Shown here: in pieces, positions 1 through 64,000 of the stretch | Numbering within the stretch: position 1 is the first letter of the stretch | How the letters are laid out: each line of letters begins with the position of its first letter | NCBI GenBank assembly: GCA_938029215.1 | Contig: CALHFG010000018.1 | Span: 49,444-113,443 of the forward strand | From: an uncultured Acidimicrobiales bacterium | GTDB lineage: Bacteria; Actinomycetota; Acidimicrobiia; Acidimicrobiales; SZUA-35 | Reading direction: 5' to 3' | Length of the DNA: 64,000 nt | Made by a program: the position numbers and the translations under genes | The notes under the pieces: model-generated | Databases searched by the model: none | What the model was told of the DNA's origin: nothing | The model's input: only the letters and a program-made list of their open reading frames with translations

Positions 1-616
1 GGCGAGCTTGACCGATCGTTTCTGAGCTGCCTCTGCCAAGGCCGACGCTCCCCGAAAGGTACCGTCACCTCCGATACAGAAAAGTATCGAGATTTGCCGG
101 CGAACAAGATTGTCAAGCATTGCTTCGACGTCTTGATGGCCCCGGCTCGAGCCCAGCAGCGTTCCACCGTGTTCGTGGATCGCATCGACAACCTCATGGC
201 TGAGCTCTAGCGGTTCGGGTCCGATACCAGCAACTCCGGCATAGCCATAACGAAACCCCTCCACGGTCGACACCCCGTAGAGATACCGCAGCGTGAACGT
301 GATACTCCGAATGACATCGTTCAAGCCAGGGCAGAGACCGCCACATGTGACGATGCCAGCGCGAATCGAAGAAGGCTCAAACGCCAGCTGACCGCGGGGT
401 CCGGCCCTGACGAATGCAGGCGGCTCTGCTCCCGCGGCAGAGAAACGGCGCACCGACTCGAGCGATGCTTCGGCCAATACATCGGGGGCGTCGGTCGCCA
501 CGATCCCCGACTGAGAAAGCGCCGATGGGAGGAGCGCCTCAACGCCGGTCAGTCGACGCGGAATCAGATCCTCCGCCGCTGGTAGTGGGACAGAGCTCTT
601 GTCGGTTTCAGCCACT
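1..616 (-). CDS. pfkA: 6-phosphofructokinase (PfkA/PFP family), N-terminal ~205 codons; the 3' end lies beyond the left window edge
   Basis: Own minus-strand translation from GTG at 616, the first start after an in-frame TAG: VAETDKSS...SIRAGIVTCGGLCPGLNDVIRSITF...ILFCIGGDGTFRGA. The TCGG-CPGLN and GGDG motifs are PFK hallmarks. It is absent from the supplied track because the ORF is open at the edge. Confidence 0.85.
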
Positions 617-723
617 CTTCCAGTGTGGACTGCGGAACTCTATTTGGTCAGGGCCCAAAGTCAAACGAGCGCTGTGATCTAAGGCCCTAGGAAAAGCGTA
701 GTGATGAAGTCACAATCAAGACT

Positions 724-2046
724 GTGAATCCAATCCAGGGTCCCCTGCGTACGCTCTCACCGAAACGTGGCGAGCCGCTCGGCGTCTCCGACCTCGCCGA
801 TCGATTGATCGAGTGCATGCCACCGGGCGCGAATCTCGTTGTCCCAATCGCCAACGGGGAACCCGTGGCGCTGCTGGATGCCATCGAACATCGAGCCACG
901 GCATTAAAGGACGCCCGTATTCACCAGATGCATGCGCTGCGCGACCGACCGTACATCCGAGGTGAATTTCGAGGGCATCTAGAACACGTTTCATGGTTCC
1001 TGTCCGGAATTACTCGGAAGGCCTACCTGGCCGGACAGTGCGATTTTTCTCCAGCAAACTTCAGCGAAGTGCCCCAATTCATGGCCGACAAGGACCCGGT
1101 CGCCGTCCTGGCGGCAGCCAGTCCGCCGGATCGGCACGGATACTTTTCCCTGGGGTTGGGAGCAGACTACGCCGCAGCTCTCATTGGCAAGGTCCCGTTC
1201 GTGCTCGAGGTCAACCCACTGATGCCGCGAACCCACGGGGCCAATCGCCTTCACCTCCACGACGTCGCTGCGTGGTGTGAGGCGTCGAACGAACTCATCG
1301 AGGTTCCACCTCCCGAACCCTCAGATCTCGACCGCGTGATCGCAAGCCACATCGTCGATCGGATTCGGAACGGGTCCACCATTCAGCTCGGTATCGGCGG
1401 CATCCCCTCTGCGGTGGCGACATTTCTTGGTGATCACAAGAACCTGGGTGTGCACACCGAACTGCTTTCGGACTCGGTGGTGGACCTCGTGGAACGTGGG
1501 GCCGTTAACGGGTTGGCCAAGAAGACCAATCGAGGACATGTGGTCACCACGTTCGCCCTGGGCACGAAACGTCTCTACGAATTTGTGGACAACAATGATC
1601 TCGTGAAGTTCCTCCCGGTAGATGAGGTGAACGACCCCCGCAACATCGGGCAGGAAGACAACTTTGTTTCGATCAACGCAACCCTCCAAGTGGATCTCTT
1701 TGGCCAGTGCGCGTCCGAGACACTAGGAACCAGTTACTACTCCGGGAGTGGCGGGCAGGCCGACTTCGCCCGCGGGGCCCAGTACTCTGCCGGGGGGCAA
1801 GGGTTCGTGGTGTTGAGCTCCACCGCGAAGGATGGCTCGATCTCCAAGATCGTCCCCACGTTGTCGGCAGGGTCGGTCGTGACAACCCAAAAGAACACCG
1901 TCGACAAGGTGGTGACCGAATACGGGATTGCCGAACTCCAAGGCCGCACGATACGCCAGCGGGCTCGCGCCCTGATCGACATCGCCCACCCAGCCCACCG
2001 GGATGCACTGGAGGCTCAGGCGCGAACGAGCGGCATTCTGGTCTAA
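724..2046 (+). CDS. acetyl-CoA hydrolase/transferase family protein (4-hydroxybutyrate/succinyl-CoA:acetate CoA-transferase-like)
   Basis: 440-aa ORF with a GTG start. Family-typical blocks run along its length (IQLGIGGIPSAV, VHTELLSD, SGSGGQADFARGA, VVTEYGIAEL). Substrate is not assignable. Confidence 0.85.
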   Translation: MNPIQGPLRTLSPKRGEPLGVSDLADRLIECMPPGANLVVPIANGEPVALLDAIEHRATALKDARIHQMHALRDRPYIRGEFRGHLEHVSWFLSGITRKAYLAGQCDFSPANFSEVPQFMADKDPVAVLAAASPPDRHGYFSLGLGADYAAALIGKVPFVLEVNPLMPRTHGANRLHLHDVAAWCEASNELIEVPPPEPSDLDRVIASHIVDRIRNGSTIQLGIGGIPSAVATFLGDHKNLGVHTELLSDSVVDLVERGAVNGLAKKTNRGHVVTTFALGTKRLYEFVDNNDLVKFLPVDEVNDPRNIGQEDNFVSINATLQVDLFGQCASETLGTSYYSGSGGQADFARGAQYSAGGQGFVVLSSTAKDGSISKIVPTLSAGSVVTTQKNTVDKVVTEYGIAELQGRTIRQRARALIDIAHPAHRDALEAQARTSGILV

Positions 2047-2069
2047 CGCGGGCCGGTTGCTGTGACGAT

Positions 2070-2624
2070 CTATGGCCTTTGGGTCAGCCGGTCCGGTAAC
2101 GACGCAATCGCACGCTTGTAGGCCGCCGTCTTGCCGCTGGTCGACGCGATCACCATGCCACCCTCGATCGCAGCAACCGCGTCCATCGCCGCCACCTCGG
2201 CCTGTGCCTTGGTGAGGCCCGCGTCCCGGGCAATGTGGGTTAACGCTTCGGCCCACGAATCCAGACAACTTCCGGCCGTGGACCGGTTTTCTTCGTCAGA
2301 AACGCTCAGTGCCACTACCAAGCACGACTGAGTACCGCCCTTGTAGTAGTCATCAAGACCCTTGGCCACCTGGCGGGCTCGCTCGACGGGCGGGCCGTCG
2401 GCGAACGCCGGAGCTAGCGCCACGCGGTAACGTTCGATGGCCCGCTCGACAATCGCCTCAACCATCTGGTCCTTTCCCCCCGGGAAACGGTGATAGAGGC
2501 TGGCCCTGCCGAGACCAGTTGCCTTCGACAAGAGGTTGATGCTCGCTCCTGCGTACCCGTAACGGCTGAACACTTCGGCGACTGCATCGGCGAGGCTTAC
2601 GTCATCGATTGTGCGGGGAGGCAT
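2070..2624 (-). CDS. TetR family transcriptional regulator
   Basis: 184 aa. N-terminal HTH LLSKATGLGRASLYHRFPGGKDQM is typical of TetR_N. A palindromic operator candidate lies 11 nt upstream. Confidence 0.9.
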   Translation of the reverse strand: MPPRTIDDVSLADAVAEVFSRYGYAGASINLLSKATGLGRASLYHRFPGGKDQMVEAIVERAIERYRVALAPAFADGPPVERARQVAKGLDDYYKGGTQSCLVVALSVSDEENRSTAGSCLDSWAEALTHIARDAGLTKAQAEVAAMDAVAAIEGGMVIASTSGKTAAYKRAIASLPDRLTQRP

Positions 2625-2634
2625 AGAAATGAAC

Positions 2635-2655
2635 TGTACCGAACGTTCGATTACA
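2635..2655. promoter_or_regulatory. candidate TetR operator: 21-bp near-palindrome TGTACCGAACGTTCGATTACA (perfect core CGAACGTTCG at 2640-2649)
   Basis: Read directly. The 10-bp core is perfectly self-complementary with TGTA/TACA outer arms. It sits 11 nt upstream of the TetR start codon (2624). Confidence 0.45.
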
Positions 2656-2701
2656 GACCGATTTCGGCAGTGCGGACTGTGTCTCGGCTATCTGGTCTCG
2701 G

Positions 2702-3736
2702 CTATATGCGTCTCGGCTCTCTGTCCTCGAGCGTGAAGATGGTATTACGAACCTCGGCTATACAGCTGTCGATCTCGGCGACGGCCGCTGCGCCTGCATC
2801 CTGCAGCCGTTTTGGGTCTGATCCGGCCGCCTGCAGTCGAATGCCGGCAGCGAACAGCCGTTGGATCACACTGTCTTGAAGTCGCCGAGCAATCCGCTCC
2901 CGCTCTTGAGCGAGACCAAGCTGTGCCTCGCGTGCGTTGCGACGCTCCACCTCTCGTGCCATTTCGTGTTGCTGTCTCTTTCGCTCAGCGGTTCGACGGG
3001 CCAGCGCGATCAACGACCCCCGTCCGAACGCGATCCCGTCGACCCGCTCCACAAGAACCTCTACCTCCGTTCGAGGGACTCCCGGCCCATGGTGAATGGC
3101 GTCGTAGGTTACGACGGCCCGCTCCCCGCTGCGGAGTAGTTCGAGCATCTCCAACAACGGCACCGCGCCTGTCGGCTGTGAGACGTCAAGAAAGGACAGT
3201 CCCGAGGACAACTCGACCGAAGGGCGACCGATCTGTTCCTGAGCGGCACGGTTCGTATACCAAAGTCCGAACGTCTCGGAGTCGAACATGAATACCGCCT
3301 CTGCGACCGAGTCGAGCGCTAGACGAATGGAGCGGTCATCGATCTCCTTTGCCCTCCGTAGAGAGATGTCTCGAACAATGGCAAGCACCGAGAACTCCTT
3401 GCCCGTTCCGACCGGACTCAGACTGATTTCGGCTAGGAACTCAGAGCCATCGCTTCGAAGCGCAACCAGGTCGCCCGGTCGTTCGCCCATGAACGCCGCA
3501 TGCGGCTGGTCCTTGTATCGGTCGTGGTGGCCCTGATGGACAGAGCGAAGCCGCTCCGGAACAAGTGCATCCATCGTTACGTCTGCAAACGACTTCGCCG
3601 AGTAGCCGAAAAGCGACGCTGCCGCGGGGTTGGCCCAGTTGATCTTGCCTTCAGTGCCGAAGACGATCATTGCATCGGGAGCCTCAAGAAGATGGGGCAG
3701 CGTTGCGGTCGTCATGGCGTCGGAGCCGGTGAACAA
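2702..3736 (-). CDS. PAS-PAS-DHp protein: truncated HisKA_3 sensor-kinase paralogue without an ATPase (CA) domain and with Gln in place of the phospho-acceptor His
   Basis: 344 aa. PAS1 (DAMIVFG...LVPERLRSVHQGHHDRY...RSDGSEF) and PAS2 are paralogous to those of the 7910-9676 kinase. The H-box reads ERERIARRLQDSVIQRLF, with the Gln287 codon caa at 2876-2878, where the kinase has RLAEDLHDLIIQRLF. The ORF stops just after DHp helix 2, and only 77 nt remain before the next gene. Confidence 0.8.
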   Translation of the reverse strand: MFTGSDAMTTATLPHLLEAPDAMIVFGTEGKINWANPAAASLFGYSAKSFADVTMDALVPERLRSVHQGHHDRYKDQPHAAFMGERPGDLVALRSDGSEFLAEISLSPVGTGKEFSVLAIVRDISLRRAKEIDDRSIRLALDSVAEAVFMFDSETFGLWYTNRAAQEQIGRPSVELSSGLSFLDVSQPTGAVPLLEMLELLRSGERAVVTYDAIHHGPGVPRTEVEVLVERVDGIAFGRGSLIALARRTAERKRQQHEMAREVERRNAREAQLGLAQERERIARRLQDSVIQRLFAAGIRLQAAGSDPKRLQDAGAAAVAEIDSCIAEVRNTIFTLEDREPRRI

Positions 3737-3742
3737 CGTTGA

Positions 3743-4162
3743 TTAGAGGGGTCGGCCCGGGAGGACCCGACCGGTAATCGCGTCGGTCTCGATCCGAAGA
3801 AATCGGCTCTTCACGCCCGCGGCCCAGGGCTCTACCTCGAGGTCATCGGCGAACATAAGATCGTCCAGACGCTCGAGTTCGTGGGCCTGTCCTCTCACCA
3901 CGATGCTCCAACCAAACTTGCGGCGTTCGTCCACGGCGTCGACTTCGAACGCAACGTTGGGGTTAAGCACCGCGGCAGCGAGCTTCAACCCTGGTGCGGT
4001 CTGCAAGTAGATCTCCCGTTCCCACACCTTGTAGTTGACGGGAAAGATGTCCGGTGTGTTGTTGATCACGACCGCTAGGCGCCCTACCGACTTCGCTGGC
4101 AGTAGCTCCCAGCACTCCTCTTCGGTCAGAGGCTCCAGTGATGACTTGAGGAATTCGCTCAT
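3743..4162 (-). CDS. pyridoxamine 5'-phosphate oxidase (PPOX)-like split-barrel flavoprotein family protein
   Basis: 139 aa. LTEEECWELL...GRLAVV...PDIFPVNY...AFEVD...GWSVVVRG pattern typical of the Pyridox_ox_2 family. It lies 6 nt upstream of the truncated sensor on the same strand. Confidence 0.8.
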   Translation of the reverse strand: MSEFLKSSLEPLTEEECWELLPAKSVGRLAVVINNTPDIFPVNYKVWEREIYLQTAPGLKLAAAVLNPNVAFEVDAVDERRKFGWSIVVRGQAHELERLDDLMFADDLEVEPWAAGVKSRFLRIETDAITGRVLPGRPL

Positions 4163-4198
4163 ATTTCAACCTTCAACCCGTTGAGCGAGGTTCATCTA

Positions 4199-4212
4199 GG
4201 GCATTTGGTCCT
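4199..4212. promoter_or_regulatory. weak DosR-box-like site GGGCA-TTTG-GTCCT (7/10 half-site matches to GGGAC-N4-GTCCC)
   Basis: Read directly in the divergent promoter between the PPOX gene (start 4162) and the USP gene (start 4303). Confidence 0.25.
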
Positions 4213-4226
4213 GGCGTCGCGATGGA

Positions 4227-4240
4227 GAGACAAAGGTCCC
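4227..4240. promoter_or_regulatory. DosR-box-like palindrome GAGAC-AAAG-GTCCC (9/10 half-site matches)
   Basis: Read directly. It is centred about 70 nt from both divergent start codons (4162 and 4303). Confidence 0.45.
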
Positions 4241-4302
4241 TAGTCCAAAGCCCGTCACGGAGGGACGCTCAATTCAGAGAAGGACAACCAAAGGAGCCGA
4301 CC

Positions 4303-5136
4303 GTGTTCAATCGAATTCTCGTCCCCCTGGACGACACAAATACCTCACTGCGAGCCCTGAAGCCAGCGGAAGCATTCGCAAAAGCCACCGGTGCCGAGCT
4401 CGTGGTCGCGACGGTGCTGTTTGCCGAGGTAATCGATGCCAACGAGCGAGCCGAAGCGCTCAAAGACCGAGTGAAGCGGTATGGCGTCGAGCCCGATCGC
4501 GCCGAAGTCAGGGTGAGCCCAGTTTCGGTTGAGGAAGGCATCGCCGACCTCATCGACGCAGACACGTTGGTCGTGATCGGCAGCGTGGGACACCCTCACA
4601 CCCAGAAGCCATTTGGAAACGTTTCAGAACAGATCATCCATAGTCGCCGTGACGGGCTCAGTGTTGTCGTCGGCCCCAAGGTCGATGTGGACAACTACAC
4701 CTTGGCCGGGCCGGTATTCGCCGCCATCGACCCGGCCGCGCCTTCGGATGAGTTGCTCGCCGCATTTACACGAATTTCCCAGGAACTTGGGATGGCTCCA
4801 TGGCTTGTCTCGGTGGTCCAGGAGATCAAGGTTCCCGCGGGCATCGGCGGTCTCCCCGGCTATGACGTGCCACTCGAAACCAATCAACTCAGGCAGTTAG
4901 CTCACCGAGTGGAGGCCCGAGGGACCGGCACCGTGAACTACGAGGTGCTTCATCACGCCAATGCGGCAAAGGAGGTCAACCGCTTCGCAAAGGACTGGAA
5001 CGCGTCACTCATCGCAGTTGCGACCCGGGAACGCGGCGGCCTCAGCCGACTCGTGTTCGGCAGCGTGGCAATTGACATCATCCGCAAGTCGGCGGCACCG
5101 GTGCTCGCCGTACACACAGACAGGACAAAGAAATGA
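4303..5136 (+). CDS. tandem universal stress protein (2 USP domains)
   Basis: Track ORF 4222-5136 trimmed to GTG 4303, which is preceded by AAGGAG (4291-4296). It begins VFNRILVPLDD..., and both halves carry the USP pattern (...VVIGSVGH..., ...LIAVATRERGGLSRLVFGSVAIDIIRKSAAPVLAV). Confidence 0.85.
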   Translation: MFNRILVPLDDTNTSLRALKPAEAFAKATGAELVVATVLFAEVIDANERAEALKDRVKRYGVEPDRAEVRVSPVSVEEGIADLIDADTLVVIGSVGHPHTQKPFGNVSEQIIHSRRDGLSVVVGPKVDVDNYTLAGPVFAAIDPAAPSDELLAAFTRISQELGMAPWLVSVVQEIKVPAGIGGLPGYDVPLETNQLRQLAHRVEARGTGTVNYEVLHHANAAKEVNRFAKDWNASLIAVATRERGGLSRLVFGSVAIDIIRKSAAPVLAVHTDRTKK

Positions 5137-5603
5137 ACAGAAAGATCGTCGTAGCAGTCGATGACTCGACCCGAGCCAACGCCGTGCTGTCGTGGGCTTT
5201 GGATCACGCCAACCCGACCGATGAAGTTGTCGCTCTCGCGGTTTGGAACCTCGGTTTGGCCGGAGGCTTCGAGAATCCGTTCTCAAGTCTCAATGAAGCC
5301 CAAATCAAGGCCACGACCCGAGTGAACAGCCTGATCGAGCGGGCGACACGAGGCCGATGGGCTGATGGCGAACCCAGTGTGTCAGTTCACGCCGACGTGC
5401 GGCACGGCGACACGGCTACCGAACTCGTGGACGCGTCGGACGGGGCAGACCTCCTGGTGCTTGGGAACTGCCACTACAACAGGCCGGGTCAGTTGGGTTC
5501 GGTTGCCAAAGCGACGCTCTATGGCGCCAAGTGCGCCGTCGTCCTGGTGCCCGTACAGGTGGATGCTGACGCCGAGACTGGCACGATGACGGCGACCATC
5601 TGA
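5133..5603 (+). CDS. universal stress protein
   Basis: 156 aa. KIVVAVDDS...LLVLGNCHYNRPGQLGSVAKATLYGAKCAVVLV. ATGA overlap with the upstream USP gene. Confidence 0.85.
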   Translation: MNRKIVVAVDDSTRANAVLSWALDHANPTDEVVALAVWNLGLAGGFENPFSSLNEAQIKATTRVNSLIERATRGRWADGEPSVSVHADVRHGDTATELVDASDGADLLVLGNCHYNRPGQLGSVAKATLYGAKCAVVLVPVQVDADAETGTMTATI

Positions 5604-5623
5604 CCCCTATATCCACCGGCCAT

Positions 5624-7303
5624 CTACGGGCTACGCCTCGACAGATGCTCTCGATAGTGGGCAACGGCGGCATTGATCGTTGGGTGAATTGATTGCCGAC
5701 CCAGGCGGTCGATCATGCCGCTGCGACTCAGCACGTCGAGTACATCTGGGTTGGGTCGGGCAAAGGCGATGGTGACGCCCCGATCGGTGAGCGTCTCATG
5801 AAGTTCGAGAAGGTGATCCGCTGCGGTCGCATCGATGGAACCCACCCCCTCCATGTCGAGGATCATGTGGTGCTCCTCGCCCGGCTGGTGTTCGGCGAGA
5901 TCGAACAGGGTCGACCGGTAATGCTCCGCGTTGGCGAAGAACAGTGGGGCATCGAACCGGTAGACCAATAGGCCTACCTCGGGCGACGCTCGAGGGTCGG
6001 TCTTGTCGATCCAGCCGGCCAAACCCTCTGCTGCGCCGAGGGCTGCATGGGCAGGGCGAGCAATCCGTGCCATCGCCATCAAAATCGCCAACGCCACTGC
6101 AATCAGGACTCCAAGCAACAGGTCGGTCGTGATCACGGCAAGGCACGTCACCCCCGCCAGCGCAGCTTCCTGACCGTTGATTGCCACGAGGTCACGAAAT
6201 CCGCGGAGGTCGATGACGGCAACGGCAGCGGCGACAATCACCGCCGCCAGTGCTGGCCGGGGAATCTCGGCAAGAACCGACGTCCCCACCAAGAGGAACA
6301 CCACGACGGTTACGAACGTCACGATGCTGGACATCTGTGACCGGCTCCCGATGGTCGCCGGCACGATCGATCGGGACGCGCTGGATGACATCGGGAAGCC
6401 GCCCGTGAAGGCAGCCGCAAGATTGATGGCTCCGAGCGAACCGAGTTCTCGGTTTGCGTCGATGGCGTAGCGCTTCTTGGACGCGATAGCCCGAGCCGTC
6501 AAGACGTTGTCGGTAAAGCCGATCAGGGTCAGTCCGAACGCGGCGGGAACCAACGACCGGACGTCCTCCGCACTTACTCCAGGCATCGAAAACGATGGCA
6601 GGGCGGCGTCGATCTCTCCAACAAGAGCAACATCGAGATCGAGCAGTCGAACGGCGACCACGGCAACGGACAGCGCTATCAGCGCCCCGGGCAGCGCGGG
6701 CCGAAGTCGCCGTAGCCCCAAGATGATCGCTAAAGCTGCGATGCCAAGGCTGGTAGACGTCGGATCGATCTCTCCGAGCTGCGTCACGAACTGCCAAGAT
6801 CGCGGAAAAAAGCTGTCAGCGGTGATGCCGACACCGGTGAAACTTCGCAGCTGGCTGCTGAGGAGCGTGAGACCAACACCGCTGATGTAGCCGACAAGGA
6901 CCGGTTTCGAAAGTAGATCGGCGACGAACCCCAACCGCAAAACGCCGCCTACCGCCGCGAGCAGCCCCACCATTCCCGCCAGCAAAGCCATGAGCTCGAG
7001 ATAGCGCTGAGGGTCCCCGTCGGCCAATGGAGCGATCGAAAGCGCTGCCAAGACCGCGGTCCCCGGCTCTGGGCCGACCCCGAGATGGCGACTGGTGCCA
7101 ACGAGGGCATACACCGGCAGGGCAACGAGCGCGGCTCGGAACCCGGCCGACGGCGGCAAGCCGCCCAATTCGGCGTACGCCATCGCCTGTGGAACCAACA
7201 TTGCCGCCACGGTGAGTCCCGCAAGTACATCGGGCTTGCACCAATGGGCGCGGTAGGTACGGGACCGTAGATCTTGGGGAAGTGAGGACGCTGGAGTGGA
7301 CAC
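5624..7303 (-). CDS. SulP family inorganic anion transporter with C-terminal STAS domain
   Basis: 559 aa. Multi-pass membrane core (AGLTVAAMLVPQAMAYAELGGLPP...) followed by STAS (LVYRFDAPLFFANAEHY...VLDVLSRSG). Confidence 0.9.
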   Translation of the reverse strand: MSTPASSLPQDLRSRTYRAHWCKPDVLAGLTVAAMLVPQAMAYAELGGLPPSAGFRAALVALPVYALVGTSRHLGVGPEPGTAVLAALSIAPLADGDPQRYLELMALLAGMVGLLAAVGGVLRLGFVADLLSKPVLVGYISGVGLTLLSSQLRSFTGVGITADSFFPRSWQFVTQLGEIDPTSTSLGIAALAIILGLRRLRPALPGALIALSVAVVAVRLLDLDVALVGEIDAALPSFSMPGVSAEDVRSLVPAAFGLTLIGFTDNVLTARAIASKKRYAIDANRELGSLGAINLAAAFTGGFPMSSSASRSIVPATIGSRSQMSSIVTFVTVVVFLLVGTSVLAEIPRPALAAVIVAAAVAVIDLRGFRDLVAINGQEAALAGVTCLAVITTDLLLGVLIAVALAILMAMARIARPAHAALGAAEGLAGWIDKTDPRASPEVGLLVYRFDAPLFFANAEHYRSTLFDLAEHQPGEEHHMILDMEGVGSIDATAADHLLELHETLTDRGVTIAFARPNPDVLDVLSRSGMIDRLGRQSIHPTINAAVAHYREHLSRRSP

Positions 7304-7322
7304 CTAGCTTGAACTGTACGTG

Positions 7323-7751
7323 CTAGGTGATTCGCCGTCCGGTGATCTTGGCGGGCACGATGCGTACCCAGCGATTCTGACCCGGATCCTCTGCCCACGG
7401 CCGGAGCCCAAGGTTCTCCGCCGTCTCGAAACCGGCGTGATCTTCGATTTCCTCGGCTTGCCCCACGACGAGAACGCTCCAGCCGGTGCGACTATCACGG
7501 TCCCACCGATCTACTTCGAACGCAATGTTCTGGTCAGAGGCGACGGCGTGGAGTTTGCGCCCTGCCGAGGTGCGGAACACGATCGTGTCGTCGACGAATC
7601 GATAGTTCACCGGCAAAATATGCTGTTCTCCAGCAAAGCTGAACCCAATTCTTCCTACCGGGGTACGTAAAAGAAGTGACTTGCACTCGCTTACTGTTAG
7701 CTCGCCCAGAGCGGTCGGTCCCGAAGTAGTGGGGGTGGCGGGTACAGCCAT
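7323..7751 (-). CDS. PPOX-like split-barrel flavoprotein family protein
   Basis: Track ORF 7323-7799 trimmed to ATG 7751, which is preceded by AAGGAG. It is a paralogue of 3743-4162 (LTVSECKSLL...GRIGF...HILPVNY...AFEVD...GWSVLVVG). It lies 19 nt upstream of the SulP gene on the same strand. Confidence 0.8.
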   Translation of the reverse strand: MAVPATPTTSGPTALGELTVSECKSLLLRTPVGRIGFSFAGEQHILPVNYRFVDDTIVFRTSAGRKLHAVASDQNIAFEVDRWDRDSRTGWSVLVVGQAEEIEDHAGFETAENLGLRPWAEDPGQNRWVRIVPAKITGRRIT

Positions 7752-7826
7752 GCTGAACTCCTTTGGTTCGCGGGAGAGGCTCTTTCTCCCTAGATCCATC
7801 CTGTTCTGTTCGTTTGTCTCGTTCTA

Positions 7827-7840
7827 GGGTCCTTAGTCCT
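7827..7840. promoter_or_regulatory. DosR-box-like site GGGTC-CTTA-GTCCT (8/10 half-site matches)
   Basis: Read directly in the divergent promoter between the PPOX gene (start 7751) and the sensor kinase (start 7910). Confidence 0.35.
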
Positions 7841-7909
7841 CTGAGCTCGCTGTGCAGTCAAAGAGCTAGCATGTGGCCCTGAACTTGGCGACCGTGCGGA
7901 GGACTGACC

Positions 7910-9676
7910 GTGGACAACTTTGACGGCACCGAGACCGAACGTGCCGCATGGGCCATGGTGGAAAGCTCCCCCGATGGCATGCTCCTCGCCGATGAACAGG
8001 GTCAGATTCTGCTCGTCAACACCCAAGTTGAAGAACTCTTTGGGTACACACGCGCCGAGCTGCTGGGGCTGAGCATCGAGGTGTTGGTGCCGGAACGGCT
8101 ACGGAAAGTGCATTCCGCGCACCGAACCCGATACCGAGTCGACCCGAAGCCTCGCTCGATGGGCGGAGACCTCGACCTTCGGGCACTCCGCAAAGACGGA
8201 ACAGAGTTCCCGGTCGAAGTGTCACTCAGTCCGCTCCAGACCGGAAGCGAGACCCGTGTGATCGCCACGATTCGTGACGTCACGTTGCGGTATGAAGCCG
8301 AGGCCGAGTCGCACGCCGTGCTTCACACCATGAACGCCACTCGCGATGGCGTATTCATGTTCGACCCCGACACTTTGGCCTTTACCTATGTAAACGAAGG
8401 TGCCGTGCGGCAACTCGGCTACACGAGGGACGAACTCCTCGGCATGACCCCACTTCACATCAAACCGATGTTCGATGAAGGGTCGTTTCGAGAGCTGTTG
8501 CGACCCCTTGTTTCCGACGAAGTGAAATCTCATGTCTTTACGACAAGTCATCGACGCAAAAGCGGTGAAGACGTCCCTGTCGAGATCATCCTCGAATACC
8601 CAGAGGCAGTAGATGCGGGTCGCAGTCGCCGGCTGGTGGCCATCGTCCGAGACATCTCAGAGCGAGTCCAGGCCGATCTGGCGTTGGCCACGAGCGAGGA
8701 AGCATTCCGCACCGCGTTTGACTCCGCCCCGGTCGGCATGGCGCTGGTGGACTTCAATGATCCGGTACGACGCCCGATCACCCGGGTGAATCAAGCTCTT
8801 TGTGAGTACTTGGGTTATGAAGCCGACCAGCTTTTGACGATGGGGTTCGCAGAACTCACCCATCCCGATGATGCCGAAGTCAGCGATCAACAAGCGCTTC
8901 GAGCCGTCGATGGAAAAGCGTCCCAGTTTGCGGTAGAGAAGCGATACCTGCACGCCGATGGACATGCCGTTTGGGCGTGGGTCCACTCGGCGGTGCTCGA
9001 TAACGGCATCGACTCCCCTACCAGCGTGCTGGTACACGTTGCGGACATGACCGAAGCACGCCGAGCTCAGCAGGATGAGGCTCGTCTTCGGATCCTGGAG
9101 GACCGAGAGCGGCTCGCTGAAGACCTCCATGATCTCATCATCCAACGACTGTTTGCAGCAGGAATGGGTCTGCAGTCGCTGCAGACCCGCGTTACCGACC
9201 CGATCACCGCCGACCGTCTGGCCCGTACCGTCGACGAGTTGGACCACACCATCGCGGATCTCCGGAACGCCATTTTCCGCCTGCACTCTCCGTTTGAATC
9301 AAGCGTGCGGCACGACATCGAAGAGGCGGTCCACAATGCCAATCGCTCACTTGGGTTCACGCCTCAGCTCACCTTTGAAGGCGACCCCAGTCAGATCGCA
9401 GCTCCGGTAGCCGAACAACTGATGCCAGTTCTGTCAGAGGCACTCATGAATATTGCCAAACATGCTGATGCAACCGCCGCCGCGGTATCGCTCGCAATCG
9501 ACGAGCGGGTGGAGCTCACAATCCGCGACAACGGCTGCGGGTTCGTCGAGCAGCGTACGGGAGGTCATGGGATCAATAACATGCGCTCCCGAGCCGAGCG
9601 ACTTGGTGGCACTGTCGCCCTCGAGTCACCCGCCGACGGCGGCACACAGTTGGTGTGGACCGCCGTCAACCGCTAG
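7910..9676 (+). CDS. cytoplasmic sensor histidine kinase: PAS(FixL-like)-PAS-PAS-HisKA_3-HATPase_c
   Basis: 588 aa. GTG start lies 8 nt after GGAGGA. No TM segment. H-box is RLAEDLHDLIIQRLF (His407 codon 9128-9130). N-box is EALMNIAKHA, with G-boxes DNGCGF and GHGINNM. PAS1 aligns without gaps to the B. japonicum FixL haem-PAS as I recall it, and His68 (8111-8113) falls on the proximal His. Confidence 0.9.
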   Translation: MDNFDGTETERAAWAMVESSPDGMLLADEQGQILLVNTQVEELFGYTRAELLGLSIEVLVPERLRKVHSAHRTRYRVDPKPRSMGGDLDLRALRKDGTEFPVEVSLSPLQTGSETRVIATIRDVTLRYEAEAESHAVLHTMNATRDGVFMFDPDTLAFTYVNEGAVRQLGYTRDELLGMTPLHIKPMFDEGSFRELLRPLVSDEVKSHVFTTSHRRKSGEDVPVEIILEYPEAVDAGRSRRLVAIVRDISERVQADLALATSEEAFRTAFDSAPVGMALVDFNDPVRRPITRVNQALCEYLGYEADQLLTMGFAELTHPDDAEVSDQQALRAVDGKASQFAVEKRYLHADGHAVWAWVHSAVLDNGIDSPTSVLVHVADMTEARRAQQDEARLRILEDRERLAEDLHDLIIQRLFAAGMGLQSLQTRVTDPITADRLARTVDELDHTIADLRNAIFRLHSPFESSVRHDIEEAVHNANRSLGFTPQLTFEGDPSQIAAPVAEQLMPVLSEALMNIAKHADATAAAVSLAIDERVELTIRDNGCGFVEQRTGGHGINNMRSRAERLGGTVALESPADGGTQLVWTAVNR

Positions 9677-9682
9677 AGGCGC

Positions 9683-10132
9683 TCAGTCGGCGTCTTCCTT
9701 CACGACCAAGACCGAGCAGTGAGCATGATGAATAACCTTGGTGGAGACGCTTCCGTGTAGCAGCCGCTTCGCCGGGCCTTCGCCTCGAGATCCGACGACG
9801 ATCAAATCAGCTCCCGTCGCATCGGCAACGTCGAGAATCCCGTCCGCTGGATCGGCACCCATCATGTGAGTAACGGGGTCAACGTCAGCAAGCTTGCAGA
9901 TACTGATCGCTTTGGTGATGCGTTCCTCGCCGAAGTAGTCGGCGTGTAACTGCGGCCAAAACTCCGATGGCAGCGCCTTCTTCAGCTCATAGAGCTGTCC
10001 CGGGGTCAGCGGACGGATGGCCGTAACGATATGGAGCTTCGCACCCTGTTCGGCGGCGATCCGAGCAGCTGCGGTAACCGCCTTTTCGGCGTTTGTTGAG
10101 CCGTCGGTTGCGGCGACGATTGTCTTGAACAT
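9683..10132 (-). CDS. universal stress protein
   Basis: 149 aa. MFKTIVAATDGS...DLIVVGSRGEGPAKRLLHGSVSTKVIHHAHCSVLVV (G-x2-G-x9-G-S ATP-binding type). Confidence 0.9.
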   Translation of the reverse strand: MFKTIVAATDGSTNAEKAVTAAARIAAEQGAKLHIVTAIRPLTPGQLYELKKALPSEFWPQLHADYFGEERITKAISICKLADVDPVTHMMGADPADGILDVADATGADLIVVGSRGEGPAKRLLHGSVSTKVIHHAHCSVLVVKEDAD

Positions 10133-10191
10133 AGTGACCTCCTGTAGATGGGCTCCCTTTCAGCATGCGTCGCCTTGGGCACTCCTCGGAA

Positions 10192-10205
10192 GGGCCCAAG
10201 GTCCC
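10192..10205. promoter_or_regulatory. DosR-box-like palindrome GGGCC-CAAG-GTCCC (9/10 half-site matches)
   Basis: Read directly in the divergent promoter between the USP gene (start 10132) and the HPF-like gene (start 10333). Confidence 0.45.
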
Positions 10206-10332
10206 TCGGTCACGACACCTGCGGTGAAGGTTCGGTATCGACCATCGGTGACCTACGGCCCTTCTACCGCTGTCGTATACCGACGAGGGTGGAGGTGAGC
10301 ACCAAAGCTGTGCCAATAACGAAGGAGAGCCA

Positions 10333-11754
10333 ATGCCGGATGGAAGAGTTCACCGCATCGACCCCGACACCGAGTCGGTATACATCATTCGCCGAGGTCG
10401 CACCTACCGAGCACCCCTGAACGAAGTCGAGGCTGCAGCCCGGGTTCCGAGCGCTCGCGTGCAGTTCGGTCTGCGCAGGCGCAACGGCGAAGAAAGCGCC
10501 GAAGGCGTGACCTTGCGTCGAGGCACGCGCACCAACAAGCGTCACCGCCGGTTCGGCGACCTCACCGGAGCCGCCCGTCCCGGCGCCAAGACTCGAACCC
10601 GGACCCAGCAAGACTTCGGAATCGATGTCACGACACAGCCGCGCCGAGTCGCGGAGGCATGGGTGAACGCTATGAATACCGCGGACTTCGACGGCGCAGC
10701 CTCGCTGTACTTGCCCGAGGCCAAAGTTCACACCGATGCCGGCACCATTTCTGGACGCCGCAAGGTTCGGGCCGCCCTCGAAGACTGTGGATGGGAAGTT
10801 GGGCAATCTGATGTCACGTTCCACGTCGACGATCGCTTCGTGGACATCCATCACGGCGGTTCGGCCCACGAGCTGGATTCTTCGCTCATGATCAGCAAAG
10901 GTGCGATCGTTGAGCACTGGTTCGGACCCAGCTATGAAAGCGGTGCCGAGAAAGAGGACGATCAGCCTGTCATCGAGGTTGTAAACCGAACCGGTGTCAG
11001 CGCCGTAGCGGTCACGAATGCCGAGGAACGAATGTCGACGGTGATCGCCGGCATTCCGGAGAAGGTTTTGTCGGCGCGCATCAAATTGGCACTCGCTCCG
11101 AAACCACGGTCCATGCTTGCCGCCCACGTCGAAACAACGTTCGAACTGGAGAACGGCGGTGTCATTCGCGTCCACGCCGGCGCAACAACGCTTTCCGAGG
11201 CGATCGACCAGGCGCTCTCAAAGTTCGCCGCAAAGCTGGAACGCACACGCGATCGAGATCGACACAACCCGACGGGCGTAGCTCCGAACCCCAACCAATG
11301 GCGTCACGCCAACCGGCCAAGCGACGGGCTTCCCTATTTCGATCGACCTCCGGAAGAACGGGAAATCGTTCGCCACAAGACAGTCGCGGCAGCGCAGATG
11401 ACGATCGAGGAGGCCGCATGGGACGCCGATCTCATGGCGTTTGACTTCTTCCTCTTCGAGGAGATCTCCACCGGTCATGATTGCCTCCTCGAACGCAATG
11501 ACGACGCATACGTCGTGTACGGCATGGGACTGGGAGTCCAGACCATCCCCAGCGCGATGGGAGATCTCAACACCAGCGATGCGACCGTTCCCACAGAACG
11601 GCTGAGTGCTGCGATCGAGATACTCCATGGTTCCGGAGCGCCGTACCACTTCTTCATTAACGAAGCGACCGGCAGAGGGAACGTGATCTATCGACGACTA
11701 GACGGCCACTACGGCTTGATCACGCCTCGGGTCAGCGTCACTCGTACCGACTGA
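10333..11754 (+). CDS. ribosome hibernation factor of the Rv0079/RafH type (HPF N-domain plus two tandem HPF C-terminal-like domains), with an extra ~200-aa N-terminal region (small beta-barrel, basic linker, NTF2/SnoaL-like domain)
   Basis: 473 aa. ATG is preceded by GAAGGAGAG. Residues 212-306 (VIEVVNRTG...ARIKLAL...VETTFEL...IRVHAGATTLSEAIDQALSKFAAKLER) fit the S30AE/YfiA fold pattern. Residues 343-396 (EIVRHKTV..MTIEEAAWDADLMAFDFFLFEEISTGHDCLLER) and 420-466 (PYHFFINEATGRGNVIYRRLDGHYGLITP) are two HPF-CTD-like repeats. Residues 103-197 (AEAWVNAMNTADFDGAASLY...GAIVEHWF) look NTF2/SnoaL-like. Confidence 0.85.
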   Translation: MPDGRVHRIDPDTESVYIIRRGRTYRAPLNEVEAAARVPSARVQFGLRRRNGEESAEGVTLRRGTRTNKRHRRFGDLTGAARPGAKTRTRTQQDFGIDVTTQPRRVAEAWVNAMNTADFDGAASLYLPEAKVHTDAGTISGRRKVRAALEDCGWEVGQSDVTFHVDDRFVDIHHGGSAHELDSSLMISKGAIVEHWFGPSYESGAEKEDDQPVIEVVNRTGVSAVAVTNAEERMSTVIAGIPEKVLSARIKLALAPKPRSMLAAHVETTFELENGGVIRVHAGATTLSEAIDQALSKFAAKLERTRDRDRHNPTGVAPNPNQWRHANRPSDGLPYFDRPPEEREIVRHKTVAAAQMTIEEAAWDADLMAFDFFLFEEISTGHDCLLERNDDAYVVYGMGLGVQTIPSAMGDLNTSDATVPTERLSAAIEILHGSGAPYHFFINEATGRGNVIYRRLDGHYGLITPRVSVTRTD

Positions 11755-11781
11755 GCACAAGGAGCGGGTGTTCGGTCCCAC

Positions 11782-12504
11782 TCACTCGTACCGTTTGCGA
11801 GCCCGTTCATCGAGACGGGCCGCAAATGCGGCGGCCTCGGTTCGGCGGGTCATCCCCAGCTTCGCCAGGAGATTCGACACGTAATTCTTGACCGTCTTTT
11901 CGGCAAGGAACATCTCATCAGCGATCTGACGGTTAGACCTTCCCTCACCGATGAGGTCGAAGATCCGGTGTTCTTGCGGGGTCAACGTGGAGACCAGGCC
12001 TTCTTCGCTGTCCTTGAGCCGTCCCATCGCCATCCGAACCGTGGCCGCATCGAGCAATGCAGCGCCCGAAGAGACTTTTCTGATCGACTCGACCAAATCA
12101 TTGCTCCGAATTTGCTTCAGCACATATCCAGCGGCCCCCGCGAACGAGGCATCGACTATGGCGTGGTCATCTGCAAACGACGTGAGAATCAAGCAGGCGA
12201 TCTCGGGAAACTGTGAGCGAATATCGCGGCAGACCTCGATCCCGTTGCCATCTTCGAGTCGCACATCGAGGACTGCGACATCGGGCTGGCACCGCTCGAC
12301 CTCGCGCAATGCCTCGGTGGCTCCGGCTGCCTCGCCAACAACGACGATGTCGGGTTCGGCCTCGAGGAGGTCGGCAACTCCGCGGCGAACAATCTCGTGG
12401 TCGTCGAGAAGAAAGACCCGGATCGAGTCGGTCGAGCTAGTGGGTGTCACGTCGTCTGCGCTCATCATCTTTTCCATTGTCTCGACAACTGCCATAGCTG
12501 CCAT
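11782..12504 (-). CDS. dosR: DevR/DosR-like NarL/LuxR-family response regulator
   Basis: Receiver domain plus LuxR HTH. Long blocks nearly identical to M. tuberculosis DevR as I remember it: [13 protein letters not shown] vs [34 protein letters not shown] vs [27 protein letters not shown], and [25 protein letters not shown] vs [25 protein letters not shown]. The start is uncertain: ATG 12504 is chosen, with alternatives at 12495, 12477, 12468, 12465 or 12567. Confidence 0.9.
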   Translation of the reverse strand: [240 protein letters not shown]

Positions 12505-12531
12505 GGTGCCCACCGATGGTAGGCGCCGGTA

Positions 12532-12545
12532 GGGACCAACGTCCC
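12532..12545. promoter_or_regulatory. perfect DosR-box-type palindrome GGGAC-CAAC-GTCCC (10/10 half-site matches)
   Basis: Read directly. It overlaps the stop codon of the upstream tandem-USP gene (12545-12547) and is centred about 34 nt upstream of the chosen dosR-like ATG (12504). Confidence 0.55.
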
Positions 12546-13426
12546 TATCCGAGCTCCCTTGCAACATCAGGTAGCACGACCGTCACCAACGACGGCTGGT
12601 GGGTGAGAGCGGTGGCGACCGACCCGAGCAGTAGATAGGCGACACCACGAGTACCCCGGGCACCGAGAACGAGAGCGTCAGCACCCTGGGCCACCTTTGG
12701 CAGTTCCGATCGAGGATCACCCGGAACAACCACGATCTCCACCAACTGTTCCGCTTCGTCGTGGGACGCCACCGACGCGACGATCTGACGGACCTCTTCG
12801 GTTGTCGATCGATGAAGGTCTGACTCAACCGATCGGCCGGCGCTATAGGAATAGGCCAGCGAAGCAAAGGTCGATGCCGCTACGACGGTGCCGTCCTTGG
12901 CTACGCGGTCCAACGCCCATCGAAGGGCGCGTTTTGAATTCGGCGATCCGTCGATGCCTACTACTAGTCTCCGAAGCGGTCCACGAACACCAGCGCTCGA
13001 GGGCACGATCGCAACCGCTGACTGCGCGTGCTTTACGCAGTGGGACCCCGTTGACCCGAGCAAGGCGCTCGCGAGCCCACCGCGCCCGCGACACCCGACC
13101 ACGAGCAGATCGGCGGTCATCGAGGCTTCAACGAGCATCTGTCCCGCGTAGTCGGCCGCAACGACATGAGAAGACAACAAGCCAGGGTCCACGGCCTCGA
13201 TGACTGCAGCAGCACGCCGCTCTGCGACCTTTCGGAATATCTCAAGATCGATGGGCTGGGGCGGCGGACCCAGCCCATCGAATGTGGGGCCGATGCTGTA
13301 GGCAGTGGACACGCAGACGGTGCCGAGCTGTTTCTCAGGATCCGTGGCCCACTCGAGGGCAAGTCGAGACTCATCGGAACCATCCACGCCTACGACCACG
13401 GTGCACTTACGGTCCGGTATGTCCAT
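12545..13426 (-). CDS. tandem universal stress protein (2 USP domains)
   Basis: 293 aa. VVVGVDGSDES...LLVVGCRGRGGLASALLGSTGSHCVKHAQSAVAIV, then LVVGIDGSPNS...ALVLGARGTRGVAYLLLGSVATALTHQPSLVTVV. It lies directly upstream of the dosR-like gene, like Rv3134c-devR in M. tuberculosis. Confidence 0.85.
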   Translation of the reverse strand: MDIPDRKCTVVVGVDGSDESRLALEWATDPEKQLGTVCVSTAYSIGPTFDGLGPPPQPIDLEIFRKVAERRAAAVIEAVDPGLLSSHVVAADYAGQMLVEASMTADLLVVGCRGRGGLASALLGSTGSHCVKHAQSAVAIVPSSAGVRGPLRRLVVGIDGSPNSKRALRWALDRVAKDGTVVAASTFASLAYSYSAGRSVESDLHRSTTEEVRQIVASVASHDEAEQLVEIVVVPGDPRSELPKVAQGADALVLGARGTRGVAYLLLGSVATALTHQPSLVTVVLPDVARELG

Positions 13427-13462
13427 GTGATCTGCTCGCTGACCCGGTTCCGCGTGGCCCGG

Positions 13463-13825
13463 TTAGACCGTGGCCTCGAACTGGTGCATGTGAAACTGCT
13501 CGAGCGCTTCTAGCGCTTCGGATCCGTACACGGCGGCCGGTCCGCCTCCCATCAGAATGGCAACACCGACGGCCTCTTTGATCTCTGGCGGGGTAGCTCC
13601 AGCTTTCAGCGCGTCATAAGTGTGGAGTGCGATGCACCCATCGCAGTGACTGGTGATGCCAATCGCCAGGGCAATGAGTTCCTTGGTCTTGGTGGAGAGC
13701 TCGCCTTCGGCCATCGACTGGCGGTGCAGCTCACCAAACCCAGCCATTACCTCAGGCAACTCGTTTCCTAGATTCCGAATTCCCTTCAGAAGATCGTCTC
13801 GGCGGTGTATGAACTTGGTTGCCAT
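13463..13825 (-). CDS. carboxymuconolactone decarboxylase (AhpD-like) family protein with CxxC
   Basis: Track ORF 13463-14128 trimmed to ATG 13825 (120 aa). ELIALAIGITSHCDGCIALH is the AhpD/CMD CxxC core. The longer form would overlap the divergent USP gene and its promoter. Confidence 0.85.
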   Translation of the reverse strand: MATKFIHRRDDLLKGIRNLGNELPEVMAGFGELHRQSMAEGELSTKTKELIALAIGITSHCDGCIALHTYDALKAGATPPEIKEAVGVAILMGGGPAAVYGSEALEALEQFHMHQFEATV

Positions 13826-13885
13826 GGGCCCCTCATTTCGGTTAGGTGATGCTCTCATTGAAGGCGGTAGCCGTCGCGGTCCCCA

Positions 13886-13899
13886 GAGTCCTTGGTCCC
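13886..13899. promoter_or_regulatory. DosR-box-like site GAGTC-CTTG-GTCCC (8/10 half-site matches)
   Basis: Read directly in the divergent promoter between the CMD-USP-dosR-like operon (start 13825) and the USP gene (start 13989). Confidence 0.35.
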
Positions 13900-13988
13900 A
13901 ACTGCGGTATTGACCAAAGCCTCTAGCCCGATGTGTGCCGCGCACATAGGTTCGTGTCAGCCAACTCGGTCGAAAGAAAGGCCATCCG

Positions 13989-14813
13989 ATGACACATGCA
14001 ACCGCGGGAAGCCCCCCATCACTCATTGGTGATCGAACAATCTTCGAGATCGCCCTGCCGGTCACGTTCACATCAGCAGACGACCGAGTCCGCACGTTCG
14101 CCATCGAGCTATGCCGAAGGTGGAGCATTCCCCTCCGGCTGATCTACGTCTCTGACTCGATTGAGCCGTCGATACCGCAGCTCGAAGATCTGGCCGCGCA
14201 TATCAGGCGGCGCCACGAGGCGCTGACGGTAAAGACCAGCCATGTCTATGGTCACGACGCCGCGGTCGGGATTTGTTCCACCGTGTTCCCTCGATCCTTG
14301 GTTCTGATGCCCACCGACCACGCTGACGAGTGGAAGATGAAGGGATCGGTGGCCGAGATCGTCGTGATGTCGGCCGGGGTTCCCGTGCTCCTGTTTGGGC
14401 CCAACGTCGGCACGTTCCGACCCGGCGCAGACATCGTTGTTGGTCTCGATGGTTCAGCCTCTGCCGAGGCAGTGCTGCCCGCCGCCCTCGGGCTGGCACA
14501 GGCATTCGACGCCCAACTCTGGCTTGTTCAAGTCGTTCCGGTTGGCGTTGACGACGAAATCAACGTGGACATCGCAACCTACATCCAGGATCAGGCGGCG
14601 GTGATCGAGATCCCTCATCATCGAACCGGCTGGGAACTCATTCACAGCAACAACCCTGTGTCGGCGCTCGCCTCGTTCGCCGAGGCCCGCAATGCATCGA
14701 TGATCCTTGCCGGTGCTCGCGGTCGTACCGATCCTCACCGTCAATCGATGGGGAGCATAAGCATGGGTTTGGTGTCGACCGGCACCGTGCCGGTGCTGAC
14801 CCTTGCGGTGTAG
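13989..14813 (+). CDS. tandem USP-domain protein (first domain divergent)
   Basis: 274 aa. The second half is clearly USP (IVVGLDGSASAE...MILAGARGRTDPHRQSMGSISMGLVSTGTVPVLTL). The first half has the USP layout but weak motifs. Confidence 0.75.
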   Translation: MTHATAGSPPSLIGDRTIFEIALPVTFTSADDRVRTFAIELCRRWSIPLRLIYVSDSIEPSIPQLEDLAAHIRRRHEALTVKTSHVYGHDAAVGICSTVFPRSLVLMPTDHADEWKMKGSVAEIVVMSAGVPVLLFGPNVGTFRPGADIVVGLDGSASAEAVLPAALGLAQAFDAQLWLVQVVPVGVDDEINVDIATYIQDQAAVIEIPHHRTGWELIHSNNPVSALASFAEARNASMILAGARGRTDPHRQSMGSISMGLVSTGTVPVLTLAV

Positions 14814-14818
14814 ATCGG

Positions 14819-15526
14819 TCAGAACTGACTGGCGTTGGTAACGCTCTGCCAGTCAGCGGCCACATTGCCCTTGTCCGGAAAGCCGCCCATGTCCTTCAGA
14901 ATCTTTGCCTGGTGCATGAGGTTCCAGGCCATGATCGTGGTGTTCCGGTTGGTGAAGTCGTTGTCGAAACCAAACGGACGACCGGTATCAGGGTCGGCAT
15001 CACCGTAACTCGGCCCCGGGCCGGCTTCGCCGATCCATCCGCAGTCCGCCTGCGGTGGCACCACATAACCAATGTGCTGGAAGGCATACAGCAGTTCCAT
15101 ACTTACCGCCTTAACACCGTCTTCGTTGCCGGTGACGATGCACCCCGCGGTCTTCCCATAGTAGAGATACTGCCCCTTGGCGTTCTTCTCGCCACTGGAC
15201 GCGTACATGCGCTCGATTGCCAAGGTCGCCAAGCTGCTCTTTACTCCGAGCCAAATTGGGCTGCCGATCACCAGAATGTCCGCTGCCATGATCTTTGCTT
15301 GAATCGAGGGCCACTCATCGGCTTCGGCCCCGTTGTCGGCAACCGCGTCGGTAACCATGCCGAATCCAATGCGATGATCCAGCATGTGGATGAGTTCGAC
15401 GTCGACACCTTCCGAGCGCATGATTCCGGCGCTCTTTTCCATCAATTTCCTCGTGTGCGAATCGGCTGCATGGCGCTGAAGCGACGCATTGAGGTAGACA
15501 GCGGACAATCCTTCGAATTCGGGCAT
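14819..15526 (-). CDS. flavodoxin-like fold NAD(P)H-dependent FMN reductase family protein
   Basis: 235 aa. AVYLNASL...ADILVIGSPIWLGVKSS...GKTAGCIVTGNEDG pattern of multimeric flavodoxin/FMN-reductase proteins. Confidence 0.8.
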   Translation of the reverse strand: MPEFEGLSAVYLNASLQRHAADSHTRKLMEKSAGIMRSEGVDVELIHMLDHRIGFGMVTDAVADNGAEADEWPSIQAKIMAADILVIGSPIWLGVKSSLATLAIERMYASSGEKNAKGQYLYYGKTAGCIVTGNEDGVKAVSMELLYAFQHIGYVVPPQADCGWIGEAGPGPSYGDADPDTGRPFGFDNDFTNRNTTIMAWNLMHQAKILKDMGGFPDKGNVAADWQSVTNASQF

Positions 15527-15604
15527 TCGTTCGTTTTAGTCGATCAGCGCGACGCAAGCTCCATCGCGACCTCCCTTCGGGCGATCCACAGCTAGTCTCA
15601 AGCC

Positions 15605-16147
15605 GTGGACGCTGAGGGCTACACCGACGACCCTGGATGGTTCGTCGATACCCGACTAGGCAGGATGATCATCTCGCTGATCGGCATCGGCTTTATCTAC
15701 TTCCTGGTGATCTGGAATTTGCCGGAGAGCGCCGTGCGCGACGAACTGCGTCCGGGGCTCGCTCCCATCATTCGCCCCATGGGAATCGCTCAAGACTGGG
15801 GGGTCTTTGCGCCCAACCCTGTCAGCACGTCGTACCGGGTTGAGGCCGACGTGGAAATGGCTGATGGGACCGTCGTTCGCTACATGTTTCCCGATGGGGA
15901 CCCTTACCTCGGGGCCTATCGAGAATTCCGGTGGCGAAAGTATGAGAGCCGGATCCGCAAGGACGAGAATCGGCGTCGATGGCGACCCACCGCCGAATGG
16001 ATTCGGGATCAGTTCCCCGACGGCGAGGTCCGGACGATCGATCTGATCCGACGAACCCGACCCGTCCCCGAACCCGGTACCAACGAGACCTCTCAATGGG
16101 ACGAAGAGTCGATCTTCAGCGTTACGTTCCCTGTGGGGTCCCCATGA
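15605..16147 (+). CDS. small N-terminally membrane-anchored protein, partner of the downstream HTTM protein (SdpA/DUF5819-like by context only)
   Basis: 180 aa. One TM (MIISLIGIGFIYFLVIW), then a QDWGVFAPNP motif. Its stop overlaps the HTTM gene start (ATGA at 16144-16147). GTG 15605 is uncertain, and ATG 15665 is possible. Confidence 0.6.
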   Translation: MDAEGYTDDPGWFVDTRLGRMIISLIGIGFIYFLVIWNLPESAVRDELRPGLAPIIRPMGIAQDWGVFAPNPVSTSYRVEADVEMADGTVVRYMFPDGDPYLGAYREFRWRKYESRIRKDENRRRWRPTAEWIRDQFPDGEVRTIDLIRRTRPVPEPGTNETSQWDEESIFSVTFPVGSP

Positions 16148-17091
16148 TCTTCCGACGGATCGCCACCGCGTGGAGCAGCTTCTGGTTTTCTCCGCACTCG
16201 ACGATCAACATCACTTGGATTCGAATCCTCCTGGGGGCTACCTCGCTCGTATGGGGTCTTGCGCTCATTCCCGACTTCGAAACCTTCTACTTCGATGACG
16301 GCTTGTTTGCCGAGCCCCGTTACGGCGCCTATCACACCGGCGTGTTGCAGTGGCTCCGGCAGGACTGGGCCGCTGTCGCTGTCTTGGGTGTTCTTCTGGC
16401 GAGTTCTTTGCTTGTCACATTCGGGTATCTGGTCCGACTGGCGGCCCCCATTCTCTTCTATGCACTGATGTCTCTGCAGCAAGACATTCCGGTCTTGATG
16501 AACGCCAGCGACAACCTGCTGCGCATCATCGCCATGTACTTCGCCGTGTTCGCCTTGCTGACCCCCTCTCGATATCTCTCGCTCGGGCCGCGGGGAATCA
16601 AGAGGGAAGACCAAAGTCGACGGTGGCCTGTCGGTCCGGCGTGGATTCTTCGAATCCTTCAGTTGCAGCTCACCATCATCTATTTGGATACCGCAATTGA
16701 GAAATCGACGGGAAGCAGATGGCACAACGGCACCGCGGCGTCGATCGCACTGGGCCTGGAAGAGTTCGAACGGTTCTACGTACCCGAGTTCGTGCGAACG
16801 AACTTGATCATGGGCAATATCGGAACATGGCTCGCCATCGGTTTGGAGGCAACCCTTCCGTTGCTCCTTTGGAATCGTAGAACCCGGCTGATCGGCGTGG
16901 TGCTTGGGGTCGGTATGCACTTTGTGTTCGACTACGCGATGCGGCTTGGATACTTCTTCCCCGGCATGTTCATCGCGTACATCGCGTTCATGAGGCCAGG
17001 CGACTGGGCCAAGATAAAGGCACTTCCCGGTAGGGTGCTCCGGCGGCGGGCCGCAACTCCGGCCGACCCGCTTCTTCCAAAACCTGCCTAG
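16144..17091 (+). CDS. HTTM domain (vitamin-K-dependent gamma-carboxylase-related) integral membrane protein
   Basis: Track ORF 15979-17091 trimmed to ATG 16144. WFSP...WIRILLG, NASDNLLRIIAMYFAVFALLTP, LQLQLTIIYLDTAIEKSTGSRWHNGTA, LPLLLWNRRTR and GVGMHFVFDYAMRLGYF match the HTTM layout. Confidence 0.75.
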   Translation: MIFRRIATAWSSFWFSPHSTINITWIRILLGATSLVWGLALIPDFETFYFDDGLFAEPRYGAYHTGVLQWLRQDWAAVAVLGVLLASSLLVTFGYLVRLAAPILFYALMSLQQDIPVLMNASDNLLRIIAMYFAVFALLTPSRYLSLGPRGIKREDQSRRWPVGPAWILRILQLQLTIIYLDTAIEKSTGSRWHNGTAASIALGLEEFERFYVPEFVRTNLIMGNIGTWLAIGLEATLPLLLWNRRTRLIGVVLGVGMHFVFDYAMRLGYFFPGMFIAYIAFMRPGDWAKIKALPGRVLRRRAATPADPLLPKPA

Positions 17092-17126
17092 ATCCCGCAC
17101 CCCGTCCTGGTCGTTTCGAGCACGTG

Positions 17127-18200
17127 CTACCAGCCAATCACCCAGCCGCTGCGCTCCTTTAAGATCTGCCGGACAACAAGCGCGAGGCCAAGACTTGTCA
17201 GCACCACGATGGACGTCGTGATGAGCCAGCGGAGTGGTTCTGGGCCGTACATCATGGACGTACCCACGGAACCGCCAAGATACGCGAGCGACGCCTCCGC
17301 ACCCCAGATCACCCACGGATGCAGAAAGAAGATGGGAAAACTCGCCGACGCCAATGTCTCCAGGGTTCGATTAGGACGATCCTCAAAGCGATCTAGCAAC
17401 ACCATGAAGAACAGGCAGAGAAGCACCTTCTGTACCAAGAGAACATCTGGCAGCGCCGCCTGAAAGGCTGGTTTTTGGAGATTGCCAAACGTTGGGTACG
17501 CATAGGCCTGAACCAGCGCAAGGACGCCGATAGACAACCCGAGGTGAGCCTCTCGCCCTTTCAGGCGAGCCAGAATCTCGGGGCGATGGAGCGATGAGAG
17601 CGTTCCGAGTAGAAACACGGGCATGAAGTATGCGACCGATTGCCAGACATCACCGTTGGCCACGGGGCGCTGTAGGGCAAGCGAGAAGAGCAAGCTGACC
17701 GTCACGATCATGATCCGAAACGGCGCACTCAGTCCAAGAAAGCGAATCACGAGCGGCGAGAGCACAAACACCACGCAAATGAACGGGATGTACCAGTAGC
17801 CGGTGAGGATCTTCCCAGTCCACACATACGACGCAACCGGCTCCAGACTCGAGGCTGCGAACAACCCTTGTTCCCCTGTACGAACCGTTCCGCCTCGGGG
17901 CGCAGCACCTTCGATCAGTACCCGGTAAAGCACGAGCGGCACCGACAGAACCAAGTACGGCACCAAGACTCTTTTGCACTTGTTGGTGAGAAAGCTCCGG
18001 TAGTCAAAGCTTGCCGCATGAACGTGATGGAACAGGTAGCCCGATATGAACACAAAGAGGGCTGTCCCGCCGACCACCAGGTTGGCGACCCACTTGTCGG
18101 CAACCGTATCGACCGTCCAACCGGATACAGAGAGGCAGTGTCCGGCCACGATAAGCACGATGGCGATACCGCGGAACTGCTTCAGTGATTGAAGATACAA
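17127..18200 (-). CDS. acyltransferase family 3 (membrane O-acyltransferase)
   Basis: 357 aa with about 10 TM segments. N-terminal LKQFRGIAIVLIVAGH is the Acyl_transf_3 signature. A TTG start at 18200 is implied because the motif begins at residue 6. Confidence 0.85.
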   Translation of the reverse strand: MYLQSLKQFRGIAIVLIVAGHCLSVSGWTVDTVADKWVANLVVGGTALFVFISGYLFHHVHAASFDYRSFLTNKCKRVLVPYLVLSVPLVLYRVLIEGAAPRGGTVRTGEQGLFAASSLEPVASYVWTGKILTGYWYIPFICVVFVLSPLVIRFLGLSAPFRIMIVTVSLLFSLALQRPVANGDVWQSVAYFMPVFLLGTLSSLHRPEILARLKGREAHLGLSIGVLALVQAYAYPTFGNLQKPAFQAALPDVLLVQKVLLCLFFMVLLDRFEDRPNRTLETLASASFPIFFLHPWVIWGAEASLAYLGGSVGTSMMYGPEPLRWLITTSIVVLTSLGLALVVRQILKERSGWVIGW

Positions 18201-18201
18201 G

Positions 18202-18240
18202 GGTCACACACCTGCCGTCGCCCAGGAGGTGCCTGTGACC
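18202..18240. other. imperfect ~14-bp-stem hairpin (GGTCACA...TGTGACC outer arms, CACCT/AGGTG inner arms) abutting the acyltransferase start codon
   Basis: Read directly. 18202-18208 pairs with 18234-18240, and 18209-18213 pairs with 18227-18231. On the minus strand it is followed by CCCUUGUAUCUU. It may be a terminator for the upstream gene or a translational structure. Confidence 0.3.
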
Positions 18241-18268
18241 TGGTGATCCTAGCTCACCACAACCGCAG

Positions 18269-18309
18269 CGTTCGCCACGCACCACGAAGGCGAGCAAAGC
18301 GCAAGTCAC
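18269..18309. repeat. 41-bp direct repeat, copy 1 (CGTTCGCCACGCACCACGAAGGCGAGCAAAGCGCAAGTCAC)
   Basis: Read directly. 40/41 identical to copy 2, which lies 113 bp away. Looser similarity continues about 10 bp further. Confidence 0.85.
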
Positions 18310-18381
18310 CGCCAAAGGCCAGCGAAGCGACCCGCCACAATCAGACAACAGCCCCCTCAACCGGGCCCAAAACAACCAAAC

Positions 18382-18422
18382 CGTTCGCCACGCACCACCA
18401 AGGCGAGCAAAGCGCAAGTCAC
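18382..18422. repeat. 41-bp direct repeat, copy 2 (overlaps the stop codon of the 18419-19465 gene)
   Basis: Read directly. It differs from copy 1 by a single G/C change. The 113-bp spacing is not a multiple of 3, so the repeat is not a coding duplication. Confidence 0.85.
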
Positions 18423-19465
18423 GGCCGAAGGAAGACCTTTCCTCGGGGGTCTTTCAGGACTTCAGGCAGTTGTTCTATGGCTTCGCCGATGGAGAGTGTG
18501 GCGCCCACGTCGGTGGCCCAGTGGCCGTCGCTGAATCGGCGTTGTACGTCGCCGAACACGGCGAGCTTTTCATCAAGAGATTTGGAGCCCAACCATGGGG
18601 TGAGCCAAAAACCGCCGATGGTTTTGTTGAGGAAGATGAGCTCGCCCGGGTTGGACAGCGGCGGGAGTTCAGGGCTGAGCGATCCATAGATCATCCAGTG
18701 GCTGTTCTTTCCCATCGCGTTGAACACTTGGGTGCTGACCGAGTCGACTACCGCATCGATGAAGAAGCTTGGTTTGTGCTCCTTCATAGTGGTGGCCAGT
18801 TTGGAGGCAAAATCATCATCGGTCTGGTTGAGGATCACGCTCGCACCCAAGCCTGTGAGCGTGTCGTTATGCACGTCCCGCCGCACGATACAGATGGCCT
18901 CCAGTCCGGCGTCTCTGGCAAGGGCAACGATGAACTTGCTGACCTGGCTTGCTCCCGCGGTAAGAACGACCCCGGGCGACCCCGTTGCCTTTACCTCTTC
19001 GAACATTGCGGCCGCCGTCAGCGGGTTGACGATGAAGCCTGCTGCGTTGGGGTCTGAGACCGTGTCGGGTTGAGGGATGCAGAGCATGGACTCGGCGACC
19101 GCGTGGGTGGCCCAGGTTCCGGTGCCCTTCGGTGTGGCGGCAAAGCTGACTCGTTGCCCCATAAGGGACAGCGAGTATTCATCGTCTCCGGCAAGCACCA
19201 CGGTTCCCACACCTTCGAAGCCCGCAGGCTTGCCCTGAATACGGGGCTGGCCGTACTCGCCTTTCAGAAAGTGCAGGTCCGACGGGTTGATGGGGGCCAT
19301 CGCCATCTCGACCAGCACCGTGCCCGGTTCCAGATGGGGGGTATCGATCTCGCCAAATTCGAGGTAGGGGTCCATGGTGTCGAAGTGAATATGGCCCTCG
19401 GGATCGGTGTGGTTGTAGCCGTCTTGTTTGACGAGAAGGGCTGCGATCTTGTCCGGGATGGTCAT
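18419..19465 (-). CDS. MDR-superfamily NAD(P)H-dependent oxidoreductase (quinone/enoyl reductase-like)
   Basis: 348 aa. VLVEMAMAPINPSDL, GFEGVGTVV and VVLTAGASQVSKFIVALA Rossmann region. Confidence 0.85.
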   Translation of the reverse strand: MTIPDKIAALLVKQDGYNHTDPEGHIHFDTMDPYLEFGEIDTPHLEPGTVLVEMAMAPINPSDLHFLKGEYGQPRIQGKPAGFEGVGTVVLAGDDEYSLSLMGQRVSFAATPKGTGTWATHAVAESMLCIPQPDTVSDPNAAGFIVNPLTAAAMFEEVKATGSPGVVLTAGASQVSKFIVALARDAGLEAICIVRRDVHNDTLTGLGASVILNQTDDDFASKLATTMKEHKPSFFIDAVVDSVSTQVFNAMGKNSHWMIYGSLSPELPPLSNPGELIFLNKTIGGFWLTPWLGSKSLDEKLAVFGDVQRRFSDGHWATDVGATLSIGEAIEQLPEVLKDPRGKVFLRP

Positions 19466-19510
19466 GGTCTGAGCCTACGGCGCCCGTGGGAAAGCGGGTT
19501 GTTCGTATGG

Positions 19511-19819
19511 TCAAAGCGCCCGTACGAGGGCGGTCGAGACCGCAGCGAGGGCGACCACAATGACGAAGGGGAGCTTTCGCCATAGCGCCACAGCAGCAAC
19601 CAGCAGGCCCACGGCTTTGGCGTCGATCGTCCACGCTCGATCCTCGACGAAGGTGGAGGACGCGACGAGCGCAGCCAACAGTGGGGCCGGTAGGAGGAGG
19701 GCGAGCCGGTCCACCCAGGAAGGCAGGTCTCTTTCACCACCGAGAACCAGCGGGCCGGCGCTCTTGAAGCAAAAACTGATCATCGCGAGAAACAGCACCG
19801 TGAGCAGCGGGTCGGTCAT
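19511..19819 (-). CDS. azlD: AzlD-like branched-chain amino acid transport protein
   Basis: Track ORF trimmed to ATG 19819 (102 aa, 3-4 TM). ATGA overlap with the azlC stop. Confidence 0.8.
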   Translation of the reverse strand: MTDPLLTVLFLAMISFCFKSAGPLVLGGERDLPSWVDRLALLLPAPLLAALVASSTFVEDRAWTIDAKAVGLLVAAVALWRKLPFVIVVALAAVSTALVRAL

Positions 19820-20514
19820 GACGCCCGCCAGGGTCGGGCTGCCAGTACGGCGAGCGCAGCAGCCAGGATCGGAACCCCCGGAGGCAACACGGGCGCACCC
19901 AACAACGCGATCGCTGCCCCTAGGACCATCAATAGGCGCTGCTGGGGGTCGTGAACCTTCGGCCACAGCAACGCGATGAACGACGCAGGGATCGTGGCGT
20001 CGATTCCGTAGGTGGCGACGAGGTCGCCCGCGTTACCCAGCACCGTGAAGCCAATCACGGTGGAGATGTTCCACAACACGAAGACGCCGATACCGCCTGC
20101 GAGGTATCCGTACCGGCGCCAGCGAAGCTCGGTCTGAGCACTACCGACCGCGGTGGACTCATCGATCATCACCTGGGAAGCAAGAGCTCGCCACCACAAC
20201 GGTCCTTTCAGTGCAGGAGCCATGACGACACCAAAAGCTGCAGATCTCATGTTGAGCAGCGCACCCGCGGTGACCGCGGCAACAACCGATCCTCCGTCGG
20301 CAAGCACGGTGGCCGATGCGAATTGGGCGCTACCACCAAAAACCAACGCGGAGAAACCGATCGCCTCGATCAAGCGAAAATCGGCCTCGGCACAGATGAT
20401 CCCAAAGGCCGCGGCGAACGGTGAGACGGCGAGCGAGATCGACCCGGCTTGCCGCAGAATCTGGTTGCGGATCGCCGAGTCGGACACCACTTGATCGTAT
20501 TGGTCTGATCCCAT
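19816..20514 (-). CDS. azlC: AzlC family branched-chain amino acid permease component
   Basis: 232 aa. FAAAFGIICAEADF...SALVFGGSAQFA, typical AzlC. Confidence 0.85.
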   Translation of the reverse strand: MGSDQYDQVVSDSAIRNQILRQAGSISLAVSPFAAAFGIICAEADFRLIEAIGFSALVFGGSAQFASATVLADGGSVVAAVTAGALLNMRSAAFGVVMAPALKGPLWWRALASQVMIDESTAVGSAQTELRWRRYGYLAGGIGVFVLWNISTVIGFTVLGNAGDLVATYGIDATIPASFIALLWPKVHDPQQRLLMVLGAAIALLGAPVLPPGVPILAAALAVLAARPWRAS

Positions 20515-20560
20515 CGGTCGTTCCGCTTGCGACAGATTGCGGGGGCGCTACTCTCTGCCG

Positions 20561-21526
20561 ATGGCAATTCAGACCGTCGGATTCATCGGCCTTGGCAACG
20601 TTGGTAAGAAGCTTGCCGGAAGCGTTCTACGGAACGGCTTCGACCTGACGGTACGGGACCTCGACCCGCAGGCCGCTCAACCGTTTTTGGACCAGGGCGC
20701 CAAGTGGGCCGACTCCCCCCGACAACTGGCAGAGTCGTGCGATCTCGTGATTACGTGCCTACCGAGCCCTTCTGCGTGCGCCGCGGTGATGGAGGGTGAG
20801 GGCGGACTTCTCGAAGGCCTAGGCCCCGGCAAGATTTGGGCCGAGATGAGTACCACCGACTCCGGCGAAGTCGCCAGAATGGCCGAACTCGTTCGATCCA
20901 AGGGCGCCGAGGCGGTCGATTGCCCGGTGTCGGGAGGATGTCACAGGGCCGACACGGGAAACATCAGCATCTTCGCCGGCTGCAACAGAGAGACATTTGA
21001 CCGAATCTTCCCGGTGCTCACCACCCTTGGACGACGCATCCTTCACACCGGTGAGGTTGGTTCAGCTTCCATTCTCAAGGTGATGACCAATTACCTGGCC
21101 ACGGTAAACCTGGTGTCGGTCGCCGAGGCTCTGACAACAGCCAAGGCAATGGGTCTTGACCTCAACACCACCTACGAAGCGCTCGCCATTAGTTCGGGCA
21201 CCTCGTTTGTGCACGAAACCGAGGGGCAGGTCATCCTCAACGGGTCGCGAGATATCAGTTTCACCATGGACCTTGTTCTCAAGGACATTGGGCTCTTCCA
21301 GAGCCTTGCCGAGCAGTACGCGGTGCCACTTGAAATCTCGCCACTTATCAACGAAATCTTTAGGGATGGAATCGCCCGGTACGGTGAGCGCGAACTGTCG
21401 CCCAACATCATCAGAAGGCTCGAAGACGCTACCGGTCTGTCGGTCACCGCTCCGGGTTTCCCCGCCGAGATGGTGGACGACGAGCCCGAAGAGCCTGGCT
21501 ATGAGGTCATTCCAACCGGCCGGTAA
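20561..21526 (+). CDS. NAD(P)-dependent beta-hydroxyacid dehydrogenase (3-hydroxyisobutyrate dehydrogenase family)
   Basis: Begins MAIQTVGFIGLGNVGKKLA (GxGxxG). DCPVSGG and ILKVMTNYL blocks. Start trimmed to ATG 20561. Confidence 0.85.
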   Translation: MAIQTVGFIGLGNVGKKLAGSVLRNGFDLTVRDLDPQAAQPFLDQGAKWADSPRQLAESCDLVITCLPSPSACAAVMEGEGGLLEGLGPGKIWAEMSTTDSGEVARMAELVRSKGAEAVDCPVSGGCHRADTGNISIFAGCNRETFDRIFPVLTTLGRRILHTGEVGSASILKVMTNYLATVNLVSVAEALTTAKAMGLDLNTTYEALAISSGTSFVHETEGQVILNGSRDISFTMDLVLKDIGLFQSLAEQYAVPLEISPLINEIFRDGIARYGERELSPNIIRRLEDATGLSVTAPGFPAEMVDDEPEEPGYEVIPTGR

Positions 21527-21553
21527 GGGCCAACCGGTACCTAGCCTGTAGAG

Positions 21554-22450
21554 GTGGGAACTCCAAAGATTGCATTGGTGGCGTGTGACGACGTCATGGA
21601 CCTCGACACCGATGGGCCATTCTTGTTTCCGGCGCTCGACGAAGCATCGGTCAACTACGACGTTGTTGCCTGGGATGACCCACGCGTGAAGTGGAAGAGC
21701 TACTCGGCAGTGGTTCTTCGTGCATGCTGGGACTACTTTCGCCGGCCGGATGAATTCCGCGAGGTTCTTGATCAGGCAGCATTGGTCACACGGCTTGAAA
21801 ACCCTCTCGAAGTAGTCGAGTGGAACATCGACAAGCGGTACCTGACCGAGCTACGCAAGGCCGGGCTGCCCACCGTCGCTACCGCGTACGTTTCGCACCT
21901 GTCCCCTCCAACCGAACTCGGTTCGGCCCTCGCTCAGATCGGCCGCTGGGGCAGCGCCGAGGTAGTCGTCAAGCCGACCATCTCCGCTGGTTCAAACGAT
22001 ACGTTCCGCATCGATGCTGCCGACGGATCCGCAGTCAGCAAGGCGGTCCAGTCAATCGTCGACTCAGATCGCGTGGCAATGATCCAACCGTTCCTGACGG
22101 CGGTCGATGAGGAGGGCGAACGTGGTGCGGTGTACTTGAACGGCGCCTTCGCTCACTCGTTCAGCCGCAAGGTGACCCTCACGCCCGACGGCCAAGACTC
22201 CGCCATTCTTTCGGCACCCGAAACCGTAGACAGTGTTGAATTAACAGCGAGCGAACGAATGGTGGCCGACCGAGTCAATAGCTGGCTGACCAGCCGATTC
22301 GCTCCCTTGCTCTACGCACGCGTCGACCTGCTCCCTTCACCCGAAGGACCTCAAATCGTGGAGGTCGAGTTGATAGAACCCAGCCTCTTCTTCGAAGCCG
22401 AACCAGCAAGCGCACAACGCTTCGCCCTCGCACTAGCGGACCTCACGTGA
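21554..22450 (+). CDS. ATP-grasp domain protein (RimK/glutathione-synthetase-like, substrate unknown)
   Basis: 298 aa. VVKPTISAGSNDTFRI, MIQPFL...GERGAVYLNG, YARVDLL...VEVELIEPSLFF (ATP-grasp layout). Confidence 0.7.
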   Translation: MGTPKIALVACDDVMDLDTDGPFLFPALDEASVNYDVVAWDDPRVKWKSYSAVVLRACWDYFRRPDEFREVLDQAALVTRLENPLEVVEWNIDKRYLTELRKAGLPTVATAYVSHLSPPTELGSALAQIGRWGSAEVVVKPTISAGSNDTFRIDAADGSAVSKAVQSIVDSDRVAMIQPFLTAVDEEGERGAVYLNGAFAHSFSRKVTLTPDGQDSAILSAPETVDSVELTASERMVADRVNSWLTSRFAPLLYARVDLLPSPEGPQIVEVELIEPSLFFEAEPASAQRFALALADLT

Positions 22451-23082
22451 GCCACTATTTCAGCGAAGATGTGACGGCCGAATCAAAGCCGCAGGCGGTG
22501 ATCCTGCAGGTACCCGGACTCGATACCAGCCTGGTCACCGATCGCGGCGTGTTCTCCCCAGGCCAGGTCGATAAGGGAACCCGCTATTTGCTGAGGACGG
22601 GACCCCACCCCGCATATAGCAACGAACACATTGTCGACATCGGCGCCGGTTACGGGCCAATCACCTGTGCGATCGCTACGTGGAACCCCCAGGCCACGGT
22701 CTGGGCTGTCGAGGTCAACCCGCGTGCTCGCGAGCTTTGCAAAATCAACACCTCGAACCTCAAGCTGGAAAACGTGAAGGTTGTTGCTCCCGAAGACATT
22801 CCAGATGACCTGCTCGTCGATCGGATTTGGAGCAACCCGCCCATTCGTATCGGCAAGAAAAACCTGCATGACCTTCTGCTGTTCTGGCTGGGCCGGCTTC
22901 GCCCCTGGGGTACCGCTCATCTGGTCGTACAGAAGAACCTTGGTTCCGACAGCTTGCACAAGTGGATGGAGTCTCAGGGGTTCAATGTCGTTCGACGCAG
23001 TTCCGAAATGGGCTATCGGCTTCTCGATGTGACTCACGGCGACCCCGAGGCGGTCAAGGCAGCACAGGAGTCCATTTCTTGA
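22447..23082 (+). CDS. class I SAM-dependent methyltransferase, MTS/RsmC-like small domain
   Basis: 211 aa. VFSPGQVDKGTRYLL, DIGAGYGPI, IWSNPPIRIGK (NPP[FI] motif). GTGA overlap with the ATP-grasp gene. Confidence 0.8.
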   Translation: MSHYFSEDVTAESKPQAVILQVPGLDTSLVTDRGVFSPGQVDKGTRYLLRTGPHPAYSNEHIVDIGAGYGPITCAIATWNPQATVWAVEVNPRARELCKINTSNLKLENVKVVAPEDIPDDLLVDRIWSNPPIRIGKKNLHDLLLFWLGRLRPWGTAHLVVQKNLGSDSLHKWMESQGFNVVRRSSEMGYRLLDVTHGDPEAVKAAQESIS

Positions 23083-23603
23083 AACCGCTCTCCCCCACCG
23101 ACCTCAAGCGTCTTCACCGGGGTTGGCGCAAGAAAACCGACCGCAAGATTGGGCTGGTACTCGACGGCGTGCAGCAACCGTTCAATGTCGGAAGCATCCT
23201 GCGGAGCGCCGCGGCATACGGCGTCACCGACATCTGGCTTGTCCCGCCAACTGCGGACCCGAAGGACAAGAAGGTGCAGATCACCGCAAAGGGCTGTGAC
23301 CGGTTCCTGCAAATCCAGACTGCAGCTTCGGGGCCCAGCGCGGTCGAATCCGCTCGCGCTGCGGGCTACCGCATTGTGGCGATTGAACTCACTGCCGATG
23401 CGACACCACTGTTCGATCTTGAAGACTCAAATGAGCCGTTGGCGTTGATCGTGGGCCACGAAGAACGTGGCGTCCATAAGGACACCTTGGCAGCCGCTGA
23501 CAATACGGCGTTTCTTCCCCTGGTGGGAAACGTCGGGAGCCTCAACGTAGGTCACACCGCCACAGCGGCGTTAGCCGAGGTTCGCCGCCAAGGCTGGCAG
23601 TAA
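23079..23603 (+). CDS. TrmH/SpoU family RNA 2'-O-methyltransferase
   Basis: Track ORF 22962-23603 trimmed to TTG 23079 (TTGA overlap with the upstream stop). FNVGSILRSAAAYG, LIVGHEERGV, IPLVGNVGSLNVGHTATAAL. Confidence 0.8.
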   Translation: MKPLSPTDLKRLHRGWRKKTDRKIGLVLDGVQQPFNVGSILRSAAAYGVTDIWLVPPTADPKDKKVQITAKGCDRFLQIQTAASGPSAVESARAAGYRIVAIELTADATPLFDLEDSNEPLALIVGHEERGVHKDTLAAADNTAFLPLVGNVGSLNVGHTATAALAEVRRQGWQ

Positions 23604-23606
23604 ACC

Positions 23607-25334
23607 TTAGGCCCGCGGTGGGTCCACCGCTATGGAAACTCGCCCTTCCTTTGGTCGGGTGAGATCCGACAATGCCTCCGACACTGCTCGGCGATCGCTT
23701 CCCTTCACCAGAAACCGTCCGTCTCGATCCGGACCGATGACGTCGACGTCCAATCGAGCCCCAAGGGGTTCGGTAAATGACGCCGCGCCCGCACCGCTGA
23801 CCATCGCCAAGCCGCGGTAGGGAGGCATGTCACTCATCTGACGAAGCTCGAGTTCCTCGGCAGTAAAGAGTTCGGGCTGTGCTCGGGAGGCGGCCCGCAA
23901 GACCCGATGGTCGGGAACCCGGGTCTGGACGAGCACCCGACCACCTCCAGTCCGTGGACCAACAAGTGCTGCTGCTCGCGCCAAGAGTGTCATCGACTGT
24001 TCCGCGGCGCGATAGCGGGCCGCGAGCACCTCGTTGTCAAAGTCGAGAAAGGCAACGGTGTCCACAGCCCCGATCCGGTGGAGCAGTGCCTCGGTTCCCA
24101 CCATCACACGGTGTTCTAGACCTTCGCCTGCGGCGGTGGTTCCCACTACCTCCCCTACCGGTTCGCGCAGAAGCGTGGAAAGTTCCTCCGCGGCGCGGCT
24201 CACACCCAAGCGAAGTCGCTTCAGCTTGGTGCCCGAGCACGCCAAACAGATCCGAGGGCGTGTTTCACCCGAGCGCAAAGCAAGCAGGCCGGCGTCATCC
24301 TCGATCATCAATTCATCGCCCGAGGTGGAGCGCACCAGCTCGCCACATGTTGCACAGGCCAACATCACCGCCCGGCCCTTCCGGTTGAGGATGCACACCG
24401 CTCGCCCGGACTCTCGTAGCCGGCGGATCAGCGGACCGCTGAAAAGACCCGTTCGGCCGGGTTCGTCGTCCCGGCGATCGATCACCTGCACGACCGGCCA
24501 GCCCGACCGCTCGGCGGTCCGATTGGGAAGGCGAACGTCTTCGGTGGCAGCAAGTGCCGCTGGGCTCGGGGACGCACTGACCAGCAGGCAGGGAATGTTG
24601 GCCCGTCGTGCCCGCTCAATCGCCACATCCCTCGCGTGCCACGTGGGATTGCGCTCGTTCTGCAACGCATCGTCATGCTCGTCGAGAACCACGATAGACC
24701 TCAGGCCCGGGACCGAAGCGAAGACCGCTGATCGAGCACCGAGCACGACACCACCCTCAAACCCGCCAGCCCACTGTTTGGGATAGCGGTGGGTCCGTAC
24801 TCCGGTCCGACTCAAGCGACCGGCAAACGCTGCTGCGGCTTTTTGATCCGGCGTCACAACAAGCGTTGGCCCGCGAGCGGCCGCCGTTCGGAGGATTTCG
24901 AATCGGTCTGACGCCGGAGCGCTCCGCACAACTCTGGGCCCCGCGCCATCGAACAGGACCTCAAGCCCGTCGGTTGGTCCCCCGGCAATGCTCACACTGG
25001 CTGGCCGAGGGAGCGAACGCACAAAGGGCTCTGGCGAGGCGGTCTTTAACACCGCTGCCCAACGGCCCGCCCATTCGTGACTGACCCACTGGGCCAGTTC
25101 GACGACGTCTTCGGTTGGTCCAACCGATGAACTCTTCAGGAGCGGTTCGAGCTTCACGCCGGCGGGCGGGTCGACATCGACCGCCACCACCCATCCAGCG
25201 GTCCTGCGGTTATGCAGCTGAACCCGGACCAGCGAACCGACCGCGATCGGTGGGCCGCCAAGGTCGTCGGGCACAAAGTAGTCAAAGACCTTGTTCAGAC
25301 CCGAAACATCGGGCAGGACGCGCACGACCCGCAT
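23607..25334 (-). CDS. priA: primosomal protein N' (PriA), short actinobacterial type
   Basis: 575 aa. N-terminal VRVLPDVSGLNKVFDYFVP, motif II VVLDEHDD and a Cys cluster (CATCG...CLACSG). The Walker A position reads SAPASDRF. It sits next to metK, as in actinobacterial synteny. Confidence 0.85.
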   Translation of the reverse strand: MRVVRVLPDVSGLNKVFDYFVPDDLGGPPIAVGSLVRVQLHNRRTAGWVVAVDVDPPAGVKLEPLLKSSSVGPTEDVVELAQWVSHEWAGRWAAVLKTASPEPFVRSLPRPASVSIAGGPTDGLEVLFDGAGPRVVRSAPASDRFEILRTAAARGPTLVVTPDQKAAAAFAGRLSRTGVRTHRYPKQWAGGFEGGVVLGARSAVFASVPGLRSIVVLDEHDDALQNERNPTWHARDVAIERARRANIPCLLVSASPSPAALAATEDVRLPNRTAERSGWPVVQVIDRRDDEPGRTGLFSGPLIRRLRESGRAVCILNRKGRAVMLACATCGELVRSTSGDELMIEDDAGLLALRSGETRPRICLACSGTKLKRLRLGVSRAAEELSTLLREPVGEVVGTTAAGEGLEHRVMVGTEALLHRIGAVDTVAFLDFDNEVLAARYRAAEQSMTLLARAAALVGPRTGGGRVLVQTRVPDHRVLRAASRAQPELFTAEELELRQMSDMPPYRGLAMVSGAGAASFTEPLGARLDVDVIGPDRDGRFLVKGSDRRAVSEALSDLTRPKEGRVSIAVDPPRA

Positions 25335-25352
25335 CGTCAGCTACCGCAGCCA

Positions 25353-25369
25353 CCCCCGGGCTCCCCGGG
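25353..25369 (-). terminator. GC-only hairpin CCCCGGG-CTC-CCCGGGG, 11 nt downstream of the metK stop
   Basis: Read directly. 7-bp perfect stem, 3-nt loop, no U-tract. priA starts 19 nt further on, so this may be a partial terminator or a processing site. Confidence 0.3.
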
Positions 25370-25379
25370 GCTGGTGCGT

Positions 25380-26585
25380 CTAGAGGTTGAGGGCACTCTT
25401 CAAGGCATCGGCCCGATCGGTGCGCTCCCAGGTAAAGAAGCCATCTTCGGTTGCTGGTCGACCGAAGTGTCCATATGCAGCGGTTGGGGCATAGATCGGC
25501 CGACGAAGATCGAGGTCGTCAAGAATTGCTCCCGGACGCAGGTCGAAAACTTCGTTGACGGCGGCACTAATCTGGACTGGGTCAACGGTTTCGGTTCCGA
25601 AGGTTTCGACGAGCACCGAGATTGGTCGAGCGACGCCAATGGCGTACGCAACCTGAACTTCGCACCGGCTTGCGGCACCAGCTGCAACGACGTTCTTCGC
25701 AACCCATCGGGTAGCGTATGCGGCCGAACGGTCAACCTTCGACGGGTCTTTGCCACTAAAGGCTCCGCCGCCGTGACGAGCAGATCCGCCGTAGGTATCG
25801 ACGATGATCTTGCGACCGGTCAGACCCGCATCGCCGACCGGACCGCCGATGACGAAGTTCCCGGTCGGGTTGACCAGCACCTCGTAGTCGTCACCGGCGA
25901 AGGCATCAGGGATGACGGGGCGAATGACATTTTCGATGAGATCGGGGCGGATCATACTGTCGCGGTTCACGCCCGGATCGTGTTGGGTAGAGACAAGCAC
26001 GGTCTTCAGGCGAACCGGACGACCGTTCTCGTAGTCGAAACTGACCTGCGTCTTGCCGTCCGGACGCAAGTAGGGAACCGTTCCCGCACGGCGAACCTCT
26101 GCGAGACGTTCAGCCATGCGATGGGACAGATGGATGGGCAACGGCATCAGCTCGTCTGTCTCGTCACATGCGTACCCGAACATCATGCCCTGATCGCCCG
26201 CACCCTGTTCGTCGTACTTGTCGCCCGAGGCCGCACCGGAGCGGAGCTCTTCGGACTTGTCGACGCCGGCAGCGATGTCGGTGGACTGTTCGTCGAGGCT
26301 GATCATCACGCCACAGGTTGCGCCGTCGAAGCCATAGCTCTCGGAGTTGTAGCCGATCTTGGTGATGCGGTCGCGCACAACCTTGGGGATATCGACGTAG
26401 GCACTCGTGGTGACCTCGCCAGCCACGATTGCCAGGCCCGTGGTCACCAGGGTCTCGCATGCAACTCGGCTCATCGGATCCTGTTCGAGAAGCGCATCGA
26501 GAATCGAGTCAGAGATCTGATCTGCCATCTTGTCGGGGTGACCCTCGGTTACGGATTCAGAGGTGAAGGTGAAGTTTTCAGCCAC
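25380..26585 (-). CDS. metK: S-adenosylmethionine synthase
   Basis: 401 aa. [51 protein letters not shown]. Confidence 0.97.
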
Positions 26586-26624
26586 GGCAGATGCTTTCTA
26601 GTAATGGGAATAGTCAGTGGTTGG

Positions 26625-27827
26625 TCAGAGGCGTTGAGAGATCATGACACAGAGCTCGGTTCCGATCTCTGCTTTGGACCGCAGCGAGAGTGCGACCTCG
26701 CTGCCGTCGATGGCATACACCGTCACGGCGTTGGTGCTGTGGGCAAAGCCGGTGTTCTCGCCCGCCACATTGTTGGCGACGATCATGTCGGCGCCCTTCC
26801 GTGACAGCTTTCCTCGGGCGTTGTCGGCCACGTTGGACGTTTCGGCTGCGAAGCCCACCAAGAGCGCGTGTAACTCGCCGTTGGCTTTTCGCTTGCCAAG
26901 ATCAGCCAAGATGTCGACCGTCGGGGTGAGCACAATCTGGGGTACGCCGTCGGCCTTCTTGATCTTGTGCGGAGCGATCTCGGAAGGGGCGAAGTCCGCC
27001 ACCGCTGCAGCCATCACGATCGCGTCTGCGTCCGATGCTGCGCGGAGCACTTCTCGATGCAATTCGGCCGCAGTAACCACGTCGGTTCGTTCGATCTGCG
27101 AGCCGCTGGGGAGGTTGGAGGTGGTGATGAGTCTCACCTTGGCGCCGGCGCGGGCCGCGGCCTCAGCGATCGCATGCCCTTGCTTGCCCGTTGATCGATT
27201 TCCGATAAATCGAACCGGGTCGATTGGCTCTCGGGTCCCACCGGCGGTCACGACCACAGTTCGACCATCGAGAACCTGCGGGATGTCAGCGCCGAGCGTG
27301 GCGATCGCGGTTTGGACGACCGTCTCGGGGGCGGCGAGCCGCCCCTTGCCGATATCTCCACCGGCAAGCCGTCCTTCTTCGGGTGGAACGATCACCACGC
27401 CGCGGTCCATCAGAACACCGATGTTCTCTTGGATGGCGGGGTGGTCCCACATCTCAGTATGCATCGCGGGACAGATGACGACCGGAGCTTCTGTCGCCAC
27501 CAGTGTGGCCGACAGCAGATCGCCCGAACGCCCCGTCCGCATGTCGGAAATGATCCGGGCCGTTGCGGGGCACACCACGATCAGGTCGGCGGTCTGACCC
27601 AAGTGGGTATGCGGGATGGTGTGGGAGTCATTCCATAGAGATGTCTTGGGCGGCTCGGAAGCCAAGGCCCGGAACGTGGTCTCTCCCACCATGTTGAGCG
27701 CAGCATCGGTGAGAACAGGGATCACGTGAGCGCCAGCATCCACCAGGCGCCGACAGACTTCGATCGACTTATACGCCGCGATGCCGCCGGTGACGCCAAG
27801 GACGACCCGCTTGCCCGACAGCGGCAT
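26625..27827 (-). CDS. coaBC: bifunctional phosphopantothenoylcysteine decarboxylase / phosphopantothenate-cysteine ligase
   Basis: 400 aa. GVTGGIAAYKS, PAMHTEMW, VTAGGTREPIDPVRFIGNRSTGKQG. Confidence 0.95.
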   Translation of the reverse strand: MPLSGKRVVLGVTGGIAAYKSIEVCRRLVDAGAHVIPVLTDAALNMVGETTFRALASEPPKTSLWNDSHTIPHTHLGQTADLIVVCPATARIISDMRTGRSGDLLSATLVATEAPVVICPAMHTEMWDHPAIQENIGVLMDRGVVIVPPEEGRLAGGDIGKGRLAAPETVVQTAIATLGADIPQVLDGRTVVVTAGGTREPIDPVRFIGNRSTGKQGHAIAEAAARAGAKVRLITTSNLPSGSQIERTDVVTAAELHREVLRAASDADAIVMAAAVADFAPSEIAPHKIKKADGVPQIVLTPTVDILADLGKRKANGELHALLVGFAAETSNVADNARGKLSRKGADMIVANNVAGENTGFAHSTNAVTVYAIDGSEVALSLRSKAEIGTELCVMISQRL

Positions 27828-27832
27828 GGTGG

Positions 27833-28201
27833 CTACTTCTTGTCGGCAGCTTCGGCAGCGGCAGCTTTGGCGGCCTCTGCTTCAGCAGCAGCCGCATCCG
27901 CGGCGGCCTGAGCCTCGGCGGCTGCAGCTTCAGCCTCAGCCTCCAGATCTCGTTCAACCCGCAGAATCTTGTCGGCCGCGATCTCCTCGAACGCGATCGA
28001 TAGCGGCTTCCGGGCAACCGAGGCCACCTGAGGAGGTACGTGGGTTCCGACACCTTCGGAGTTCAAATCCCCGAAGTAGGCGTTGATCTGACGTGCTCGG
28101 GTCGACGCAAAGGTGCACAGCCCAAACTTGGAGTCTGTGCGCTCCAGCAGCTCCTCAACAGAGGGTTCCATCATCGAATCAGTCCGCTCACTCATAGCCA
28201 T
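27833..28201 (-). CDS. rpoZ: DNA-directed RNA polymerase subunit omega with an Ala/Glu-rich C-terminal tail
   Basis: 122 aa. VEELLERTDSKFGLCTFASTRARQINAYF core, then EAEAEAAAAEAQAAADAAAAEAEAAKAAAAEAADKK. Confidence 0.9.
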   Translation of the reverse strand: MAMSERTDSMMEPSVEELLERTDSKFGLCTFASTRARQINAYFGDLNSEGVGTHVPPQVASVARKPLSIAFEEIAADKILRVERDLEAEAEAAAAEAQAAADAAAAEAEAAKAAAAEAADKK

Positions 28202-28217
28202 CCAATCCTATCGGCAA

Positions 28218-28784
28218 TTACCGCTCGCTGGTGATTATCCGGCGGAGCTCCTCCACAGTTTCTTCAACGGTGTGGTTTACCACGACCTTGGCCCCGAGCT
28301 CGATACCCGCAGTGGCCTCTTCTGCCGCCTTGGCTACCCGTGCTGCCACCTTCTCGGGAGGGTCGCCACGGTATTCCAATCGAGCCCGCTGGGCCTCCGG
28401 GGATGGCGCTTCGATGAAGATGAGGATCGGATCATCCACGAGGTCGACCACTTGGCGTGCACCCTGGACGTCGATCTCCAAAATGATGTCTGCACCCTCG
28501 GGGGCAGTAGGGACCGGCGTGCCATAAAAGTTGCCCAGGAACTCGGCCCATTCCAGGAAGCCGCCCTTGTCTCGCAACGCAATGAAATCCTCGCGCGACG
28601 AAAACACGTAGGCATCATCGGGCTCGCCCGGTCTCTGCTCCCTCGTCGTCCAGCTGCGACTCAGCCAAAGATCGGGGTACTTTTCGACAAGCGCCGCGAC
28701 AACCGTCCCCTTCCCGACACCGCCGGGACCGGAGACAACGACAACTCGCCCCGTATTGTTCGTTCGGCTGTCGCCTTGGTTCAG
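28218..28784 (-). CDS. gmk: guanylate kinase; the start is non-canonical (CTG 28784 proposed)
   Basis: Own translation: LNQGDSRTNNTGRVVVVSGPGGVGKGTVVAALVEKYPDLWLSRSWTTREQRPGEPDDAYVFSSREDF... The P-loop lies upstream of the first canonical start (GTG 28607, used by the track). There is an in-frame TGA at 28845-28847 and no ATG/GTG/TTG between it and 28607. Confidence 0.85.
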   Translation of the reverse strand: MNQGDSRTNNTGRVVVVSGPGGVGKGTVVAALVEKYPDLWLSRSWTTREQRPGEPDDAYVFSSREDFIALRDKGGFLEWAEFLGNFYGTPVPTAPEGADIILEIDVQGARQVVDLVDDPILIFIEAPSPEAQRARLEYRGDPPEKVAARVAKAAEEATAGIELGAKVVVNHTVEETVEELRRIITSER

Positions 28785-29095
28785 GAGAATGCCTCCAGCA
28801 GGGCCGCACGTTGCTTGGCCCCGAGTCCGGAGAGTCGTCGAGATTCAGCAATCCCGAGATCTTCCATCGATCTACGTGCCCCAACCTTGCCCACACCGGG
28901 CAAGGATTCGAGCACAGCAAGCACTTTGATCTTCGCAATCACTTCGTCCGCGTCGGCCTGATCCAGAAGCTCAGGCAGCGTGACACTGCCCATCTTCAGG
29001 CGATGCTTGACCTCGGATCGAATCTTGCGCACCTCGGCAGCCTTCGCCAGGGCTGCCCTTCGCTGTTCATCTGTAAGTTTCGGAGGAGTAGGCAT
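28781..29095 (-). CDS. mihF: actinobacterial integration host factor
   Basis: 104 aa. LTDEQRRAALAKAAEVR...LESLPGVGKVGARRSMEDLGI...SGLGAKQRAALLE. Confidence 0.9.
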   Translation of the reverse strand: MPTPPKLTDEQRRAALAKAAEVRKIRSEVKHRLKMGSVTLPELLDQADADEVIAKIKVLAVLESLPGVGKVGARRSMEDLGIAESRRLSGLGAKQRAALLEAFS

Positions 29096-29142
29096 GCTTC
29101 TACCGTAACGGAAATGAAACGAAAGATATAGTCACCCGACGA

Positions 29143-29850
29143 TCAAACAAGGCCTGCGAACAGGGCTGATGCCGCAGCAGCGGGATCCTCAGCCAGTGTG
29201 ACGGCCCGTCCAACCACCAAGAGATCGGCACCCAAGTCGAGTGCTTCCGAAGGCGTGACCGCTTTCGGTTGATCGTGCCGCTCACCCGAGGCTGCACGGA
29301 TTCCGGGGGTGACCCGCATGATCCGGGGGGCCATTTCGCCGATGCTCTTCAGGTCAGGAGCCGAACACACGATGCCACCACAGCCGGCCTCGATCGCGGT
29401 GCGCAACCGATTGGGGACAATGTGGTCCGGAGCGGTGTCGTCGCTGGTCAGGACGGTAATCGCAAGTGCGACGGGCTCAGCCAGCCCGGCGTTCGAGGCC
29501 CCTTCCGCCAACCCTTCGGCTCCAGCGCGCATCATCGTGGAACCGCCATGAGCATGCATTGTGAGGTAGCTGACACCCAGTGCACCTGCGACTTTGGAAG
29601 CCTTCTTGACAGTGGTGGGGATGTCGTGAAGTTTGAGGTCGAGAAAGACATCCATTCCCTGGTCGACGATGGCGCCGATCGCATCGGGGCCGGCAGCTGT
29701 GTAGAGCTCGAGTCCGATCTTGGCGACGCCAAACCATGGCTTCAAATCGCGAGCGAGTCGATTGGCTTGCACCAAGTCGTCTACATCGAGGGCCAAGGCC
29801 ATCTTTTCTCGAAGGGCTGCTGGCAGCCCACCGGTTGCATCACTGGACAT
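29143..29850 (-). CDS. pyrF: orotidine 5'-phosphate decarboxylase
   Basis: LALDVDD...FLDLKLHDIPTTV...HAHGG. Start moved from GTG 29862 to ATG 29850, which follows GAGGAG. Confidence 0.9.
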   Translation of the reverse strand: MSSDATGGLPAALREKMALALDVDDLVQANRLARDLKPWFGVAKIGLELYTAAGPDAIGAIVDQGMDVFLDLKLHDIPTTVKKASKVAGALGVSYLTMHAHGGSTMMRAGAEGLAEGASNAGLAEPVALAITVLTSDDTAPDHIVPNRLRTAIEAGCGGIVCSAPDLKSIGEMAPRIMRVTPGIRAASGERHDQPKAVTPSEALDLGADLLVVGRAVTLAEDPAAAASALFAGLV

Positions 29851-29942
29851 AGTTCTCCTCACAATTGTCCCGCCGAGACGTTAGTAGATGACGCCGGCTG
29901 GCTGGTGGTTCAACCCGAGACCCGCCAAACGCCTCCAACCGT

Positions 29943-30884
29943 CTACAACGAGGGGGCCTCAATTGGGCGCAGATCTGCAGTCCCAATGAGTTCTGAGAAC
30001 GTTCCGACCTGCTGAGCTTCGAGCCATGGCTCGAGCTCGGTGATGAGCCGGAAGCAGGTGCGGGGATCGGAGAAGTTGGCCGTGCCAACCTGAACCGCCG
30101 ATGCACCGACCAGCGCGAACTCGATGACATCTTCGACCGAGGCGACACCACCAGCAGCCACTATCGGTGCCGCTGGGAGTTCCCTGTGGACCTCCGAAAC
30201 CGCCTTTACGGCCAAGGGGTGAATCGCGGGCCCCGAGACCCCACCGGCACCGTTTCCGATCCGGGGTCGCCTGGTTATGGGATCAACGCTTAGACCCATG
30301 TAGGTGTTGGACACCGTCAGCGCATTTGCTCCAGCATCCATGGCAGCCCGTGCGACCGGTAACAGCATGGGTCCCGCGTTTGGGCTCAACTTCGCCCAAC
30401 GTGGCCGGTTCGCTGCGCCGGTAGCCAACATGACGGCCTTCGTAGCGTCGACGGAGTGAGCGAACAATTCGTTGCCCTTCTCGGTGTTTGGACAGCTGAT
30501 GTTGACCTCGACCGCTACAACCTCTGGAGGCAGGGAAGCGACCATCGACGCTGCCTGTTCGTATTCTTCCACCGACCGGCCCCAGATGGAGACAACAACA
30601 TCGGCGCCCGACCCGATGAGCGATGGCAACTCGTCCCGTGCCCAGGCTTGGATCCCTGGTCCCTGCAGTCCGACCGAATTGATCATTCCGCTCGGCGTTT
30701 GGTGTACGCGAACCGCAGCATTGCCAGCCCAAGGCGAGGGCAGGAGAGACTTAACGACCACTGCGCCGAGGGAAGACAGGTCACCAAAGGCGCCTAGTTC
30801 CCCACCATGACCACCAGTCCCCGAGGCTGGCATGATGGGCGCCTTCAGCGTGAGGTCACCGACCGTTGTCGATATGTCAGCCAC
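29943..30884 (-). CDS. pyrD: dihydroorotate dehydrogenase, class 1 (Cys catalytic base)
   Basis: 313 aa. IMPASGTGG, VEVNISCPNT, GGVSGPAIHPLAV. GTG start. Confidence 0.9.
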   Translation of the reverse strand: MADISTTVGDLTLKAPIMPASGTGGHGGELGAFGDLSSLGAVVVKSLLPSPWAGNAAVRVHQTPSGMINSVGLQGPGIQAWARDELPSLIGSGADVVVSIWGRSVEEYEQAASMVASLPPEVVAVEVNISCPNTEKGNELFAHSVDATKAVMLATGAANRPRWAKLSPNAGPMLLPVARAAMDAGANALTVSNTYMGLSVDPITRRPRIGNGAGGVSGPAIHPLAVKAVSEVHRELPAAPIVAAGGVASVEDVIEFALVGASAVQVGTANFSDPRTCFRLITELEPWLEAQQVGTFSELIGTADLRPIEAPSL

Positions 30885-30887
30885 GAA

Positions 30888-33800
30888 TCAACGCGTGCGA
30901 ACGCTTTGGAGCGAGCGGACGGTCAGAGGGGCGGTTGCCCACTCGGTAAGTCCGATCGCAATCGCCGACGCTGCGGCCACGGTGGTGATCAACGGGATGT
31001 TATTGATAGAAGCCGCGGTTCGAATGTAGGAACCATCGGCCCGAGCGCCTCGCCCGGCTGGCGTGTTCACGACGAGCGACACGTCGCCAGCCCGAATTGC
31101 ATCGATCGCGGTTCGGCCGTCAACACCGTCCATTACGTCGCCGTCCTCGCCTAGCTTGGCCAGTGTTTCAACAACCTCGATACCCTCTGCGGCCAGCGCC
31201 GCCGCGGTGCCTGCCGTGGCGATAAAGGAAAACCCGATCTTGTGAAAGGCCTTGGCCGACTCGATACCGCGGGCTTTATCGCGATCTGCCAGCGACAAGA
31301 AGATGGCGCCGTCGTTCATTGATTCGGGCGACAAGTCCATGCCCGATCCCAGCTGAGCCTTCACAAACGCCAAGCCCGGGGATGAGTCCAGGCCCATAAC
31401 TTCACCGGTGCTGCGCATCTCGGGGCCCAACAACGCATCGGTATCGGGGAAACGGCCGAAAGGAAGAACCGCTTCCTTCACTGCGAACAAGCCGGACATC
31501 GGACTGGTCCGATCGACCAAACCTTCGGCCTCAACCTCGGCGAGGGTGGACCCAGCCATGAGCCGGGCCGCTACCTTCGCCAACGGCCGGTCGGTTGCTT
31601 TGGCAACGAACGGCACCGTTCGGGACGCACGAGGGTTGGCCTCGATGACGTACACGTTGTCACTGCCGTCGTCGCTTACCTGGACCGCGAACTGAACATT
31701 GATAAGCCCGACCACGCTGAGCTCATCGGCGATAGCCTTTGCGTGACCTTCCAGGATCGAAATGGTCTCCGCCGACAGATTGGGCGGAGGGAGAACACAG
31801 GCCGAGTCTCCACTGTGGACACCCGCCTCCTCAACGTGTTCCATCACGCCGCCGATCATTACTTCACCGGTGTTGTCACGAAGGGCATCGACATCCACCT
31901 CGGTGGCGTCATCCAAGAATCGATCGATCAGCACGGGCCGCTCCGCGGACAAGCCACCTTCTCGCCCCAGAGATCCGTCGGAAGCCATCGCCTGCATGGC
32001 TGCGGTGAGGTCGTCGTCGTTGAACACGATCTCCATTGCTCGACCACCGAGGACATAGCTGGGGCGCACGAGGACCGGGTAGCCAACGTCGTTCGCAATA
32101 CCGACCGCCTCGGAGATCCCCGACGCAGTCCCACCCGGAGGCTGGGGAATACCAGCCCGCTCACACAGTCCTGCCCACTCTTCGCGATCCTCCGCCAGAT
32201 CGATGCTGGCCGGTGAGGTGCCAAGAACGAGCTCGGGGGGGAGAAGATTTGCCAGTTTCAACGGAGTCTGACCGCCGAGGGAAACAATGACACCCACCGG
32301 GTCTTCCACGTCGATGACGTTCATCACGTCTTCATAGGTCAGCGGTTCGAAGTACAGGCGATCGGACGTGTCGTAGTCGGTGCTGACGGTCTCGGGGTTG
32401 CAGTTGACCATCACGGTCTCATAGCCCGCGTCGGAGAGAGCAAAGCTGGCGTGGACACAGCAGTAGTCAAACTCGATCCCCTGACCAATCCGATTGGGTC
32501 CGGACCCGAGAATGACAATGCGTGGTTTGGTGCCGGGTCGCACCTCACTCTCATCCTCGTACGTCGAATAGTGATAGGGCGTAAACGCCTCGAACTCGCC
32601 CGCACAGGTGTCGACGGTCTTGAACGTTGGAGCGACTCCGACCTCTAGACGCTTCGATCGAACCGTCGCCTCATCGGCACCGAGAATCTGGGCCAACTGG
32701 GCATCTGAGAACCCAAGCTGCTTAGCCCGGCGCCACTGCGCTCTGGACATCCCATCGACGGACTCTCCACTCAACGCGGATGCCTCTTCGGTGATGTAGG
32801 ACATTTGATCGACGAACCACGGATCGATCTGGGTGACCTCTACCACCTCCTCGATCGTCATGCCGCGCCGCAGACCTTCCTCTACTTCAAACAACCGGTC
32901 GGGCGTGGCGATGGACATCTTGACCCTCAAATCGTCCAGTGACACGTCGGCGAAGCGCTCGGCCCCCGGCCCGTAGTTCAGACCGGTGTGACCCTGCTCC
33001 AACGATCGGCATGCCTTTTGCAGACTTTCGGTGAAGGTGCGGCCGATAGCCATCACCTCACCAACGCTTTGCATTGCGGTGCCTAGTGTGTCTTTGGTAC
33101 CGGGGAACTTCTCGAAGGTCCAACGCGGAATCTTGGTGACGACATAGTCGATTACCGGCTCGAAACTGGCTGGCGTAACACCCGTGATGTCGTTGGTGAT
33201 CTGGTCGAGCGTGTAGCCGACCGCCAACTTGGCGGCGATCTTCGCGATAGGAAACCCGGTGGCCTTTGAAGCCAGAGCGGACGAACGAGAAACGCGCGGG
33301 TTCATCTCGATCACGACCATCCGACCGGTCTCGGGATGTACCGCGAATTGCACGTTCGAGCCGCCGGTTTCGACGCCCACTCGGCGGAGCACAGCGAACG
33401 CTGCATTTCGCATCTCTTGATATTCGACGTCGGTCAAGGTCTGAATCGGTGCCACCGTGATCGAGTCACCGGTGTGAACGCCCATGGGGTCGACGTTCTC
33501 GATTCCACAGATGATCACCTGGTTATCCAGACGATCGCGCATGACCTCGAGTTCGAATTCTTTCCATCCGGTGATGGATTCTTCAACCAGGATCTCATTT
33601 GCCGGGCTGGCATCGAGGCCGTTTCGGCAAACCTTGATGAACTCTTCGGGCGTGTGAGCAATGCCAGTGCCCCGACCGCCCAAGATGTAGGCGGGTCGAA
33701 TAATTACCGGAAGGCTGATCTTTTCGAGAACTTCATGCGCCTCCTCCATCGTGGTTGCGATGCCACTTCGAGGCACATCCAGTCCGATTTCGAGCATCGC

Positions 33801-34202
33801 CTCCTTGAACTGGCTGCGGTTCTCGGCCGTTGCAATGGCTTCTGCGTCGGCTCCGATCATCTCCACATCGTGCTCGGCCAGCACGCCTAGCTCTTCGAGC
33901 TCAATGGCGAGGTTCAGTGCCGTCTGTCCCCCGAGGGTGGGCAGCAGGGCGTCAGGGTTTTCCTGTTCGATGATGCGGGTGAGCACTCGAGCAGTGAGCG
34001 GCTCTACGTAGGTGGCGTCCGCGAAGTCCGGGTCGGTCATGATCGTGGCCGGGTTGCTGTTGGCCAGGATGACTCGATAGCCCTCCTCTCGGAGAACTCG
34101 GCACGCCTGGGTTCCCGAGTAGTCAAACTCACAGGCTTGGCCAATGATGATCGGACCCGAGCCGATGACCAGAATGCTGTTGATATCGGTGCGCTTGCCC
34201 AT
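30888..34202 (-). CDS. carB: carbamoyl-phosphate synthase large subunit
   Basis: 1104 aa. [24 protein letters not shown] and a duplicated ATP-grasp architecture. Confidence 0.97.
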
Positions 34203-35332
34203 TAGTTGCCTGCCTTCGCTGCAGCTGGGTTCTCGAGCATCAGTGACTCGAATCGTTCGAACAAATAGCGACTGTCATGGGGCCCTGGGCTCGCTTCGGG
34301 GTGATGCTGCACGCTGAATGCGGGCGCCCCAATGACTTGTATTCCCTCACAGACGCCGTCGTTCAAGTTGACGTGGGTCACGTGGGCCTTGCCGTTGAGC
34401 GACGCGGCGTCGGCGGCAAAGTTGTGATTCTGGCTCGTGATCTCGACCTTGCCAGTGGTCTCGTCGCGTACAGGGTGGTTTGCACCATGGTGGCCAAACG
34501 GCAGCTTGGTAATCGAACCACCAACGGCCGTGGACAACAGCTGATGACCGAGGCATATCCCGAAAATCGGGACTTCTCCAAGCAGTTGCCGGATCGCCTC
34601 GGTGGCGTAGGGAACGGTCCCCGGATCACCGGGACCGTTCGAGAGAAAGACGCCGTCAGGGTTCATGGCCAGGACTGCCGATGCCGGGGTCTGTGCCGGG
34701 ACTACTTCAACTCGGGCGAACTGAGCGAGCTGTTGACCGATGGCGGTCTTCATGCCGTAGTCGTAGGCCACAACGGTGAGATCACGTTCGCTCGGGATGG
34801 TATATGCGGTCGGTGTGGTGACCGTAGAGACGAGGTCGATCCCGTCGGTCCCCGGTTCGTTCTTGGTAGCAGCCGTCAGCTGCTCCATCGACACCGCTCG
34901 TTCTCCCTCAACCGGTCCGAACGAACCGACCATCGCTCCGTTGGTCCGGATCAGGCGCGTGAGGCGTCGAGTGTCGAGGCCGCTGATTCCGGGAAGCGCA
35001 TGGCTGAGGAGAAACGAATTGATATCGCTTTCGCTTCGCCAGTTCGAAGCTCTTCGTGACATCTCTCGCACGATCACGCCACGGCTGAACGATCCACGAC
35101 TCTCTGCGTCGGTTCGGTTGGTTCCATAGTTGCCGATGTGAGGGTATGTGAAGGTGATGATCTGGCCCGCATAGGAAGGATCGGTGATGATCTCCTGGTA
35201 TCCGCTGTGGGCGGTGTTGAACACGACCTCTCCCGAGGCGATGGGATCTCCGTCGGGCAATGCGCCGATGAACTCGCCCTCGAAGGTCGAACCGTCGGCC
35301 ATTACGAGTGCGGCTGCGATTGGTGTAGTCAT
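34202..35332 (-). CDS. carA: carbamoyl-phosphate synthase small (glutaminase) subunit
   Basis: Track ORF trimmed to ATG 35332 (ATGA overlap with the pyrC stop). [32 protein letters not shown]. Confidence 0.95.
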
Positions 35333-36624
35333 CGGGTTACCTCGAAATTGGCGAGAACGTGCTCGCCCTTGTAGAACGTGTGACGCGCCCGGCCACGTAG
35401 CGAGCGTCCTTCGAACGGAGTGTTTGAAGCGATGCTCGACATGGCCGCGCCCGACACCTCCCACTGATGCTCCAGATCGAGCACTGCGATATTGGCTGGA
35501 CGGCCGGCCGCCAGGGCCGCCCCTTGAGTGTCGGTCATGCGGGCGATCGCCGCTGGCCGGTTGGTGAGCAGGGCCAATAGATCAGCCAGCGGAAGGTCCA
35601 GCTCCTCCAACGCCACGGCGAACGCAGTTTCCAGGCCCAGCATCCCGGGCGGAGCCTCGTCGAAGGAGCGCTCCTTTGATTCGTCGGTATGGGGCGCGTG
35701 GTCTGTGGCGATGGCATCGATGGTGCCATCCTCCAGACCTGCTTTGACCGCCGCTCGGTCTGCATCGGTTCGCAGCGGCGGATGTACCTTGAAAACAGGA
35801 TCAAAGCTCGCGCACGCTGCGTCGGTAAGGCTGAAGTGATGGGGGGTCGCCTCGGCAGTGACGGGGAGGCCGCCGGCTTTCGCGGCTCGCACCATGGCTA
35901 CCGCTCCTGCGGTAGACACGTGCTGAAAATGCACATGTACCCCGGTGAGTCGCGAGAGCGCAATGTCCCTCATCACCATAAGATCTTCGGCTTCGGCGGG
36001 TTGGCCACCGAGACCCAGCTTGGCTGACCACTCGCCCTCGTTCATCACGCCACCCTTACTCAGGGCTTCTACTTCGCAATGTTGGGCGAGAACCACCGGT
36101 CGGCCGTCATCGGGAAGCCCGCCCGCATACTCCAAGGCGGAGCGCATGAACTTGGCGTCCTGAACACCGTTGCCGTCGTCGGTGAAGATTCTGACCCCGG
36201 CGTGAACCAGCTCGCCCATGGGGCTGAGTTGTTCGCCTTTTCGGCCAACTGAAATCGCCGCGGACGGCGAAACTTCGCACAGGGCCTTTCGACCGGCGGC
36301 CATTACTTGCTCGACAACTGCGACCGAGTCGGTTGACGGAGTGGTATTTGGCATCGCCACAACCCCGGTGAAACCGCCACGCGCCGCCGCCCGACTACCG
36401 GTGAGAATCGTCTCTGCCGCTTCCATCCCCGGTTCACGAAGATGAACATGAAGATCTACAAACCCGGGGGAAACGACAAGACCTTCACAGTCCAGCTCCT
36501 CGTCGGCTCCCAAGCCCTTTCCGACCTCGACGATGAGACCGGAGTCGGTATCGATCACAACGTCAGCGATTCGGTCTCCGTTGCCGTCGACCACACGGCC
36601 GTCCTTCAGTACCAGGGTGCTCAT
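35329..36624 (-). CDS. pyrC: dihydroorotase
   Basis: 431 aa. PGFVDLHVHLREPG, DHAPH. Confidence 0.93.
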   Translation of the reverse strand: MSTLVLKDGRVVDGNGDRIADVVIDTDSGLIVEVGKGLGADEELDCEGLVVSPGFVDLHVHLREPGMEAAETILTGSRAAARGGFTGVVAMPNTTPSTDSVAVVEQVMAAGRKALCEVSPSAAISVGRKGEQLSPMGELVHAGVRIFTDDGNGVQDAKFMRSALEYAGGLPDDGRPVVLAQHCEVEALSKGGVMNEGEWSAKLGLGGQPAEAEDLMVMRDIALSRLTGVHVHFQHVSTAGAVAMVRAAKAGGLPVTAEATPHHFSLTDAACASFDPVFKVHPPLRTDADRAAVKAGLEDGTIDAIATDHAPHTDESKERSFDEAPPGMLGLETAFAVALEELDLPLADLLALLTNRPAAIARMTDTQGAALAAGRPANIAVLDLEHQWEVSGAAMSSIASNTPFEGRSLRGRARHTFYKGEHVLANFEVTR

Positions 36625-37715
36625 GCGGTTTCTTTCACCTTCGTTGCAGGATCTGACGCATTGTCAGGTTTGGTTGAGGAGTCCTGCGGCGCAGGATCGA
36701 CGTGATCGGATCCGGATTCTTCGCCTTCGGCAGGGTCGGGAGTGTCGACCAGGTTGAGGTCCTCGACCACCGCCCGCTCGTCGTCGGTGTCGAAACGGCC
36801 AGGACCGAGGATGGAGTACAGAACCGCCATACGCACCACGACGCCATTGGCGACCTGTTGGGTAACGAGAGACCGGTCGCTGTCGGCCACCGCCGCATCG
36901 ATCTCGACGCCTCGATTCATGGGGCCCGGGTGCATCACAACCGCATGGGGGGCCATACGCGAGGCACGCTCGGCGGTGAGCCCATAGACAGAGCGATACT
37001 CACCAATTCCTGGGATCACCGCTTCGGCGATTCGTTCGCGCTGGATTCGTAGCATGTAGGCAACGTCGACGCTATCGATCACGTCGTCGATGTTCTTCAC
37101 AACACTGACCGGGTAACCGAACATGGTTCCATCGCGGTGGGGAGGGAGCAACGTGTGAGGACCGCAGACCACGACCTCAGCTCCCATCCGGGTAAACAGG
37201 GAGATGTTCGAGCGAGCAACCCTACTATTGAGGATGTCGCCCGCCAGCAGAATCCGCTTGCCAGCGATCTCCCCGAGCGCCTCCCGCATCGTGTATGCAT
37301 CGAGGAGGGCTTGGGTGGGGTGTTGATGACGACCATCGCCGGCGTTGACAATGGCGGCGTCGGTGTAGCGGCTAATTGCGCCGGGGACTCCAGGGTGGGC
37401 GTGACGAACCACGATCGCGTCGACCCCCATCGCCGTGATGGTCTCAACCGTGTCACGTAGTGATTCGCCCTTGCTAAGGGACGAGGCACCTGCGGCAAAG
37501 GTTGCGACATCGGCCGACAAGCGGCGAGCTGCGATGTCGAAGCTTGACCGGGTTCTCGTGGAGTCTTCAAAGAACGCCATCACGATGGTTTTGCCGCGCA
37601 GTGCCGGAACTTTGGGCACGGACCGCTTTTGAACCTCGGCGAAACTTGCCGCCAGGTCGAGAAGGCTTTCAATGTCGTTTTCGCTTAGATCATCGATCGA
37701 AAGGAGCTGCTTCAC
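36621..37715 (-). CDS. pyrB: aspartate carbamoyltransferase catalytic subunit with a ~50-aa acidic C-terminal extension
   Basis: 364 aa. FFEDSTRTRSSF, HPTQALLD, HPGPMNRG. The tail is DTDDERAVVEDLNLVDTPDPAEGEESGSDHVDPAPQDSSTKPDNASDPATKVKETA. Confidence 0.95.
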   Translation of the reverse strand: MKQLLSIDDLSENDIESLLDLAASFAEVQKRSVPKVPALRGKTIVMAFFEDSTRTRSSFDIAARRLSADVATFAAGASSLSKGESLRDTVETITAMGVDAIVVRHAHPGVPGAISRYTDAAIVNAGDGRHQHPTQALLDAYTMREALGEIAGKRILLAGDILNSRVARSNISLFTRMGAEVVVCGPHTLLPPHRDGTMFGYPVSVVKNIDDVIDSVDVAYMLRIQRERIAEAVIPGIGEYRSVYGLTAERASRMAPHAVVMHPGPMNRGVEIDAAVADSDRSLVTQQVANGVVVRMAVLYSILGPGRFDTDDERAVVEDLNLVDTPDPAEGEESGSDHVDPAPQDSSTKPDNASDPATKVKETA

Positions 37716-38299
37716 TGTCCGCCCTTTTGCATCTCGCCCAGCTCGACCGAATCCATCGTGGCGTTCACCACTTCGATTCTGCGGGTGGGAAGGTTCTTTC
37801 CTACGAAGTCGGGACGGATGGGCAACTCCCGATGTCCCCGATCAACCATGACCGCCAACTGCACTGCACGGGTTCGGCCCTGATCGAGCAGGGCGTCGAG
37901 CGCGGCACGGATAGTCCGCCCGGTGAACAACACGTCATCTACCAGAATCACGGTTTTTCGGTCGATGTCGAACGGCATATCGGTGACCGCTTCGGGCAAG
38001 ACCGGCCTCAGATTGATGTCATCGCGATAGAACGCGACATCGAGCTTGCCGAGGGGCACCTCGGTGCCTTCGATGTCTGCAAGCTGGCGCGCGATCGCCG
38101 AGGCGAAGGCAATCCCCCCGGTTTGAAGGCCTACGACACATACATCGGTGAGGCCTTCGTTCCGCTCGATGATCTCATGCGCCATGCGACGCACCGCCCG
38201 AGCGACTGCATCACGGTCAAGGACCGTAGTTCTGGGTACAAAAACGCCCCCGTAAGGGGGCGCAAGTTGACGTTCGCGTTCAGCCATTGCTGCCGCCAA
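37712..38299 (-). CDS. pyrR: bifunctional pyr operon regulator / uracil phosphoribosyltransferase PyrR
   Basis: VILVDDVLFTGRTIRAALDAL and QLAVMVDRGHRELPIRPDFVGKN. The start is either TTG 38299 or ATG 38287. Confidence 0.93.
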   Translation of the reverse strand: MAAAMAERERQLAPPYGGVFVPRTTVLDRDAVARAVRRMAHEIIERNEGLTDVCVVGLQTGGIAFASAIARQLADIEGTEVPLGKLDVAFYRDDINLRPVLPEAVTDMPFDIDRKTVILVDDVLFTGRTIRAALDALLDQGRTRAVQLAVMVDRGHRELPIRPDFVGKNLPTRRIEVVNATMDSVELGEMQKGGQ

Positions 38300-38309
38300 G
38301 GTATTCCAT
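38280..38309 (-). other. candidate 9-codon leader ORF MEYLGGSNG*, whose stop overlaps the pyrR ATG at 38287
   Basis: Read directly. AGGAG (38319-38315), a 5-nt spacer, ATG 38309 and TGA at 38282-38280. The only good SD in the leader serves this ORF, not either pyrR start. Confidence 0.35.
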
Positions 38310-38322
38310 CGGTTCTCCTGTC

Positions 38323-38352
38323 CCGTATGAGCCTCCCGGACTCATTTCACGG
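38323..38352 (-). promoter_or_regulatory. PyrR-binding-loop-like RNA hairpin in the pyrR leader
   Basis: The minus-strand RNA reads CCGU-GAA-AUGAGUC-CGGGA-GGCUCAU-ACGG: lower stem, purine bulge, upper stem, terminal loop. AGUCCGGGAGGCU resembles the PyrR box ARUCCAGAGAGGYU. It lies 3 nt upstream of the leader SD. Confidence 0.6.
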
Positions 38353-38384
38353 TTCAAGGCAAAGTCTATCCGGCCCGGCCAGCG

Positions 38385-39176
38385 TTAATAACCAGTTGCG
38401 GATTGATCTAGCGAAGTTCCTGCTTTCGCCGCGGCCACCGCAGCGCTCGAGAGCAACTCGGCCGACTGCACGTCGCTGGTAACGGTGACCATTTGGAAGC
38501 CGAAGTCCAGTCGATCCGCCGCCATCTTGGGTGTGCTGTGCACACCGGGTGCAATACCGTTGGCCTTCGCTGCCGCAATAATCCGCTCACTGGCGTCGAG
38601 AAATCTTTGATCCATCTGCTCGAGGTTTGGAGGAATGCCGATCGAGCGACTCATATCCGAAGGCCCAACGTAGAACGCGTCGATCCCGGGGACGTTCGCG
38701 ATGTCTTCTACAACGCTCAGCGCCTCAACCGTCTCGATCATTGGAATGCACACGATCTGGTCGTTTGTGTCGGGGGCGCCGTAGTTGGGTCCCAACGCAC
38801 CGGCCGCAACGATCGGCCCGTTGCTCCGTGAGCCGAGTGGGGGGTAGTTACACGCTGCAACCGCGGCCTCGGCCTCGGCTACCGAGTTGACCATTGGAAT
38901 GATCACACCCATCGCTCCAGCGTCCAGAACACGACCGATGATTCCCGGCTCGTTCCACGGGACTCGAACGATTGGAGTGGCCGGAGATCCTTCCATTGCC
39001 ATCAGCATCGCCAGCGTCTCCCGATAGTCGGCCGTGCCGTGTTGCATGTCGATACAGACATAGTCAGCCCCAGTACCTGCGAGCCGACGAGCCAGAAGAG
39101 GATCCGCCAACGACAGCCACAGTCCGACGGTGTTTTCACCGCGTTGCCAGGCGGATTTCAGAGTGTTTTCGCGCAC
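38385..39176 (-). CDS. HpcH/HpaI family aldolase
   Basis: 263 aa. GLWLSL...ADYVCIDMQHG...PIVRVPWNEPG...IPMVNS...IPMIETVEAL. GTG start. Confidence 0.85.
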   Translation of the reverse strand: MRENTLKSAWQRGENTVGLWLSLADPLLARRLAGTGADYVCIDMQHGTADYRETLAMLMAMEGSPATPIVRVPWNEPGIIGRVLDAGAMGVIIPMVNSVAEAEAAVAACNYPPLGSRSNGPIVAAGALGPNYGAPDTNDQIVCIPMIETVEALSVVEDIANVPGIDAFYVGPSDMSRSIGIPPNLEQMDQRFLDASERIIAAAKANGIAPGVHSTPKMAADRLDFGFQMVTVTSDVQSAELLSSAAVAAAKAGTSLDQSATGY

Positions 39177-39338
39177 TCCCGCACCCTACTGCACCCATCT
39201 CGATCTCAGTACGGGGCCGCCGATTTGGCTCTCCTTGGGGCAGGGAAGCTGGGACGAATTGGATGATCGCGAGGTTCTCTGCGTGATCAGCAACTACGAC
39301 GAGACCAAGAAAACCGGTTCTGCAAAGAACACGGGGGT

Positions 39339-39779
39339 CTAGTCGGCGACTTCTGCCTCGCCCTCAGCCTCACCCTGCAGTGAGCGTTGGATCGTGCCAA
39401 GAATGCCGTTTACAAATCGACTGCTCTCCTCGGTGGAGAACAGGCCCGTGAGATACACCGTCTCGGCGATCACCACGCCGGGCGGTGTTTTCGATTCCAA
39501 CAGCTCTGCGGCCCCCAAGCGAAGAAGCGTGAGATCCATCAACGGCATCCGATGAAGGTCCCAGTTAGCTGAGGCCTCGGCAATACGCCGATCAGCTTCA
39601 TCCTTGTGGGTTTCGGCATCGGTGAGCAGCTGCACGGTGAGCTCATCTGGAGCGATGACTCGTTCCGCGAGAAGATCGGCGACGCTGAGCCCACGTACCT
39701 GTTGTTCATAGGCGAGCTCGACCGCATTTTCACGTGCGGCGCGTCGGCTCCCAATTTCACCGCGGACTTGGGCTTTCAT
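39339..39779 (-). CDS. nusB: transcription antitermination factor NusB
   Basis: 146 aa. RRAARENAVELAYE...WDLHRMPLMDLTLLRLGAAEL...PPGVVIAETV. 1-nt overlap with the efp stop. Confidence 0.92.
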   Translation of the reverse strand: MKAQVRGEIGSRRAARENAVELAYEQQVRGLSVADLLAERVIAPDELTVQLLTDAETHKDEADRRIAEASANWDLHRMPLMDLTLLRLGAAELLESKTPPGVVIAETVYLTGLFSTEESSRFVNGILGTIQRSLQGEAEGEAEVAD

Positions 39780-40342
39780 CAGGCGCGGGTGATGTACTCG
39801 CCCGAGCGGGTGTCGACCTTTACGACGTCACCCTGCTCAACGAAAAGCGGAACCTGAATGACAAGGCCAGTTTCGAGGGTGGCCGGCTTACGCGCCCCCG
39901 AGACGCGGTCGCCTTGGACGCCGGGCTCGGTCTCGGTGATGGTGAGCTCCACCGAAGCAGACATGTCGGAACCGACGATCTCGTCTCCGTAGAACTGGAT
40001 CGTGATGGTGTCGCCTTCACGCAGGTAATTTCCGGCATCACCCATGGTTTCGGCCGGAACCGTGAGCTGCTCGTAGCTCTCGGCATCCATGACAACGAAG
40101 CCATCCTGATCCTTATAGAGGAACTGTTGGTCGCGCTTTTCGATGAAGGCCCGCTCCATACGCTCGCCCGCTCGGAACGTACGATCAACGACCGCCCCGG
40201 TGCGCATATTGCGAAGGGTGGTACGAACAAACGCTCCGCCCTTGCCCGGTTTCACGTGCTGAAACTCATTGATCTGGTAAAGCCCATCGCTGCCCAGATC
40301 GATGGCCATTCCGTTTTTGAAGTCTGAGGTGTTGATCGCCAT
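39779..40342 (-). CDS. efp: elongation factor P
   Basis: 187 aa. INTSDFKNGMAI...EFQHVKPGKGGAFVRTTLRN...ETGLVIQVPLF. Confidence 0.97.
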   Translation of the reverse strand: MAINTSDFKNGMAIDLGSDGLYQINEFQHVKPGKGGAFVRTTLRNMRTGAVVDRTFRAGERMERAFIEKRDQQFLYKDQDGFVVMDAESYEQLTVPAETMGDAGNYLREGDTITIQFYGDEIVGSDMSASVELTITETEPGVQGDRVSGARKPATLETGLVIQVPLFVEQGDVVKVDTRSGEYITRA

Positions 40343-40427
40343 AGCCCCACCAGTCTAGGTCGAGCGTGTGGGGATCATCGTCGACGCTGCCTGCCCGTCC
40401 GATCTACCCAGGTGCCGGCAGCTCCGC

Positions 40428-41525
40428 CTACAGCGCTGGACACAGACCTTTGGGAAAGTTAGTGATCGTCTCGGGGCCAGCTTCGGAGGTGATCACAAGA
40501 TCTTCAACCCGCACTCCCCCGATGCCGGGAACGTACGCACCAGGTTCGACCGTGAGCGCCATCGACGGGACAACCACACCCTCGACTCGGGCCGACAGGA
40601 TGGGATTTTCGTGGATGAACAAGCCAACGCCGTGACCGGTTCCGTGCTCGTACACACCTTCCTGCCCCGAGGCCTCAAGGTGGCTTCGAGTTTCGTGGTG
40701 GATCGATCGCAGTTCTCTACCGACCTGAGCAACCTCCACTCCATGCTGCTGAGCTTGCAACACGTTTTCATACCAACGCTGCTGGTGGGCGGTCGGCTTT
40801 GCTGAGCCCACCACAATCGTGCGTGTCATATCGGACCCATAGCCTTCAACGGTGGCTCCGAAATCAATCACCACAAGGTCGCCGTCTTCAATCGTTCGAG
40901 CCGAAGGACGAGCGTGAGGTTTTGCGCCGTTGGGGCCGCTCGCCATGATGGTGCTGAAGCTCGCTCGTTCCGAGCCGCGCTCGGCCATCTCCCATTCCAG
41001 CAGGCGAGCCAGTTTCAACTCGGTCTCGCCAGCCACAATATTGGGGAGGAGTGCGGCTAGTGCGTCGTCGGCTATCTGGCCCGCTCGCCGGAGCGCTGCA
41101 ACCTCATCGGTGTCCTTGATGCGTCGCAATTCGGCGATCTGACCCGCAGACGGAGCGAGCGCGAGCTTGGATCCAGCGTCGACCAAGGCGGTCTGCATCT
41201 CGTCAGCGGCGCTGACGGTGAGGTGGTCTGACTCGAACCCGATGGTAGGAGCATCCACCCGCTCGAGGAGAAGGTCCGACACTCGCTCGCCCGGCGCAGA
41301 AGAGGCGATGACCACCTCGACCTCTGCCGGAACTTCGTTCGAACCCTGCTCGCGATACCGGCTGTCGGTGATCAAGGCTGCTGCCCCTCCACTGACCAAC
41401 ACCTGCCCATTCGAACCGGTAAACCCGGTAAGCCATCGGACATTGAGCGGATTCGAAACCAACAGGTACGAGCCATCGACACCGAGGATCGATCGAAGGT
41501 TTTCTAGCCGACCGACATGGTTCAT
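40428..41525 (-). CDS. pepP: M24 family Xaa-Pro aminopeptidase/dipeptidase
   Basis: 365 aa. DLVVIDFGA..GYGSDMTRT, HGTGHGVGLFIHENP, VEPGAYVPGIGGVRVED. Confidence 0.9.
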   Translation of the reverse strand: MNHVGRLENLRSILGVDGSYLLVSNPLNVRWLTGFTGSNGQVLVSGGAAALITDSRYREQGSNEVPAEVEVVIASSAPGERVSDLLLERVDAPTIGFESDHLTVSAADEMQTALVDAGSKLALAPSAGQIAELRRIKDTDEVAALRRAGQIADDALAALLPNIVAGETELKLARLLEWEMAERGSERASFSTIMASGPNGAKPHARPSARTIEDGDLVVIDFGATVEGYGSDMTRTIVVGSAKPTAHQQRWYENVLQAQQHGVEVAQVGRELRSIHHETRSHLEASGQEGVYEHGTGHGVGLFIHENPILSARVEGVVVPSMALTVEPGAYVPGIGGVRVEDLVITSEAGPETITNFPKGLCPAL

Positions 41526-43072
41526 CGATCAAAAACCGAAAAGGCAGCGAGGAGGAGCTCTCGATCGTCGATCCGCACCGGCTCCACTCCGTTGGGACCA
41601 TCGAGCACAAAAGTGACACCGTCGACGGCCTTCTTATCTCGACTGAACAGGTCGACCAGTTCGGAAGGCTCGACCCCATCGGGCAGCGACGCATCTATCC
41701 CGTACGCGTCGAGAACTCGAAAATGTTCAGCGACGTGAGCATCATCGACTCGGCCGAGTCGCCGGGCGAGCTCCGCGGCATACGGAAGCCCGATCGCCAC
41801 CGCCGTTCCGTGGCGAAGCGTGTAGCTCTTGGCCGTTTCCAACGCATGCGCCAAGGTATGGCCGTAGTTGAGAATGGCTCGGCGACCACCCTCGGTCTCA
41901 TCCTCAGCCACCACATCGGCCTTCAGGCGGACACAGGCCGCCACTCGTTCGGCCAGTTCAAGCTCATCGAGACGGCCGCCGCCGAGAAAGTGATACTTGG
42001 CAAGCTCGCCCATTCCCGCGTCGTATTCGAGTTTGGGCAACGTCGACAACGTCTCGGTGTCGCAGAGGACCGCGGTTGGTTGCCAGAAGGAACCGACCAG
42101 GTTCTTTCCTTCGGCGAGATTGACACCGCACTTCCCCCCAACCGACGCATCGATCTGACCCAGCAACGTGGTCGAAACGTGAATGACGCCAATTCCGCGG
42201 TGATAGACGGAAGCAACGAAGCCGGCAAGATCGGTGACGACACCACCTCCGACACCGACCACCACATCGTTTCGGGTCATACCCCATCGAGCCATTTCAC
42301 TGGTCAATGACTCGACGGTGGACAGCTGCTTTGCGGCCTCGCCCTCCGGGACGTGAAAGACACGGTGCTCGATGCCAGGATCCACCGACCACGGCAGATG
42401 TTCTTGCGTGATGATGGCGGCCCGCTTGGCCGCGGCGGGCATGACCTCCGCGAGGTGGTGACGAACCCCGTCTCCAACATGGACGGTGTAATCGCGCCCA
42501 CCCCCGACATCGACTGCTTCATAGAACACCGGACCCTGCGTGACGGGCGCGGCAGCGACCGCCTTGGCCACGAGGTCGACGGTCTTTGGAACCGAGTGTC
42601 CGTCGACGCTGATCGATGCATCTGCGACCGATTGGTACGCCCGTTGCCGCTCTCGGTGGAGGTGCGTGAGAGCCTCAACGGGATCTGCTCCGAGGAGGGG
42701 ACGATTTGGGTCAGTGCCGATCCGTCCGGCAAGCACCTCTGGTGAGCCGTTGAGGTAGACGACTGTTGCATCGGCGAGTTCAAGTGCCTTGCGATTGGGT
42801 TCGGCCAACACCACCCCGCCCCCCGTGGCGAGCACAAAGGGCTCACTGCCCGAGAGCACCTCCAAAAGGGCCCCCGTCTCACGGGTACGGAAGCCGGGTT
42901 CGCCCTCTGCGTCGAAGATGGCGGGGATGGTCAGCTGCGAACGCTGTTCGATGACTTCGTCCAAATCAACGAAACGACGACCGGATCGGATGGCGAGACG
43001 CCGACCGATGGTGGACTTTCCTGCTCCCATAAGACCAACGAGGACGACCGAACGCATGCTGCCAGAGTACAA
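41522..43072 (-). CDS. aroKB: fused shikimate kinase / 3-dehydroquinate synthase (AroK-AroB)
   Basis: 516 aa. N-terminal VVLVGLMGAGKSTIGRRLA plus ATGGGVV (AroK). The C-terminal ~350 aa carry GVGGGVVTDLAGFVA, GKNLVGSFWQP and NYGHTLAHALE (AroB). Confidence 0.9.
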   Translation of the reverse strand: MYSGSMRSVVLVGLMGAGKSTIGRRLAIRSGRRFVDLDEVIEQRSQLTIPAIFDAEGEPGFRTRETGALLEVLSGSEPFVLATGGGVVLAEPNRKALELADATVVYLNGSPEVLAGRIGTDPNRPLLGADPVEALTHLHRERQRAYQSVADASISVDGHSVPKTVDLVAKAVAAAPVTQGPVFYEAVDVGGGRDYTVHVGDGVRHHLAEVMPAAAKRAAIITQEHLPWSVDPGIEHRVFHVPEGEAAKQLSTVESLTSEMARWGMTRNDVVVGVGGGVVTDLAGFVASVYHRGIGVIHVSTTLLGQIDASVGGKCGVNLAEGKNLVGSFWQPTAVLCDTETLSTLPKLEYDAGMGELAKYHFLGGGRLDELELAERVAACVRLKADVVAEDETEGGRRAILNYGHTLAHALETAKSYTLRHGTAVAIGLPYAAELARRLGRVDDAHVAEHFRVLDAYGIDASLPDGVEPSELVDLFSRDKKAVDGVTFVLDGPNGVEPVRIDDRELLLAAFSVFDR

Positions 43073-43084
43073 GTACTGGGTTGG

Positions 43085-44167
43085 TCAGGGTGCGGGCTTT
43101 GGCTGGATCTGCACGGCTTCACCATTGAACAGACCAGGGTAACGAACCTGCAAGAACTGCCCGGTTCCGGGATCGGGCACCGAAACGTAGGTCCCGTTGT
43201 GTTCGACCTGAGCGTCGGAGAGGTGGTCTTCGAATTCGTTGACCACAGTCACCGGTACATCAGCGGCTGCGAAGCGATCTCGCCAGACATGCGCCGGTTC
43301 TCGCAGAAGCACCGGCTCCATGAGCTCGAGCATGCGCGGCCAGATGTGCTCGGCTCCATCGGCCTTGATCGATTCCCAGCGGTCGGACAATCCAAGAGCC
43401 TGAAGAACGCCCCGAAGCTGCTTGCCAGACACAGGTACGAGCGTGATCCACCCATCGCCGGTCTGGAGCACGGTGCGTCCGAGGTTCGACTGGGCCGGGA
43501 ACGGGTCTGGATTCTGGCCGGGGACGCGGTGGCCCACGCTGATGTCGGCCCCATAGAAGTAGGCGTTGGCGTCGATCATCGCGACGTCACACACCATGCC
43601 ATCGCCGCCAGAGTTGCTGCGGGCCAGCAGGGCTGCGGTCGCCGTCTGAGCGGCCGTCATTGCGGTCACCTTGTCGGCAACATTGGAGTTCGCGAGGAAT
43701 AGGCCACCATCTCCGCCGGTGGAGAGCATCGCGCCTGTTTCGGCATGAATGACCATGTCGTAGGCGGGATTCTTTGCCTTCGGCCCTGTCTGGCCGTAGC
43801 CCGAGACGCGTACCCAGATGAGCGAGGGAAACTCCGCACGCACGACCTCTTCGGTTAAGCCGAGCGACTCGGCAACGCCGGGTCGCCAGTTGGTAAGGAA
43901 TACGTCGGCGGTAGCGAGCAGACCCTTCAGGCGAGCGAGACCGTCCGGGTCCTTGAGGTCGAGGAAGACGCCATCCTTGTTTTGGTTGACCCCGCGAAAC
44001 AGCAACGACGAGTCGCCGTAGAGCTCGCCCAAGCGGCGGTACGTTTCTCCTCGGGGCGGTTCGACCTTGATCACCTCAGCCCCCAGGTCGGCCAGGATCA
44101 TCGTGGCGAACGGTCCGGCGATGAAGGCCGATGCCTCTACGACGCTGACGCCATCGAGCGGCTTCAT
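43085..44167 (-). CDS. CoA-transferase family III (CaiB/BaiF) protein
   Basis: 360 aa. LDGVSVVEASAFIAGPFATMILADLGAEVIKVEPP. Confidence 0.88.
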   Translation of the reverse strand: MKPLDGVSVVEASAFIAGPFATMILADLGAEVIKVEPPRGETYRRLGELYGDSSLLFRGVNQNKDGVFLDLKDPDGLARLKGLLATADVFLTNWRPGVAESLGLTEEVVRAEFPSLIWVRVSGYGQTGPKAKNPAYDMVIHAETGAMLSTGGDGGLFLANSNVADKVTAMTAAQTATAALLARSNSGGDGMVCDVAMIDANAYFYGADISVGHRVPGQNPDPFPAQSNLGRTVLQTGDGWITLVPVSGKQLRGVLQALGLSDRWESIKADGAEHIWPRMLELMEPVLLREPAHVWRDRFAAADVPVTVVNEFEDHLSDAQVEHNGTYVSVPDPGTGQFLQVRYPGLFNGEAVQIQPKPAP

Positions 44168-45279
44168 GATCGAGGGAGACCAAGGACTCGGTCGCCAATG
44201 ATGTTTCTCATGATGTCGGACGTGCCGCCCATGATCGTGTAGCTAGGCGCATACATCAGGTTGGTGCTGTAGGGATTGTCGAGCATCGCCTCGGCTCCGA
44301 GCACGTTCCCGGCAAACGTGGCGACTCGTTGTTCGTGCTCGGTGCAGAACGCCTTCGTCGCCGCGCTGAAACCCCGGGGGGCCTGCTTCAGAACCTCTCG
44401 GTACACCATCAACCTCCCAACCCAATAGTCGGTTTCAAGCCGAGCCATCTCCTGGCGGATGATGGGGTCCTCGGTGTCCGCTTTCGAAACGGCGTACTCG
44501 TAGACGAGTCGGTTGGAAACAAGACGGTCAATGCCGCCGCGTTCGTGTTCAAGTTGGACCATCGTCTGCTTGAAGGCGTTTCCTTCCACACCAACCAGAT
44601 TTTCGACCGGCACCTTGACGTCGGTAAAGAAGATCTCACAGAAGTGGTTGTTAGAAATGGCGTCACGGATAGGCCGAACTTCGATGCCCGGAAGATCCAT
44701 CGGCACGACCACCTCGCTGATTCCTTTGTGTGGAGGGCCATCGGCGCTGGTTCGGCAGATCAAATAGCAGTAGTCGGCCAGGGCGGCGTAGGAAGTCCAG
44801 ATCTTTTGGCCGTTCACGATGAACTGATCGCCGTCGCGAACCGCCGTCGTCTTGAGCGACGCGAGATCGGATCCACTGTTGGGTTCGCTCATGCCGATGC
44901 ACCATGTGCTCTCGCCCGCCAACATCGGAGGCAGATACTCCGCTTGCTGATCCGGCGTTCCGTAGGTGATAAACGAAGGACCCATTTGCCTATCCGCGAA
45001 CCAGCTTCCACCGATCGGGGCGCCGATCGAAATCATCTCCTCAGCCATAACGACCCGTTCGATCGCTGGTCGGCCGCCACCGCCGAACTCCGACGGCCAC
45101 GTCATTCCAATGAAGCCTTCTTCGGCCAGTCGTTTAGAGAACGCCGGGTTGTGACTGTTCAGCCAACAGTCGTAGTGAACGCCGTGCTCGGCAACTCCCT
45201 CTTGAGCCACGGCCCGGGCCCGCCTTCGCAGAGCATCGAGTTCGGGACCAAACGAAAAATCAAGACCGGACACCTCCAC
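44164..45279 (-). CDS. acyl-CoA dehydrogenase family protein
   Basis: 371 aa. GMSEPNSGSDLASLKTTAVRDGDQFIVNGQKIWTS and GGTSDIMRNIIG. ATGA overlap with the CoA-transferase gene. Confidence 0.9.
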   Translation of the reverse strand: MEVSGLDFSFGPELDALRRRARAVAQEGVAEHGVHYDCWLNSHNPAFSKRLAEEGFIGMTWPSEFGGGGRPAIERVVMAEEMISIGAPIGGSWFADRQMGPSFITYGTPDQQAEYLPPMLAGESTWCIGMSEPNSGSDLASLKTTAVRDGDQFIVNGQKIWTSYAALADYCYLICRTSADGPPHKGISEVVVPMDLPGIEVRPIRDAISNNHFCEIFFTDVKVPVENLVGVEGNAFKQTMVQLEHERGGIDRLVSNRLVYEYAVSKADTEDPIIRQEMARLETDYWVGRLMVYREVLKQAPRGFSAATKAFCTEHEQRVATFAGNVLGAEAMLDNPYSTNLMYAPSYTIMGGTSDIMRNIIGDRVLGLPRS

Positions 45280-45330
45280 AAACTACCTGCGCGTACCCGC
45301 AGTGCCCGAATCGACCGCCAGCAGTCGGGA

Positions 45331-46068
45331 CTAGATGCCAGCCGGCATCGTGATAGCGATGACAATGACCGTTCCGAGCACCATGAACGGCCCGAAGGGG
45401 ATCTCCGCTTTGCGGCTTCGCTGTAACACCAGACCGATCACGCCACCGGACAGTAAACCGATGATCACCGCCACGAGCATTCGTTGAATGGCCATGAGTG
45501 GGTCATCGAACATCCATCCGATCGCCAAACCCAGGGTGGGAGCAAGCTTCACGTCGCCGAACCCCATTCCTGCGGGATAGATGCGGTACACCACCAAGAA
45601 GAACAGGTAGTAGAGACCGCCAGCCCACAATGCAGGAGCGATTCCGGCAGAGAAATCGTTCGGCGGGCTCATGACCAAAATGGCGAACAGCAACAAGCCG
45701 AGCGTCGGAAACGTCAAGACGTTCACCAGCAGCTTGGTTTCCAGGTCGATGACGCTCATGGCTACCAGAGCGGCGAACAGGAGTAGGTAGGGCCAGAGTT
45801 GCCAGGACAACCCAAAGCGAAAACCAGCCACGGCAAAGGTGGAGGCGGTCAGCAGGTCGGTGGCGATATAGCGCCAATGGCGATGCTGTTGTGTACAGGT
45901 GCTCGACCAGTTCAGAACCGGAACGAGGGATCGAGAACCCATTGACTCCCCACACGTGGGGCACCGATGGTCAGCCTTCAGCGGTTCTCGTTCCACCGCT
46001 CGATCCACTACAACGCCAACGGCTGGCCCGAGAATCAGGCCAGCCAGAAAGCACACGAATGCGATCAA
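45331..46068 (-). CDS. A24 family prepilin (type IV leader) peptidase
   Basis: 245 aa. N-terminal CPTCG, multi-TM, GMGFGDVKLAPTLG. Confidence 0.85.
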   Translation of the reverse strand: MIAFVCFLAGLILGPAVGVVVDRAVEREPLKADHRCPTCGESMGSRSLVPVLNWSSTCTQQHRHWRYIATDLLTASTFAVAGFRFGLSWQLWPYLLLFAALVAMSVIDLETKLLVNVLTFPTLGLLLFAILVMSPPNDFSAGIAPALWAGGLYYLFFLVVYRIYPAGMGFGDVKLAPTLGLAIGWMFDDPLMAIQRMLVAVIIGLLSGGVIGLVLQRSRKAEIPFGPFMVLGTVIVIAITMPAGI

Positions 46069-46077
46069 TGGGATCGA

Positions 46078-47058
46078 CTAACTGTCGCTCTGGAGATACT
46101 TCATGAGAAGGCTGGCTTCGTCGTCGGCCGCGGCTGACCCATCGGCGTTCACCGACGCTGCTTCACTATCGCCGCCGAGCAAGCTGGCGGGTGGAGGCGG
46201 AGGCATCGGCGGGGTCGCGCTGAGGGTCGAGACGTCGTCGACCGACTCGGAGAATCGGCGAATCTCGTCCGGAGATGGCGGTGCAGGAGGAGGCGTCGGG
46301 GGGATGGCGTCGACCACGGGATTCGTCGCTGGAGCTTCCGGTACATCGGGGATTTCCGGGATATAGGACTCGGTGGTCGTCACCGGCAATGGCACAACGT
46401 TCGAGGCATTTTCTGAAACGAAGGCTGCAACATCGGACTCGGCTGGCGGAGCGTCAACTACAGCTTCCTCGGCGAGCGCCGTGTCGGCTTCGAAACTTAC
46501 TGCGTGGGCTGATGCGGGCTCGTCGATAGACACCAGGCCGCGTTCGACCACGCTCTTGATTCGACGGCAACCTTTTAGTTCGCCAACGTTCAGGGTTGTG
46601 TAGGTCTGCGAAACCGAGCGGCCTTCGCCGATCGCAATAATGGTTTCCCATTCACCGCTGGTCAGCATGACCTGTTCGATCGGAAGTTTGGCGACCGGAG
46701 ACAAGATGTGTTCGGGGCTGGGAATGACGGCCTCGATCGAGTTCCATTCCACGAGGAGCTCGCGGCCCCGCTCTACCAATGGTTCGATATCGGTCGATTC
46801 GCTGGGCGAAGGAGCAAGATCGTCAGCTACGAACGAGAAGTTTCCGCTCTCGAAGCGAAGCAACTCAAACATGACGTCTTCCCAGTCACCGCCGGCGACG
46901 ACGTTGGAAGCTTCAGCCTGCACGAGCAGACCTTCGTCCACCCACAGCGAGCCGGTGCCACGATCGCCACTAATGCGAAGGTGGCCCGTCTTCATCGTGC
47001 CAGCCAATAGATTCAACACTTCGTCGAGCGTGAAGTTGTCGAGAGATCCCTGGAGCAT
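46078..47058 (-). CDS. DUF4388 (PATAN-like) domain protein with a Pro/acidic disordered tail
   Basis: 326 aa. MLQGSLDNFTLDEVLNLLAGTMKTGHLRI...GSLWVDEGLLV is the DUF4388 N-terminus. The C-terminal ~150 aa are Pro/Ala/Asp/Glu-rich. Confidence 0.7.
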   Translation of the reverse strand: MLQGSLDNFTLDEVLNLLAGTMKTGHLRISGDRGTGSLWVDEGLLVQAEASNVVAGGDWEDVMFELLRFESGNFSFVADDLAPSPSESTDIEPLVERGRELLVEWNSIEAVIPSPEHILSPVAKLPIEQVMLTSGEWETIIAIGEGRSVSQTYTTLNVGELKGCRRIKSVVERGLVSIDEPASAHAVSFEADTALAEEAVVDAPPAESDVAAFVSENASNVVPLPVTTTESYIPEIPDVPEAPATNPVVDAIPPTPPPAPPSPDEIRRFSESVDDVSTLSATPPMPPPPPASLLGGDSEAASVNADGSAAADDEASLLMKYLQSDS

Positions 47059-47062
47059 TTCC

Positions 47063-47905
47063 TTACTTTCCGTTTAGAACTGCCTGTCGCATCACCGTGG
47101 TTGGCGCCGGTAACCCGGTCCAATGGGAGAATTGACGTGCTGCTTGGTGTACGAGCATCCCAACGCCTCCGATCGCGATGGCTCCTCGTTGGCGTGCTGT
47201 AGCCAAAAGGGGAGTTTCCCGCGGTTCGTAGACGATGTCGTGCACGATCAGATGTTGGTCTATCAGATCGGCAGGAAGTGGGATCTCGTGAGGATTCGGG
47301 CCGCCGGACATGCCAATGGGGGTCGCATTTATGAGGATGCTGGAGTCCGAGACCTGTTCGATTGGACCCGAGAATGCCTGTTCAGCGATCTCTGCTGCCG
47401 TCTCAGCAGTCTTCTCGGACCGACTCCAAACATGGATACCTTCCGCCCCTGATCTTCCCAGAGCTTCGATGATGGCGCGGGCGGCGCCACCACCCCCGAG
47501 GACCGTGAGGCGGCGCCCCGCTACCGAAACTCCCGACTCCTCTTCAAATGATGCAATGAATCCATCGCCATCGGTGTTGTCTCCATGGAGGGCGTCGCCA
47601 TCCCAGTACACACAGTTACAAGCGCCTAGCGCCTGGACCGAACGACTGGGCACATCCACGGCTTGAGCGACCTCGGCTTTGTGCGGCATCGTGACCGACA
47701 GACCGCCGATGTCGAGGGTTCGCATGGCTTCAACCGCCTGAGCACCACGGCCCGGCGCTACTTCCAGCGCAACATAGGTCCAGTCTGCTCCACTGTGGGC
47801 GAACGCTGCATTGTGAATCGCGGGCGACAACGAATGCCGGACCGGTGAACCGATGACCGCGGCGAGCCGGGTAGCCCCGGTGGGCGCCGCCGGGCGGTTA
47901 GCCAC
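47063..47905 (-). CDS. aroE: shikimate dehydrogenase
   Basis: VIGSPVRHSLSPAIHNAAF, SVTMPHK, NTDGDGF, VLGGGGAARA. Start trimmed to GTG 47905 (8-nt overlap with the mltG stop). Confidence 0.88.
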   Translation of the reverse strand: MANRPAAPTGATRLAAVIGSPVRHSLSPAIHNAAFAHSGADWTYVALEVAPGRGAQAVEAMRTLDIGGLSVTMPHKAEVAQAVDVPSRSVQALGACNCVYWDGDALHGDNTDGDGFIASFEEESGVSVAGRRLTVLGGGGAARAIIEALGRSGAEGIHVWSRSEKTAETAAEIAEQAFSGPIEQVSDSSILINATPIGMSGGPNPHEIPLPADLIDQHLIVHDIVYEPRETPLLATARQRGAIAIGGVGMLVHQAARQFSHWTGLPAPTTVMRQAVLNGK

Positions 47906-49112
47906 AACCCAAGCCGAGGTCTGCACAGATCTGCTTGGCCGCGGCGAATTCCTCGGCCGTTTCCACAAACGTGTGCCGCCCGGCGGGGTCGGTCAGTACG
48001 TAGTAGAAGAACGGGGTGTCGGCAGGATTGATTGCCGCCTCTAGCGATGCCTGCCCCGGGGAGTTGATCGGGGTAGGCGGCAGGAAGTTGTTCTGGCGAC
48101 AGTTGTAGGGCCCCGGTTCATCGAGCATGGATCGGGTGAGCTCGGTGGTTCGGCTTCCCTCTTCGTTAAGGCCCTGCGCGAACACGCAGGTTGCATCGAT
48201 GCCAAGAGTCCACTGCTCCCGCAGTCGGTTGTAGATCACCGATGCGACCATCGGCCGTTCATCATCGACCCGAGTCTCGGCCTCGATGAGCGAGGCAACG
48301 ATCAAGACCTCATAGGCCGAGTAGCCGAGTTGGGTTTCGGCAGCGCCGTAACCGAGTGAACCGGTCACGCGCGAGAACTCGTCGCTCATCTTGAGCAGAA
48401 CTTCTTCGGCGGTGGCGCCCTTGTTCACCTCGTAGGTGTTGGGGAACAGCAGGCCTTCCCAGGAAGCTTCGGAACCGGGGCGATATCGGGGGTCGATGGC
48501 ACCGGAGTCGAGGGCGGCCTGTAGCTGAGCTTCGCTAATGCCGGTGAGCTGACCTGCGATCGAGGAGAGGATTTCGCTGGTCCACAGCCCCTCTCTCACA
48601 ATGAACGAGTCGACCTCTGGCGGCTTGGGGCCCGCATCCAGAATGGCGAAGGCCTCGTCGGCCGACGAGTTCTCATAGAAGGTGTACTCGCCGGCTTGGA
48701 AGTTGCCCTTCTCCTTCCATTCGGCGTAGTAGCGGAAGAACGTGCTGTTGGGGATCACGTTGTTGTTAGCCAGCTGGACGCCAATATCGGAGGTCGTGGC
48801 TCCGCGAGGAATGACCAGGTCGACTGCGTCGCCGGGTTCACCGACTGGATCGAGCTGACGATCGAACCAGGCTCGGCCTTCTCTGATGGCCGTGTAGCCG
48901 CCGAAAAAGATCACCGCTGCCGCGAGAAATCCGCCGATCAGTCGCCATCCGCTCCACCGAACTCGAACGAACTCATCCTCGTCGTCCCAGCTCAGTTGTT
49001 CGGGCGGCTCGGTCGGAGGAATCTGTGTCGGTGCCGTCACGCCCGACAGCGTACTCAACCCCAACCGCTCACCGGTGTCATGAGCCCCGCCGCGCTCCCA
49101 ACGATGCACCAA
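47898..49112 (-). CDS. mltG: endolytic murein transglycosylase MltG (YceG-like)
   Basis: 404 aa. N-terminal TM, LIVASLIEAE and YNCRQNNFLPPTPINSPG. Confidence 0.9.
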   Translation of the reverse strand: MVHRWERGGAHDTGERLGLSTLSGVTAPTQIPPTEPPEQLSWDDEDEFVRVRWSGWRLIGGFLAAAVIFFGGYTAIREGRAWFDRQLDPVGEPGDAVDLVIPRGATTSDIGVQLANNNVIPNSTFFRYYAEWKEKGNFQAGEYTFYENSSADEAFAILDAGPKPPEVDSFIVREGLWTSEILSSIAGQLTGISEAQLQAALDSGAIDPRYRPGSEASWEGLLFPNTYEVNKGATAEEVLLKMSDEFSRVTGSLGYGAAETQLGYSAYEVLIVASLIEAETRVDDERPMVASVIYNRLREQWTLGIDATCVFAQGLNEEGSRTTELTRSMLDEPGPYNCRQNNFLPPTPINSPGQASLEAAINPADTPFFYYVLTDPAGRHTFVETAEEFAAAKQICADLGLGCG

Positions 49113-49173
49113 CCAAGCGCAACACCCGGTGACGGGTCTCCCTGTGCCACCAGCCGTCCTTAGAACCTTGCCT

Positions 49174-49620
49174 TCATTGCTCGTCGTTATCGAGCCAGGT
49201 TTGAAGGATCACGGCGGCCGCGATCTGGTCGACCAGCTGCTTTCGTTTCTTACCCTTGATGCCCATCTCGGTGAGCCGTCTCTCGGCCGTAACCGTTGTG
49301 AGCCGTTCATCCTGTCGGTGCAGCTCACAGGCTTCAGGCAGTAACTTCTCAAAAACCACTATCTCATCGAGAATTGCCTGAGCTGAATCGCTGACACCGC
49401 CGTCTCGCAGCGCGTACGGAACGCCAAACACGACAAAGGCGGCTTCGGATTCCTCGATGAGCGCCAGCAGTCGCCGATGGTCGGCGTCCATGTTGCCGCT
49501 GCGCTCCACCGTTTCGTACGGGGTCGCAAGTGTTCCGTTGCTGTCACACAACGCAACACCGATCCGTTTGGAACCGAGATCCACACCGAGGCCTCGACCG
49601 GAGAAGCGGTCTGCCATCAA
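49174..49620 (-). CDS. ruvX: Holliday junction resolvase-like RuvX (YqgF)
   Basis: 148 aa. GLGVDLGSKRIGVALCD...LTTVTAER. ATGA-type overlap with the alaS stop. Confidence 0.9.
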   Translation of the reverse strand: MMADRFSGRGLGVDLGSKRIGVALCDSNGTLATPYETVERSGNMDADHRRLLALIEESEAAFVVFGVPYALRDGGVSDSAQAILDEIVVFEKLLPEACELHRQDERLTTVTAERRLTEMGIKGKKRKQLVDQIAAAVILQTWLDNDEQ

Positions 49621-52217
49621 ACTTGAGCGAGTACGCCCCGGGCCACCTCGAGGGCCGAGTCCAAGCCATCGGCATTCTTGCCACCGGCCATCGCGAAGTC
49701 TTTGCCTTTTCCGCCGCCGCCCTGGATCTCTTTGGCTGCCGGAGCCACGAGCGCACCGGCTTCGATCCCTGCCTCGGTGGTCACAGCCGAGACCACCGCT
49801 GCGCCGCCGCCGGCGGGAGCGCCGGCGAGGACGACGACGTTGATTCCTGGCTGATCGCGGACTGCGATTGCAAGATCCTTCAAATCGTTTCGCTCGATCC
49901 CATCCACACGAGCAAATACTGCGCCGTCTTCCGCCGACGCGGCCAGCTCTACCGAACGGCCGCTCGCAAGCTGGCTGCGAAGTTGGGCGATCTCTGCGTC
50001 CTTTTCCTTTGACTCCGCAAGTCGTTTGCGTATGCCGTCAGCCAGGGAACCGACGGGGACATTCAGCAGCGATGCTGCTTCGCTGATCGTGCTTTGCTCC
50101 TGACGAATCAAACGGATGGTCTCGTCGCCCGCGACGGCTTCGATCCGACGCACCCCGGACGCCACCGATCCCTCGGAGACAATCTTGACCGGGCCGATGT
50201 CGCCGAGCGCATGCACGTGGGTGCCACCGCAGAACTCAATCGACGGGCCCGCGCTCAAGACTCGAACACGATCACCGTATTTGTCGCCAAAAAACGCCAC
50301 GGCTCCCATTCGCTCGGCTTCATCCTTGGACATCTCTGCGTGAGGTGCGGCCGGGTTCTTGAGAATCTCGGCGTTGGCGAGATCTTCGATCCGTTGAATT
50401 TGGTCGGCGGTCAGGCCCTCGTGGTGAGAGAAGTCAAACCGCAGACGATCCGGGGCGACCAACGAACCCTGCTGCTTGGCGCTGTCGCCCAACACCTCAC
50501 GCAGTGCCCAGTGCAGCATGTGGGTCGCGGTGTGATGACGACGAATGCGATCGCGACGGTCCACATCGATACTGGCAACAACTTGATCGCCAGCTGCGAA
50601 TTCTCCAACGGTGATCTCTACCACGTGGCGATGGATGCCAGGAACCGCATATACGGTGTCGAGCACGTTTGCCTGAGCGACCACATCACCGGCTTCGTCG
50701 TGCAGCGTGATTACGCCAGTATCACCAATTTGACCACCGGCCTCGGCATAGAACGGGCTCTGGGTAAGAAAGATGCTGAGCGGCTCGTCGCCGCCGCCCG
50801 TCACGGCCAGAACTTCGGTATGTACGTCGGTGGTGTGTTCACGACCCACAAAGTTTGTGAGGGCTCCGTTCTCGACCAACTGGGCCACGGCATCGGCATC
50901 GGACGCGATAACCACACCTTTGCGGGCCGCTTTTGCCCGGTCTCGCTGCTGGGCCATCTCGACATCGAAGCCCGCCATGTCGACGCCGAAGCCACGCTCG
51001 GCGGCAACCTCGGCCGTCACTTCCTTTGGGAAACCGTAGGTGTCGTGCAGGAGGAAGATGGCCGACCCGGGGACGTCGGACCCCGGCGTGAGATCTGCCA
51101 GTTCCTCGTCCAGAATCTTCAAACCATTCGCGAGCCGACGACGGAAGGCGGTCTCTTCCCGCTCAACGGTTGTCCGAATTAGCTCGTGGTTCTTCACGAC
51201 CTCGGGATAGTCGGGGCCCATGATCTCGATAACGCTGTCGATCAGCGTGGGCATCACAAGGTCAGAAACGCCAAGCAGGTAGGCGAAGCGAATCGCGCGG
51301 CGCATGATGCGGCGAAGTACGTAGCCGCGATCCTCGTTGCTGGGAAATACACCGTCGGAGATGAGGAAGGTGGTGGTGCGGGCATGCTCGGCGAGTACCC
51401 GCAAGGCGAGATCGCCATTGTCATCGGCTCCGAGGGCGTATCCGGTGGCATTGGACGCAGCCTGAACCAGCCGAGCCATCTCGTCGATTTCGAAGACAGT
51501 GTCCTTGCCTTGCAAAACACTCAAGATTCGCTCGAGTCCAGCCCCGGTATCGATGCTGGGCTTGGGCAACGGCTTCGATTCGCCGTACTCGTCGGTTTCG
51601 AACTGCATGAAGACGAGATTCCAGATCTCGATGAAGCGGTCTTCGGCATCGGGGTTTTCCGGACCGCCATCGGGACCGTATTGGGGCCCCTTATCCCAGA
51701 AGATCTCTGAACACGGACCGTTGGGGCCTGTGTCGGCCATACGCCACCAATTGTCCTCGTCCAGGCGCTGGATTCGCTCCCGAGGAACTCCCACCTGTTC
51801 ATGCCAAATGTCAGCGGCCTCGTCGTCGCTGAGGTGCACCGTGATCCACAGCCGATCTGGATCCAGTCCTAGTTCTTCGGTTACGAACTTCCAGGCGTTC
51901 GGAATGGCGGTTTCCTTGAAATAGTCGCCGAAGCTGAAGTTTCCCATCATCTCAAAGAAGGTGAGATGACGAGTGGTGCGCCCTACTTCGTCGAGGTCGT
52001 TGTGCTTACCGCCGGCCCGCACGCACTTTTGGATTGAGACCGCACGTTGGGATGGCGGTTTCTCGTCGCCAACAAAGTACGACTTGAACGGCACCATGCC
52101 GGAGTTGGTGAACAACAGGGTCGCGTCGTGCGGGATCAGGCTCGCCGAAGGAATCGGTTGGTGGTCCCGTTCCACAAAGAAGTCGGTAAACGCCTTGCGC
52201 AGTTCTGCAGCTTTCAC
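49617..52217 (-). CDS. alaS: alanine--tRNA ligase
   Basis: FTNSGMVPFK, QKCVRAGGKHNDLDEVG, HHTATHMLH, C-terminal DHHA1. Start trimmed to GTG 52217 (VKAAELRKAFTDFF). ATG 52241 or GTG 52235 remain possible. Confidence 0.95.
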   Translation of the reverse strand: MKAAELRKAFTDFFVERDHQPIPSASLIPHDATLLFTNSGMVPFKSYFVGDEKPPSQRAVSIQKCVRAGGKHNDLDEVGRTTRHLTFFEMMGNFSFGDYFKETAIPNAWKFVTEELGLDPDRLWITVHLSDDEAADIWHEQVGVPRERIQRLDEDNWWRMADTGPNGPCSEIFWDKGPQYGPDGGPENPDAEDRFIEIWNLVFMQFETDEYGESKPLPKPSIDTGAGLERILSVLQGKDTVFEIDEMARLVQAASNATGYALGADDNGDLALRVLAEHARTTTFLISDGVFPSNEDRGYVLRRIMRRAIRFAYLLGVSDLVMPTLIDSVIEIMGPDYPEVVKNHELIRTTVEREETAFRRRLANGLKILDEELADLTPGSDVPGSAIFLLHDTYGFPKEVTAEVAAERGFGVDMAGFDVEMAQQRDRAKAARKGVVIASDADAVAQLVENGALTNFVGREHTTDVHTEVLAVTGGGDEPLSIFLTQSPFYAEAGGQIGDTGVITLHDEAGDVVAQANVLDTVYAVPGIHRHVVEITVGEFAAGDQVVASIDVDRRDRIRRHHTATHMLHWALREVLGDSAKQQGSLVAPDRLRFDFSHHEGLTADQIQRIEDLANAEILKNPAAPHAEMSKDEAERMGAVAFFGDKYGDRVRVLSAGPSIEFCGGTHVHALGDIGPVKIVSEGSVASGVRRIEAVAGDETIRLIRQEQSTISEAASLLNVPVGSLADGIRKRLAESKEKDAEIAQLRSQLASGRSVELAASAEDGAVFARVDGIERNDLKDLAIAVRDQPGINVVVLAGAPAGGGAAVVSAVTTEAGIEAGALVAPAAKEIQGGGGKGKDFAMAGGKNADGLDSALEVARGVLAQV

Positions 52218-52376
52218 CCCACCATTATCGCCCACCCACATCCCTTTCAACCCCCAATTCCCTGCTGAGGTTTCACACCGGGCCGGCGCTGGGCCGATCC
52301 GACTCCATGGAGCGGTCCAGGCTCGGGCCAACGAGCGGTCGTGATCTCGGCGACCCGCTGCACATAGACTGTCCCC

Positions 52377-54926
52377 GTGGCCTCCGACAGTTTGAGTCTT
52401 CTCGGTGAAGAACTCCGCCGATTGGCGTCGGTACCGGTCCTGTTGGTGGCCACCGACTACGACGGGACGCTAGCTCCGCTCGTCGACAACCCTTCCGACG
52501 CGGTAGCCAACACCGAATCGATCGCAGCGCTCCGGGCGCTCGGCCGAGCCGACGATTCCTACGCTGCTCTCATCTCGGGCCGGAGTCTCGAAGATCTTCG
52601 CACCGTTGCCCAAATGGACGATTCAATTCGGATGGTCGGCAGCCACGGAAGCGAGTTCGACGTCGGATTTGCCAGCTTGCTCGACCAGCAATCGTCAGAT
52701 CTGCGGAGCCAGCTGCTGGCGGCCTGTCATCAAATCGCAGCCGAAACAACGGGTCGTGTCGAAGAAAAGCCAGCCGGTTTGGCCTTCCACACACGTGGTT
52801 CAGACCCAACACAAAGCGCAGCCGCGCTCGATGCAATCACCGCCGGTCCCGCAACCTGGGACGGCGTCTTTCGCCGCGACGGTCACGACGTGGTCGAGCT
52901 CACTGTCACATCGACGCACAAGGGCGACGCTCTGGAACGAATCCGCGGTGAGGTCGGAGCAACCGCCGTCCTGTTCCTGGGCGATGACACAACCGACGAG
53001 GACGCCTTCCTCACCCTGCGCGGCCCGGACGTTGGCATTCGAGTGGGCGACGGCGAAACCGCTGCGGAATATCGGGTCGACTCACCCGACACGGTGGCAA
53101 GAATTCTGGCCCTGCTGTCGGAGCTCCGATCCGACTGGCTCACGGGTTCTGGGCTGCAACCAATCGAAGATCATTCGATTCTTTCGGACCAGCGAACCGC
53201 AGCAGTTCTCGACCAGAACGGCCGAATCGTCTGGATGTGCGTTCCCAGGATCGACTCGGGAGCGATCTTCGCTGAACTACTCGGCGGCGCGTCGGGCGGC
53301 AGCTTCGCCATCTGCCCTGCCGATGAGTCCCCGGCTACCGGTCAGCAATACCGCGCCGGTTCGATGATTCTCGAAACTCGATTCGACGACATCACGATCA
53401 CTGACTACATGGACGTGTCGGGCAAACGCACCGAAGAGTTCGCAGGCCAAAGCGACTTGATTCGAGTGGTCGAAGGAACCGGCGAAGCCGTCATCACATT
53501 CTCACCTCGACTCGACTTTGGCCGCATTCCCACGTCGTTGGAAGCCACCGATCAGGGCGTACGTATCCGGGGCTCGGTCGAGCCACTCAGCCTTCGCTGC
53601 AGCGGCGAAGGCTGGGCCGGTGTCGAGTGGTCCATCGTCGATGCGGGCCAGCACCAAACTGCGGTCGCAACGATCGACCTCATGCGGGGACCAGTCACCC
53701 TCGAACTACGATCCGGAACCGACTCGATGGCACCGCACCCCCGCCCCGAATTTGATCGCCAGTCCGACACGCACCGATTTTGGACTGACCGAAGCAATGG
53801 TCTGGAACGGACGAGCAAGTACCCAGAACTGGTTGAGCGCAGTGCGGTCACCCTCCAGGCACTCCAGCACGGCCCAACCGGCGCCATAGTTGCAGCTGCA
53901 ACCACAAGCCTTCCGGAGTACCTTGGCGGAATTCGGAACTGGGACATGCGGCACAGCCGCATTCGAGATGCCGCCGTGTCTTGCCTGGCCCTGCTGGAGC
54001 TTGGCTCCACCGTCGAAGCCCGCCGCTTTATCGACTGGCTCAAACGGGTCTTCGATGTCCGGCCCGAGACCGACCGCCTCTCCCCCATCTATCTGGTCAC
54101 CGGCCGCCATCTCCCTCCCGAAGCTGAGATCACGGGCCTGCCCGGCTACGGAGGGTCGCGCCCGGTCCGGGTGGGAAATGCGGCAGACATGCAGGTACAG
54201 CTAGATCTCTATGGCTTCCTCCTTCAGGTGGTCAACGCGATGAAGAACCGTGCCATGTCGCTGGACATCGATGACTGGCGGCTGGTTGAGAACCTGGTCG
54301 TGTCGGTAGCACACCGATGGACCGAACCAGACCACGGACTCTGGGAGAGCCGGACCCATCCCCGGCACTACGTGCACTCCAAGGTCTACTGCTGGCTAGC
54401 ACTCGACCGTGGCATACGGATCTCCAAGCAGTTCTGCGACCGGGTGCCCAGCACCTGGACCAACCTCCGAGCCGAGATCGCCGCCGACGTTCTCGACCAC
54501 GGCTGGAACGAAAATCTGCAGAGTTTCACCGCTGCCTACGACAGCGACGACCTCGATGTAGGAGCGCTGTCGGTGGGACTCAGCGGACTGCTCCCGCCCG
54601 ATGATCCGCGGTTTGTTGCCACGGTCGAAGCGGTCCGTCGTGAGCTGCTGACCGACGGGACGGTCTACAACTCCCACGCCGACGACGGTCTGCCAGGACG
54701 ACGCCACGGGGTGCACTTCGCCACGTCGTTGCTGATCGATGCGCTGACACTCGTCGGACGCGTCGACGAAGCCACCGCCCTACTCCATCAGCTCGCAAGC
54801 GATGCTGGCAGCACCGGACTCCTCAGCGCCCATATCGATCCCGCCGAGCGACGATCCCTCGGCAACATCCCCTCCGCCGCCGCCCACGCCGGCTTCATCC
54901 TCAACGCAGTGCACCTGAGCCGCTAG
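52377..54926 (+). CDS. fusion protein: trehalose-6-phosphate phosphatase (OtsB, HAD-IIB) plus a glycoside hydrolase family 15 (glucoamylase/trehalase-like) domain
   Basis: 849 aa. HAD motifs LLVATDYDGTLAP, LISGRS and FLGDDTTDEDAF. From about residue 260 the GH15 layout appears: IEDHSILSDQRTAAVLDQNGRIVWMCVPRIDSGAIFAELLG...GLWESR...AAHAGFI. Confidence 0.85.
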   Translation: MASDSLSLLGEELRRLASVPVLLVATDYDGTLAPLVDNPSDAVANTESIAALRALGRADDSYAALISGRSLEDLRTVAQMDDSIRMVGSHGSEFDVGFASLLDQQSSDLRSQLLAACHQIAAETTGRVEEKPAGLAFHTRGSDPTQSAAALDAITAGPATWDGVFRRDGHDVVELTVTSTHKGDALERIRGEVGATAVLFLGDDTTDEDAFLTLRGPDVGIRVGDGETAAEYRVDSPDTVARILALLSELRSDWLTGSGLQPIEDHSILSDQRTAAVLDQNGRIVWMCVPRIDSGAIFAELLGGASGGSFAICPADESPATGQQYRAGSMILETRFDDITITDYMDVSGKRTEEFAGQSDLIRVVEGTGEAVITFSPRLDFGRIPTSLEATDQGVRIRGSVEPLSLRCSGEGWAGVEWSIVDAGQHQTAVATIDLMRGPVTLELRSGTDSMAPHPRPEFDRQSDTHRFWTDRSNGLERTSKYPELVERSAVTLQALQHGPTGAIVAAATTSLPEYLGGIRNWDMRHSRIRDAAVSCLALLELGSTVEARRFIDWLKRVFDVRPETDRLSPIYLVTGRHLPPEAEITGLPGYGGSRPVRVGNAADMQVQLDLYGFLLQVVNAMKNRAMSLDIDDWRLVENLVVSVAHRWTEPDHGLWESRTHPRHYVHSKVYCWLALDRGIRISKQFCDRVPSTWTNLRAEIAADVLDHGWNENLQSFTAAYDSDDLDVGALSVGLSGLLPPDDPRFVATVEAVRRELLTDGTVYNSHADDGLPGRRHGVHFATSLLIDALTLVGRVDEATALLHQLASDAGSTGLLSAHIDPAERRSLGNIPSAAAHAGFILNAVHLSR

Positions 54927-54952
54927 CGCCAGCGGCGGCATCTTTGACCTAG

Positions 54953-55330
54953 TTAAAACAGTCTCCCCTGCGTGGACTCGTCACTGCCGGGTTCACTCCA
55001 CTGGTACTCACGCAGGCTGAGCTTGTCGTTGAAGAACACGATGCCTTCGGCTTCCAAGCGTCGACGTTGCTCGGGGGCTGATGGATAGCTGATCTTGCCT
55101 TGTGAATTGACAACCCGATGCCACGGCACATCGTCGGGGCAGGCGGCCATTGCAAGGCCGGCCCAGCGCGATGCCAGTGTTTTGTACTCTTCGTCGTCCG
55201 CACCTTCTGGCTGTCGGACGAGCTTGGCGAGCTGCCCGTAGGTTGCTACTCGCCCGTAGGGGATCTCGCGTGCTTGGGCCCAGATCTGCTGGAAGTACAG
55301 CTGCCGGTTGGGTGGAGGTGCGTAGTTCAT
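54953..55330 (-). CDS. alkyltransferase-like (ATL) protein: MGMT/Ogt DNA-binding domain with Trp replacing the active-site Cys
   Basis: IPYGRVATYGQLA...PDDVPWHRVVNSQGKISY. Ogt/Ada have PCHRV, while PWHRV is the ATL signature. Start trimmed to ATG 55330. Confidence 0.8.
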   Translation of the reverse strand: MNYAPPPNRQLYFQQIWAQAREIPYGRVATYGQLAKLVRQPEGADDEEYKTLASRWAGLAMAACPDDVPWHRVVNSQGKISYPSAPEQRRRLEAEGIVFFNDKLSLREYQWSEPGSDESTQGRLF

Positions 55331-55482
55331 GGGGCCCGTGAGACACCATAGTGTTGTCGACGCTCGGCAGACCGACGTCAACAAGGCGTCGGGGACATGA
55401 CATATCTCATGTGACAATCCTCATGTGTAAGTCATGATCAATTGGTCTAGGCCCGTTCTGGATCTGGCATCACGCTGGAGCC

Positions 55483-56409
55483 ATGAACAACTGCATTCGT
55501 CTTCGAGACCTACACAAGTCATTCGAGTCACCAGACGACGGTTCCGAAATTCAGGCCGTCGATGGAATCAACCTCGACATTCACACAGGAGAGATCGTTG
55601 CCCTGCTAGGCCCCAACGGCGCTGGCAAGACAACGACGCTAGACATGGTCCTGGGGTTCACGTCCCCAACATCGGGATCGATCTCCATCTTCGATCGGTC
55701 ACCCCGGGAAGCTGTCGCCGATGGCCGTATCGCCGCCGTACTTCAGGCCGGAGGGCTCCTACGAGATCTCACCGTTCAGGAAACCGTCACGCTCATCGCC
55801 TCCACCCACAACAACCCGATGAGCGTCGACGAGGCACTACACCGGTCCGGCCTTACCGAACTCGCTACGAGGCGGGTCCAGGCGTGCTCGGGTGGCGAAC
55901 AGCAGCGACTGCGGTTTGCCCTGGCCCTTCTTGGCGACCCGGACCTGTTGATCCTCGATGAGCCGACCACTGGAATGGACGTCGAGGCTCGACGAGCCTT
56001 TTGGGAAACCATGCAAACCGAGGTCCAGCGAGGCCGAACCGTCGTGTTTGCGACGCACTATCTACAGGAGGCGGAAGACTTCGCCCAGCGGACTGTGCTC
56101 ATGGCCAACGGACGGATCGTCGCCGACGGACCGACCGACGAGGTCCGGCGGCAAGCGTCGGGCAAGAGAGTCAAGGCCCGATTCTCCACCGAACGCCTGG
56201 CATCCGTCTCGGCAACCATCTCCCGATTCGACGGGGTCCGGAGCGTCAGTAGCGATCAACACGGCCTGATCATCGACACCACCGACTCCGACGGGCTCGC
56301 TCGCCTCATCCTTCAAGACCTGGAGGGGACCGACCTCGAAATCGAATCTGCCTCCCTCGAAAACGCCTTCGTCCAACTCACCAGCAACGAAATGGAACTA
56401 GCACGATGA
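55483..56409 (+). CDS. ABC transporter ATP-binding protein (ABC-2/DrrA-like)
   Basis: LLGPNGAGKTTTLDM, SGGEQQRLRFALAL, LILDEPTTGMD. Confidence 0.92.
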   Translation: MNNCIRLRDLHKSFESPDDGSEIQAVDGINLDIHTGEIVALLGPNGAGKTTTLDMVLGFTSPTSGSISIFDRSPREAVADGRIAAVLQAGGLLRDLTVQETVTLIASTHNNPMSVDEALHRSGLTELATRRVQACSGGEQQRLRFALALLGDPDLLILDEPTTGMDVEARRAFWETMQTEVQRGRTVVFATHYLQEAEDFAQRTVLMANGRIVADGPTDEVRRQASGKRVKARFSTERLASVSATISRFDGVRSVSSDQHGLIIDTTDSDGLARLILQDLEGTDLEIESASLENAFVQLTSNEMELAR

Positions 56410-57173
56410 ACTTCAACACCACCTACTACCAACTCGAACTACGACGCCTCCTGCGGGACCGTGTCACCATCTTCTTCACCGTGGCTCTACCGGCCCTCAT
56501 GTACTTCCTCTTCGGGGCCTCACCCGACTACGGATCCGAGCCCATACGTGACGGCAACGTCGCGATGTGGGTCATGATCGCCATGGCTGCCTACGGAGCG
56601 GTCAGCGCAACGACAGGGATCGGCGGATCAATCGCCATCGAACAAATGCAAGGCTGGACCCGCCAGCTGGGCCTCACGCCACTGCAGGAAAGCGACTTCA
56701 TCAAGGTCAAGGTTGCGACCGCTGTCACGGTCGCAGCCGCTCCGATATCGATCGTGTATGCCATCGGTTTCTTGACCGGCGCCGAAGCACCGATGTACGT
56801 CTGGGCAACGTCAGCCTTCCTTCTCATTCTAGGAGCGGCGACGTTTGCGCTCTATGGTCTGGGCTTTGGGTTGGCCTTTCGTTCCGAGGCCGCCGTGAGC
56901 GCAGCAGGAGGTTCGCTGGTCGTCATGTCATTCTTCGGAAACGTGTTCTTCCCGCTGACCGGCTGGCAGCTCACCATGGCGAAGTTCACCCCGCTCTATG
57001 GGTATGTGTCTCTGGCCCGCAGGACGCTCACCGGTGGGGCGACCATCGATCCCGAAACGAGTGAACTCATCGCCGAGCCGTTGTGGCAAACGCTCGCCAA
57101 CGTTGGGTTCTGGTCCTTCGCCTTCGCCGCCATCTGCATTGTGCTCGTGCGCAAGAGTCGGGTTCGTCAGTGA
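56406..57173 (+). CDS. ABC-2 type transporter permease
   Basis: 255 aa, 6 TM. ATGA overlap with the ATPase gene. Confidence 0.85.
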   Translation: MNFNTTYYQLELRRLLRDRVTIFFTVALPALMYFLFGASPDYGSEPIRDGNVAMWVMIAMAAYGAVSATTGIGGSIAIEQMQGWTRQLGLTPLQESDFIKVKVATAVTVAAAPISIVYAIGFLTGAEAPMYVWATSAFLLILGAATFALYGLGFGLAFRSEAAVSAAGGSLVVMSFFGNVFFPLTGWQLTMAKFTPLYGYVSLARRTLTGGATIDPETSELIAEPLWQTLANVGFWSFAFAAICIVLVRKSRVRQ

Positions 57174-58315
57174 GCGAGAGCGCTCTAAAGCAGGAGGGCT
57201 TCTGGATGGCAAACATCTGGTTGCTCTTTCTGCTTTTTCCGATCCTCACTGTTGTCGACGACGAGTCCCTCGCCATCGGGACGAGAGTGGCGACGATCGG
57301 CCTACTGCTGTTGTTTGCCGCATTTCACATTAAGGGCTATCTGGTACTGGTCCAGCGAGAGCTCGGCGAGGTGCGTGAGCCGAATCGGTCGCCACTCGGC
57401 TCGTTCGTCGATCCCCTTGGAAGCAAACTTTGGTTCGTCGGACTGCTGATCACTGCGGTGACGGCCTTTGCTCTTGCCGCCTGGGCAATCCTCGGCGTGC
57501 TCCCTTTCATCATCTCGTTCGCAATGTTCCACTTCTCCTGGCCCACGGCGATCACCACCTTCCTCGCCTCGCTGACGGTGTCCATACTTGGCCCGCTGTC
57601 AGCTGGTCGACTGAATGACTTTTGGTTCTTTGCCATCATCGTGGTCAGCGCCGGTGGGGCCATGATGTTGACCCGGCTCAATTTGGAACAGCAGGAGCGA
57701 AGCTCACTTCTTCGAACCGAACTGATCGTGAGCAACGAACGAGAACGCGTGGCCCGCGATGTTCACGATGTACTGGGACACTCGCTCACCGCAATCATCT
57801 TGAAAACCCAGGTGGTGGAGCAGATCCTCTCGGCGCCGGAACCGACGGGGGCCGCAATCGATGAGGCACGACGCCAACTTGCCGAAATGCAGGACGTCAG
57901 CCGGGGCGCTCTGGCTGAGATTCGCACCACGGTCGGCGGTCTGCGGGCAACCACGCTCTCGAACGAACTTGCGGCCGCTCGTGCGGTGCTAGCCGACGCT
58001 GATGTCACCCTCACCGTCCAAGGCGACATCAACAGTGTGCCTCACGGCGACACCCTGGGTTGGGTGGTACGGGAGGCGGTCACCAATATCGTCCGACACG
58101 CCAGAGCGGACACCTGTCATATTCGGCTGGCCGATGAGGGCACCCTGCTCGAGATATCCGACGACGGCCGCGGACGGCAGAACGGCGCCGAAGGAAACGG
58201 AATCCGCGGAGTGCGCGAACGTATGGCATCTTCAGGGCTTGCGCTGCATGTGGAGGACGGGCCCGAACGTGGCACGCTGCTTCGGGTGACCAGGGCAGAT
58301 GGGACAGACCGATGA
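57170..58315 (+). CDS. membrane sensor histidine kinase (HisKA_3, DesK/LiaS-like)
   Basis: About 5 TM, then RERVARDVHDVLGHSL, REAVTNIVRHA, DDGRG and GNGIRGVRERM. The start is GTG 57170 (GTGA overlap) or ATG 57206, which follows AGGAGG. Confidence 0.85.
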   Translation: MSESALKQEGFWMANIWLLFLLFPILTVVDDESLAIGTRVATIGLLLLFAAFHIKGYLVLVQRELGEVREPNRSPLGSFVDPLGSKLWFVGLLITAVTAFALAAWAILGVLPFIISFAMFHFSWPTAITTFLASLTVSILGPLSAGRLNDFWFFAIIVVSAGGAMMLTRLNLEQQERSSLLRTELIVSNERERVARDVHDVLGHSLTAIILKTQVVEQILSAPEPTGAAIDEARRQLAEMQDVSRGALAEIRTTVGGLRATTLSNELAAARAVLADADVTLTVQGDINSVPHGDTLGWVVREAVTNIVRHARADTCHIRLADEGTLLEISDDGRGRQNGAEGNGIRGVRERMASSGLALHVEDGPERGTLLRVTRADGTDR

Positions 58316-58923
58316 CAGCGATCCGAGTTCTCCTGGCTGATGATCAAGCTCTCGTGCGTGGCGCCCTGGCCGCCCTGCTTAACCTCGAGCCCGATATCGA
58401 GGTGGTCGCCGAACTGAGCCGGGGAGATGAGGTACTCGACGAGATTCGAGCGACACCCGTGGATGTGGCGTTGCTCGATGTCGAGATGCCTGGCCTGGAC
58501 GGCATCGCTGTCACTGAACTTCTACGCGATAACGCACCAGGAGTACGATCGCTGATCGTCACCACCTTCGGCCGGCCAGGCTTTCTCCGGCGGGCACTGG
58601 ATGCGGGGGCCTCAGGGTTTGTTGTCAAGGACACGCCGGCCTCCGAACTCGCTGACGCCGTTCGACGGGTACACCAGGGCTTGCGGGTCGTTGACCCCGA
58701 ACTTGCAACGGAATCGCTGATCGAGGGAATGAACCCGCTGAGCGACCGGGAACGCGAGGCTCTCCAATTCGCTCTGAAGGGCGATCCCGTTGCCGATATC
58801 GCCAAGAAGATGAGTCTCTCGGTGGGCACGGTTCGAAACTACCTCTCGACCGCCGCCGGCAAGACGGGCACATCTTCCAGCCATCAGGCAGCTGTCGTGG
58901 CCCGTGATCGAGGGTGGCTCTAA
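58312..58923 (+). CDS. NarL/LuxR family response regulator
   Basis: 203 aa. VLLADDQALVR...DVALLDVEMPGLDG. HTH is IAKKMSLSVGTVRNYLS. Confidence 0.92.
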   Translation: MTAIRVLLADDQALVRGALAALLNLEPDIEVVAELSRGDEVLDEIRATPVDVALLDVEMPGLDGIAVTELLRDNAPGVRSLIVTTFGRPGFLRRALDAGASGFVVKDTPASELADAVRRVHQGLRVVDPELATESLIEGMNPLSDREREALQFALKGDPVADIAKKMSLSVGTVRNYLSTAAGKTGTSSSHQAAVVARDRGWL

Positions 58924-58942
58924 CGCCATGAGCCGGTTGGAA

Positions 58943-60898
58943 TCAACCGAGCTTCTCTAAGGCCTGCTCCCACTCGAGCATCGCTCGCTGCAGACGCCGC
59001 TCTAGCGTGTCGTTCTGGTCGATGAGCTGATGCATCTTTTCGTTGTCTGCGTACACCTCGGGGTCGGCCAGTTTGGTTTGAACCGCGCCAAGTTCGGCTT
59101 CAAGCTTTTGCACCGATGCTTCAAGCTTGCTGACCTTCTTCTGAAGCTGCCGTTGCTCGTTGCCCGACATCCCCGATTGCTTTGGTTTGGGTTTGGCAGG
59201 TTCGGCTGGCTTCGCCTTGGCGCTCTTCGTGTGCTGGGTAGCGGCTTGCTTTTTGGTGTCGGCCGTTTTGGACGACACCTTCTTGATCGCTCCGGCCTTG
59301 CGGCTGAAAAGGTGCTCCTCGACCTCGTCGTAGAAAACGGCTTTTCCATCGCGAACCTCGAGCACCTGCTCGGCAACATTGCGAATGAGGTGTCGATCAT
59401 GGCTCACCAGCAACACGGTTCCCGGATAGACGCGTAGCGCATCTTCGAGCACGTCGCAGCTGGGCAGATCCAGATGGTTGGTGGGCTCGTCCAAGATCAG
59501 CAGGTTCACCGGGTTACACATCGTTTCGGCCAGCGCCAGACGAGTACGTTCACCACCGGACAGTTGGGAAACCCTTCGTTCAACGGCATCGCCGCGAAAG
59601 CCGAACGACCCAAGCACGCTACGAACGTTCCGCTTGGCATCAAGGCTCTCCCCTACCGCCATTCGAAACTCCTTCTCAACCGTGAAATCGAGGTTGAGGG
59701 CGTCAACCTGGTGCTGGGCGAAATAGGAGTAGTCAACGTTGGTGCCCAGCGTGATTTGACCGCTTCTTGGTTGGAGTTGGCCGAGGATCGCTTTGAGGAT
59801 CGTCGACTTTCCCGCGCCATTCGGTCCGATCAGGGCAAGCTTCTGGCCCCGTTCGACGACGATATTGACTTCGCTCACCACGGATGGTTCGTCGTCGTAG
59901 CCAAAGTCCCCGTCCTCAATCTCGACGACCACTCGGGAAGACCGCCGTGGTTCGGGGTAGGAGAACCGCAGTTTGAGGTCCGAATCCTTGGGGACCTCGA
60001 TCTCCTCCAGCTTCTCCAACGCCTTGATTCGACTTTGCACCTGCCGTGCTTTGGTGGCCTTGTAGCGGAACCGTTCGATGAACTTCTCGGCGTGGGCCCG
60101 CTGACGAGCCTGGTTTGCGGCCCGGGCCTCGATTTGGGCGAGACGTTCCTCACGCTGAACGATGAATTCGATGAAGCCACCTACGTACTCGGTTGCGGTT
60201 CCCCACGCGACCTCAACAACACGTTCAGCTACCGCGTCGATGAAGTCACGGTCATGGCTGACAAACAGCAGCGAGCCGGGAAAGGCGTTGAGCTGATCTT
60301 CGAGCCACCCAACACTGTCGACATCGAGGTGATTAGTGGGCTCGTCCAACACCAAGACGTCAGGCTTTTGCAGCAGGAGCCGCGCCAAGGCGGCACGCAT
60401 CTGCCAGCCACCCGAGAGCTCCTGAAGCGGCCGATCCATGGCCTGGGTCGTGAAACCGAGTCCACCCAGAATTCGCCGTGCTTCGGCTTCGATTTGGTAG
60501 CCGCCCATTTGCTCGAACCGGCTCTGCAACGCTCCAAAGCGTTCCAGGCGAGCGTCGTAGTCGGGGTGATCGAACTCACCAAGCTGGGCTCCAACCTCGT
60601 TGATCTCTTCTTCCATCTGCCGGAGATGGTTCGCCCCTCCGAGGACCTCATCCAGCACGGTTCCGGTCCATGACTCGGTGAGTTCCTGGGGCAGGTAGCC
60701 AATCACATAGTCGCTGGGTTTGGACACGATGCCTGCGTCGGCTTCCTGTACCCCAACGATGATTTCCATCATGGTCGTCTTGCCAGCGCCGTTTCCGCCG
60801 ATCAGCGCAATACGTCGACCTGGCCGGAGCTCGAACGTCACGTTGTCGAAAAGGAGCCTGTTCCCGTGTTCCTTCTTCAGTCCAGACACGGTGAGCAC
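58943..60898 (-). CDS. ABC-F family ATPase (two NBDs, basic/coiled-coil C-terminus)
   Basis: 651 aa. GGNGAGKTT and GPNGAGKST, two LSGG signatures, and a C-terminal KPKQSG...coiled coil. Confidence 0.92.
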   Translation of the reverse strand: MLTVSGLKKEHGNRLLFDNVTFELRPGRRIALIGGNGAGKTTMMEIIVGVQEADAGIVSKPSDYVIGYLPQELTESWTGTVLDEVLGGANHLRQMEEEINEVGAQLGEFDHPDYDARLERFGALQSRFEQMGGYQIEAEARRILGGLGFTTQAMDRPLQELSGGWQMRAALARLLLQKPDVLVLDEPTNHLDVDSVGWLEDQLNAFPGSLLFVSHDRDFIDAVAERVVEVAWGTATEYVGGFIEFIVQREERLAQIEARAANQARQRAHAEKFIERFRYKATKARQVQSRIKALEKLEEIEVPKDSDLKLRFSYPEPRRSSRVVVEIEDGDFGYDDEPSVVSEVNIVVERGQKLALIGPNGAGKSTILKAILGQLQPRSGQITLGTNVDYSYFAQHQVDALNLDFTVEKEFRMAVGESLDAKRNVRSVLGSFGFRGDAVERRVSQLSGGERTRLALAETMCNPVNLLILDEPTNHLDLPSCDVLEDALRVYPGTVLLVSHDRHLIRNVAEQVLEVRDGKAVFYDEVEEHLFSRKAGAIKKVSSKTADTKKQAATQHTKSAKAKPAEPAKPKPKQSGMSGNEQRQLQKKVSKLEASVQKLEAELGAVQTKLADPEVYADNEKMHQLIDQNDTLERRLQRAMLEWEQALEKLG

Positions 60899-60958
60899 TA
60901 ACCAATTCTACCCCGTACCTGGCCCCGGCCAGCCGACTTAGGTGGGTAGTGTGGGCCC

Positions 60959-61561
60959 GTGGAGCAGCTCCCCATCAGCGTGAAGAAACTTTGGCGTGTC
61001 GGCGGCATATTCACCGGTTTCGTGCTGGGCCTTATTCCGGCGGCCGTCGTTGTGACCGGAGTCGTGGCATTCGACTGGTCTCGTTCGCTTTTTGCACTGG
61101 CTGCGGTACCCGTTGTGGCGGCCATGGCGGTGGGGTTCTGGTGGGCGGGCGTGAAGTTTCGCAACTGGGGCTGGCAGATCAGCGACCGATGGATCGAAGC
61201 AAAGCACGGTGTCTTGGGCCATCACCGAGTCGTCATCCCTCGCAACCGAGTACAAACAGTCACGACCAACAGCGGTCCGATCGACCGGATGCTCGACCTC
61301 GAAACGATCACGGTGCACACCGCAGGCGCCGGTGCGCCGAACCTCACCATTCCCCACCTCGCCACGGCAACGGTGTCTACGATTCGCCGAGAACTGGGCC
61401 AGGGCGTGAACGAGCCCAGTTCCGAACCGGCTCCCATCACGGTCGCCCCCGCCGTCGAGCCCGCCTTGTCGGTGCCGCCAGCAACCGACGCGCTGCCTCG
61501 CGAACCGAACATGCCGCCACCCGCGGCTCCGCCTCCAATGCCTGGGCCCGCCGGTGAGTGA
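60959..61561 (+). CDS. YdbS-like membrane bPH_2 (bacterial PH) domain protein
   Basis: 200 aa. Two TM, then WIEAKHGVLGHHRVVIPRNRVQTVTTNSGPIDRMLDLETITVHTAG, followed by a Pro-rich tail. Confidence 0.75.
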   Translation: MEQLPISVKKLWRVGGIFTGFVLGLIPAAVVVTGVVAFDWSRSLFALAAVPVVAAMAVGFWWAGVKFRNWGWQISDRWIEAKHGVLGHHRVVIPRNRVQTVTTNSGPIDRMLDLETITVHTAGAGAPNLTIPHLATATVSTIRRELGQGVNEPSSEPAPITVAPAVEPALSVPPATDALPREPNMPPPAAPPPMPGPAGE

Positions 61562-63134
61562 CGCCGTACCGATCAGCGAGGGGCCTCCAACCGGTGCGAT
61601 CGAGTGGCGGCGCCCGCACCCCTACACGTTGTTGATCGAACTGGTTTCTTCGGTCCGAGATCTCATCTTTCCAATCGCCTTCATCCTGTTGCAGGGGTCC
61701 GGAGATTCCGAAACGTTCGTCACCGAAATCCTTCCGCTCATTGCGATCGTCCTGCCGATCGGCACCGCGATCGCCCGCTACTTCACCACGCGATACGCCC
61801 TCACCGACGAAGCGCTGCTGCACAACTACGGCATCATCAAGCGCAACAAGCAAGTTCTTCCTCGCAGAAACATTCAGAACCTTTCCACCTCGGCCGGCCT
61901 GATCGCACGAGCCACCGGATTGCAGGAACTAACGATTAGCGATGCGTCCCAAGGCGGCGACATCAACCTTCGACTACTTTCGGTCGAAGACGCCGAGTCG
62001 CTCATGAGCCTGCTCCGACAGGAATCGGGAGCGACGGTCGCTCAGCCCGGAGAACACGGCACTGTAGATCCGCTCAATCCAACGCTGGCCGACTACCCGG
62101 AACCCGGATCGTCGTTGGATCGGTTGGCCGCACCTACATCTGGAGCTGCCGCGTTCGTCGACGATCCCATTCACGAGCTGGTGCTCTCGGATCTGGTCAA
62201 GTTCAGAACAGTCACCTCCGGCGGACCCTTGATGGGTATCGCCGTAGTCATCGGGCTCTTGATCGCATACCTCACCATTCCCGAACTGTCAGAGAACCTG
62301 TCGTGGAGCGGGGCCCTGTTCGTGGTCGGACCAATCGGCGCCGGTCTGGTAGCTGCGTTCGCTCCGGTCTTCTCCCTGGGTGGATTCCGGCTGTGGAGCG
62401 ACCCCGACCGACTTCGGATCAAGACCGGGCTGCTCACCGAAGTTCAACTGAACGCGCGACGCGAGCGGCTCCAGTTGATCCGGGTAGACCGGCATGTGCT
62501 GGCCCAAAAGATCGGTCTCGAGGCCGTGCAATTTGAAACCGCCGATGTCGAAGGCAATACCGCGCATGTGAATTTCCTGGCCCCGGCAGTTTCATCAGAG
62601 TCGTGGCAACGCTTCGCCTCCGATGCCCTTGGCGAGGTAGAGCTCAGCGAGGCCGATCTGAGGAAGGTCAGCCCTCTCACGAAGCGGCGGTCGCTGGTGC
62701 GTTTCGCCATGGGCGGGATCACTCCGCTCCTAGCGCTGGGGGCAGCCATAGCGTTCGCGGAGGGAACGAGCCGAATGCTTGTTATTGCAATCGCTGTCGC
62801 TCTGATCGCGGGCTACTTGGCGCTCGCCGTTTGGTATGCAAATCGTCGCGCGGAACGCCTCGGCTGGGCGGTGGGAGAAGATCAGTTCCTCTTTCGAAGC
62901 GGCGTTGTGGGCGAGCAGTTGGTTCTTGTCCGCAAGGAGAAGCTGCAGGTGCTTCGGGCCCATCAAACCTACTTCCAGCGACGACTCGGACTCGCCACGT
63001 TGCAGCTTGGCACGGCCGGTGTTGGCCTCCTCGGTAACGTGACGCTGCCCGACCTGGAATTGAGCGTGGCTAATGGTGTGCTGGATCACCTGGCCGAGGC
63101 GTCAGCGTCGACCCAACTCAGCCGCACCCTGTAG
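61554..63134 (+). CDS. YdbT-like membrane protein with three bPH_2 domains
   Basis: 526 aa. Repeated ...RNIQNLSTSAGLIARATGLQELTI / ...IRVDRHVLAQKIGLEAVQFETA / ...LRAHQTYFQRRLGLATLQLGTAG modules. 8-nt overlap with the ydbS-like gene. Confidence 0.75.
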   Translation: MSDAVPISEGPPTGAIEWRRPHPYTLLIELVSSVRDLIFPIAFILLQGSGDSETFVTEILPLIAIVLPIGTAIARYFTTRYALTDEALLHNYGIIKRNKQVLPRRNIQNLSTSAGLIARATGLQELTISDASQGGDINLRLLSVEDAESLMSLLRQESGATVAQPGEHGTVDPLNPTLADYPEPGSSLDRLAAPTSGAAAFVDDPIHELVLSDLVKFRTVTSGGPLMGIAVVIGLLIAYLTIPELSENLSWSGALFVVGPIGAGLVAAFAPVFSLGGFRLWSDPDRLRIKTGLLTEVQLNARRERLQLIRVDRHVLAQKIGLEAVQFETADVEGNTAHVNFLAPAVSSESWQRFASDALGEVELSEADLRKVSPLTKRRSLVRFAMGGITPLLALGAAIAFAEGTSRMLVIAIAVALIAGYLALAVWYANRRAERLGWAVGEDQFLFRSGVVGEQLVLVRKEKLQVLRAHQTYFQRRLGLATLQLGTAGVGLLGNVTLPDLELSVANGVLDHLAEASASTQLSRTL

Positions 63135-63155
63135 GTCTCGCTGTGGCCGCGGAGG

Positions 63156-63638
63156 CTAGGGCTCCGGGTCGGCCAGCCGGATCATGAGCTTGCGCAGGTG
63201 CTCGGTGAACTCGCCGAGGCCATCGACATCGGCGAACAGTCCGGTTTCGGCTTCGTTCTGGGCGTGGTACATCTCGACCAACGCGGCTGACCCTTCGGGC
63301 GTGAGGCGCACCTGCACCAGTCGCTTGTCTGCGGCGCTTCGCTCTTTTTGGATCAGCCCTTTCCCCTCAAGGGTTCTGAGTACTCCGGAGACCGCAGCGG
63401 TGGAAACGCCCGACAACTTCGCCATTTGGCGAGGCTCTAACTCGTCATAAACCCACAGCGTAAACAGCACCCGAAATCCCGCAGTCGATATTCCGCGAGG
63501 CCGATGGATCGACCGTTCAAGAAAGGTGAGGTACTGGGTGGCCAGCCGAAATAGGACGAAGGATGCCCCGAAGGAATCCATGTCAAAACCACCCGCTTCG
63601 ACCAGCCGGGCTCGGGCGTTTTCTTCAAACCGATCCAT
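63156..63638 (-). CDS. MarR family transcriptional regulator
   Basis: Track ORF trimmed to ATG 63638 (160 aa). LEPRQMAKLSGVSTAAVSGVLRTLEGKGLIQKERSAADKRLVQVRLTPEG. Confidence 0.85.
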   Translation of the reverse strand: MDRFEENARARLVEAGGFDMDSFGASFVLFRLATQYLTFLERSIHRPRGISTAGFRVLFTLWVYDELEPRQMAKLSGVSTAAVSGVLRTLEGKGLIQKERSAADKRLVQVRLTPEGSAALVEMYHAQNEAETGLFADVDGLGEFTEHLRKLMIRLADPEP

Positions 63639-63639
63639 G

Positions 63640-64000
63640 CTATTTCGGAGCCACTTCGAGGGTGCGACCCCGAAACTCCGCAACCACAGTCTCGCTGCCA
63701 TCGGCGTCGACAGTCGTAACGGCCACATCCCAGATCCGCAGTTTCCGTCGATTGATTCGCATCGACGCCGTGGCCCGCAATCGAGAACCGACCGGCACTG
63801 GCGCGAGAAAATCGATTTCTGCATGGCTTGCCAGCGAAGGAGCCGCTGTGTTGCTGGCCCTCCCCATCGCCGCGTCCGCCAATAAGAACATGATGCCGCC
63901 GTGACAAATGCCGTGGGCGTTTGCGTGCTCGGACCTCACCGAGACCTCCACCACCGAAGACGTCGTGGTCTGGGAAATCGGCTCGATTCCCAACAGCGCC
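63640..64000 (-). CDS. PaaI/hotdog-fold thioesterase, probably 5'-truncated by the window edge
   Basis: ...VEVSVRSEHANAHGICHGGIMFLLADAAMG... is the typical PaaI core. The reading frame is still open at 64000. Confidence 0.75.
   Translation of the reverse strand, partial: ALLGIEPISQTTTSSVVEVSVRSEHANAHGICHGGIMFLLADAAMGRASNTAAPSLASHAEIDFLAPVPVGSRLRATASMRINRRKLRIWDVAVTTVDADGSETVVAEFRGRTLEVAPK

Follow-up and report, generated by a model that had tools for sequence, protein, structure and literature searches.

The window analysed here, 64 kb from a metagenome-assembled genome (MAG) of an uncultured soil-type Acidimicrobiales actinobacterium, raises the question of whether a 12-kb gene cluster within it is a DevR/DosR-type regulon, and by which sensors such a regulon would be controlled. 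DevR-type, USP-rich clusters outside Mycobacterium are already known; one is the DevR-like OsdKR regulon of Streptomyces (PMC5069765), and a passage of PMC11876180 that cites Gerasimova 2011 places others in further Actinomycetes. Only the sensor set of the Acidimicrobiales cluster is unusual.

Gene content of the cluster

A Pfam search of the window ORFs supported each gene named by the initial annotation. Thirteen genes with at least five box-bearing promoter regions lie within 2702–14813; their content and homology are observed directly, and the functions given below are predicted throughout. The genes, with the reductase adjoining them, are:

2702–3715, minus strand: truncated sensor paralogue tHK, 337 aa, PAS and HisKA_3 without HATPase_c (Pfam, PDB matches, alignment)
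3743–4162, minus strand: PPOX-like split-barrel protein 1, PPOX1, Pyridox_ox_2 (Pfam; PDB matches 6eci, 3fkh)
4303–5603, plus strand: USP operon, tandem-USP gene 4303–5136 and single-domain USP gene 5133–5603 (Pfam; gene calls in L001)
5624–7303, minus strand: SulP family transporter with C-terminal STAS, downstream of PPOX2 (Pfam)
7323–7751, minus strand: PPOX-like split-barrel protein 2, PPOX2, Pyridox_ox_2 (Pfam)
7910–9676, plus strand: soluble sensor kinase, 588 aa, three PAS, HisKA_3 and HATPase_c (Pfam, PDB matches)
9683–10132, minus strand: single-domain USP (Pfam)
10333–11754, plus strand: RafH/Rv0079-like ribosome hibernation factor, S30AE and S30AE_C (Pfam; PDB 8whx)
11782–12504, minus strand: DevR/OsdR-type response regulator, REC and GerE (Pfam, PDB comparison, DevR alignment)
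12545–13426, minus strand: tandem-USP gene, immediate upstream neighbour of the regulator gene (Pfam)
13463–13825, minus strand: AhpD/CMD-family protein, CDGC motif (Pfam)
13989–14813, plus strand: USP protein, 274 aa (Pfam)
14819–15526, minus strand: FMN_red flavodoxin-like reductase, adjoining the cluster (Pfam)

Both genes annotated as PPOX-like are Pyridox_ox_2 by Pfam, and each is 71% identical to its counterpart in locus L011; PPOX1 and tHK are probably co-transcribed. The USP genes number five, as had been counted, but Pfam gives them seven domains and not eight: the 274-aa protein has one USP domain (aa 149–270), and its N-terminal half has no Pfam match. Synteny of the USP operon is kept in L011. 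The tandem-USP protein encoded upstream of the regulator has Rv2623/TB31.7 as its sole PDB relatives. The proposed Rv0079/RafH-like hibernation factor scored 107.6 bits against RafH (8whx) and 28 bits against canonical HPF, which bears out that assignment. The SulP-STAS transporter and the AhpD-like CxxC protein also keep their place in the cargo. The former is not present in L011; the Streptomyces DevR-like locus L038 carries a SulP-STAS protein 40% identical to it. The latter is 73% identical to the L011 copy, and in L030 and L049, too, a box precedes its gene.

The response regulator and its boxes

In a PDB comparison the best solved relative of the regulator was DevR (3c3w, 232.7 bits), with VraR next at 146.6 bits; NarL scored 105. 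Identity to Mycobacterium tuberculosis DevR is 55% overall and 69% in the HTH. DevR residues D8, D9, D54, T82, K104, Q153, K179, K182, N183, R196, R197 and T198, the functions of which we take from PMC13486717, are all kept, including the DNA-reading K179, K182 and N183. The phospho-Asp is Asp80 in the 240-aa gene call. The real start is probably at 12468 or 12465, judged by how far the box lies from the ATG of the orthologous regulator gene in L085 and L086 (72.5 bp ahead of it). NCBIfam has no DevR-specific model, and its top match, MadR, fell under the cut-off of that model. The wide score margin over other NarL-type regulators among solved structures, the DNA-reading residues and the conserved palindrome positions support a DevR-like identity, and the earlier placement of a DevR-like regulator immediately behind a tandem-USP gene, the order seen in Rv3134c-devR, was upheld.

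The candidate boxes were scored with a PWM trained on 22 sites from other, related genomes and none from the window (features without strand):

651–2046: possible regulon extension, weak boxes at 651 and 674 (PWM 8.4, 10.1), divergent PFK / acetyl-CoA hydrolase-transferase (724–2046, plus strand)
4199–4212, GGGCATTTGGTCCT, and 4227–4240, GAGACAAAGGTCCC: two DevR-type boxes, divergent PPOX1/USP region (PWM 8.8, 13.1)
7827–7840, GGGTCCTTAGTCCT: DevR-type box, divergent PPOX2/kinase region (PWM 7.4)
10192–10205, GGGCCCAAGGTCCC, and 10248–10261, GTGACCTACGGCCC: two DevR-type boxes, divergent USP/RafH-like region (PWM 20.2, 15.8)
12532–12545, GGGACCAACGTCCC: perfect DevR box, after the tandem-USP stop codon and ahead of the regulator gene (PWM 23.3)
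13886–13899, GAGTCCTTGGTCCC: DevR-type box, divergent CMD/USP region (PWM 13.6, rank 4)

Ranks 1–5 of the ∼128,000 positions scored in the window all fall in intergenic DNA of the cluster, that is, within 879 bp or 1.4% of the sequence. The highest score, 23.3, belongs to the 12532 box, a putative autoregulation site, and ranks 2 and 3 to the boxes at 10192 and 10248. A second, weaker site lies at 13910 in the CMD/USP region; the 7827 box and the second box at 4199 reached moderate scores only. The L011 counterpart of the 7827 box, GGGTCCTTGGTCAC, is the highest score in L011, and the L011 orthologue of the PPOX1/USP promoter region contains GGGCCTTTAGTCCC. When L011's own sites were left out of the PWM, its orthologous intergenic regions were still recovered. 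Boxes orthologous to 12532 precede the regulator gene in L011, L085 and L086.

The four divergent regions and one internal site annotated earlier as each carrying a GGGAC-N4-GTCCC-like box all do so. That strict pattern, with at most one mismatch, showed no window-wide enrichment (7 found vs. 4.7 expected); the a-priori DevR/OsdR pattern GGGNC-N4-GNCCC gave 6 sites vs. ∼0.7 expected in the 879 bp. The strict count, and a search for sigma-70-like promoters in which none were found, would suit a reading of the boxes as chance GC-rich palindromes, of the cluster as a loose stress-gene neighbourhood without common control, and of tHK as a decaying fragment. This reading is contradicted by the PWM ranking, by box positions kept in L011, L085 and L086, and by the covariation of Gln and CA loss in the tHK family described below; we find it hardly credible.

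At the downstream edge, the fifth divergent region (15443–15604), which precedes the FMN reductase gene, is boxless by both pattern and PWM, and a homologue of this gene was looked for in L011 and not found. Since it is boxless and not syntenic, the reductase, previously listed as cargo, probably lies outside the regulon. At the other edge, 651 and 674 are the sole PWM scores above 8 outside both the cluster and long ORFs, and synteny at the acetyl-CoA hydrolase gene extends to L011 and L075; the regulon may possibly reach this far.

Two predicted haem-PAS sensors

Pfam confirmed the annotation of the kinase as soluble PAS-PAS-PAS-HisKA_3 in place of a GAF kinase. Its PAS-1 (aa 14–133, with His68, His71 and Met84) is followed by PAS-B, PAS-C and a HisKA_3 domain with His407 and DLIIQ, and its transmitter resembles the ATP-binding domains of DevS and DosT (3zxo, 3zxq) in the PDB comparison. 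All 14 top PDB matches of PAS-1 are haem-PAS proteins (FG214 82 bits, FixL 70, DosP 50), with LOV domains next at 31 bits. His68, His71 and Met84 align to FG214 His156, His159 and Met172; across 18 homologues His68, Met84 and Gly85 never vary, and at least 90% have His71. The proximal His also aligns to BjFixL His200, and an Arg/Tyr pair to BjFixL Arg206/Tyr207. FG214, DosP and FixL are likewise the PDB matches of tHK, and the first PAS of both sensors appears to be of the FixL/EcDOS/FG214 haem type with proximal His and Met. Haem-PAS kinases adjoin DevR-like regulators (50–82% identical) in L005, L007, L008, L011, L013, L020, L030 and L049; in the window the two genes are not adjoining. In Actinomycetes, regulators of this family are paired with GAF-type DevS kinases; the sensor module thus seems to have been swapped.

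The distal Arg220 of FixL is Leu in PAS-1 and the distal His175 of FG214 is Asp; homology is thus no guide to the ligand chemistry. The loss of the O2-binding Arg220, the nature of the nearest characterised PAS, FG214, as a redox-driven ligand switch and not a gas sensor, and the control of stress and development genes by Streptomyces OsdR would fit a DevR-type regulon in which PAS-1 has no haem, or uses it to sense redox state or haem availability. Such a regulon would be triggered by stationary phase, by redox stress or by energy stress rather than by oxygen, much as OsdR serves stress and development more broadly. We consider this unlikely, as the proximal His and Met are invariant throughout the PAS-1 family, the O2 sensors FixL and DosP are its nearest relatives after FG214, and the USPs, RafH-like factor and PPOX cargo match hypoxia-induced DosR regulons.

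The paralogue tHK consists of a haem-PAS, a PAS and a HisKA_3 DHp that stops after helix 2. In the alignment Gln280 (codon 2876–2878) occupies the phospho-His position, the DxxxQ motif is retained as DSVIQ, and the ATPase domain is absent. With neither phospho-His nor ATPase, tHK cannot phosphorylate anything, as its annotation as a kinase-dead truncated paralogue implied. Among the HisKA_3 proteins fetched, the CA domain is missing in 8/8 Gln-type members, and 115/116 His-type proteins have a long tail. The Gln-type proteins end uniformly 53–58 residues past the Gln and span at least five clusters at 50% identity, with differing sensor arrays, which speaks against decay; judged by sequence, tHK belongs to a natural, conserved family. 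In L085 and L086, whose regulators are 81–85% identical to the window's, a tHK relative lies downstream of the regulator, translationally coupled to it, in the devS position.

DxxxQ has a role in HisKA_3 phosphatase activity (PMC5231405; PMC3510030), and its strict conservation despite the loss of kinase function fits retained phosphatase chemistry. Against a simple phosphatase role speaks the lab-evolved, CA-less HisKA_3 kinase ChrS_CA-fs, which behaved as phosphatase-deficient and raised regulator activity (PMC9491836). tHK could, like DivL or ChrS_CA-fs, be a positive modulator or scaffold that recruits the regulator or stimulates the full kinase. With ChrS_CA-fs present, the paralogous kinase HrrS cross-phosphorylated the ChrS regulator more strongly, an effect that depended on the DHp of ChrS_CA-fs (PMC9491836). 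tHK and the full kinase, for their part, have nearly the same face on DHp helix 1, with identity at +1, +4 to +11, +14 and +15 from His/Gln. We hold this view only tentatively, because DxxxQ is kept in 8/8 Gln-type members and BACTH detected no truncated-ChrS heterodimers (PMC9491836).

The following model of haem binding, signal, regulatory direction and tHK function is our inference. A b-type haem in the kinase PAS-1, with His68 as ligand and Met84 as likely sixth, would sense O2, or NO, CO or redox state. Upon loss of the gas ligand the kinase would autophosphorylate at His407 and pass the phosphate to the DevR-like regulator, which would then bind AGGGACC-WW-GGTCCCT palindromes. In five promoter regions, their centres precede the start codon by ∼67–82 bp. 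Binding would induce the five USP genes, the two PPOX-like genes, the RafH-like factor, SulP-STAS and the AhpD-like protein, along with kinase, regulator and tHK themselves. tHK, having the same haem-PAS and a DHp still fitting the regulator, would most likely tune regulator phosphorylation in a haem-dependent manner. It could be a stand-alone DxxxQ phosphatase that gives feedback and a reset upon re-aeration; a role as scaffold or antikinase would be the alternative.

Taken together, motif scoring, Pfam and PDB comparison bear out the DosR/DevR-type island in its regulator, boxes and cargo, and we conclude with good confidence that the cluster is the form which the DevR/DosR (OsdR) two-component stress-survival regulon of actinobacteria takes in Acidimicrobiales. 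We infer that it serves in hypoxia and dormancy.

Comparison with known systems

The cluster shares with M. tuberculosis DevR-DevS/DosT a regulator with the same DNA-reading residues, GGGAC-N4-GTCCC-type palindromic boxes, the pre-regulator box behind a tandem-USP gene (Rv3134c-devR), a cargo of USPs (Rv2623), a PPOX-like protein and a RafH/Rv0079-type factor, and two paralogous sensors with a HisKA_3 and HATPase_c transmitter bearing DxxxQ in the full kinase. The mycobacterial sensors, however, rely on GAF domains in tandem, of which GAF-A holds the haem, where ours have predicted haem-PAS domains, followed in the kinase by two further PAS domains. Other differences are the kinase gene outside the regulator operon, the second sensor without phospho-His and ATPase domain, the absence of nitroreductase (acg), hspX, nitrate and tgs genes, the presence of SulP-STAS and AhpD-like cargo, and a CC-WW-GG box core in place of CT-WW-AG.

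OsdK-OsdR of S. coelicolor (SCO0203/0204) likewise includes an autoregulated DevR orthologue outside Mycobacterium, controlling a USP-rich contiguous cluster through a 16-nt palindrome, AGGGCCGATCGGCCCT, at many divergent promoters (PMC5069765). OsdK, however, is described as a DosT orthologue of GAF type, in contrast to the predicted haem-PAS sensors and kinase-dead paralogue here, and the OsdR cluster has nitrate reductase and development targets (PMC5069765). In the Streptomyces locus L038 the same haem-PAS and PAS module is joined to SpoIIE (PP2C) and HATPase_c_2, with no kinase.

FixL-FixJ of rhizobia, EcDOS/DosP and FG214 have PAS domains homologous to our PAS-1, which has Met at the FG214 Met172 position, and FixL also works on a LuxR/GerE-type response regulator. 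Its transmitter is HisKA, whereas ours is HisKA_3 (DevS/NarX class); FixL Arg220 and FG214 His175 are not kept, and in our case a DevR-type stress regulon takes the place of a one-component HTH, c-di-GMP turnover or nif/fix genes as output. The pseudo-histidine kinases DivL, RocA and ChrS_CA-fs resemble tHK in being derived from sensor kinases, lacking autophosphorylation and keeping a DHp able to contact a regulator or a paralogous kinase (PMC9491836); ChrS is also an actinobacterial HisKA_3 protein paired with a paralogous full kinase (PMC9491836). tHK differs in its natural conserved family, in the loss of both phospho-His and the whole CA with DxxxQ and haem-PAS input kept, and in the devS position of its relatives, translationally coupled to a DevR-like gene.

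Finally, aa 228–466 of the hibernation factor span all of M. smegmatis RafH / Rv0079 (8whx; E 7e-30), well above canonical HPF. Unlike RafH, it is extended at the N-terminus by 227 aa that include an NTF2/SnoaL-like domain; this extension is found elsewhere only in L011 and P0240 (a narrow clade). The position of its gene behind DevR-type boxes is consistent with the hypoxia association of RafH.

The gene cluster and its regulator

The stretch belongs to an 82-kb metagenome contig (ENA ERZ6864376), identical pieces of which are held by three Logan assemblies. Pfam bore out every gene that the initial annotation had named in the DevR-type cluster (2702–15526). The proposed five USP genes were likewise found, while Pfam supports seven USP domains in them and not the eight that had been counted. 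The products assigned were the following:

2702–3715, minus strand: protein with PAS and HisKA_3 domains and no ATPase domain (the truncated paralogue, tHK)
3743–4162 and 7323–7751, both minus strand: two Pyridox_ox_2 proteins (PPOX1 and PPOX2)
7910–9676, plus strand: kinase with three PAS domains, HisKA_3 and HATPase_c (the full-length sensor kinase, HK)
11782–12504, minus strand: REC plus GerE response regulator, immediately behind a tandem-USP gene
Further products: a SulP plus STAS protein, an S30AE-type factor, an AhpD/CMD protein with CDGC, and an FMN_red protein

A mobile island was considered and rejected. The GC content is flat at ∼0.60 and the remainder of the window consists of core genes (PriA, CoaBC, CarAB, AroKB, AlaS); the cluster is therefore chromosomal, with no visible sign of mobility. 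Among homologues of the kinase, the nearest are found in MAGs of Acidimicrobiales, Ilumatobacter and Rhabdothermincola, and the top syntenic relative is locus L011 from an uncultured Acidimicrobiales MAG. The FMN reductase gene is followed at 15605–17091 by a DUF5819-like gene and an HTTM-domain gene, for which no regulon link was seen.

The regulator has the Response_reg plus GerE architecture (Pfam) and retains the equivalents of D8, D9, D54, T82 and K104, including the phospho-acceptor Asp. NCBIfam holds no DevR- or DevS-specific model, and its top match to the regulator, MadR, falls short of the cut-off (180 bits where 300 are needed). Kinship with DevR was judged by PDB score margins and by conservation of residues and motifs. 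Among all PDB chains the best match was M. tuberculosis DevR (3c3w; 232.7 bits, E = 3.5e-68), compared with 146.6 bits for VraR, 105 for NarL and 54.9 for the M. tuberculosis NarL receiver domain. The regulator and DevR share 55% of their residues over 206 aligned columns, and 69% within the HTH. They have the same recognition helix, FLAEKTVKNYVS, and also the same residues at K179, K182 and N183 of helix alpha9 and at Q153, R196, R197 and T198; differences were seen at R72, K168 and T205. K179, K182 and N183 are the residues through which the transcription activation complex of DosR reads GGGACT/TGTCCC (PMC13486717). The regulator is thus nearer to DevR than to other NarL-family members by PDB scores and keeps the DNA-reading residues, in agreement with its original designation as DevR-like. 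Its gene also lies directly behind the tandem-USP gene, as had been claimed; the sole solved relatives of that USP protein are Rv2623/TB31.7. The regulator probably starts further downstream than either its longest ORF (261 aa) or the 240-aa gene call of the MAG would have it: within 12465–12567, box spacing and the orthologues in two related loci, L085 and L086, favour 12468 or 12465 as the start.

The claimed RafH/Rv0079-like hibernation factor was recovered as well. Residues 228–466 of the S30AE protein align with residues 16–256 of M. smegmatis RafH (8whx, E = 7e-30), that is, over all of RafH, whereas canonical HPF scores 28 bits against it. The protein has S30AE and S30AE_C domains (Pfam), with the S30AE N-domain and the enlarged C-terminal domain of RafH type. 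Unlike M. smegmatis RafH, it carries an N-terminal extension of 227 aa (encoded by 10333–11013) made up of a small basic domain and a SnoaL_2/NTF2-like domain. A search with this extension recovered it only from L011 and a single further protein cluster, P0240. Of the remaining cargo, the SulP-STAS protein is 40% identical to one in a Streptomyces locus (L038) that also has DevR-like regulator, USP and PPOX genes, and in M. avium a PPOX-family gene lies beside dosR and is DosRS-dependent (PMC11876180).

The haem-PAS-type sensor kinase and its kinase-dead paralogue

HK has a HisKA_3 DHp domain with the H-DxxxQ motif (H-box LHDLIIQ) followed by HATPase_c (Pfam). Matches to its transmitter include the ATP-binding domains of DevS (3zxo, 50.5 bits) and DosT (3zxq, 47.1 bits), and also the HisKA_3 kinase DesK. 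No GAF domain was found in HK; it has three PAS domains in place of the tandem GAF domains of DevS/DosT, which carry their haem in GAF-A, and Pfam thus agrees with the soluble PAS-type kinase initially described.

The first PAS domain (PAS-1, aa 14–133) matches solved haem-PAS domains unambiguously at the sequence level. All 14 best PDB matches are haem-PAS domains, led by FG214 (10jx, 82 bits), BjFixL (70 bits), RmFixL (54 bits) and DosP/EcDOS (50 bits); LOV domains follow at 31 bits. The 10jx structure is the haem-binding PAS domain of FG214, a one-component redox switch from Fimbriimonas in which His156 is the proximal ligand, Met172 binds reduced haem and His175 binds ferric haem (bioRxiv 10.64898/2026.03.15.711900). 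In ungapped alignments His68 of HK, the candidate proximal His on helix F-alpha, aligns with FG214 His156 and BjFixL His200, His71 with FG214 His159, and Met84 with FG214 Met172. FixL Arg206 and Tyr207 have their counterparts in Arg72 and Tyr75, and HK has Leu at the position of FixL Arg220 and Asp at that of FG214 His175. Across 18 PAS-1 homologues (down to 44% identity) His68, Arg72, Tyr75, Pro79, Arg82, Met84 and Gly85 are invariant, and His71 is nearly so (≥90%). We infer that PAS-1 would hold a b-type haem with His/Met coordination, nearer to EcDOS than to FixL.

The truncated paralogue tHK comprises 337 aa: a haem-PAS domain (His60, His63, Met76), a second PAS domain, and a DHp domain that ends after helix 2 (Pfam HisKA_3 at residues 278–338). 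Its H-box reads LQDSVIQ, with Gln280 in the place of the phospho-His and DxxxQ retained. The protein ends 58 residues past this Gln, 78 bp from the TetR gene, and has no HATPase_c domain. Alignment and Pfam thus both support the earlier suggestion of a kinase-dead paralogue.

tHK is not a wreck. All eight members of its family have LQD for LHD, and among the HisKA_3 proteins fetched, every Gln-type protein (8/8) stops 53–58 residues after the Gln, compared with a long tail in 115 of 116 His-type proteins, the sole exception lying on a 1.4-kb contig. Clustered at 50% identity, the Gln-type members form at least five groups, with sensor arrays of PAS-PAS, three PAS, and three PAS plus GAF. Both in the window and in L011 the gene follows PPOX1 behind DevR-type boxes. 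In L085 (251–2784) and L086 (271–2333) the stop codon of the orthologous regulator gene overlaps the start of a Gln-type, ATPase-less haem-PAS gene, the two being translationally coupled. This haem-PAS gene occupies the place of devS in M. tuberculosis and is followed by USP and PPOX genes; the regulators of these two loci are 81–85% identical to that of the window. The L011 copy (4968–7017, minus strand) is broken into two overlapping ORFs, probably by an assembly indel error; read through, it would encode three PAS domains, GAF and DHp(Gln), like P0244.

The helix-1 face of the DHp domain is almost identical in tHK and HK, and tHK should therefore meet the regulator of HK. What it would do there can be read in two ways. 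The Gln of the DxxxQ motif places the water for dephosphorylation in HisKA_3 kinases (PMC5231405, PMC3510030), which favours tHK as a stand-alone phosphatase. Against this role counts a lab-evolved ChrS without its catalytic (CA) domain, which was phosphatase-deficient and raised signalling by a paralogous kinase (PMC9491836). We tentatively put forward, as a reading that is possible but short of probable, that Gln-type ATPase-less haem-PAS-DHp proteins form a natural class of signal-gated pseudo-kinases that has so far gone unrecognised and that took the devS position in Acidimicrobiales. They would set regulator phosphorylation either as stand-alone, haem-controlled DxxxQ phosphatases or as antikinases/scaffolds, with a separate haem-PAS kinase performing the phosphorylation.

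Candidate boxes and probable extent of the regulon

The initial annotation had placed a GGGAC-N4-GTCCC-like box in each promoter region of the cluster. Palindromes of this type, predicted in silico, do precede the regulator gene and USP-type targets, but with up to one mismatch the strict pattern showed no enrichment over the whole window (7 sites against 4.7 expected). We replaced it with an a priori DevR/OsdR pattern applied to intergenic DNA only and with a weight matrix (PWM) from other genomes. The generic pattern, GGGNC-N4-GNCCC with up to one mismatch, spans the M. tuberculosis and Streptomyces OsdR consensus. Of its 53 matches in the 64 kb, six fall within the intergenic DNA of the island (879 bp), for which ∼0.7 would be expected. 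The symmetrised PWM was built from 22 sites of six related loci (L005, L007, L008, L011, L020, L030), picked beside USP, PPOX, regulator and kinase genes. The five top scores of the window, at 12532 (23.3), 10192 (20.2), 10248, 13886 and 4227, all lie in island intergenic DNA; sites 4199 and 7827 rank after them. Outside the island, sites scoring >8 all fall within long ORFs, save two weak ones at 651 and 674. A PWM made without the sites of L011 still recovers the orthologous intergenic positions in that locus.

Box centres lie 67–82 bp from most start codons, and in L085 and L086 a strong box is found 72.5 bp before the ATG of the orthologous regulator genes. This distance would fit a site overlapping the −35 region plus a short leader; the site of M. 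tuberculosis hspX is at −43.5 (PMC13486717). A sigma-70 scan returned no hits (3.2 expected), such a scan being uninformative for activator-dependent actinobacterial promoters.

On the right, the FMN/flavodoxin-like reductase, previously counted as cargo, was rejected, as pattern and PWM scans found no box in its upstream region and the gene is absent from L011. On the left, the weak boxes at 651 and 674 sit in 616–723, between divergent genes for phosphofructokinase (1–615, minus strand) and an acetyl-CoA hydrolase/transferase (724–2046, plus strand). The latter gene lies beside the island in L011, where it is 79% identical, and is also present in L075 (57%), a locus from an uncultured Acidimicrobiia MAG. 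Given this neighbourhood and the weak boxes, the regulon may stretch left beyond the TetR gene (2070–2624). L075 has at least seven high-scoring boxes (PWM 14.8–21.2) in 20 kb and is a larger regulon cluster of the same type in another Acidimicrobiia genome.

Relation to known DosR-type systems

Work on the DosR regulon has dealt almost solely with persistence in tuberculosis. Here its type of regulator, its DNA motif and its core cargo recur in a deep-branching uncultured actinobacterial class, which supports the view of the regulon as an ancient environmental low-oxygen programme. Functional statements on the cluster rest on homology, on where the motifs lie and on neighbouring genes, and are to be read as predictions.

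The sensor differs between lineages. GAF-GAF-HisKA_3-HATPase_c kinases, with transmitters 40–46% identical to that of HK, occur in Amycolatopsis, Nocardioides, Prauserella, Actinokineospora and others, next to regulators 53–60% identical to that of the window and often with a PPOX gene. A GAF-type DevS accompanies the orthologous regulator in the Actinomycetes loci L015, L022, L041, L043, L045, L052, L077 and L084, whereas the kinase beside the regulator is of the haem-PAS type in the Acidimicrobiia loci L005, L007, L008, L011, L013, L020, L030 and L049. One output system is therefore served by different haem sensor folds. In some members of the HK family GAF replaces PAS-C, and JGI annotation calls some proteins of the haem-PAS kinase family DevS. 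In Streptomyces sp. NPDC001480, L038 (9842–11836) encodes haem-PAS and PAS domains fused to SpoIIE (PP2C phosphatase) and HATPase_c_2 (anti-sigma-kinase-like), adjoining SulP-STAS, a USP gene, an HTH-PPOX fusion and the DevR-like regulator. Such an arrangement is suggestive of partner switching as an output of the same sensor.

A non-exhaustive literature search found no paper on a haem-PAS form of DevS and nothing on a Gln-type pseudo-kinase. DosRS homologues are known in other Actinomycetes (PMC11876180), and in Streptomyces the OsdKR system is a DevR-type cluster that combines a USP-rich island with a palindrome of 16 nt (PMC5069765). Taken together, we conclude that this type of cluster is already known outside Mycobacterium and that the haem-PAS sensors and the conserved Gln-type pseudo-kinase mark the present one as a distinct variant. 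The pseudo-kinase offers a testable case of pseudo-kinase use in two-component systems. The joining of DevR and a DevS-type transmitter to two unrelated haem folds (GAF in Actinomycetes, PAS in Acidimicrobiia) provides a natural comparison for how distinct haem domains drive one HisKA_3 switch.

Follow-up and report, generated by a model that had tools for sequence, protein, structure and literature searches.

A conserved kinase-dead PAS-PAS-DHp protein as a candidate gas-gated antagonist in a DosR-like hypoxia island of the Acidimicrobiales

In the DevS/DosS-DosT-DevR system of Mycobacterium tuberculosis, the phosphatase activity of DevS blocks aerobic activation of DevR and holds the regulon in the off state when air is present (PMC12757749). 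The phosphatase activity of NarX requires the motif DxxxQ (PMC3510030), and in the DesK:DesR complex Asp189 contacts the regulator and Gln193 places the water, with His188 buried and uninvolved; the CA domain supplies part of the interface of this phosphatase complex (PMC5231405). In CheZ, a helical-hairpin dimer that forms a four-helix bundle and acts as dedicated CheY~P phosphatase, a DxxxQ pair also places the hydrolytic water (PMC3510030). The phosphatase competence of a DHp domain without CA domain is disputed. For the isolated DHp domain of EnvZ, mammalian cells gave no sign of phosphatase activity, contrary to an earlier in-vitro report (PMC8971529), and the HisKA_3 protein ChrS carrying a frameshift in the CA domain behaved as phosphatase-defective and raised signalling (PMC9491836).

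BumS of Campylobacter jejuni is a natural cytoplasmic kinase-like sensor which lacks residues needed for autophosphorylation and functions solely as a ligand-controlled phosphatase of its cognate regulator (PMC11796366, PMC12469816); the phosphoryl groups of the latter come from acetyl phosphate and other metabolic phosphodonors (PMC12469816). RetS modulates a two-component pathway via its DHp domain and does not need its own autophosphorylation for this (PMC8498467, PMC12189002). DivL and the pseudokinase PsmA lack the phospho-accepting His and ChrS_CA-fs lacks the CA domain, and all of them are still regulatory (PMC4211667, PMC12963549, PMC9491836). In PsmA, the His position is occupied by a variable residue and the phosphatase motif is gone (PMC12963549).

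In a window of 64,000 nucleotides from an uncultured Acidimicrobiales bacterium, which is the whole stretch of DNA analyzed here, a gene located at 2702..3736 on the minus strand encodes a sensor protein (PAS1-PAS2-DHp) which possesses a DHp domain of the HisKA_3 type and lacks both the phospho-accepting His and HATPase_c. As in the DevS/DosS-DosT-DevR system, the H-box belongs to the HisKA_3 type RIAR.L[H]D.VIQRLF, M. tuberculosis DevR (3C3W) is closely homologous to the regulator (E 5.6e-68), and the island abounds in USP, PPOX, and HPF genes and has GGGAC-N4-GTCCC boxes. However, the sensors appear to be haem-PAS proteins here and are haem-GAF proteins in mycobacteria, and the protein has Gln in place of His395 of DevS and no CA domain, and hence is no kinase. 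We know of no CA-less DevS paralogue described for mycobacteria.

With NarX and DesK the sensor shares the DxxxQ motif, located right after the phospho-site position on DHp helix 1 of a four-helix bundle (PMC3510030, PMC5231405). NarX and DesK are bifunctional and their CA domain helps to lock the phosphatase state, whereas here His and CA domain are permanently absent. BumS is the sole sensor of its system; in our case the island also encodes a true kinase, the sensor has lost the CA domain, the family is HisKA_3, and the input is a predicted haem-PAS domain. RetS has the complete architecture of a hybrid kinase, including CA and receiver domains, whereas for the sensor described here a heterodimer is only hypothetical. 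A CA-like domain is still present in DivL and PsmA but missing here, and the phosphatase motif that PsmA has lost is intact. ChrS_CA-fs is a laboratory-evolved mutant with the His kept, whereas our sensor unites the two losses, which are fixed and ancient. CheZ provides a mechanistic model for a stand-alone DHp domain with DxxxQ, but this likeness is functional only, the sequences being unrelated, and CheZ has no sensor domains, whereas PAS1-PAS2 are present here.

The ORF at 2702-3736 reported in a preliminary description of this DNA was found to comprise 344 aa when read from TTG at 3736 to the stop codon at 2702-2704. According to gene callers and the N-termini of the orthologues, the probable start is the ATG at 3715, which gives a protein of 337 aa (P0001). 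The identical 337-aa product is encoded in five contigs from four samples. With this start, the gap to the co-oriented Pyridox_ox_2 (PPOX-like) gene directly upstream (3743..4162, minus strand) is 27 nt rather than the 6 nt given before. The same pair of a PPOX gene and a Gln-type sensor gene is present in L005, L007, L094, L098, and L100. The downstream neighbor is a TetR gene (2070-2624, minus strand), separated from the sensor stop by a spacer of 77 nt (2625..2701), which is too short for a CA domain. A tblastn search with the neighboring kinase as query found no CA-domain remnant in this spacer, in agreement with the earlier statement that no CA domain is hidden downstream. Inside the spacer, before the TetR gene, the 10-bp palindrome CGAACGTTCG at 2640-2649 plausibly represents a putative TetR operator. 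The window copy of the sensor has an odd C-terminal tail, which is the product of a threefold tandem repeat.

A Pfam analysis of the 344-aa ORF identified a PAS domain (residues 19-128) and a HisKA_3 domain (PF07730, residues 278-338), the latter with a score of 38.5 bits compared to a cut-off of 24, and gave no match to HATPase_c in the sensor protein. In the AF2 model (pLDDT 93.2), residues 15-116 and residues 140-241 of the 337-aa form each adopt a PAS fold; a long helix (243-296) comes next and is joined by a loop of four residues to a second helix (301-331). The DHp hairpin is complete and the protein stops six residues after helix 2. Pfam and the model together confirmed the proposed PAS-PAS-DHp layout without ATPase domain. 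On the minus strand, the haem-PAS-like PAS1 corresponds to 3368..3673, PAS2 to 2993..3298, the signalling helix plus DHp helix 1 to 2828..2989, and DHp helix 2 to 2723..2815. PAS2 escapes detection by Pfam, yet forms a confident PAS fold in the model (pLDDT >90) and shows 35% identity to PAS1-PAS2 of the kinase encoded at 7910-9676. DHp helix 1 holds the H-box RIARRLQDSVIQRLF, which reads LAEDLHDLIIQRLF in this neighboring kinase. The phospho-accepting His is replaced by Gln280 (codon CAA, 2876..2878, minus strand), exactly as first described. Asp281 and Gln285 (2861..2875, minus strand) form the DxxxQ transmitter-phosphatase motif of HisKA_3, the sequence reading Q-D-S-V-I-Q from position 0.

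A sequence search with PAS1 matched exclusively haem-PAS proteins (10jx, DosP, FixL), and such proteins also headed the list of the fold search, in which Foldseek aligned PAS1 to 10jx with 33% identity and an rmsd of 2.4 and to BjFixL with 27% identity and an rmsd of 2.5. The candidate proximal ligand, His67 (His60 in the 337-aa form; codon at 3536-3538, minus strand), is invariant in 50 homologues and aligned with the proximal His77 of DosP. PAS1 combines a PAS fold with a proximal His on the F-alpha helix, as do haem-PAS sensors of the FixL/DosP type, and probably binds haem. The assignment of a FixL-like PAS1 with His67 in the preliminary description is in line with these matches. Its further suggestion, that a PH and a nearby GER look like His214 and Arg220 of FixL, i.e. 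distal or propionate-binding residues, is at best tentative: only the Arg of GER is conserved, and the His of PH (His79) is V, A, or T in the orthologues. In a HMMER alignment, the Arg of GER was placed opposite Met95 of DosP and not Arg97, in a loop whose register differs and is uncertain.

A search for relatives with the same Gln at position 0 yielded 21 protein clusters, defined at 90% identity. None of the 21 has a CA domain, and they end 45-61 residues past the Gln; all His-bearing relatives found retain the CA domain. The Gln clade was monophyletic in 200/200 and 199/200 bootstraps (99.5-100%) of two NJ trees with 200 bootstraps each, the H/Q column having been left out of the second tree. 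It takes in longer PAS3 and PAS3-GAF forms, and the neighboring kinase 7910-9676 is placed outside of it in a separate His clade. Since the Gln clade is old and monophyletic and the kinase belongs to another clade, the window protein did not arise recently by truncation of a copy of this kinase. Of the initial designation as a truncated paralogue, the homology of PAS1-PAS2 to the PAS domains of the kinase therefore remains, but not the notion of a recent copy. The Gln-type, CA-less proteins form an old, conserved family of predicted gas sensors in Acidimicrobiia, and the short form in the window descends from an already kinase-dead ancestor via loss of PAS3 (and GAF). A profile search of 1.84 billion representatives returned mostly multi-PAS proteins, the short form being one 50% cluster (P0002); P0127, P0129, P0146, and P0158 also came from this search. 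A search for DHp-only proteins gave a single match, the His-type 59-aa fragment P0121, and a contig scan with generic PAS peptides as patterns retrieved unrelated PAS proteins only (≤45% identity).

For the four closest orthologues, dN/dS was 0.10-0.18 overall, with synonymous sites being saturated, and 0.06-0.10 in the DHp domain. The latter is the most conserved part of the protein, with 78-84% identity compared to 47-60% for the PAS domains and the lowest omega. Orthologues at 57-59% identity have kept the reading frame, the stop position, and the Gln, whose codon switches between CAA and CAG with the residue unchanged; their C-termini read ...TIFTLEER directly before the stop. The positional orthologues in L098 and L100 are likewise Gln-type and CA-less. 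A full-length gene with His and CA domain was not found at this locus in the relatives, which carry the same or longer Gln-type, CA-less proteins instead. The Gln-type, CA-less lineage has survived while its sequences diverged by over 50% and domains were lost several times.

The linker between the end of PAS2 and position 0 comprises 39 residues (7n+4) in the window protein, and the linker lengths of the Gln-type proteins (25, 32, and 39) all belong to the 7n+4 class, which is the main class among active kinases. The PAS-to-DHp linker thus keeps the heptad register of active kinases, which suggests forward signalling. When the motif was located with a non-circular anchor, all Gln-type proteins examined had Asp(+1) and Gln(+5) without exception, and Gln(+5) is missing from two true kinases of the same set. 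Both residues are nearly invariant across the whole kinase family, too, so that their retention could partly be explained by structural inertia or by docking of the regulator without catalysis. As background, the NarX variant H399Q is reported to retain phosphatase activity.

The paralogous kinase, which is presumed to be the phosphodonor of the island, is encoded at 7910..9676 on the plus strand and contains three PAS domains, HisKA_3 with His, and HATPase_c. The DevR/DosR-like response regulator (REC-GerE; 11782..12504, minus strand) is the presumed target of the sensor. In the lineage of the window the sensor gene is not adjacent to the regulator gene; the window regulator is about 85% identical to the regulators which directly precede the Gln-type genes in L008 and L096. 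A gene for a NarL/DosR-type regulator is located directly upstream of the Gln-type gene in L008, L096, and L097, with a gap of 33 nt in L008 and an overlap of the regulator stop with the sensor start in L096 and L097. Within 10 kb of the Gln-type gene in L097, no HATPase kinase was found. The Gln-type gene is always located in a DosR-like hypoxia island, behind PPOX or directly behind a DevR-like regulator, and is never coupled to the kinase. The divergent promoter region between PPOX and USP contains the half-palindromic boxes GGGCATTTGGTCCT and GAGACAAAGGTCCC (4199..4240) of the form GGGAC-N4-GTCCC, which verifies the DosR-like boxes previously noticed at the PPOX promoter. Similar boxes are located at 10192-10205 and 12532-12545 at other island promoters. 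The 20-mer DosR consensus of M. tuberculosis was not enriched (7 matches vs. 11 expected), and the core GGGAC-N4-GTCCC alone, not the 20-mer, marks the island promoters.

As far as can be judged from sequence and model, the protein is a conserved accessory sensor unable to act as a kinase. We tentatively favor, at a little below even confidence, a role as gas-gated antagonist of the DosR-like regulator, acting either as a phosphatase only or by binding the regulator. PAS1 would sense O2, NO, or CO, and the signal would be relayed via PAS2 and the 39-residue coiled-coil linker to the four-helix bundle of a presumably homodimeric DHp domain, which would be neither phosphorylatable (Gln for His) nor phosphorylating (no CA domain). 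The retained Asp...Gln pair could dock the regulator and place the water hydrolyzing the phospho-aspartate, as in HisKA_3 kinases. In one ligand state, the DHp domain would bind the DevR-like regulator (11782-12504) and remove or at least mask its phosphoryl group, resulting in a gas-gated "off switch" opposed to the true kinase 7910-9676. The regulator is suggested as the partner by the invariant DxxxQ motif and by the position of the gene in one subclade, where it occupies the slot of a kinase gene behind the regulator with overlapping stop and start. As DosR-like boxes precede the operon that contains the sensor gene, negative feedback would follow. What we observe directly is the anatomy, the conservation of Gln, Asp, and Gln throughout the family, the purifying selection, the monophyly, the synteny, and the operons with regulator followed by sensor. 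That haem and the regulator are bound, that the phospho-aspartate is hydrolyzed, and which ligand elicits a response of which sign is inferred.

In HisKA_3 kinases such as DesK, autophosphorylation takes place in trans, so that a heterodimer with a partner lacking both His and CA domain would be completely dead. The sensor might thus be a decoy whose DHp domain heterodimerizes with the full-length kinase under the control of its own haem-PAS domain. The combination of Gln and CA loss in 21/21 clusters is what a fully dominant-negative subunit requires, and such a poison subunit explains this strict coupling as well as an antagonist of the regulator does. DHp helix 1 is near-identical to that of the neighboring kinase at +3 to +11, PAS1-PAS2 have homologous counterparts in the kinase, and control by heterodimers has precedents in RetS-GacS (PMC8498467) and ChrS-HrrS (PMC9491836). 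However, the Gln clade is old and distinct from the clade of the co-resident kinase, the gene is linked with PPOX or the regulator and never with the kinase, which in L097 is missing within 10 kb, and an invariant, solvent-facing DxxxQ is unnecessary for a pure decoy. The hairpin, measured from LQ to [E/D][I/L]D, comprises 21 residues in all Gln-type proteins compared to 22-25 in His-type kinases, which is a weak argument for separate dimerization, as the latter range represents five examples counted by eye and no systematic tally. A heterodimerizing decoy of the kinase is possible, but it is not the best-supported reading and we regard it as rather unlikely.

Even less probable appears a pseudokinase resembling DivL or ChrS_CA-fs, signalling in reverse or serving as a scaffold, in which the DHp domain reads or recruits the regulator and the PAS domains modulate the true kinase, possibly positively. 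DivL senses DivK~P with its kinase core and delivers its output through the PAS domains (PMC4211667), ChrS without CA domain lifted signalling above the deletion level (PMC9491836), and the operons with regulator followed by sensor agree with recruitment of the regulator. Against this, DivL keeps the CA domain as part of its sensing surface and our sensor has none, the heptad register of the linker points to forward signalling, and there is no pointer to a positive sign. We consider it very improbable that the haem-PAS domain alone matters, by binding O2 or NO or by titrating a signal, with the DHp domain as a dimerization handle: the haem-PAS assignment of PAS1 would fit, but the DHp domain is the most conserved and constrained part, including the residues of the catalytic motif. 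Stand-alone sensor-domain inhibitors are known from sporulation of Bacillus anthracis and would be a precedent. A deletion remnant, which the preliminary description had considered equally conceivable, is hardly credible. The domain content is like that of a truncated kinase and the repeat-derived tail is odd, but the identical gene recurs in five contigs, the diverged orthologues retain frame, stop, and Gln under purifying selection (omega 0.1-0.18), and the truncation is shared by 21 clusters forming one monophyletic clade rather than being strain-specific. A functional module is strongly favored over a remnant, and a pseudogene or assembly artefact was ruled out by the orthologues, the selection, and the recurrence in four samples.

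With a gas-gated antagonist of the regulator, DosR-type hypoxia signalling would have a third component, and this component would be kinase-dead. Judged from the arrangement, the kinase may share the work with a paralogue acting as phosphatase or antagonist; oxygen thresholds could become sharper in this way, or the regulator could be shielded from acetyl phosphate and cross-talk. In a more speculative version, which we put forward as a possibility with some doubt, the two activities of a bifunctional DevS-like haem kinase would have been split between paralogues in Acidimicrobiia, and one lineage, in effect a kinase turned into a CheZ, would now be a DHp phosphatase that stands alone and is gated by gas. 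If true, no earlier natural case of a DHp-only phosphatase coupled to a sensor would be known, and a DHp domain driven by a PAS coiled coil would suffice for regulated dephosphorylation. Prior evidence on regulated phosphatase activity by DHp alone, a disputed matter, comes from engineered fragments with conflicting results, and a natural family selected without His and CA domain but with DxxxQ and an intact linker therefore offers a clean test of this question. The Gln-type proteins are currently annotated merely as "PAS domain S-box protein" and can be confused with truncated kinases.

The open reading frame at 2702..3736 (minus strand) exists as claimed in the preliminary description, which regarded its product as a kinase-dead PAS-PAS-DHp protein with His replaced by Gln and without ATPase domain. 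Pfam, the Gln codon and an AlphaFold2 model agree on this architecture. In the 344-aa ORF, Pfam detected a PAS domain (residues 19-128) and a HisKA_3 DHp domain (residues 278-338; 38.5 bits at a cut-off of 24 bits), but no HATPase_c. The H-box of the sensor reads RIARRLQDSVIQRLF with Gln280 (CAA, 2876-2878) at the phospho-site position, whereas that of the neighboring kinase encoded at 7910-9676 (+) reads LAEDLHDLIIQRLF. According to Pfam, this 588-aa kinase contains three PAS domains, HisKA_3, and HATPase_c; it shares 35% identity with the sensor across PAS1-PAS2, and the second aligned stretch is the DHp. In the confident AlphaFold2 model of the sensor (50 homologs as input, mean pLDDT 93.2), PAS1 (residues 15-116) and PAS2 (140-241) precede two helices, a long one at 243-296 and another at 301-331, which are joined by a four-residue turn; the chain ends six residues further on. 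Gene callers and ortholog N-termini point to the ATG at 3715 as start (337 aa) instead of the TTG at 3736; therefore, the gap to the stop codon of the upstream Pyridox_ox_2 (PPOX) gene is 27 nt rather than the 6 nt given before.

A TetR gene (2070-2624) starts 77 nt beyond the sensor stop codon. These 77 nt were said to hide no degraded catalytic ATP-binding (CA) domain, and a tblastn search with the kinase as query indeed found no CA-like remnant around this gap. Across the sensor stop codon, a 14-15-nt unit (GTCTCGGCTATCTG) is present in three tandem copies (2681-2723), encoding a C-terminal tail ...DREPRRI that is peculiar to the window copy, whereas the orthologs end with ...EER. These repeats may have arisen by a small tandem duplication, or they may serve as a direct-repeat binding site upstream of the TetR gene. 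A candidate TetR operator lies at 2634-2656, just upstream of the TetR start: the palindrome CTGTACCGAACGTTCGATTACAG is imperfect as a whole and perfect in its 10-bp core (CGAACGTTCG, 2640-2649). No TetR gene occupies the corresponding position in the syntenic loci L098 and L100.

A sequence search of the PDB with PAS1 returned only heme-PAS proteins (10jx, DosP, FixL), and His60 of the sensor aligned to the proximal His77 of DosP. Foldseek matched PAS1 to 10jx (33% identity, rmsd 2.4) and BjFixL (27% identity, rmsd 2.5). His60 is invariant across 50 homologs. By sequence and fold, PAS1 resembles the heme-PAS domains, and it is inferred to bind heme. The "PH" that, with a nearby GER, had been tentatively likened to FixL His214/Arg220 is not conserved in the orthologs.

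An identical 337-aa protein was called on five contigs that stem from four samples; a single residue (G150A) sets the window copy apart from it. Three more protein clusters (P0002, P0003, P0004), 57-59% identical to the sensor, share the truncation and the Gln: all have RIARRLQDSVIQRLF and the C-terminus ...TIFTLEER at a genuine stop within the contig. Wherever the contig extends far enough to show it, a 139-aa Pyridox_ox_2 gene comes before the sensor gene. The window and locus L008 use CAA for the Gln, and CAG is used elsewhere; the residue was thus maintained through synonymous turnover. Among the four orthologs, dN/dS was 0.10-0.18 (Nei-Gojobori), and the synonymous sites were saturated. 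Constraint was strongest in the DHp core (omega 0.06-0.10, 78-84% identity) and weaker in PAS1 and PAS2. The conserved orthologs and the purifying dN/dS refute the idea that the gene is a deletion remnant on its way to loss.

Profile and protein searches also brought up longer relatives, namely PAS1-PAS2-PAS3-DHp proteins of 452-464 aa and PAS1-PAS2-PAS3-GAF-DHp proteins of 592-631 aa. Gln is present at the phospho-site in a total of 21 clusters (defined at 90% identity), and all 21 end 45-61 residues after it, whereas all His-bearing relatives examined have about 180-200 additional residues including the CA domain. The Gln proteins come from Acidimicrobiia or Acidimicrobiales MAGs, are named only "PAS domain S-box protein" in the databases and have no dedicated NCBIfam model. 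Neighbor-joining trees built from PAS1, PAS2 and DHp (about 320 shared columns) united the Gln proteins in one clade in 200/200 bootstraps, and in 199/200 after removal of the H/Q column. The window kinase was placed in a separate His clade and the short form was nested inside the Gln clade, with the 452-aa and 619-629-aa forms as sister. Synteny agrees: in L098, whose island otherwise matches that of the window gene for gene, the exact window slot (USP-USP, PPOX followed by the sensor, acetyl-CoA hydrolase) contains a Gln protein of 619 aa, and in L100 it contains one of 452 aa. Nesting and synteny thus show the window protein to be a further trimmed descendant of an already kinase-dead ancestor and not a recent truncated copy of the neighboring kinase. 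The kinase P0290 (754 aa) is full-length (PAS x3-GAF-HisKA_3(His)-HATPase) and shares 41% identity with a 624-aa Gln protein, across 97% of the length. Its domain order is that expected of the putative Gln-family ancestor, but the NJ tree did not unite it with the Gln clade (2.5% bootstrap).

The island is DosR-like. The regulator encoded at 11782-12504 (-) matched M. tuberculosis DevR (3C3W; E 5.6e-68) far ahead of any other structure, and the surrounding island is rich in USP, PPOX, and hibernation-factor genes. Boxes of the GGGAC-N4-GTCCC type occur in the PPOX/USP region, where DosR-like boxes had been claimed, in the USP/HPF region and upstream of the regulator; the M. tuberculosis 20-mer consensus was not enriched. 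Boxes of the form AGGGnCC-n3-GgTCCCT are located at 4199-4240 (PPOX1/USP), 7820-7845 (PPOX2/kinase), 10192-10205 (USP/HPF), and 12532-12545 (upstream of the DevR-like regulator). The last one is perfect (GGGACCAACGTCCC), which suggests autoregulation. In a second subclade, whose regulators are about 85% identical to that of the window, the Gln protein directly follows the regulator, with stop/start overlap in L096 and L097 and a 33-nt gap in L008; this is the devS slot of a devR-devS operon. No HATPase-bearing kinase is encoded within 10 kb in L097. In the 4185-9246 stretch of this locus, the genes ahead of the regulator-sensor operon encode PPOX, pyruvate:ferredoxin oxidoreductase, and dihydroorotate dehydrogenase, with PPDK fragments nearby, which fits an anaerobic-metabolism regulon. 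The ribosome hibernation factor of the window (10333-11754, +; 473 aa) has S30AE with its C-terminal domain and an N-terminal SnoaL_2/DUF4440-like domain, the latter not listed for its 356-aa L098 counterpart. Far from the island, 52377-54926 (+) encodes an 849-aa fusion of trehalose-phosphatase, a trehalase-like N-terminal domain, and GH15.

HisKA_3 kinases such as NarX dephosphorylate their regulators via a DxxxQ motif beside the His (PMC3510030). The phosphatase complex of DesK with DesR shows Asp189 in contact with the regulator and Gln193 positioning the water, whereas His188 is buried and takes no part (PMC5231405). The corresponding Asp(+1) and Gln(+5), located by an independent anchor, are invariant in all Gln-type proteins, whereas Gln(+5) is lost in two true kinases of the same data set. 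In the Gln proteins, the linker from the last PAS to position 0 comprises 39, 32, or 25 residues. All three lengths equal 7n+4, the predominant register among the active kinases (37 have 32 residues and 7 have 39), which indicates that PAS-to-DHp signal transmission is preserved. All Gln proteins and 44 kinases fall into the 7n+4 class and 17 kinases into the 7n class. The window kinase, with 28 residues, belongs to the latter, and this difference in register might reflect opposite signal polarity.

In air, it is the phosphatase activity of DevS that keeps the DevR regulon switched off (PMC12757749), and C. jejuni BumS is a natural sensor with phosphatase activity only (PMC11796366, PMC12469816). 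Together with these precedents, the intact DxxxQ and the preserved linker lead us to favor an antagonist that is gated by gas and directed at the regulator, in the simplest case a phosphatase, and that would be co-induced with the regulon. Important findings stand against this reading: a CA-frameshift variant of ChrS lost phosphatase function and showed enhanced signaling (PMC9491836), and results for the EnvZ DHp alone are conflicting (PMC8971529). The second-best, less probable reading is that the DHp module may heterodimerize with the kinase as a decoy. The strict pairing of Gln with the missing CA domain is exactly what a fully dominant-negative partner would need. This model is weakened by the Gln-type hairpin, which is uniformly shorter than that of five His-type kinases compared by eye (21 versus 22-25 residues), by the age of the clade and by the linkage of the sensor gene to regulator or PPOX rather than to a kinase.

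Among known systems, DivL and PsmA are pseudo-histidine kinases, RetS is a kinase-kinase inhibitor and BumS belongs to the known class of sensor phosphatases. DivL and RetS keep their CA domains, unlike the Gln family; PsmA lacks a phosphatase motif and is variable at the His position (PMC12963549), whereas the sensor family has a fixed Gln and an intact motif; and CA-less ChrS is a laboratory mutant rather than a natural protein. While these kinds are known, we found no published account of a natural and ancient family of sensor-coupled DHp-only proteins in which the His-to-Gln exchange is fixed and the phosphatase motif intact. A separate class of His-to-Gln pseudo-kinases is encoded in L092 (2604-3686, -) and L093 (4936-6018, -). 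These 361-aa REC-HisKA_3(RIARDLQDTVIQMLF)-HATPase-like proteins have Gln at the phospho-site and DxxxQ, and have kept the CA region.

Follow-up and report, generated by a model that had tools for sequence, protein, structure and literature searches.

The DosS/DosT–DosR system is the textbook dormancy switch of M. tuberculosis for hypoxia, NO and CO, and a haem-GAF domain is regarded as its sensor. DevS (DosS) and DosT are soluble HisKA_3 kinases that contain tandem GAF domains, with the haem in GAF-A, and their partner is DevR (DosR). FixL, which is known from B. japonicum and S. meliloti and signals to FixJ, joins a haem-PAS domain to a kinase core of the HisKA type (PF00512); its haem is five-coordinate and Arg220 stabilises the bound O2. 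EcDOS (DosP) is also a haem-PAS protein, with a c-di-GMP phosphodiesterase as its output, and its ferrous haem is six-coordinate through a His/Met pair from which the Met is displaced by O2. It was reported that O2 binding or discrimination suffers when FixL or EcDOS loses the distal Arg. NreB of Staphylococcus, with the NarL-family partner NreC, is a cytoplasmic, oxygen-related PAS–HisKA_3 kinase, and its PAS domain holds an Fe–S cluster via four Cys. FG214 of Fimbriimonas ginsengisoli (PDB 10jx/10jy) is a one-component HTH–PAS transcription factor with a monomer/dimer switch. It was shown that FG214 binds haem b through the proximal His156 and the distal Met172 and His175: the His156–Met172 pair is found in the ferrous state, in a dithionite-reduced crystal of the truncated protein, while in the ferric state His175 is the main distal ligand (bis-His); the distal switch is driven by redox and by ligand, and the proximal His is essential for haem (bioRxiv 10.64898/2026.03.15.711900).

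In this paper we looked at a sensor kinase gene and its surroundings in a 64,000-nucleotide stretch of Acidimicrobiales DNA, here called the window (Table 1), in which a DosR-type stress programme appears, from the sequences, to be run from a different haem sensor fold. The open reading frame of the kinase is real, with a GTG start, a GGAGGA ribosome-binding site 6 nt in front of it, and a protein that recurs unchanged on contigs of three or more samples. A sigma-70 promoter scan around the gene found nothing. Pfam analysis shows three PAS domains followed by HisKA_3 (residues 399–460, E 6.5e-10) and HATPase_c (502–582, E 1.9e-11), and the core motifs of the kinase (His407, DxxxQ, N, G1 and G2 boxes) are complete; sub-threshold matches to PAS_11 and Diguanyl_cycl_sensor add no information. 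The NarL-type (HisKA_3) kinase of the preliminary description is thus borne out, and among solved structures the ATP-binding domain is nearest to DevS and DosT (8sbm 1.1e-12, DevS 3zxo 1.3e-12 and DosT 3zxq 1.4e-11, with VraS at 1.8e-7). Homologues of the kinase are labelled DevS in the JGI automatic annotation. No GAF domain was found in the kinase by Pfam at E<=1, and the DevS/DosT GAF structures in the PDB were also unmatched. In its cytoplasmic PAS–HisKA_3 layout and its NarL-family partner the protein resembles NreB/NreC, and as a haem-PAS histidine kinase, with the haem predicted, it resembles FixL, although FixL has a HisKA core and FixJ as partner where this protein has HisKA_3 and a DevR-like partner. 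The NCBIfam model sens_FixL_Rhizob gives 75.9 bits where its cut-off is 850, and matches PAS1 only.

Table 1. Positions in the window of the kinase, its domains and predicted haem-pocket codons, the neighbouring genes and the DosR-box-like sites.
Feature	Position	Strand	Remarks
Paralogue: PAS1-like + PAS2-like + HisKA_3	2702–3736	−	Gln replaces phospho-His; ATPase domain absent
Second PPOX-family gene	3743–4162	−	6 bp upstream of paralogue
Two universal stress protein (USP) genes	4222–5603	+	4222–5136 tandem USP; 5133–5603
Pyridox_ox_2 (PPOX-family) gene	7323–7799	−	Divergent from kinase; pairing recurs in related loci
DosR-box-like palindrome GGGTCCTTAGTCCT	7827–7840		Promoter between divergent PPOX and kinase genes, some 70 bp before kinase start
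Sensor histidine kinase gene	7910–9676	+	588 aa; PAS1-PAS2-PAS3-HisKA_3-HATPase_c; no transmembrane domain, no GAF domain
PAS1	7949–8308	+	Residues 14–133; predicted haem-b-binding PAS domain of FG214/FixL/EcDOS kind
His68 codon CAT	8111–8113	+	Predicted proximal haem ligand; FixL His200, FG214 His156, EcDOS His77; invariant (196/196 and 131/131)
Met84 codon ATG	8159–8161	+	Candidate distal haem ligand; FG214 Met172; 196/196 domains, 125/131 across phyla
Leu88 codon CTC	8171–8173	+	At O2-stabilising Arg position (FixL Arg220, EcDOS Arg97)
PAS2	8327–8674	+	About residues 140–255; haem-ligand position without His (direct sequence reading)
PAS3, PAS_3/PAS_8 type	8705–9064	+	About residues 266–385; GAF instead in some homologues
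HisKA_3 dimerisation/phosphotransfer domain	9104–9289	+	Phospho-acceptor His407 (9128–9130) within DLHDLIIQ; DxxxQ phosphatase motif kept
HATPase_c catalytic domain	9413–9655	+	N box (514), G1 (540), G2 (551)
USP gene	9683–10132	−	Convergent with kinase
DosR-box-like palindrome GGGCCCAAGGTCCC	10192–10205		Between USP and HPF-like genes
SnoaL-like domain + ribosome hibernation factor (S30AE) fusion	10333–11754	+	473 aa
DevR/DosR-like response regulator	11782–12567	−	Receiver + GerE HTH; true start probably near 12471–12504
Perfect DosR-box core GGGACCAACGTCCC	12532–12545		Just upstream of regulator's likely start
Tandem-USP gene	12545–13426	−	Immediately upstream of regulator
Tandem-USP gene	13989–14813	+	Box-like site GAGTCCTTGGTCCC at 13886 upstream

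The preliminary description had proposed a gapless alignment of about 105 residues between PAS1 and the haem domain of B. japonicum FixL, with His68 on the proximal ligand. In a phmmer search of the PDB the gapless alignment was found to be longer, with PAS1 residues 16–132 on FixL chain positions 9–125 (117 residues, 38 of them identical, E 3.2e-17), and the FixL strings quoted earlier agree with the FixL PDB sequence. By sequence this match is far beyond chance. FixL residue numbers are given here by counting along the PDB chain sequence, with chain position 1 assumed to be residue 140. Single-sequence, family-profile and BLASTP alignments agree in placing His68 on FixL His200; the Arg said to be conserved is Arg74, on FixL Arg206, and the FixL Arg220 position is indeed Leu. 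With a profile built from 23 family sequences the gapless register is unchanged and His68 stays at the proximal position. The 14 best distinct PDB sequences matched by this profile are all haem-PAS (E 4e-28 to 5.5e-16), with FG214 at 4e-28, BjFixL at 4e-24, RmFixL at 7e-20, DosP at 2e-19 and EcDOS at 2e-16, and the LOV domains follow at 6e-11, behind a 10^5-fold gap. The alignment to E. coli DosP by BLASTP is gapless too, with His68 on the proximal His and Leu88 on the Arg97 position. PAS1 alone also finds FG214 (10jx) as its best PDB match (E 6.4e-21, 40% identity, gapless). The FixL-like character that had been suggested is therefore kept in the gapless alignment and the proximal His, but the nearest characterised relative is FG214 and not FixL.

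The PAS fold is supported by Pfam (PAS_9, E 1e-36) and by an AF2 model, made without cofactor, with a pLDDT of 90 and the canonical order of strands and helices. By Foldseek this model is haem-PAS-like: the top matches are the FixL structures 8js5/8js6 and 10jx, with a probability of 1.0 to FixL and FG214 and a TM of 0.7–0.8 to FixL. Together with the proximal His in register and the missing GAF domain, this upholds the earlier suggestion of a sensor fold other than that of DosS/DosT. PAS1 contains no Cys (residues 1–135), so that an Fe–S cluster as in NreB, or a LOV adduct, is excluded. The FAD-PAS proteins MmoS (3ewk) and NifL (2gj3) are much weaker matches than the haem-PAS proteins.

One of the questions that such a comparison raises is whether PAS1 binds haem at all, as PAS domains are promiscuous and Pfam gives only generic PAS families here. 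The domain type occurs in 25,785 protein clusters at E<=1e-30, some proteins have 4–13 tandem copies of it, an uncommon arrangement for a haem domain, and FG214 is the only characterised member of the clade. The His and Met could then serve another ligand or the structure, and the kinase would sense otherwise through PAS1–3. We consider this option very improbable, since the solved structures that match best are haem-PAS proteins throughout and their axial His is in register, since FG214, which is 40% identical, carries haem b and needs the aligned His to bind it, and since the propionate-binding position (His214 in FixL, Arg in EcDOS) is the invariant Arg82. From the 32–40% identity and the conserved ligands we infer that PAS1 binds haem b.

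Another question regards the distal side of the haem. PAS1 shares with FG214 an HxxHR...R.MG motif, in which His71 and Arg72 correspond to His159 and Arg160, and Met84 lies 16 residues past the axial His inside R-x-M-G; in both proteins the FixL Arg220 position is Leu. His68, Arg72, Arg82 and Met84 are invariant in 97 first PAS domains of HisKA_3-type proteins and 99 tandem copies, 196 domains in total. In domains from about 20 phyla the His is found in 131/131 and the Met in 125/131, and among domains scoring >=100 bits both are present in 253 of 282 (90%). The Leu88 position is Leu in 86 of the 97 family members. The position of the ferric FG214 ligand His175 is Asp87 here, and Gly, Asp or Glu across the family, which leaves the Met as the only protein distal ligand available.

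A FixL-type, five-coordinate O2 sensor is one possible reading of this pocket. His68 would be the sole ligand, Met84 would be a hydrophobic filler at the place of FixL Ile216, O2 would switch the kinase off, and O2 would be stabilised more weakly because Arg220 is Leu. Such a reading fits the gapless FixL alignment and the FixL structures at the head of the Foldseek list, Val104 and Leu106 fit FixL Leu236 and Ile238 in the distal pocket, and PAS1-like domains of a large sister group combine the His with Ile or Val at the Met84 position, so that both pocket types exist. Yet the conservation of Met84 in all close domains, and in 90% of those at >=100 bits, is more than a filler needs; the closer relative FG214 ligates iron via the aligned Met172, and the O2-stabilising Arg is absent. 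We therefore regard the five-coordinate sensor as rather unlikely, and a six-coordinate His/Met haem, from which the Met is displaced by ligand or redox, is favoured over a FixL-style five-coordinate O2 trap because Met84 is invariant and aligned with the iron-ligating Met of FG214. As this ligation by Met172 is known from a truncated protein in a dithionite-soaked crystal, it may not carry over to PAS1. EcDOS is a gapless match with a ferrous His/Met haem, but its Met95 aligns two residues past Met84, which makes it only a loose precedent. Regarding the type of signal, redox sensing is equally possible as the gas sensing proposed before.

The neighbourhood fits the DosR-like regulon that the preliminary description had placed next to the kinase. 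The regulator matches DevR (3c3w) with E 3.5e-68, its recognition stretch EKTVKNYVS is identical to that of DevR and so are its DNA-contact residues. The gene content is of the DosR-regulon type, with six USP genes, two Pyridox_ox_2 genes and the S30AE/HPF fusion, as judged against Rv0079, Rv0080 and Rv3134c. The likeness to the DevS/DosT–DevR system extends to the USP gene that directly precedes the regulator, to the soluble HisKA_3 kinase with its predicted haem, to the similar catalytic (CA) domain and perhaps to the sites that resemble GGGAC-N4-GTCCC boxes. The differences are the three PAS domains in place of the tandem GAF, and a kinase gene that does not follow the regulator in one transcript.

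The intergenic DNA of the cluster contains one perfect and six near-perfect box-like sites. Based on core matches of >=8/10, 7 of 47 lie within these 927 bp against 0.8 expected (P 1.7e-5), a value that depends partly on the chosen gene starts; with strict longest ORFs as gene starts only 4 box sites stay intergenic. The M. tuberculosis 20-mer DosR consensus shows no excess over Markov-shuffled sequence in the whole window, where its best match is the GGGACCAACGTCCC site (12532), and the 14-mer box with one mismatch gives 7 sites in the window against 4.7 expected. Only the position of the sites, and not their number, is informative. Similar boxes are found 5' of the regulator or the kinase in the related loci L001, L014, L011 and L002.

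It can also be asked whether the kinase is the cognate partner of the adjacent regulator. The genes of kinase and regulator lie 2.1 kb from each other, on opposite strands, and do not share an operon; the box-like site upstream of the kinase would suit a member of the regulon, family paralogues in locus L085 have no DosR-like regulator nearby, and 64 kb is a limited view of a genome in which a GAF-type DevS might be encoded elsewhere. A haem sensor that signals to another regulator, as a DosR-regulon member, or a DevS/DosT of the GAF type that drives the regulator from elsewhere, could be proposed on these grounds. Against such a separation, there is no other intact HisKA_3 kinase beside the regulator, and the one other two-component pair of the window (57083–58923) is a self-contained operon whose regulator is only 32% identical. 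A PAS–HisKA_3 kinase and a DosR-like regulator lie within 5 kb of each other in L001, L002, L011, L014 and L033 (regulator identity 61–88%), and the same pairing is found in L084 (68%), which makes six related Acidimicrobiia loci in all. The CA domain is also most like DevS/DosT, as the annotation of the homologues as DevS would have it. A non-cognate kinase thus seems to us an unlikely explanation, and from the conserved co-location we infer a functional pairing of kinase and regulator.

A mechanism that fits these data, and to which we give a probability of roughly 70% as a whole, is that a soluble, cytoplasmic His/Met haem kinase signals to the DosR-like regulator. His68 on the F-alpha helix would ligate haem b, with Arg82, Arg72 and His71 holding the propionates. 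The distal Arg of the FixL/EcDOS type is absent, and the invariant Met84 of the FG loop would serve as an iron ligand in at least the ferrous state and give a six-coordinate His/Met haem like that of FG214. O2, NO, CO or a change in the oxidation state of the iron may then displace Met84 and move the FG loop, a change that would be relayed via PAS2, PAS3 and the helical linker to HisKA_3 and shift the balance between autophosphorylation of His407 and the DxxxQ-dependent phosphatase activity. If FixL and DosS/DosT are a guide, the kinase would be on when the haem is ferrous and unliganded. The DevR/DosR-like regulator, encoded 2.1 kb away, would receive the phosphoryl group and may bind the GGGAC-N4-GTCCC palindromes 5' of itself, of the kinase/PPOX pair and of the USP/HPF genes, and so switch on a DosR-type programme for hypoxia or redox stress. 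The domains, the kinase motifs, the box-like sites and the DNA-contact residues of this scheme are all present in the sequence. Unlike FG214, in which the PAS domain belongs to a transcription factor, the haem-PAS domain would here head a kinase with three PAS domains.

The paralogue raises the further option that the DosR regulon of Acidimicrobiia is run by two His/Met haem-PAS proteins and not by haem-GAF kinases. The bifunctional kinase would work together with the conserved, kinase-inactive PAS/DHp partner (2702–3736), and this partner would serve as a dedicated phosphatase gated by the signal or, by forming heterodimers, as a brake. Both would be members of a clade of six-coordinate haem-PAS domains that is very large, spread across bacterial phyla and for the most part unrecognised. 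We put this forward as a speculation that is unlikely to hold; if true, it would give a two-sensor logic analogous to DosS/DosT, built from different parts. The GAF domains of the homologues P0010 and P0105, the latter from the cultured isolate Rhabdothermincola sediminis, do not match the DevS/DosT GAF structures, and hence no hybrid of haem-GAF and haem-PAS was seen.

In the literature outside subscription journals we found no account of a pairing between a haem-PAS/HisKA_3 kinase and DosR, which does not prove that none exists. If in another class of actinobacteria that kinase core and regulator take their input from a haem-PAS domain, then the regulon and its sensor would be separable modules, and two unrelated haem folds that drive one type of HisKA_3 kinase would offer a natural comparison. 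The predicted His/Met ligation without a distal Arg forecasts a ligand or redox selectivity different from that of the known sensors. The relationship also makes the newly characterised FG214 part of a family that is very large and varied in its outputs, and whose members may be candidate parts for redox or gas biosensors.

The kinase gene is preceded by GGAGGA 6 nt 5' of its start codon, and since contigs from several independent samples carry identical copies of the protein, it is not an assembly artefact. Close homologues occur in metagenome-assembled genomes of Acidimicrobiales, Ilumatobacter and Acidimicrobiia, and G+C is ~60% across the window. A Pfam search of the 588-aa protein found three PAS domains, HisKA_3 and HATPase_c, and no GAF domain. 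His407, in the stretch DLHDLIIQ, is the phospho-acceptor. The protein retains the HisKA_3-kinase DxxxQ phosphatase motif and has intact N, G1 and G2 boxes. The best solved matches of the ATP-binding domain in the PDB are those of DevS, DosT and 8sbm (E about 1e-12), against 1.8e-7 for VraS and 3.6e-4 for a CA-only construct of DesK, and several homologues are labelled 'DevS' by the JGI pipeline.

Features of the kinase, its gene neighbourhood and the DosR-box-like sites
Feature	Position	Strand	Detail
Kinase ORF	7910..9676	+	GTG start; product 588 aa
Kinase PAS domains (three)	about residues 14-133, 140-255, 266-385		Pfam
Kinase HisKA_3	residues 399-460		Pfam E 6.5e-10
Kinase HATPase_c	residues 502-582		Pfam E 1.9e-11
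Paralogue	2702-3736	-	PAS1-like, PAS2-like, HisKA_3 DHp
PPOX (Pyridox_ox_2-family) gene	3743-4162	-	beside paralogue
PPOX gene	7323-7799	-	beside kinase
SnoaL-like/ribosome hibernation factor (HPF) fusion	10333-11754	+	S30AE N- and C-terminal domains; 473 aa
DosR-like regulator	11782..12567	-	receiver + GerE; full-length match to M. tuberculosis DevR
Tandem-USP gene	12545-13426	-	directly upstream of regulator
HisKA_3 kinase and NarL-family regulator operon	57083-58923	+	unrelated
Near-perfect box core	7827		PPOX/kinase divergent promoter
Near-perfect box core	10192		USP/HPF divergent promoter
Near-perfect box cores (three)	4227; 11766; 13886

The preliminary description had aligned the first PAS domain (PAS1) without gaps to the haem domain of B. 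japonicum FixL. In a phmmer search of all PDB chains this alignment was recovered over residues 16-132 (E 3.2e-17, 38/117 identical), with His68 (CAT, 8111-8113) on FixL His200, Arg74 on Arg206 and Leu88 at the position of Arg220, all as had been proposed. A profile of 23 diverse PAS1 domains of the family also aligns to FixL without gaps (E 4e-24) and shows no shift of register. The first 14 distinct PDB sequences found with this profile are all haem-PAS (FG214 of Fimbriimonas ginsengisoli, six BjFixL variants or constructs, RmFixL, four DosP and two EcDOS), and the first non-haem PAS is a LOV domain at 6e-11. Gapless BLASTP against E. coli K-12 DosP (NC_000913.3) likewise pairs the proximal His with His68 and Arg97 with Leu88 (current RefSeq numbering is 8 lower than the classical one). 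The AlphaFold2 model built from the 23-domain alignment is confident (pLDDT 90), and its best Foldseek matches in the PDB are FixL (8js5/8js6) and FG214 (10jx). We put the probability that PAS1 binds haem through His68 at about 0.85. PAS1 contains no Cys, which rules out LOV photochemistry as well as an Fe-S cluster of the NreB type.

His68, Arg72, Arg82 and Met84 are invariant in the first PAS domains of 97 HisKA_3 kinases, and the same holds for 99 tandem copies taken from proteins with multiple PAS domains. Across genomes of ~20 phyla the His is present in 131/131 domains, the Met in 125/131 and Arg82 in 130/131; of 282 domains with a profile score of 100 bits or more in a library of 1.84 billion proteins, 253 have both the His and the Met. 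Arg82 aligns with FixL His214 and an EcDOS Arg, a site which we take to be propionate-binding. The residue at position 87 varies among Gly, Asp and Glu across the family and is never His.

The top PDB match of PAS1 is 10jx, the FG214 PAS domain (E 6.4e-21, 40% identity), and judged by sequence FG214 is its nearest relative, which alters the mechanistic picture. FG214 purifies red and contains haem b; in its crystal structure, solved at 1.47 A, His156 is the proximal ligand, and the H156I substitution abolishes haem binding; the main ferric distal ligand is His175, and in the crystal reduced with dithionite the iron is bound by Met172 (bioRxiv 10.64898/2026.03.15.711900). In a gapless alignment His156, His159, Arg160 and Met172 correspond to His68, His71, Arg72 and Met84, and both proteins have Leu at the FixL Arg220 position, whereas His175 is replaced by Asp87 in PAS1. 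These correspondences, together with the family conservation, favour a six-coordinate His68/Met84 haem, at least if ferrous, without a distal Arg, as the best reading; for Met84 as iron ligand the odds seem slightly better than even. EcDOS is a looser precedent for such a His/Met haem because its Met95 lies two residues farther along the same loop.

The PAS1-type domain is joined to many different outputs across phyla. At position 88 (FixL Arg220, EcDOS Arg97) Arg replaces Leu in 4/97 HisKA_3-type members, and this natural Arg could mark members with other O2 handling. Some kinases carry 4-6 tandem His/Met copies (P0008, P0011, P0013-P0018, P0020 and others), and giant proteins of 3,000-5,500 aa (P0240-P0388 set) have at least 13 PAS1-like repeats each, in which the axial His is kept throughout and the Met is replaced by a FixL-like Ile or Val. 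If all repeats bind haem, these proteins would be multi-haem PAS arrays.

The regulator near the kinase is a full-length match to M. tuberculosis DevR (3c3w, E 3.5e-68), with VraR as the next best (7e-42). It is identical to DevR in the stretch EKTVKNYVS, which we understand to contain the DNA-contacting Lys179, Lys182 and Asn183. The order of the tandem-USP gene and regulator resembles that of Rv3134c and devR, which includes an internal promoter, and a perfect GGGAC-N4-GTCCC box overlaps the stop codon of the tandem-USP gene. The cluster (2.7-15.5 kb) also holds six USP genes in all, two Pyridox_ox_2 genes, a SulP transporter, a CMD-family gene and an FMN reductase. The SnoaL/hibernation-factor fusion, placed between kinase and regulator behind a DosR-box-like site, is conserved in related loci (L001, 56% identity; L047, 39%). 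The window's sole other two-component pair has a regulator 32% identical to the DosR-like one.

Scored against the M. tuberculosis consensus TTSGGGACTWWAGTCCCSAA, GTAGGGACCAACGTCCCTAT at 12529-12548 outranks every other site in the window. It lies a short distance upstream of the likely regulator start; the longest-ORF start (12567) is probably too far upstream. Counting matches at ≥8/10 core positions over the whole window, 7 of 47 fall in the intergenic DNA of the cluster (927 bp) against 0.8 expected (binomial P 1.7e-5), a count of 7 that drops to 4 with strict longest-ORF boundaries. Over the 64-kb window as a whole, sites were not in excess. The best-scoring site of related loci lies upstream of the regulator in L001 (15623) and L014 (triple site, 7352-7412), and upstream of the kinase in L011 (4692) and L002 (9682).

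In Acidimicrobiia a DosR-like regulator lies within 5 kb of a PAS-HisKA_3 kinase in L001, L002, L011, L014 and L033, and the pairing is also seen in L084; these six regulators are 61-88% identical to that of the window. L001 is syntenic with the window (paralogue, both PPOX genes, kinase, USP gene, HPF fusion and regulator). This recurring co-location makes it likely that the kinase pairs with the DosR-like regulator. PPOX homologues adjoin a PAS-HisKA_3 kinase in six related loci (L001, L002, L009, L011, L014 and L049), one of them from Streptomyces, which suggests a conserved functional link. A related 1.08-Mb contig (L085) has two HisKA_3 kinases with a PAS1-type domain, one of which also carries GAF domains, close to HSP20 and nitroreductase genes, which we regard as typical DosR-regulon gene types.

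The paralogue keeps the His in its PAS1-like domain, with Met at +16, lacks the ATPase domain and has Gln in place of the phospho-His (RRLQDSVIQ), with DxxxQ retained. It looks like a real kinase-dead protein, because its homologues P0122-P0124 (57-59% identical) share the end point and the Gln, and the DHp is the most conserved part of this group. Possibly it is a sensor with phosphatase activity alone, or a brake that acts by heterodimerisation.

Haem-PAS kinases (FixL) and haem-GAF DosS/DosT-DosR systems are well known, PAS-HisKA_3 sensors such as NreB are also known, and module swapping of this sort is common in bacterial signalling; full-text searches turned up no account of a DevS-type core and DosR regulon driven by a haem-PAS module. 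Beyond the computed architecture, residue correspondences, conservation, fold, regulator identity, gene context and box presence, we infer a mechanism in which PAS1 would bind haem with ligation by Met84, O2, NO, CO or redox would be the signal, the unliganded ferrous form would be kinase-on, and phosphoryl transfer would lead from the kinase to the neighbouring regulator, which would bind the DosR-type boxes. The system would represent a natural swap of the haem fold upstream of the DosR switch, with a His/Met chemistry that is a testable prediction, and it links FG214 to a very large clade.
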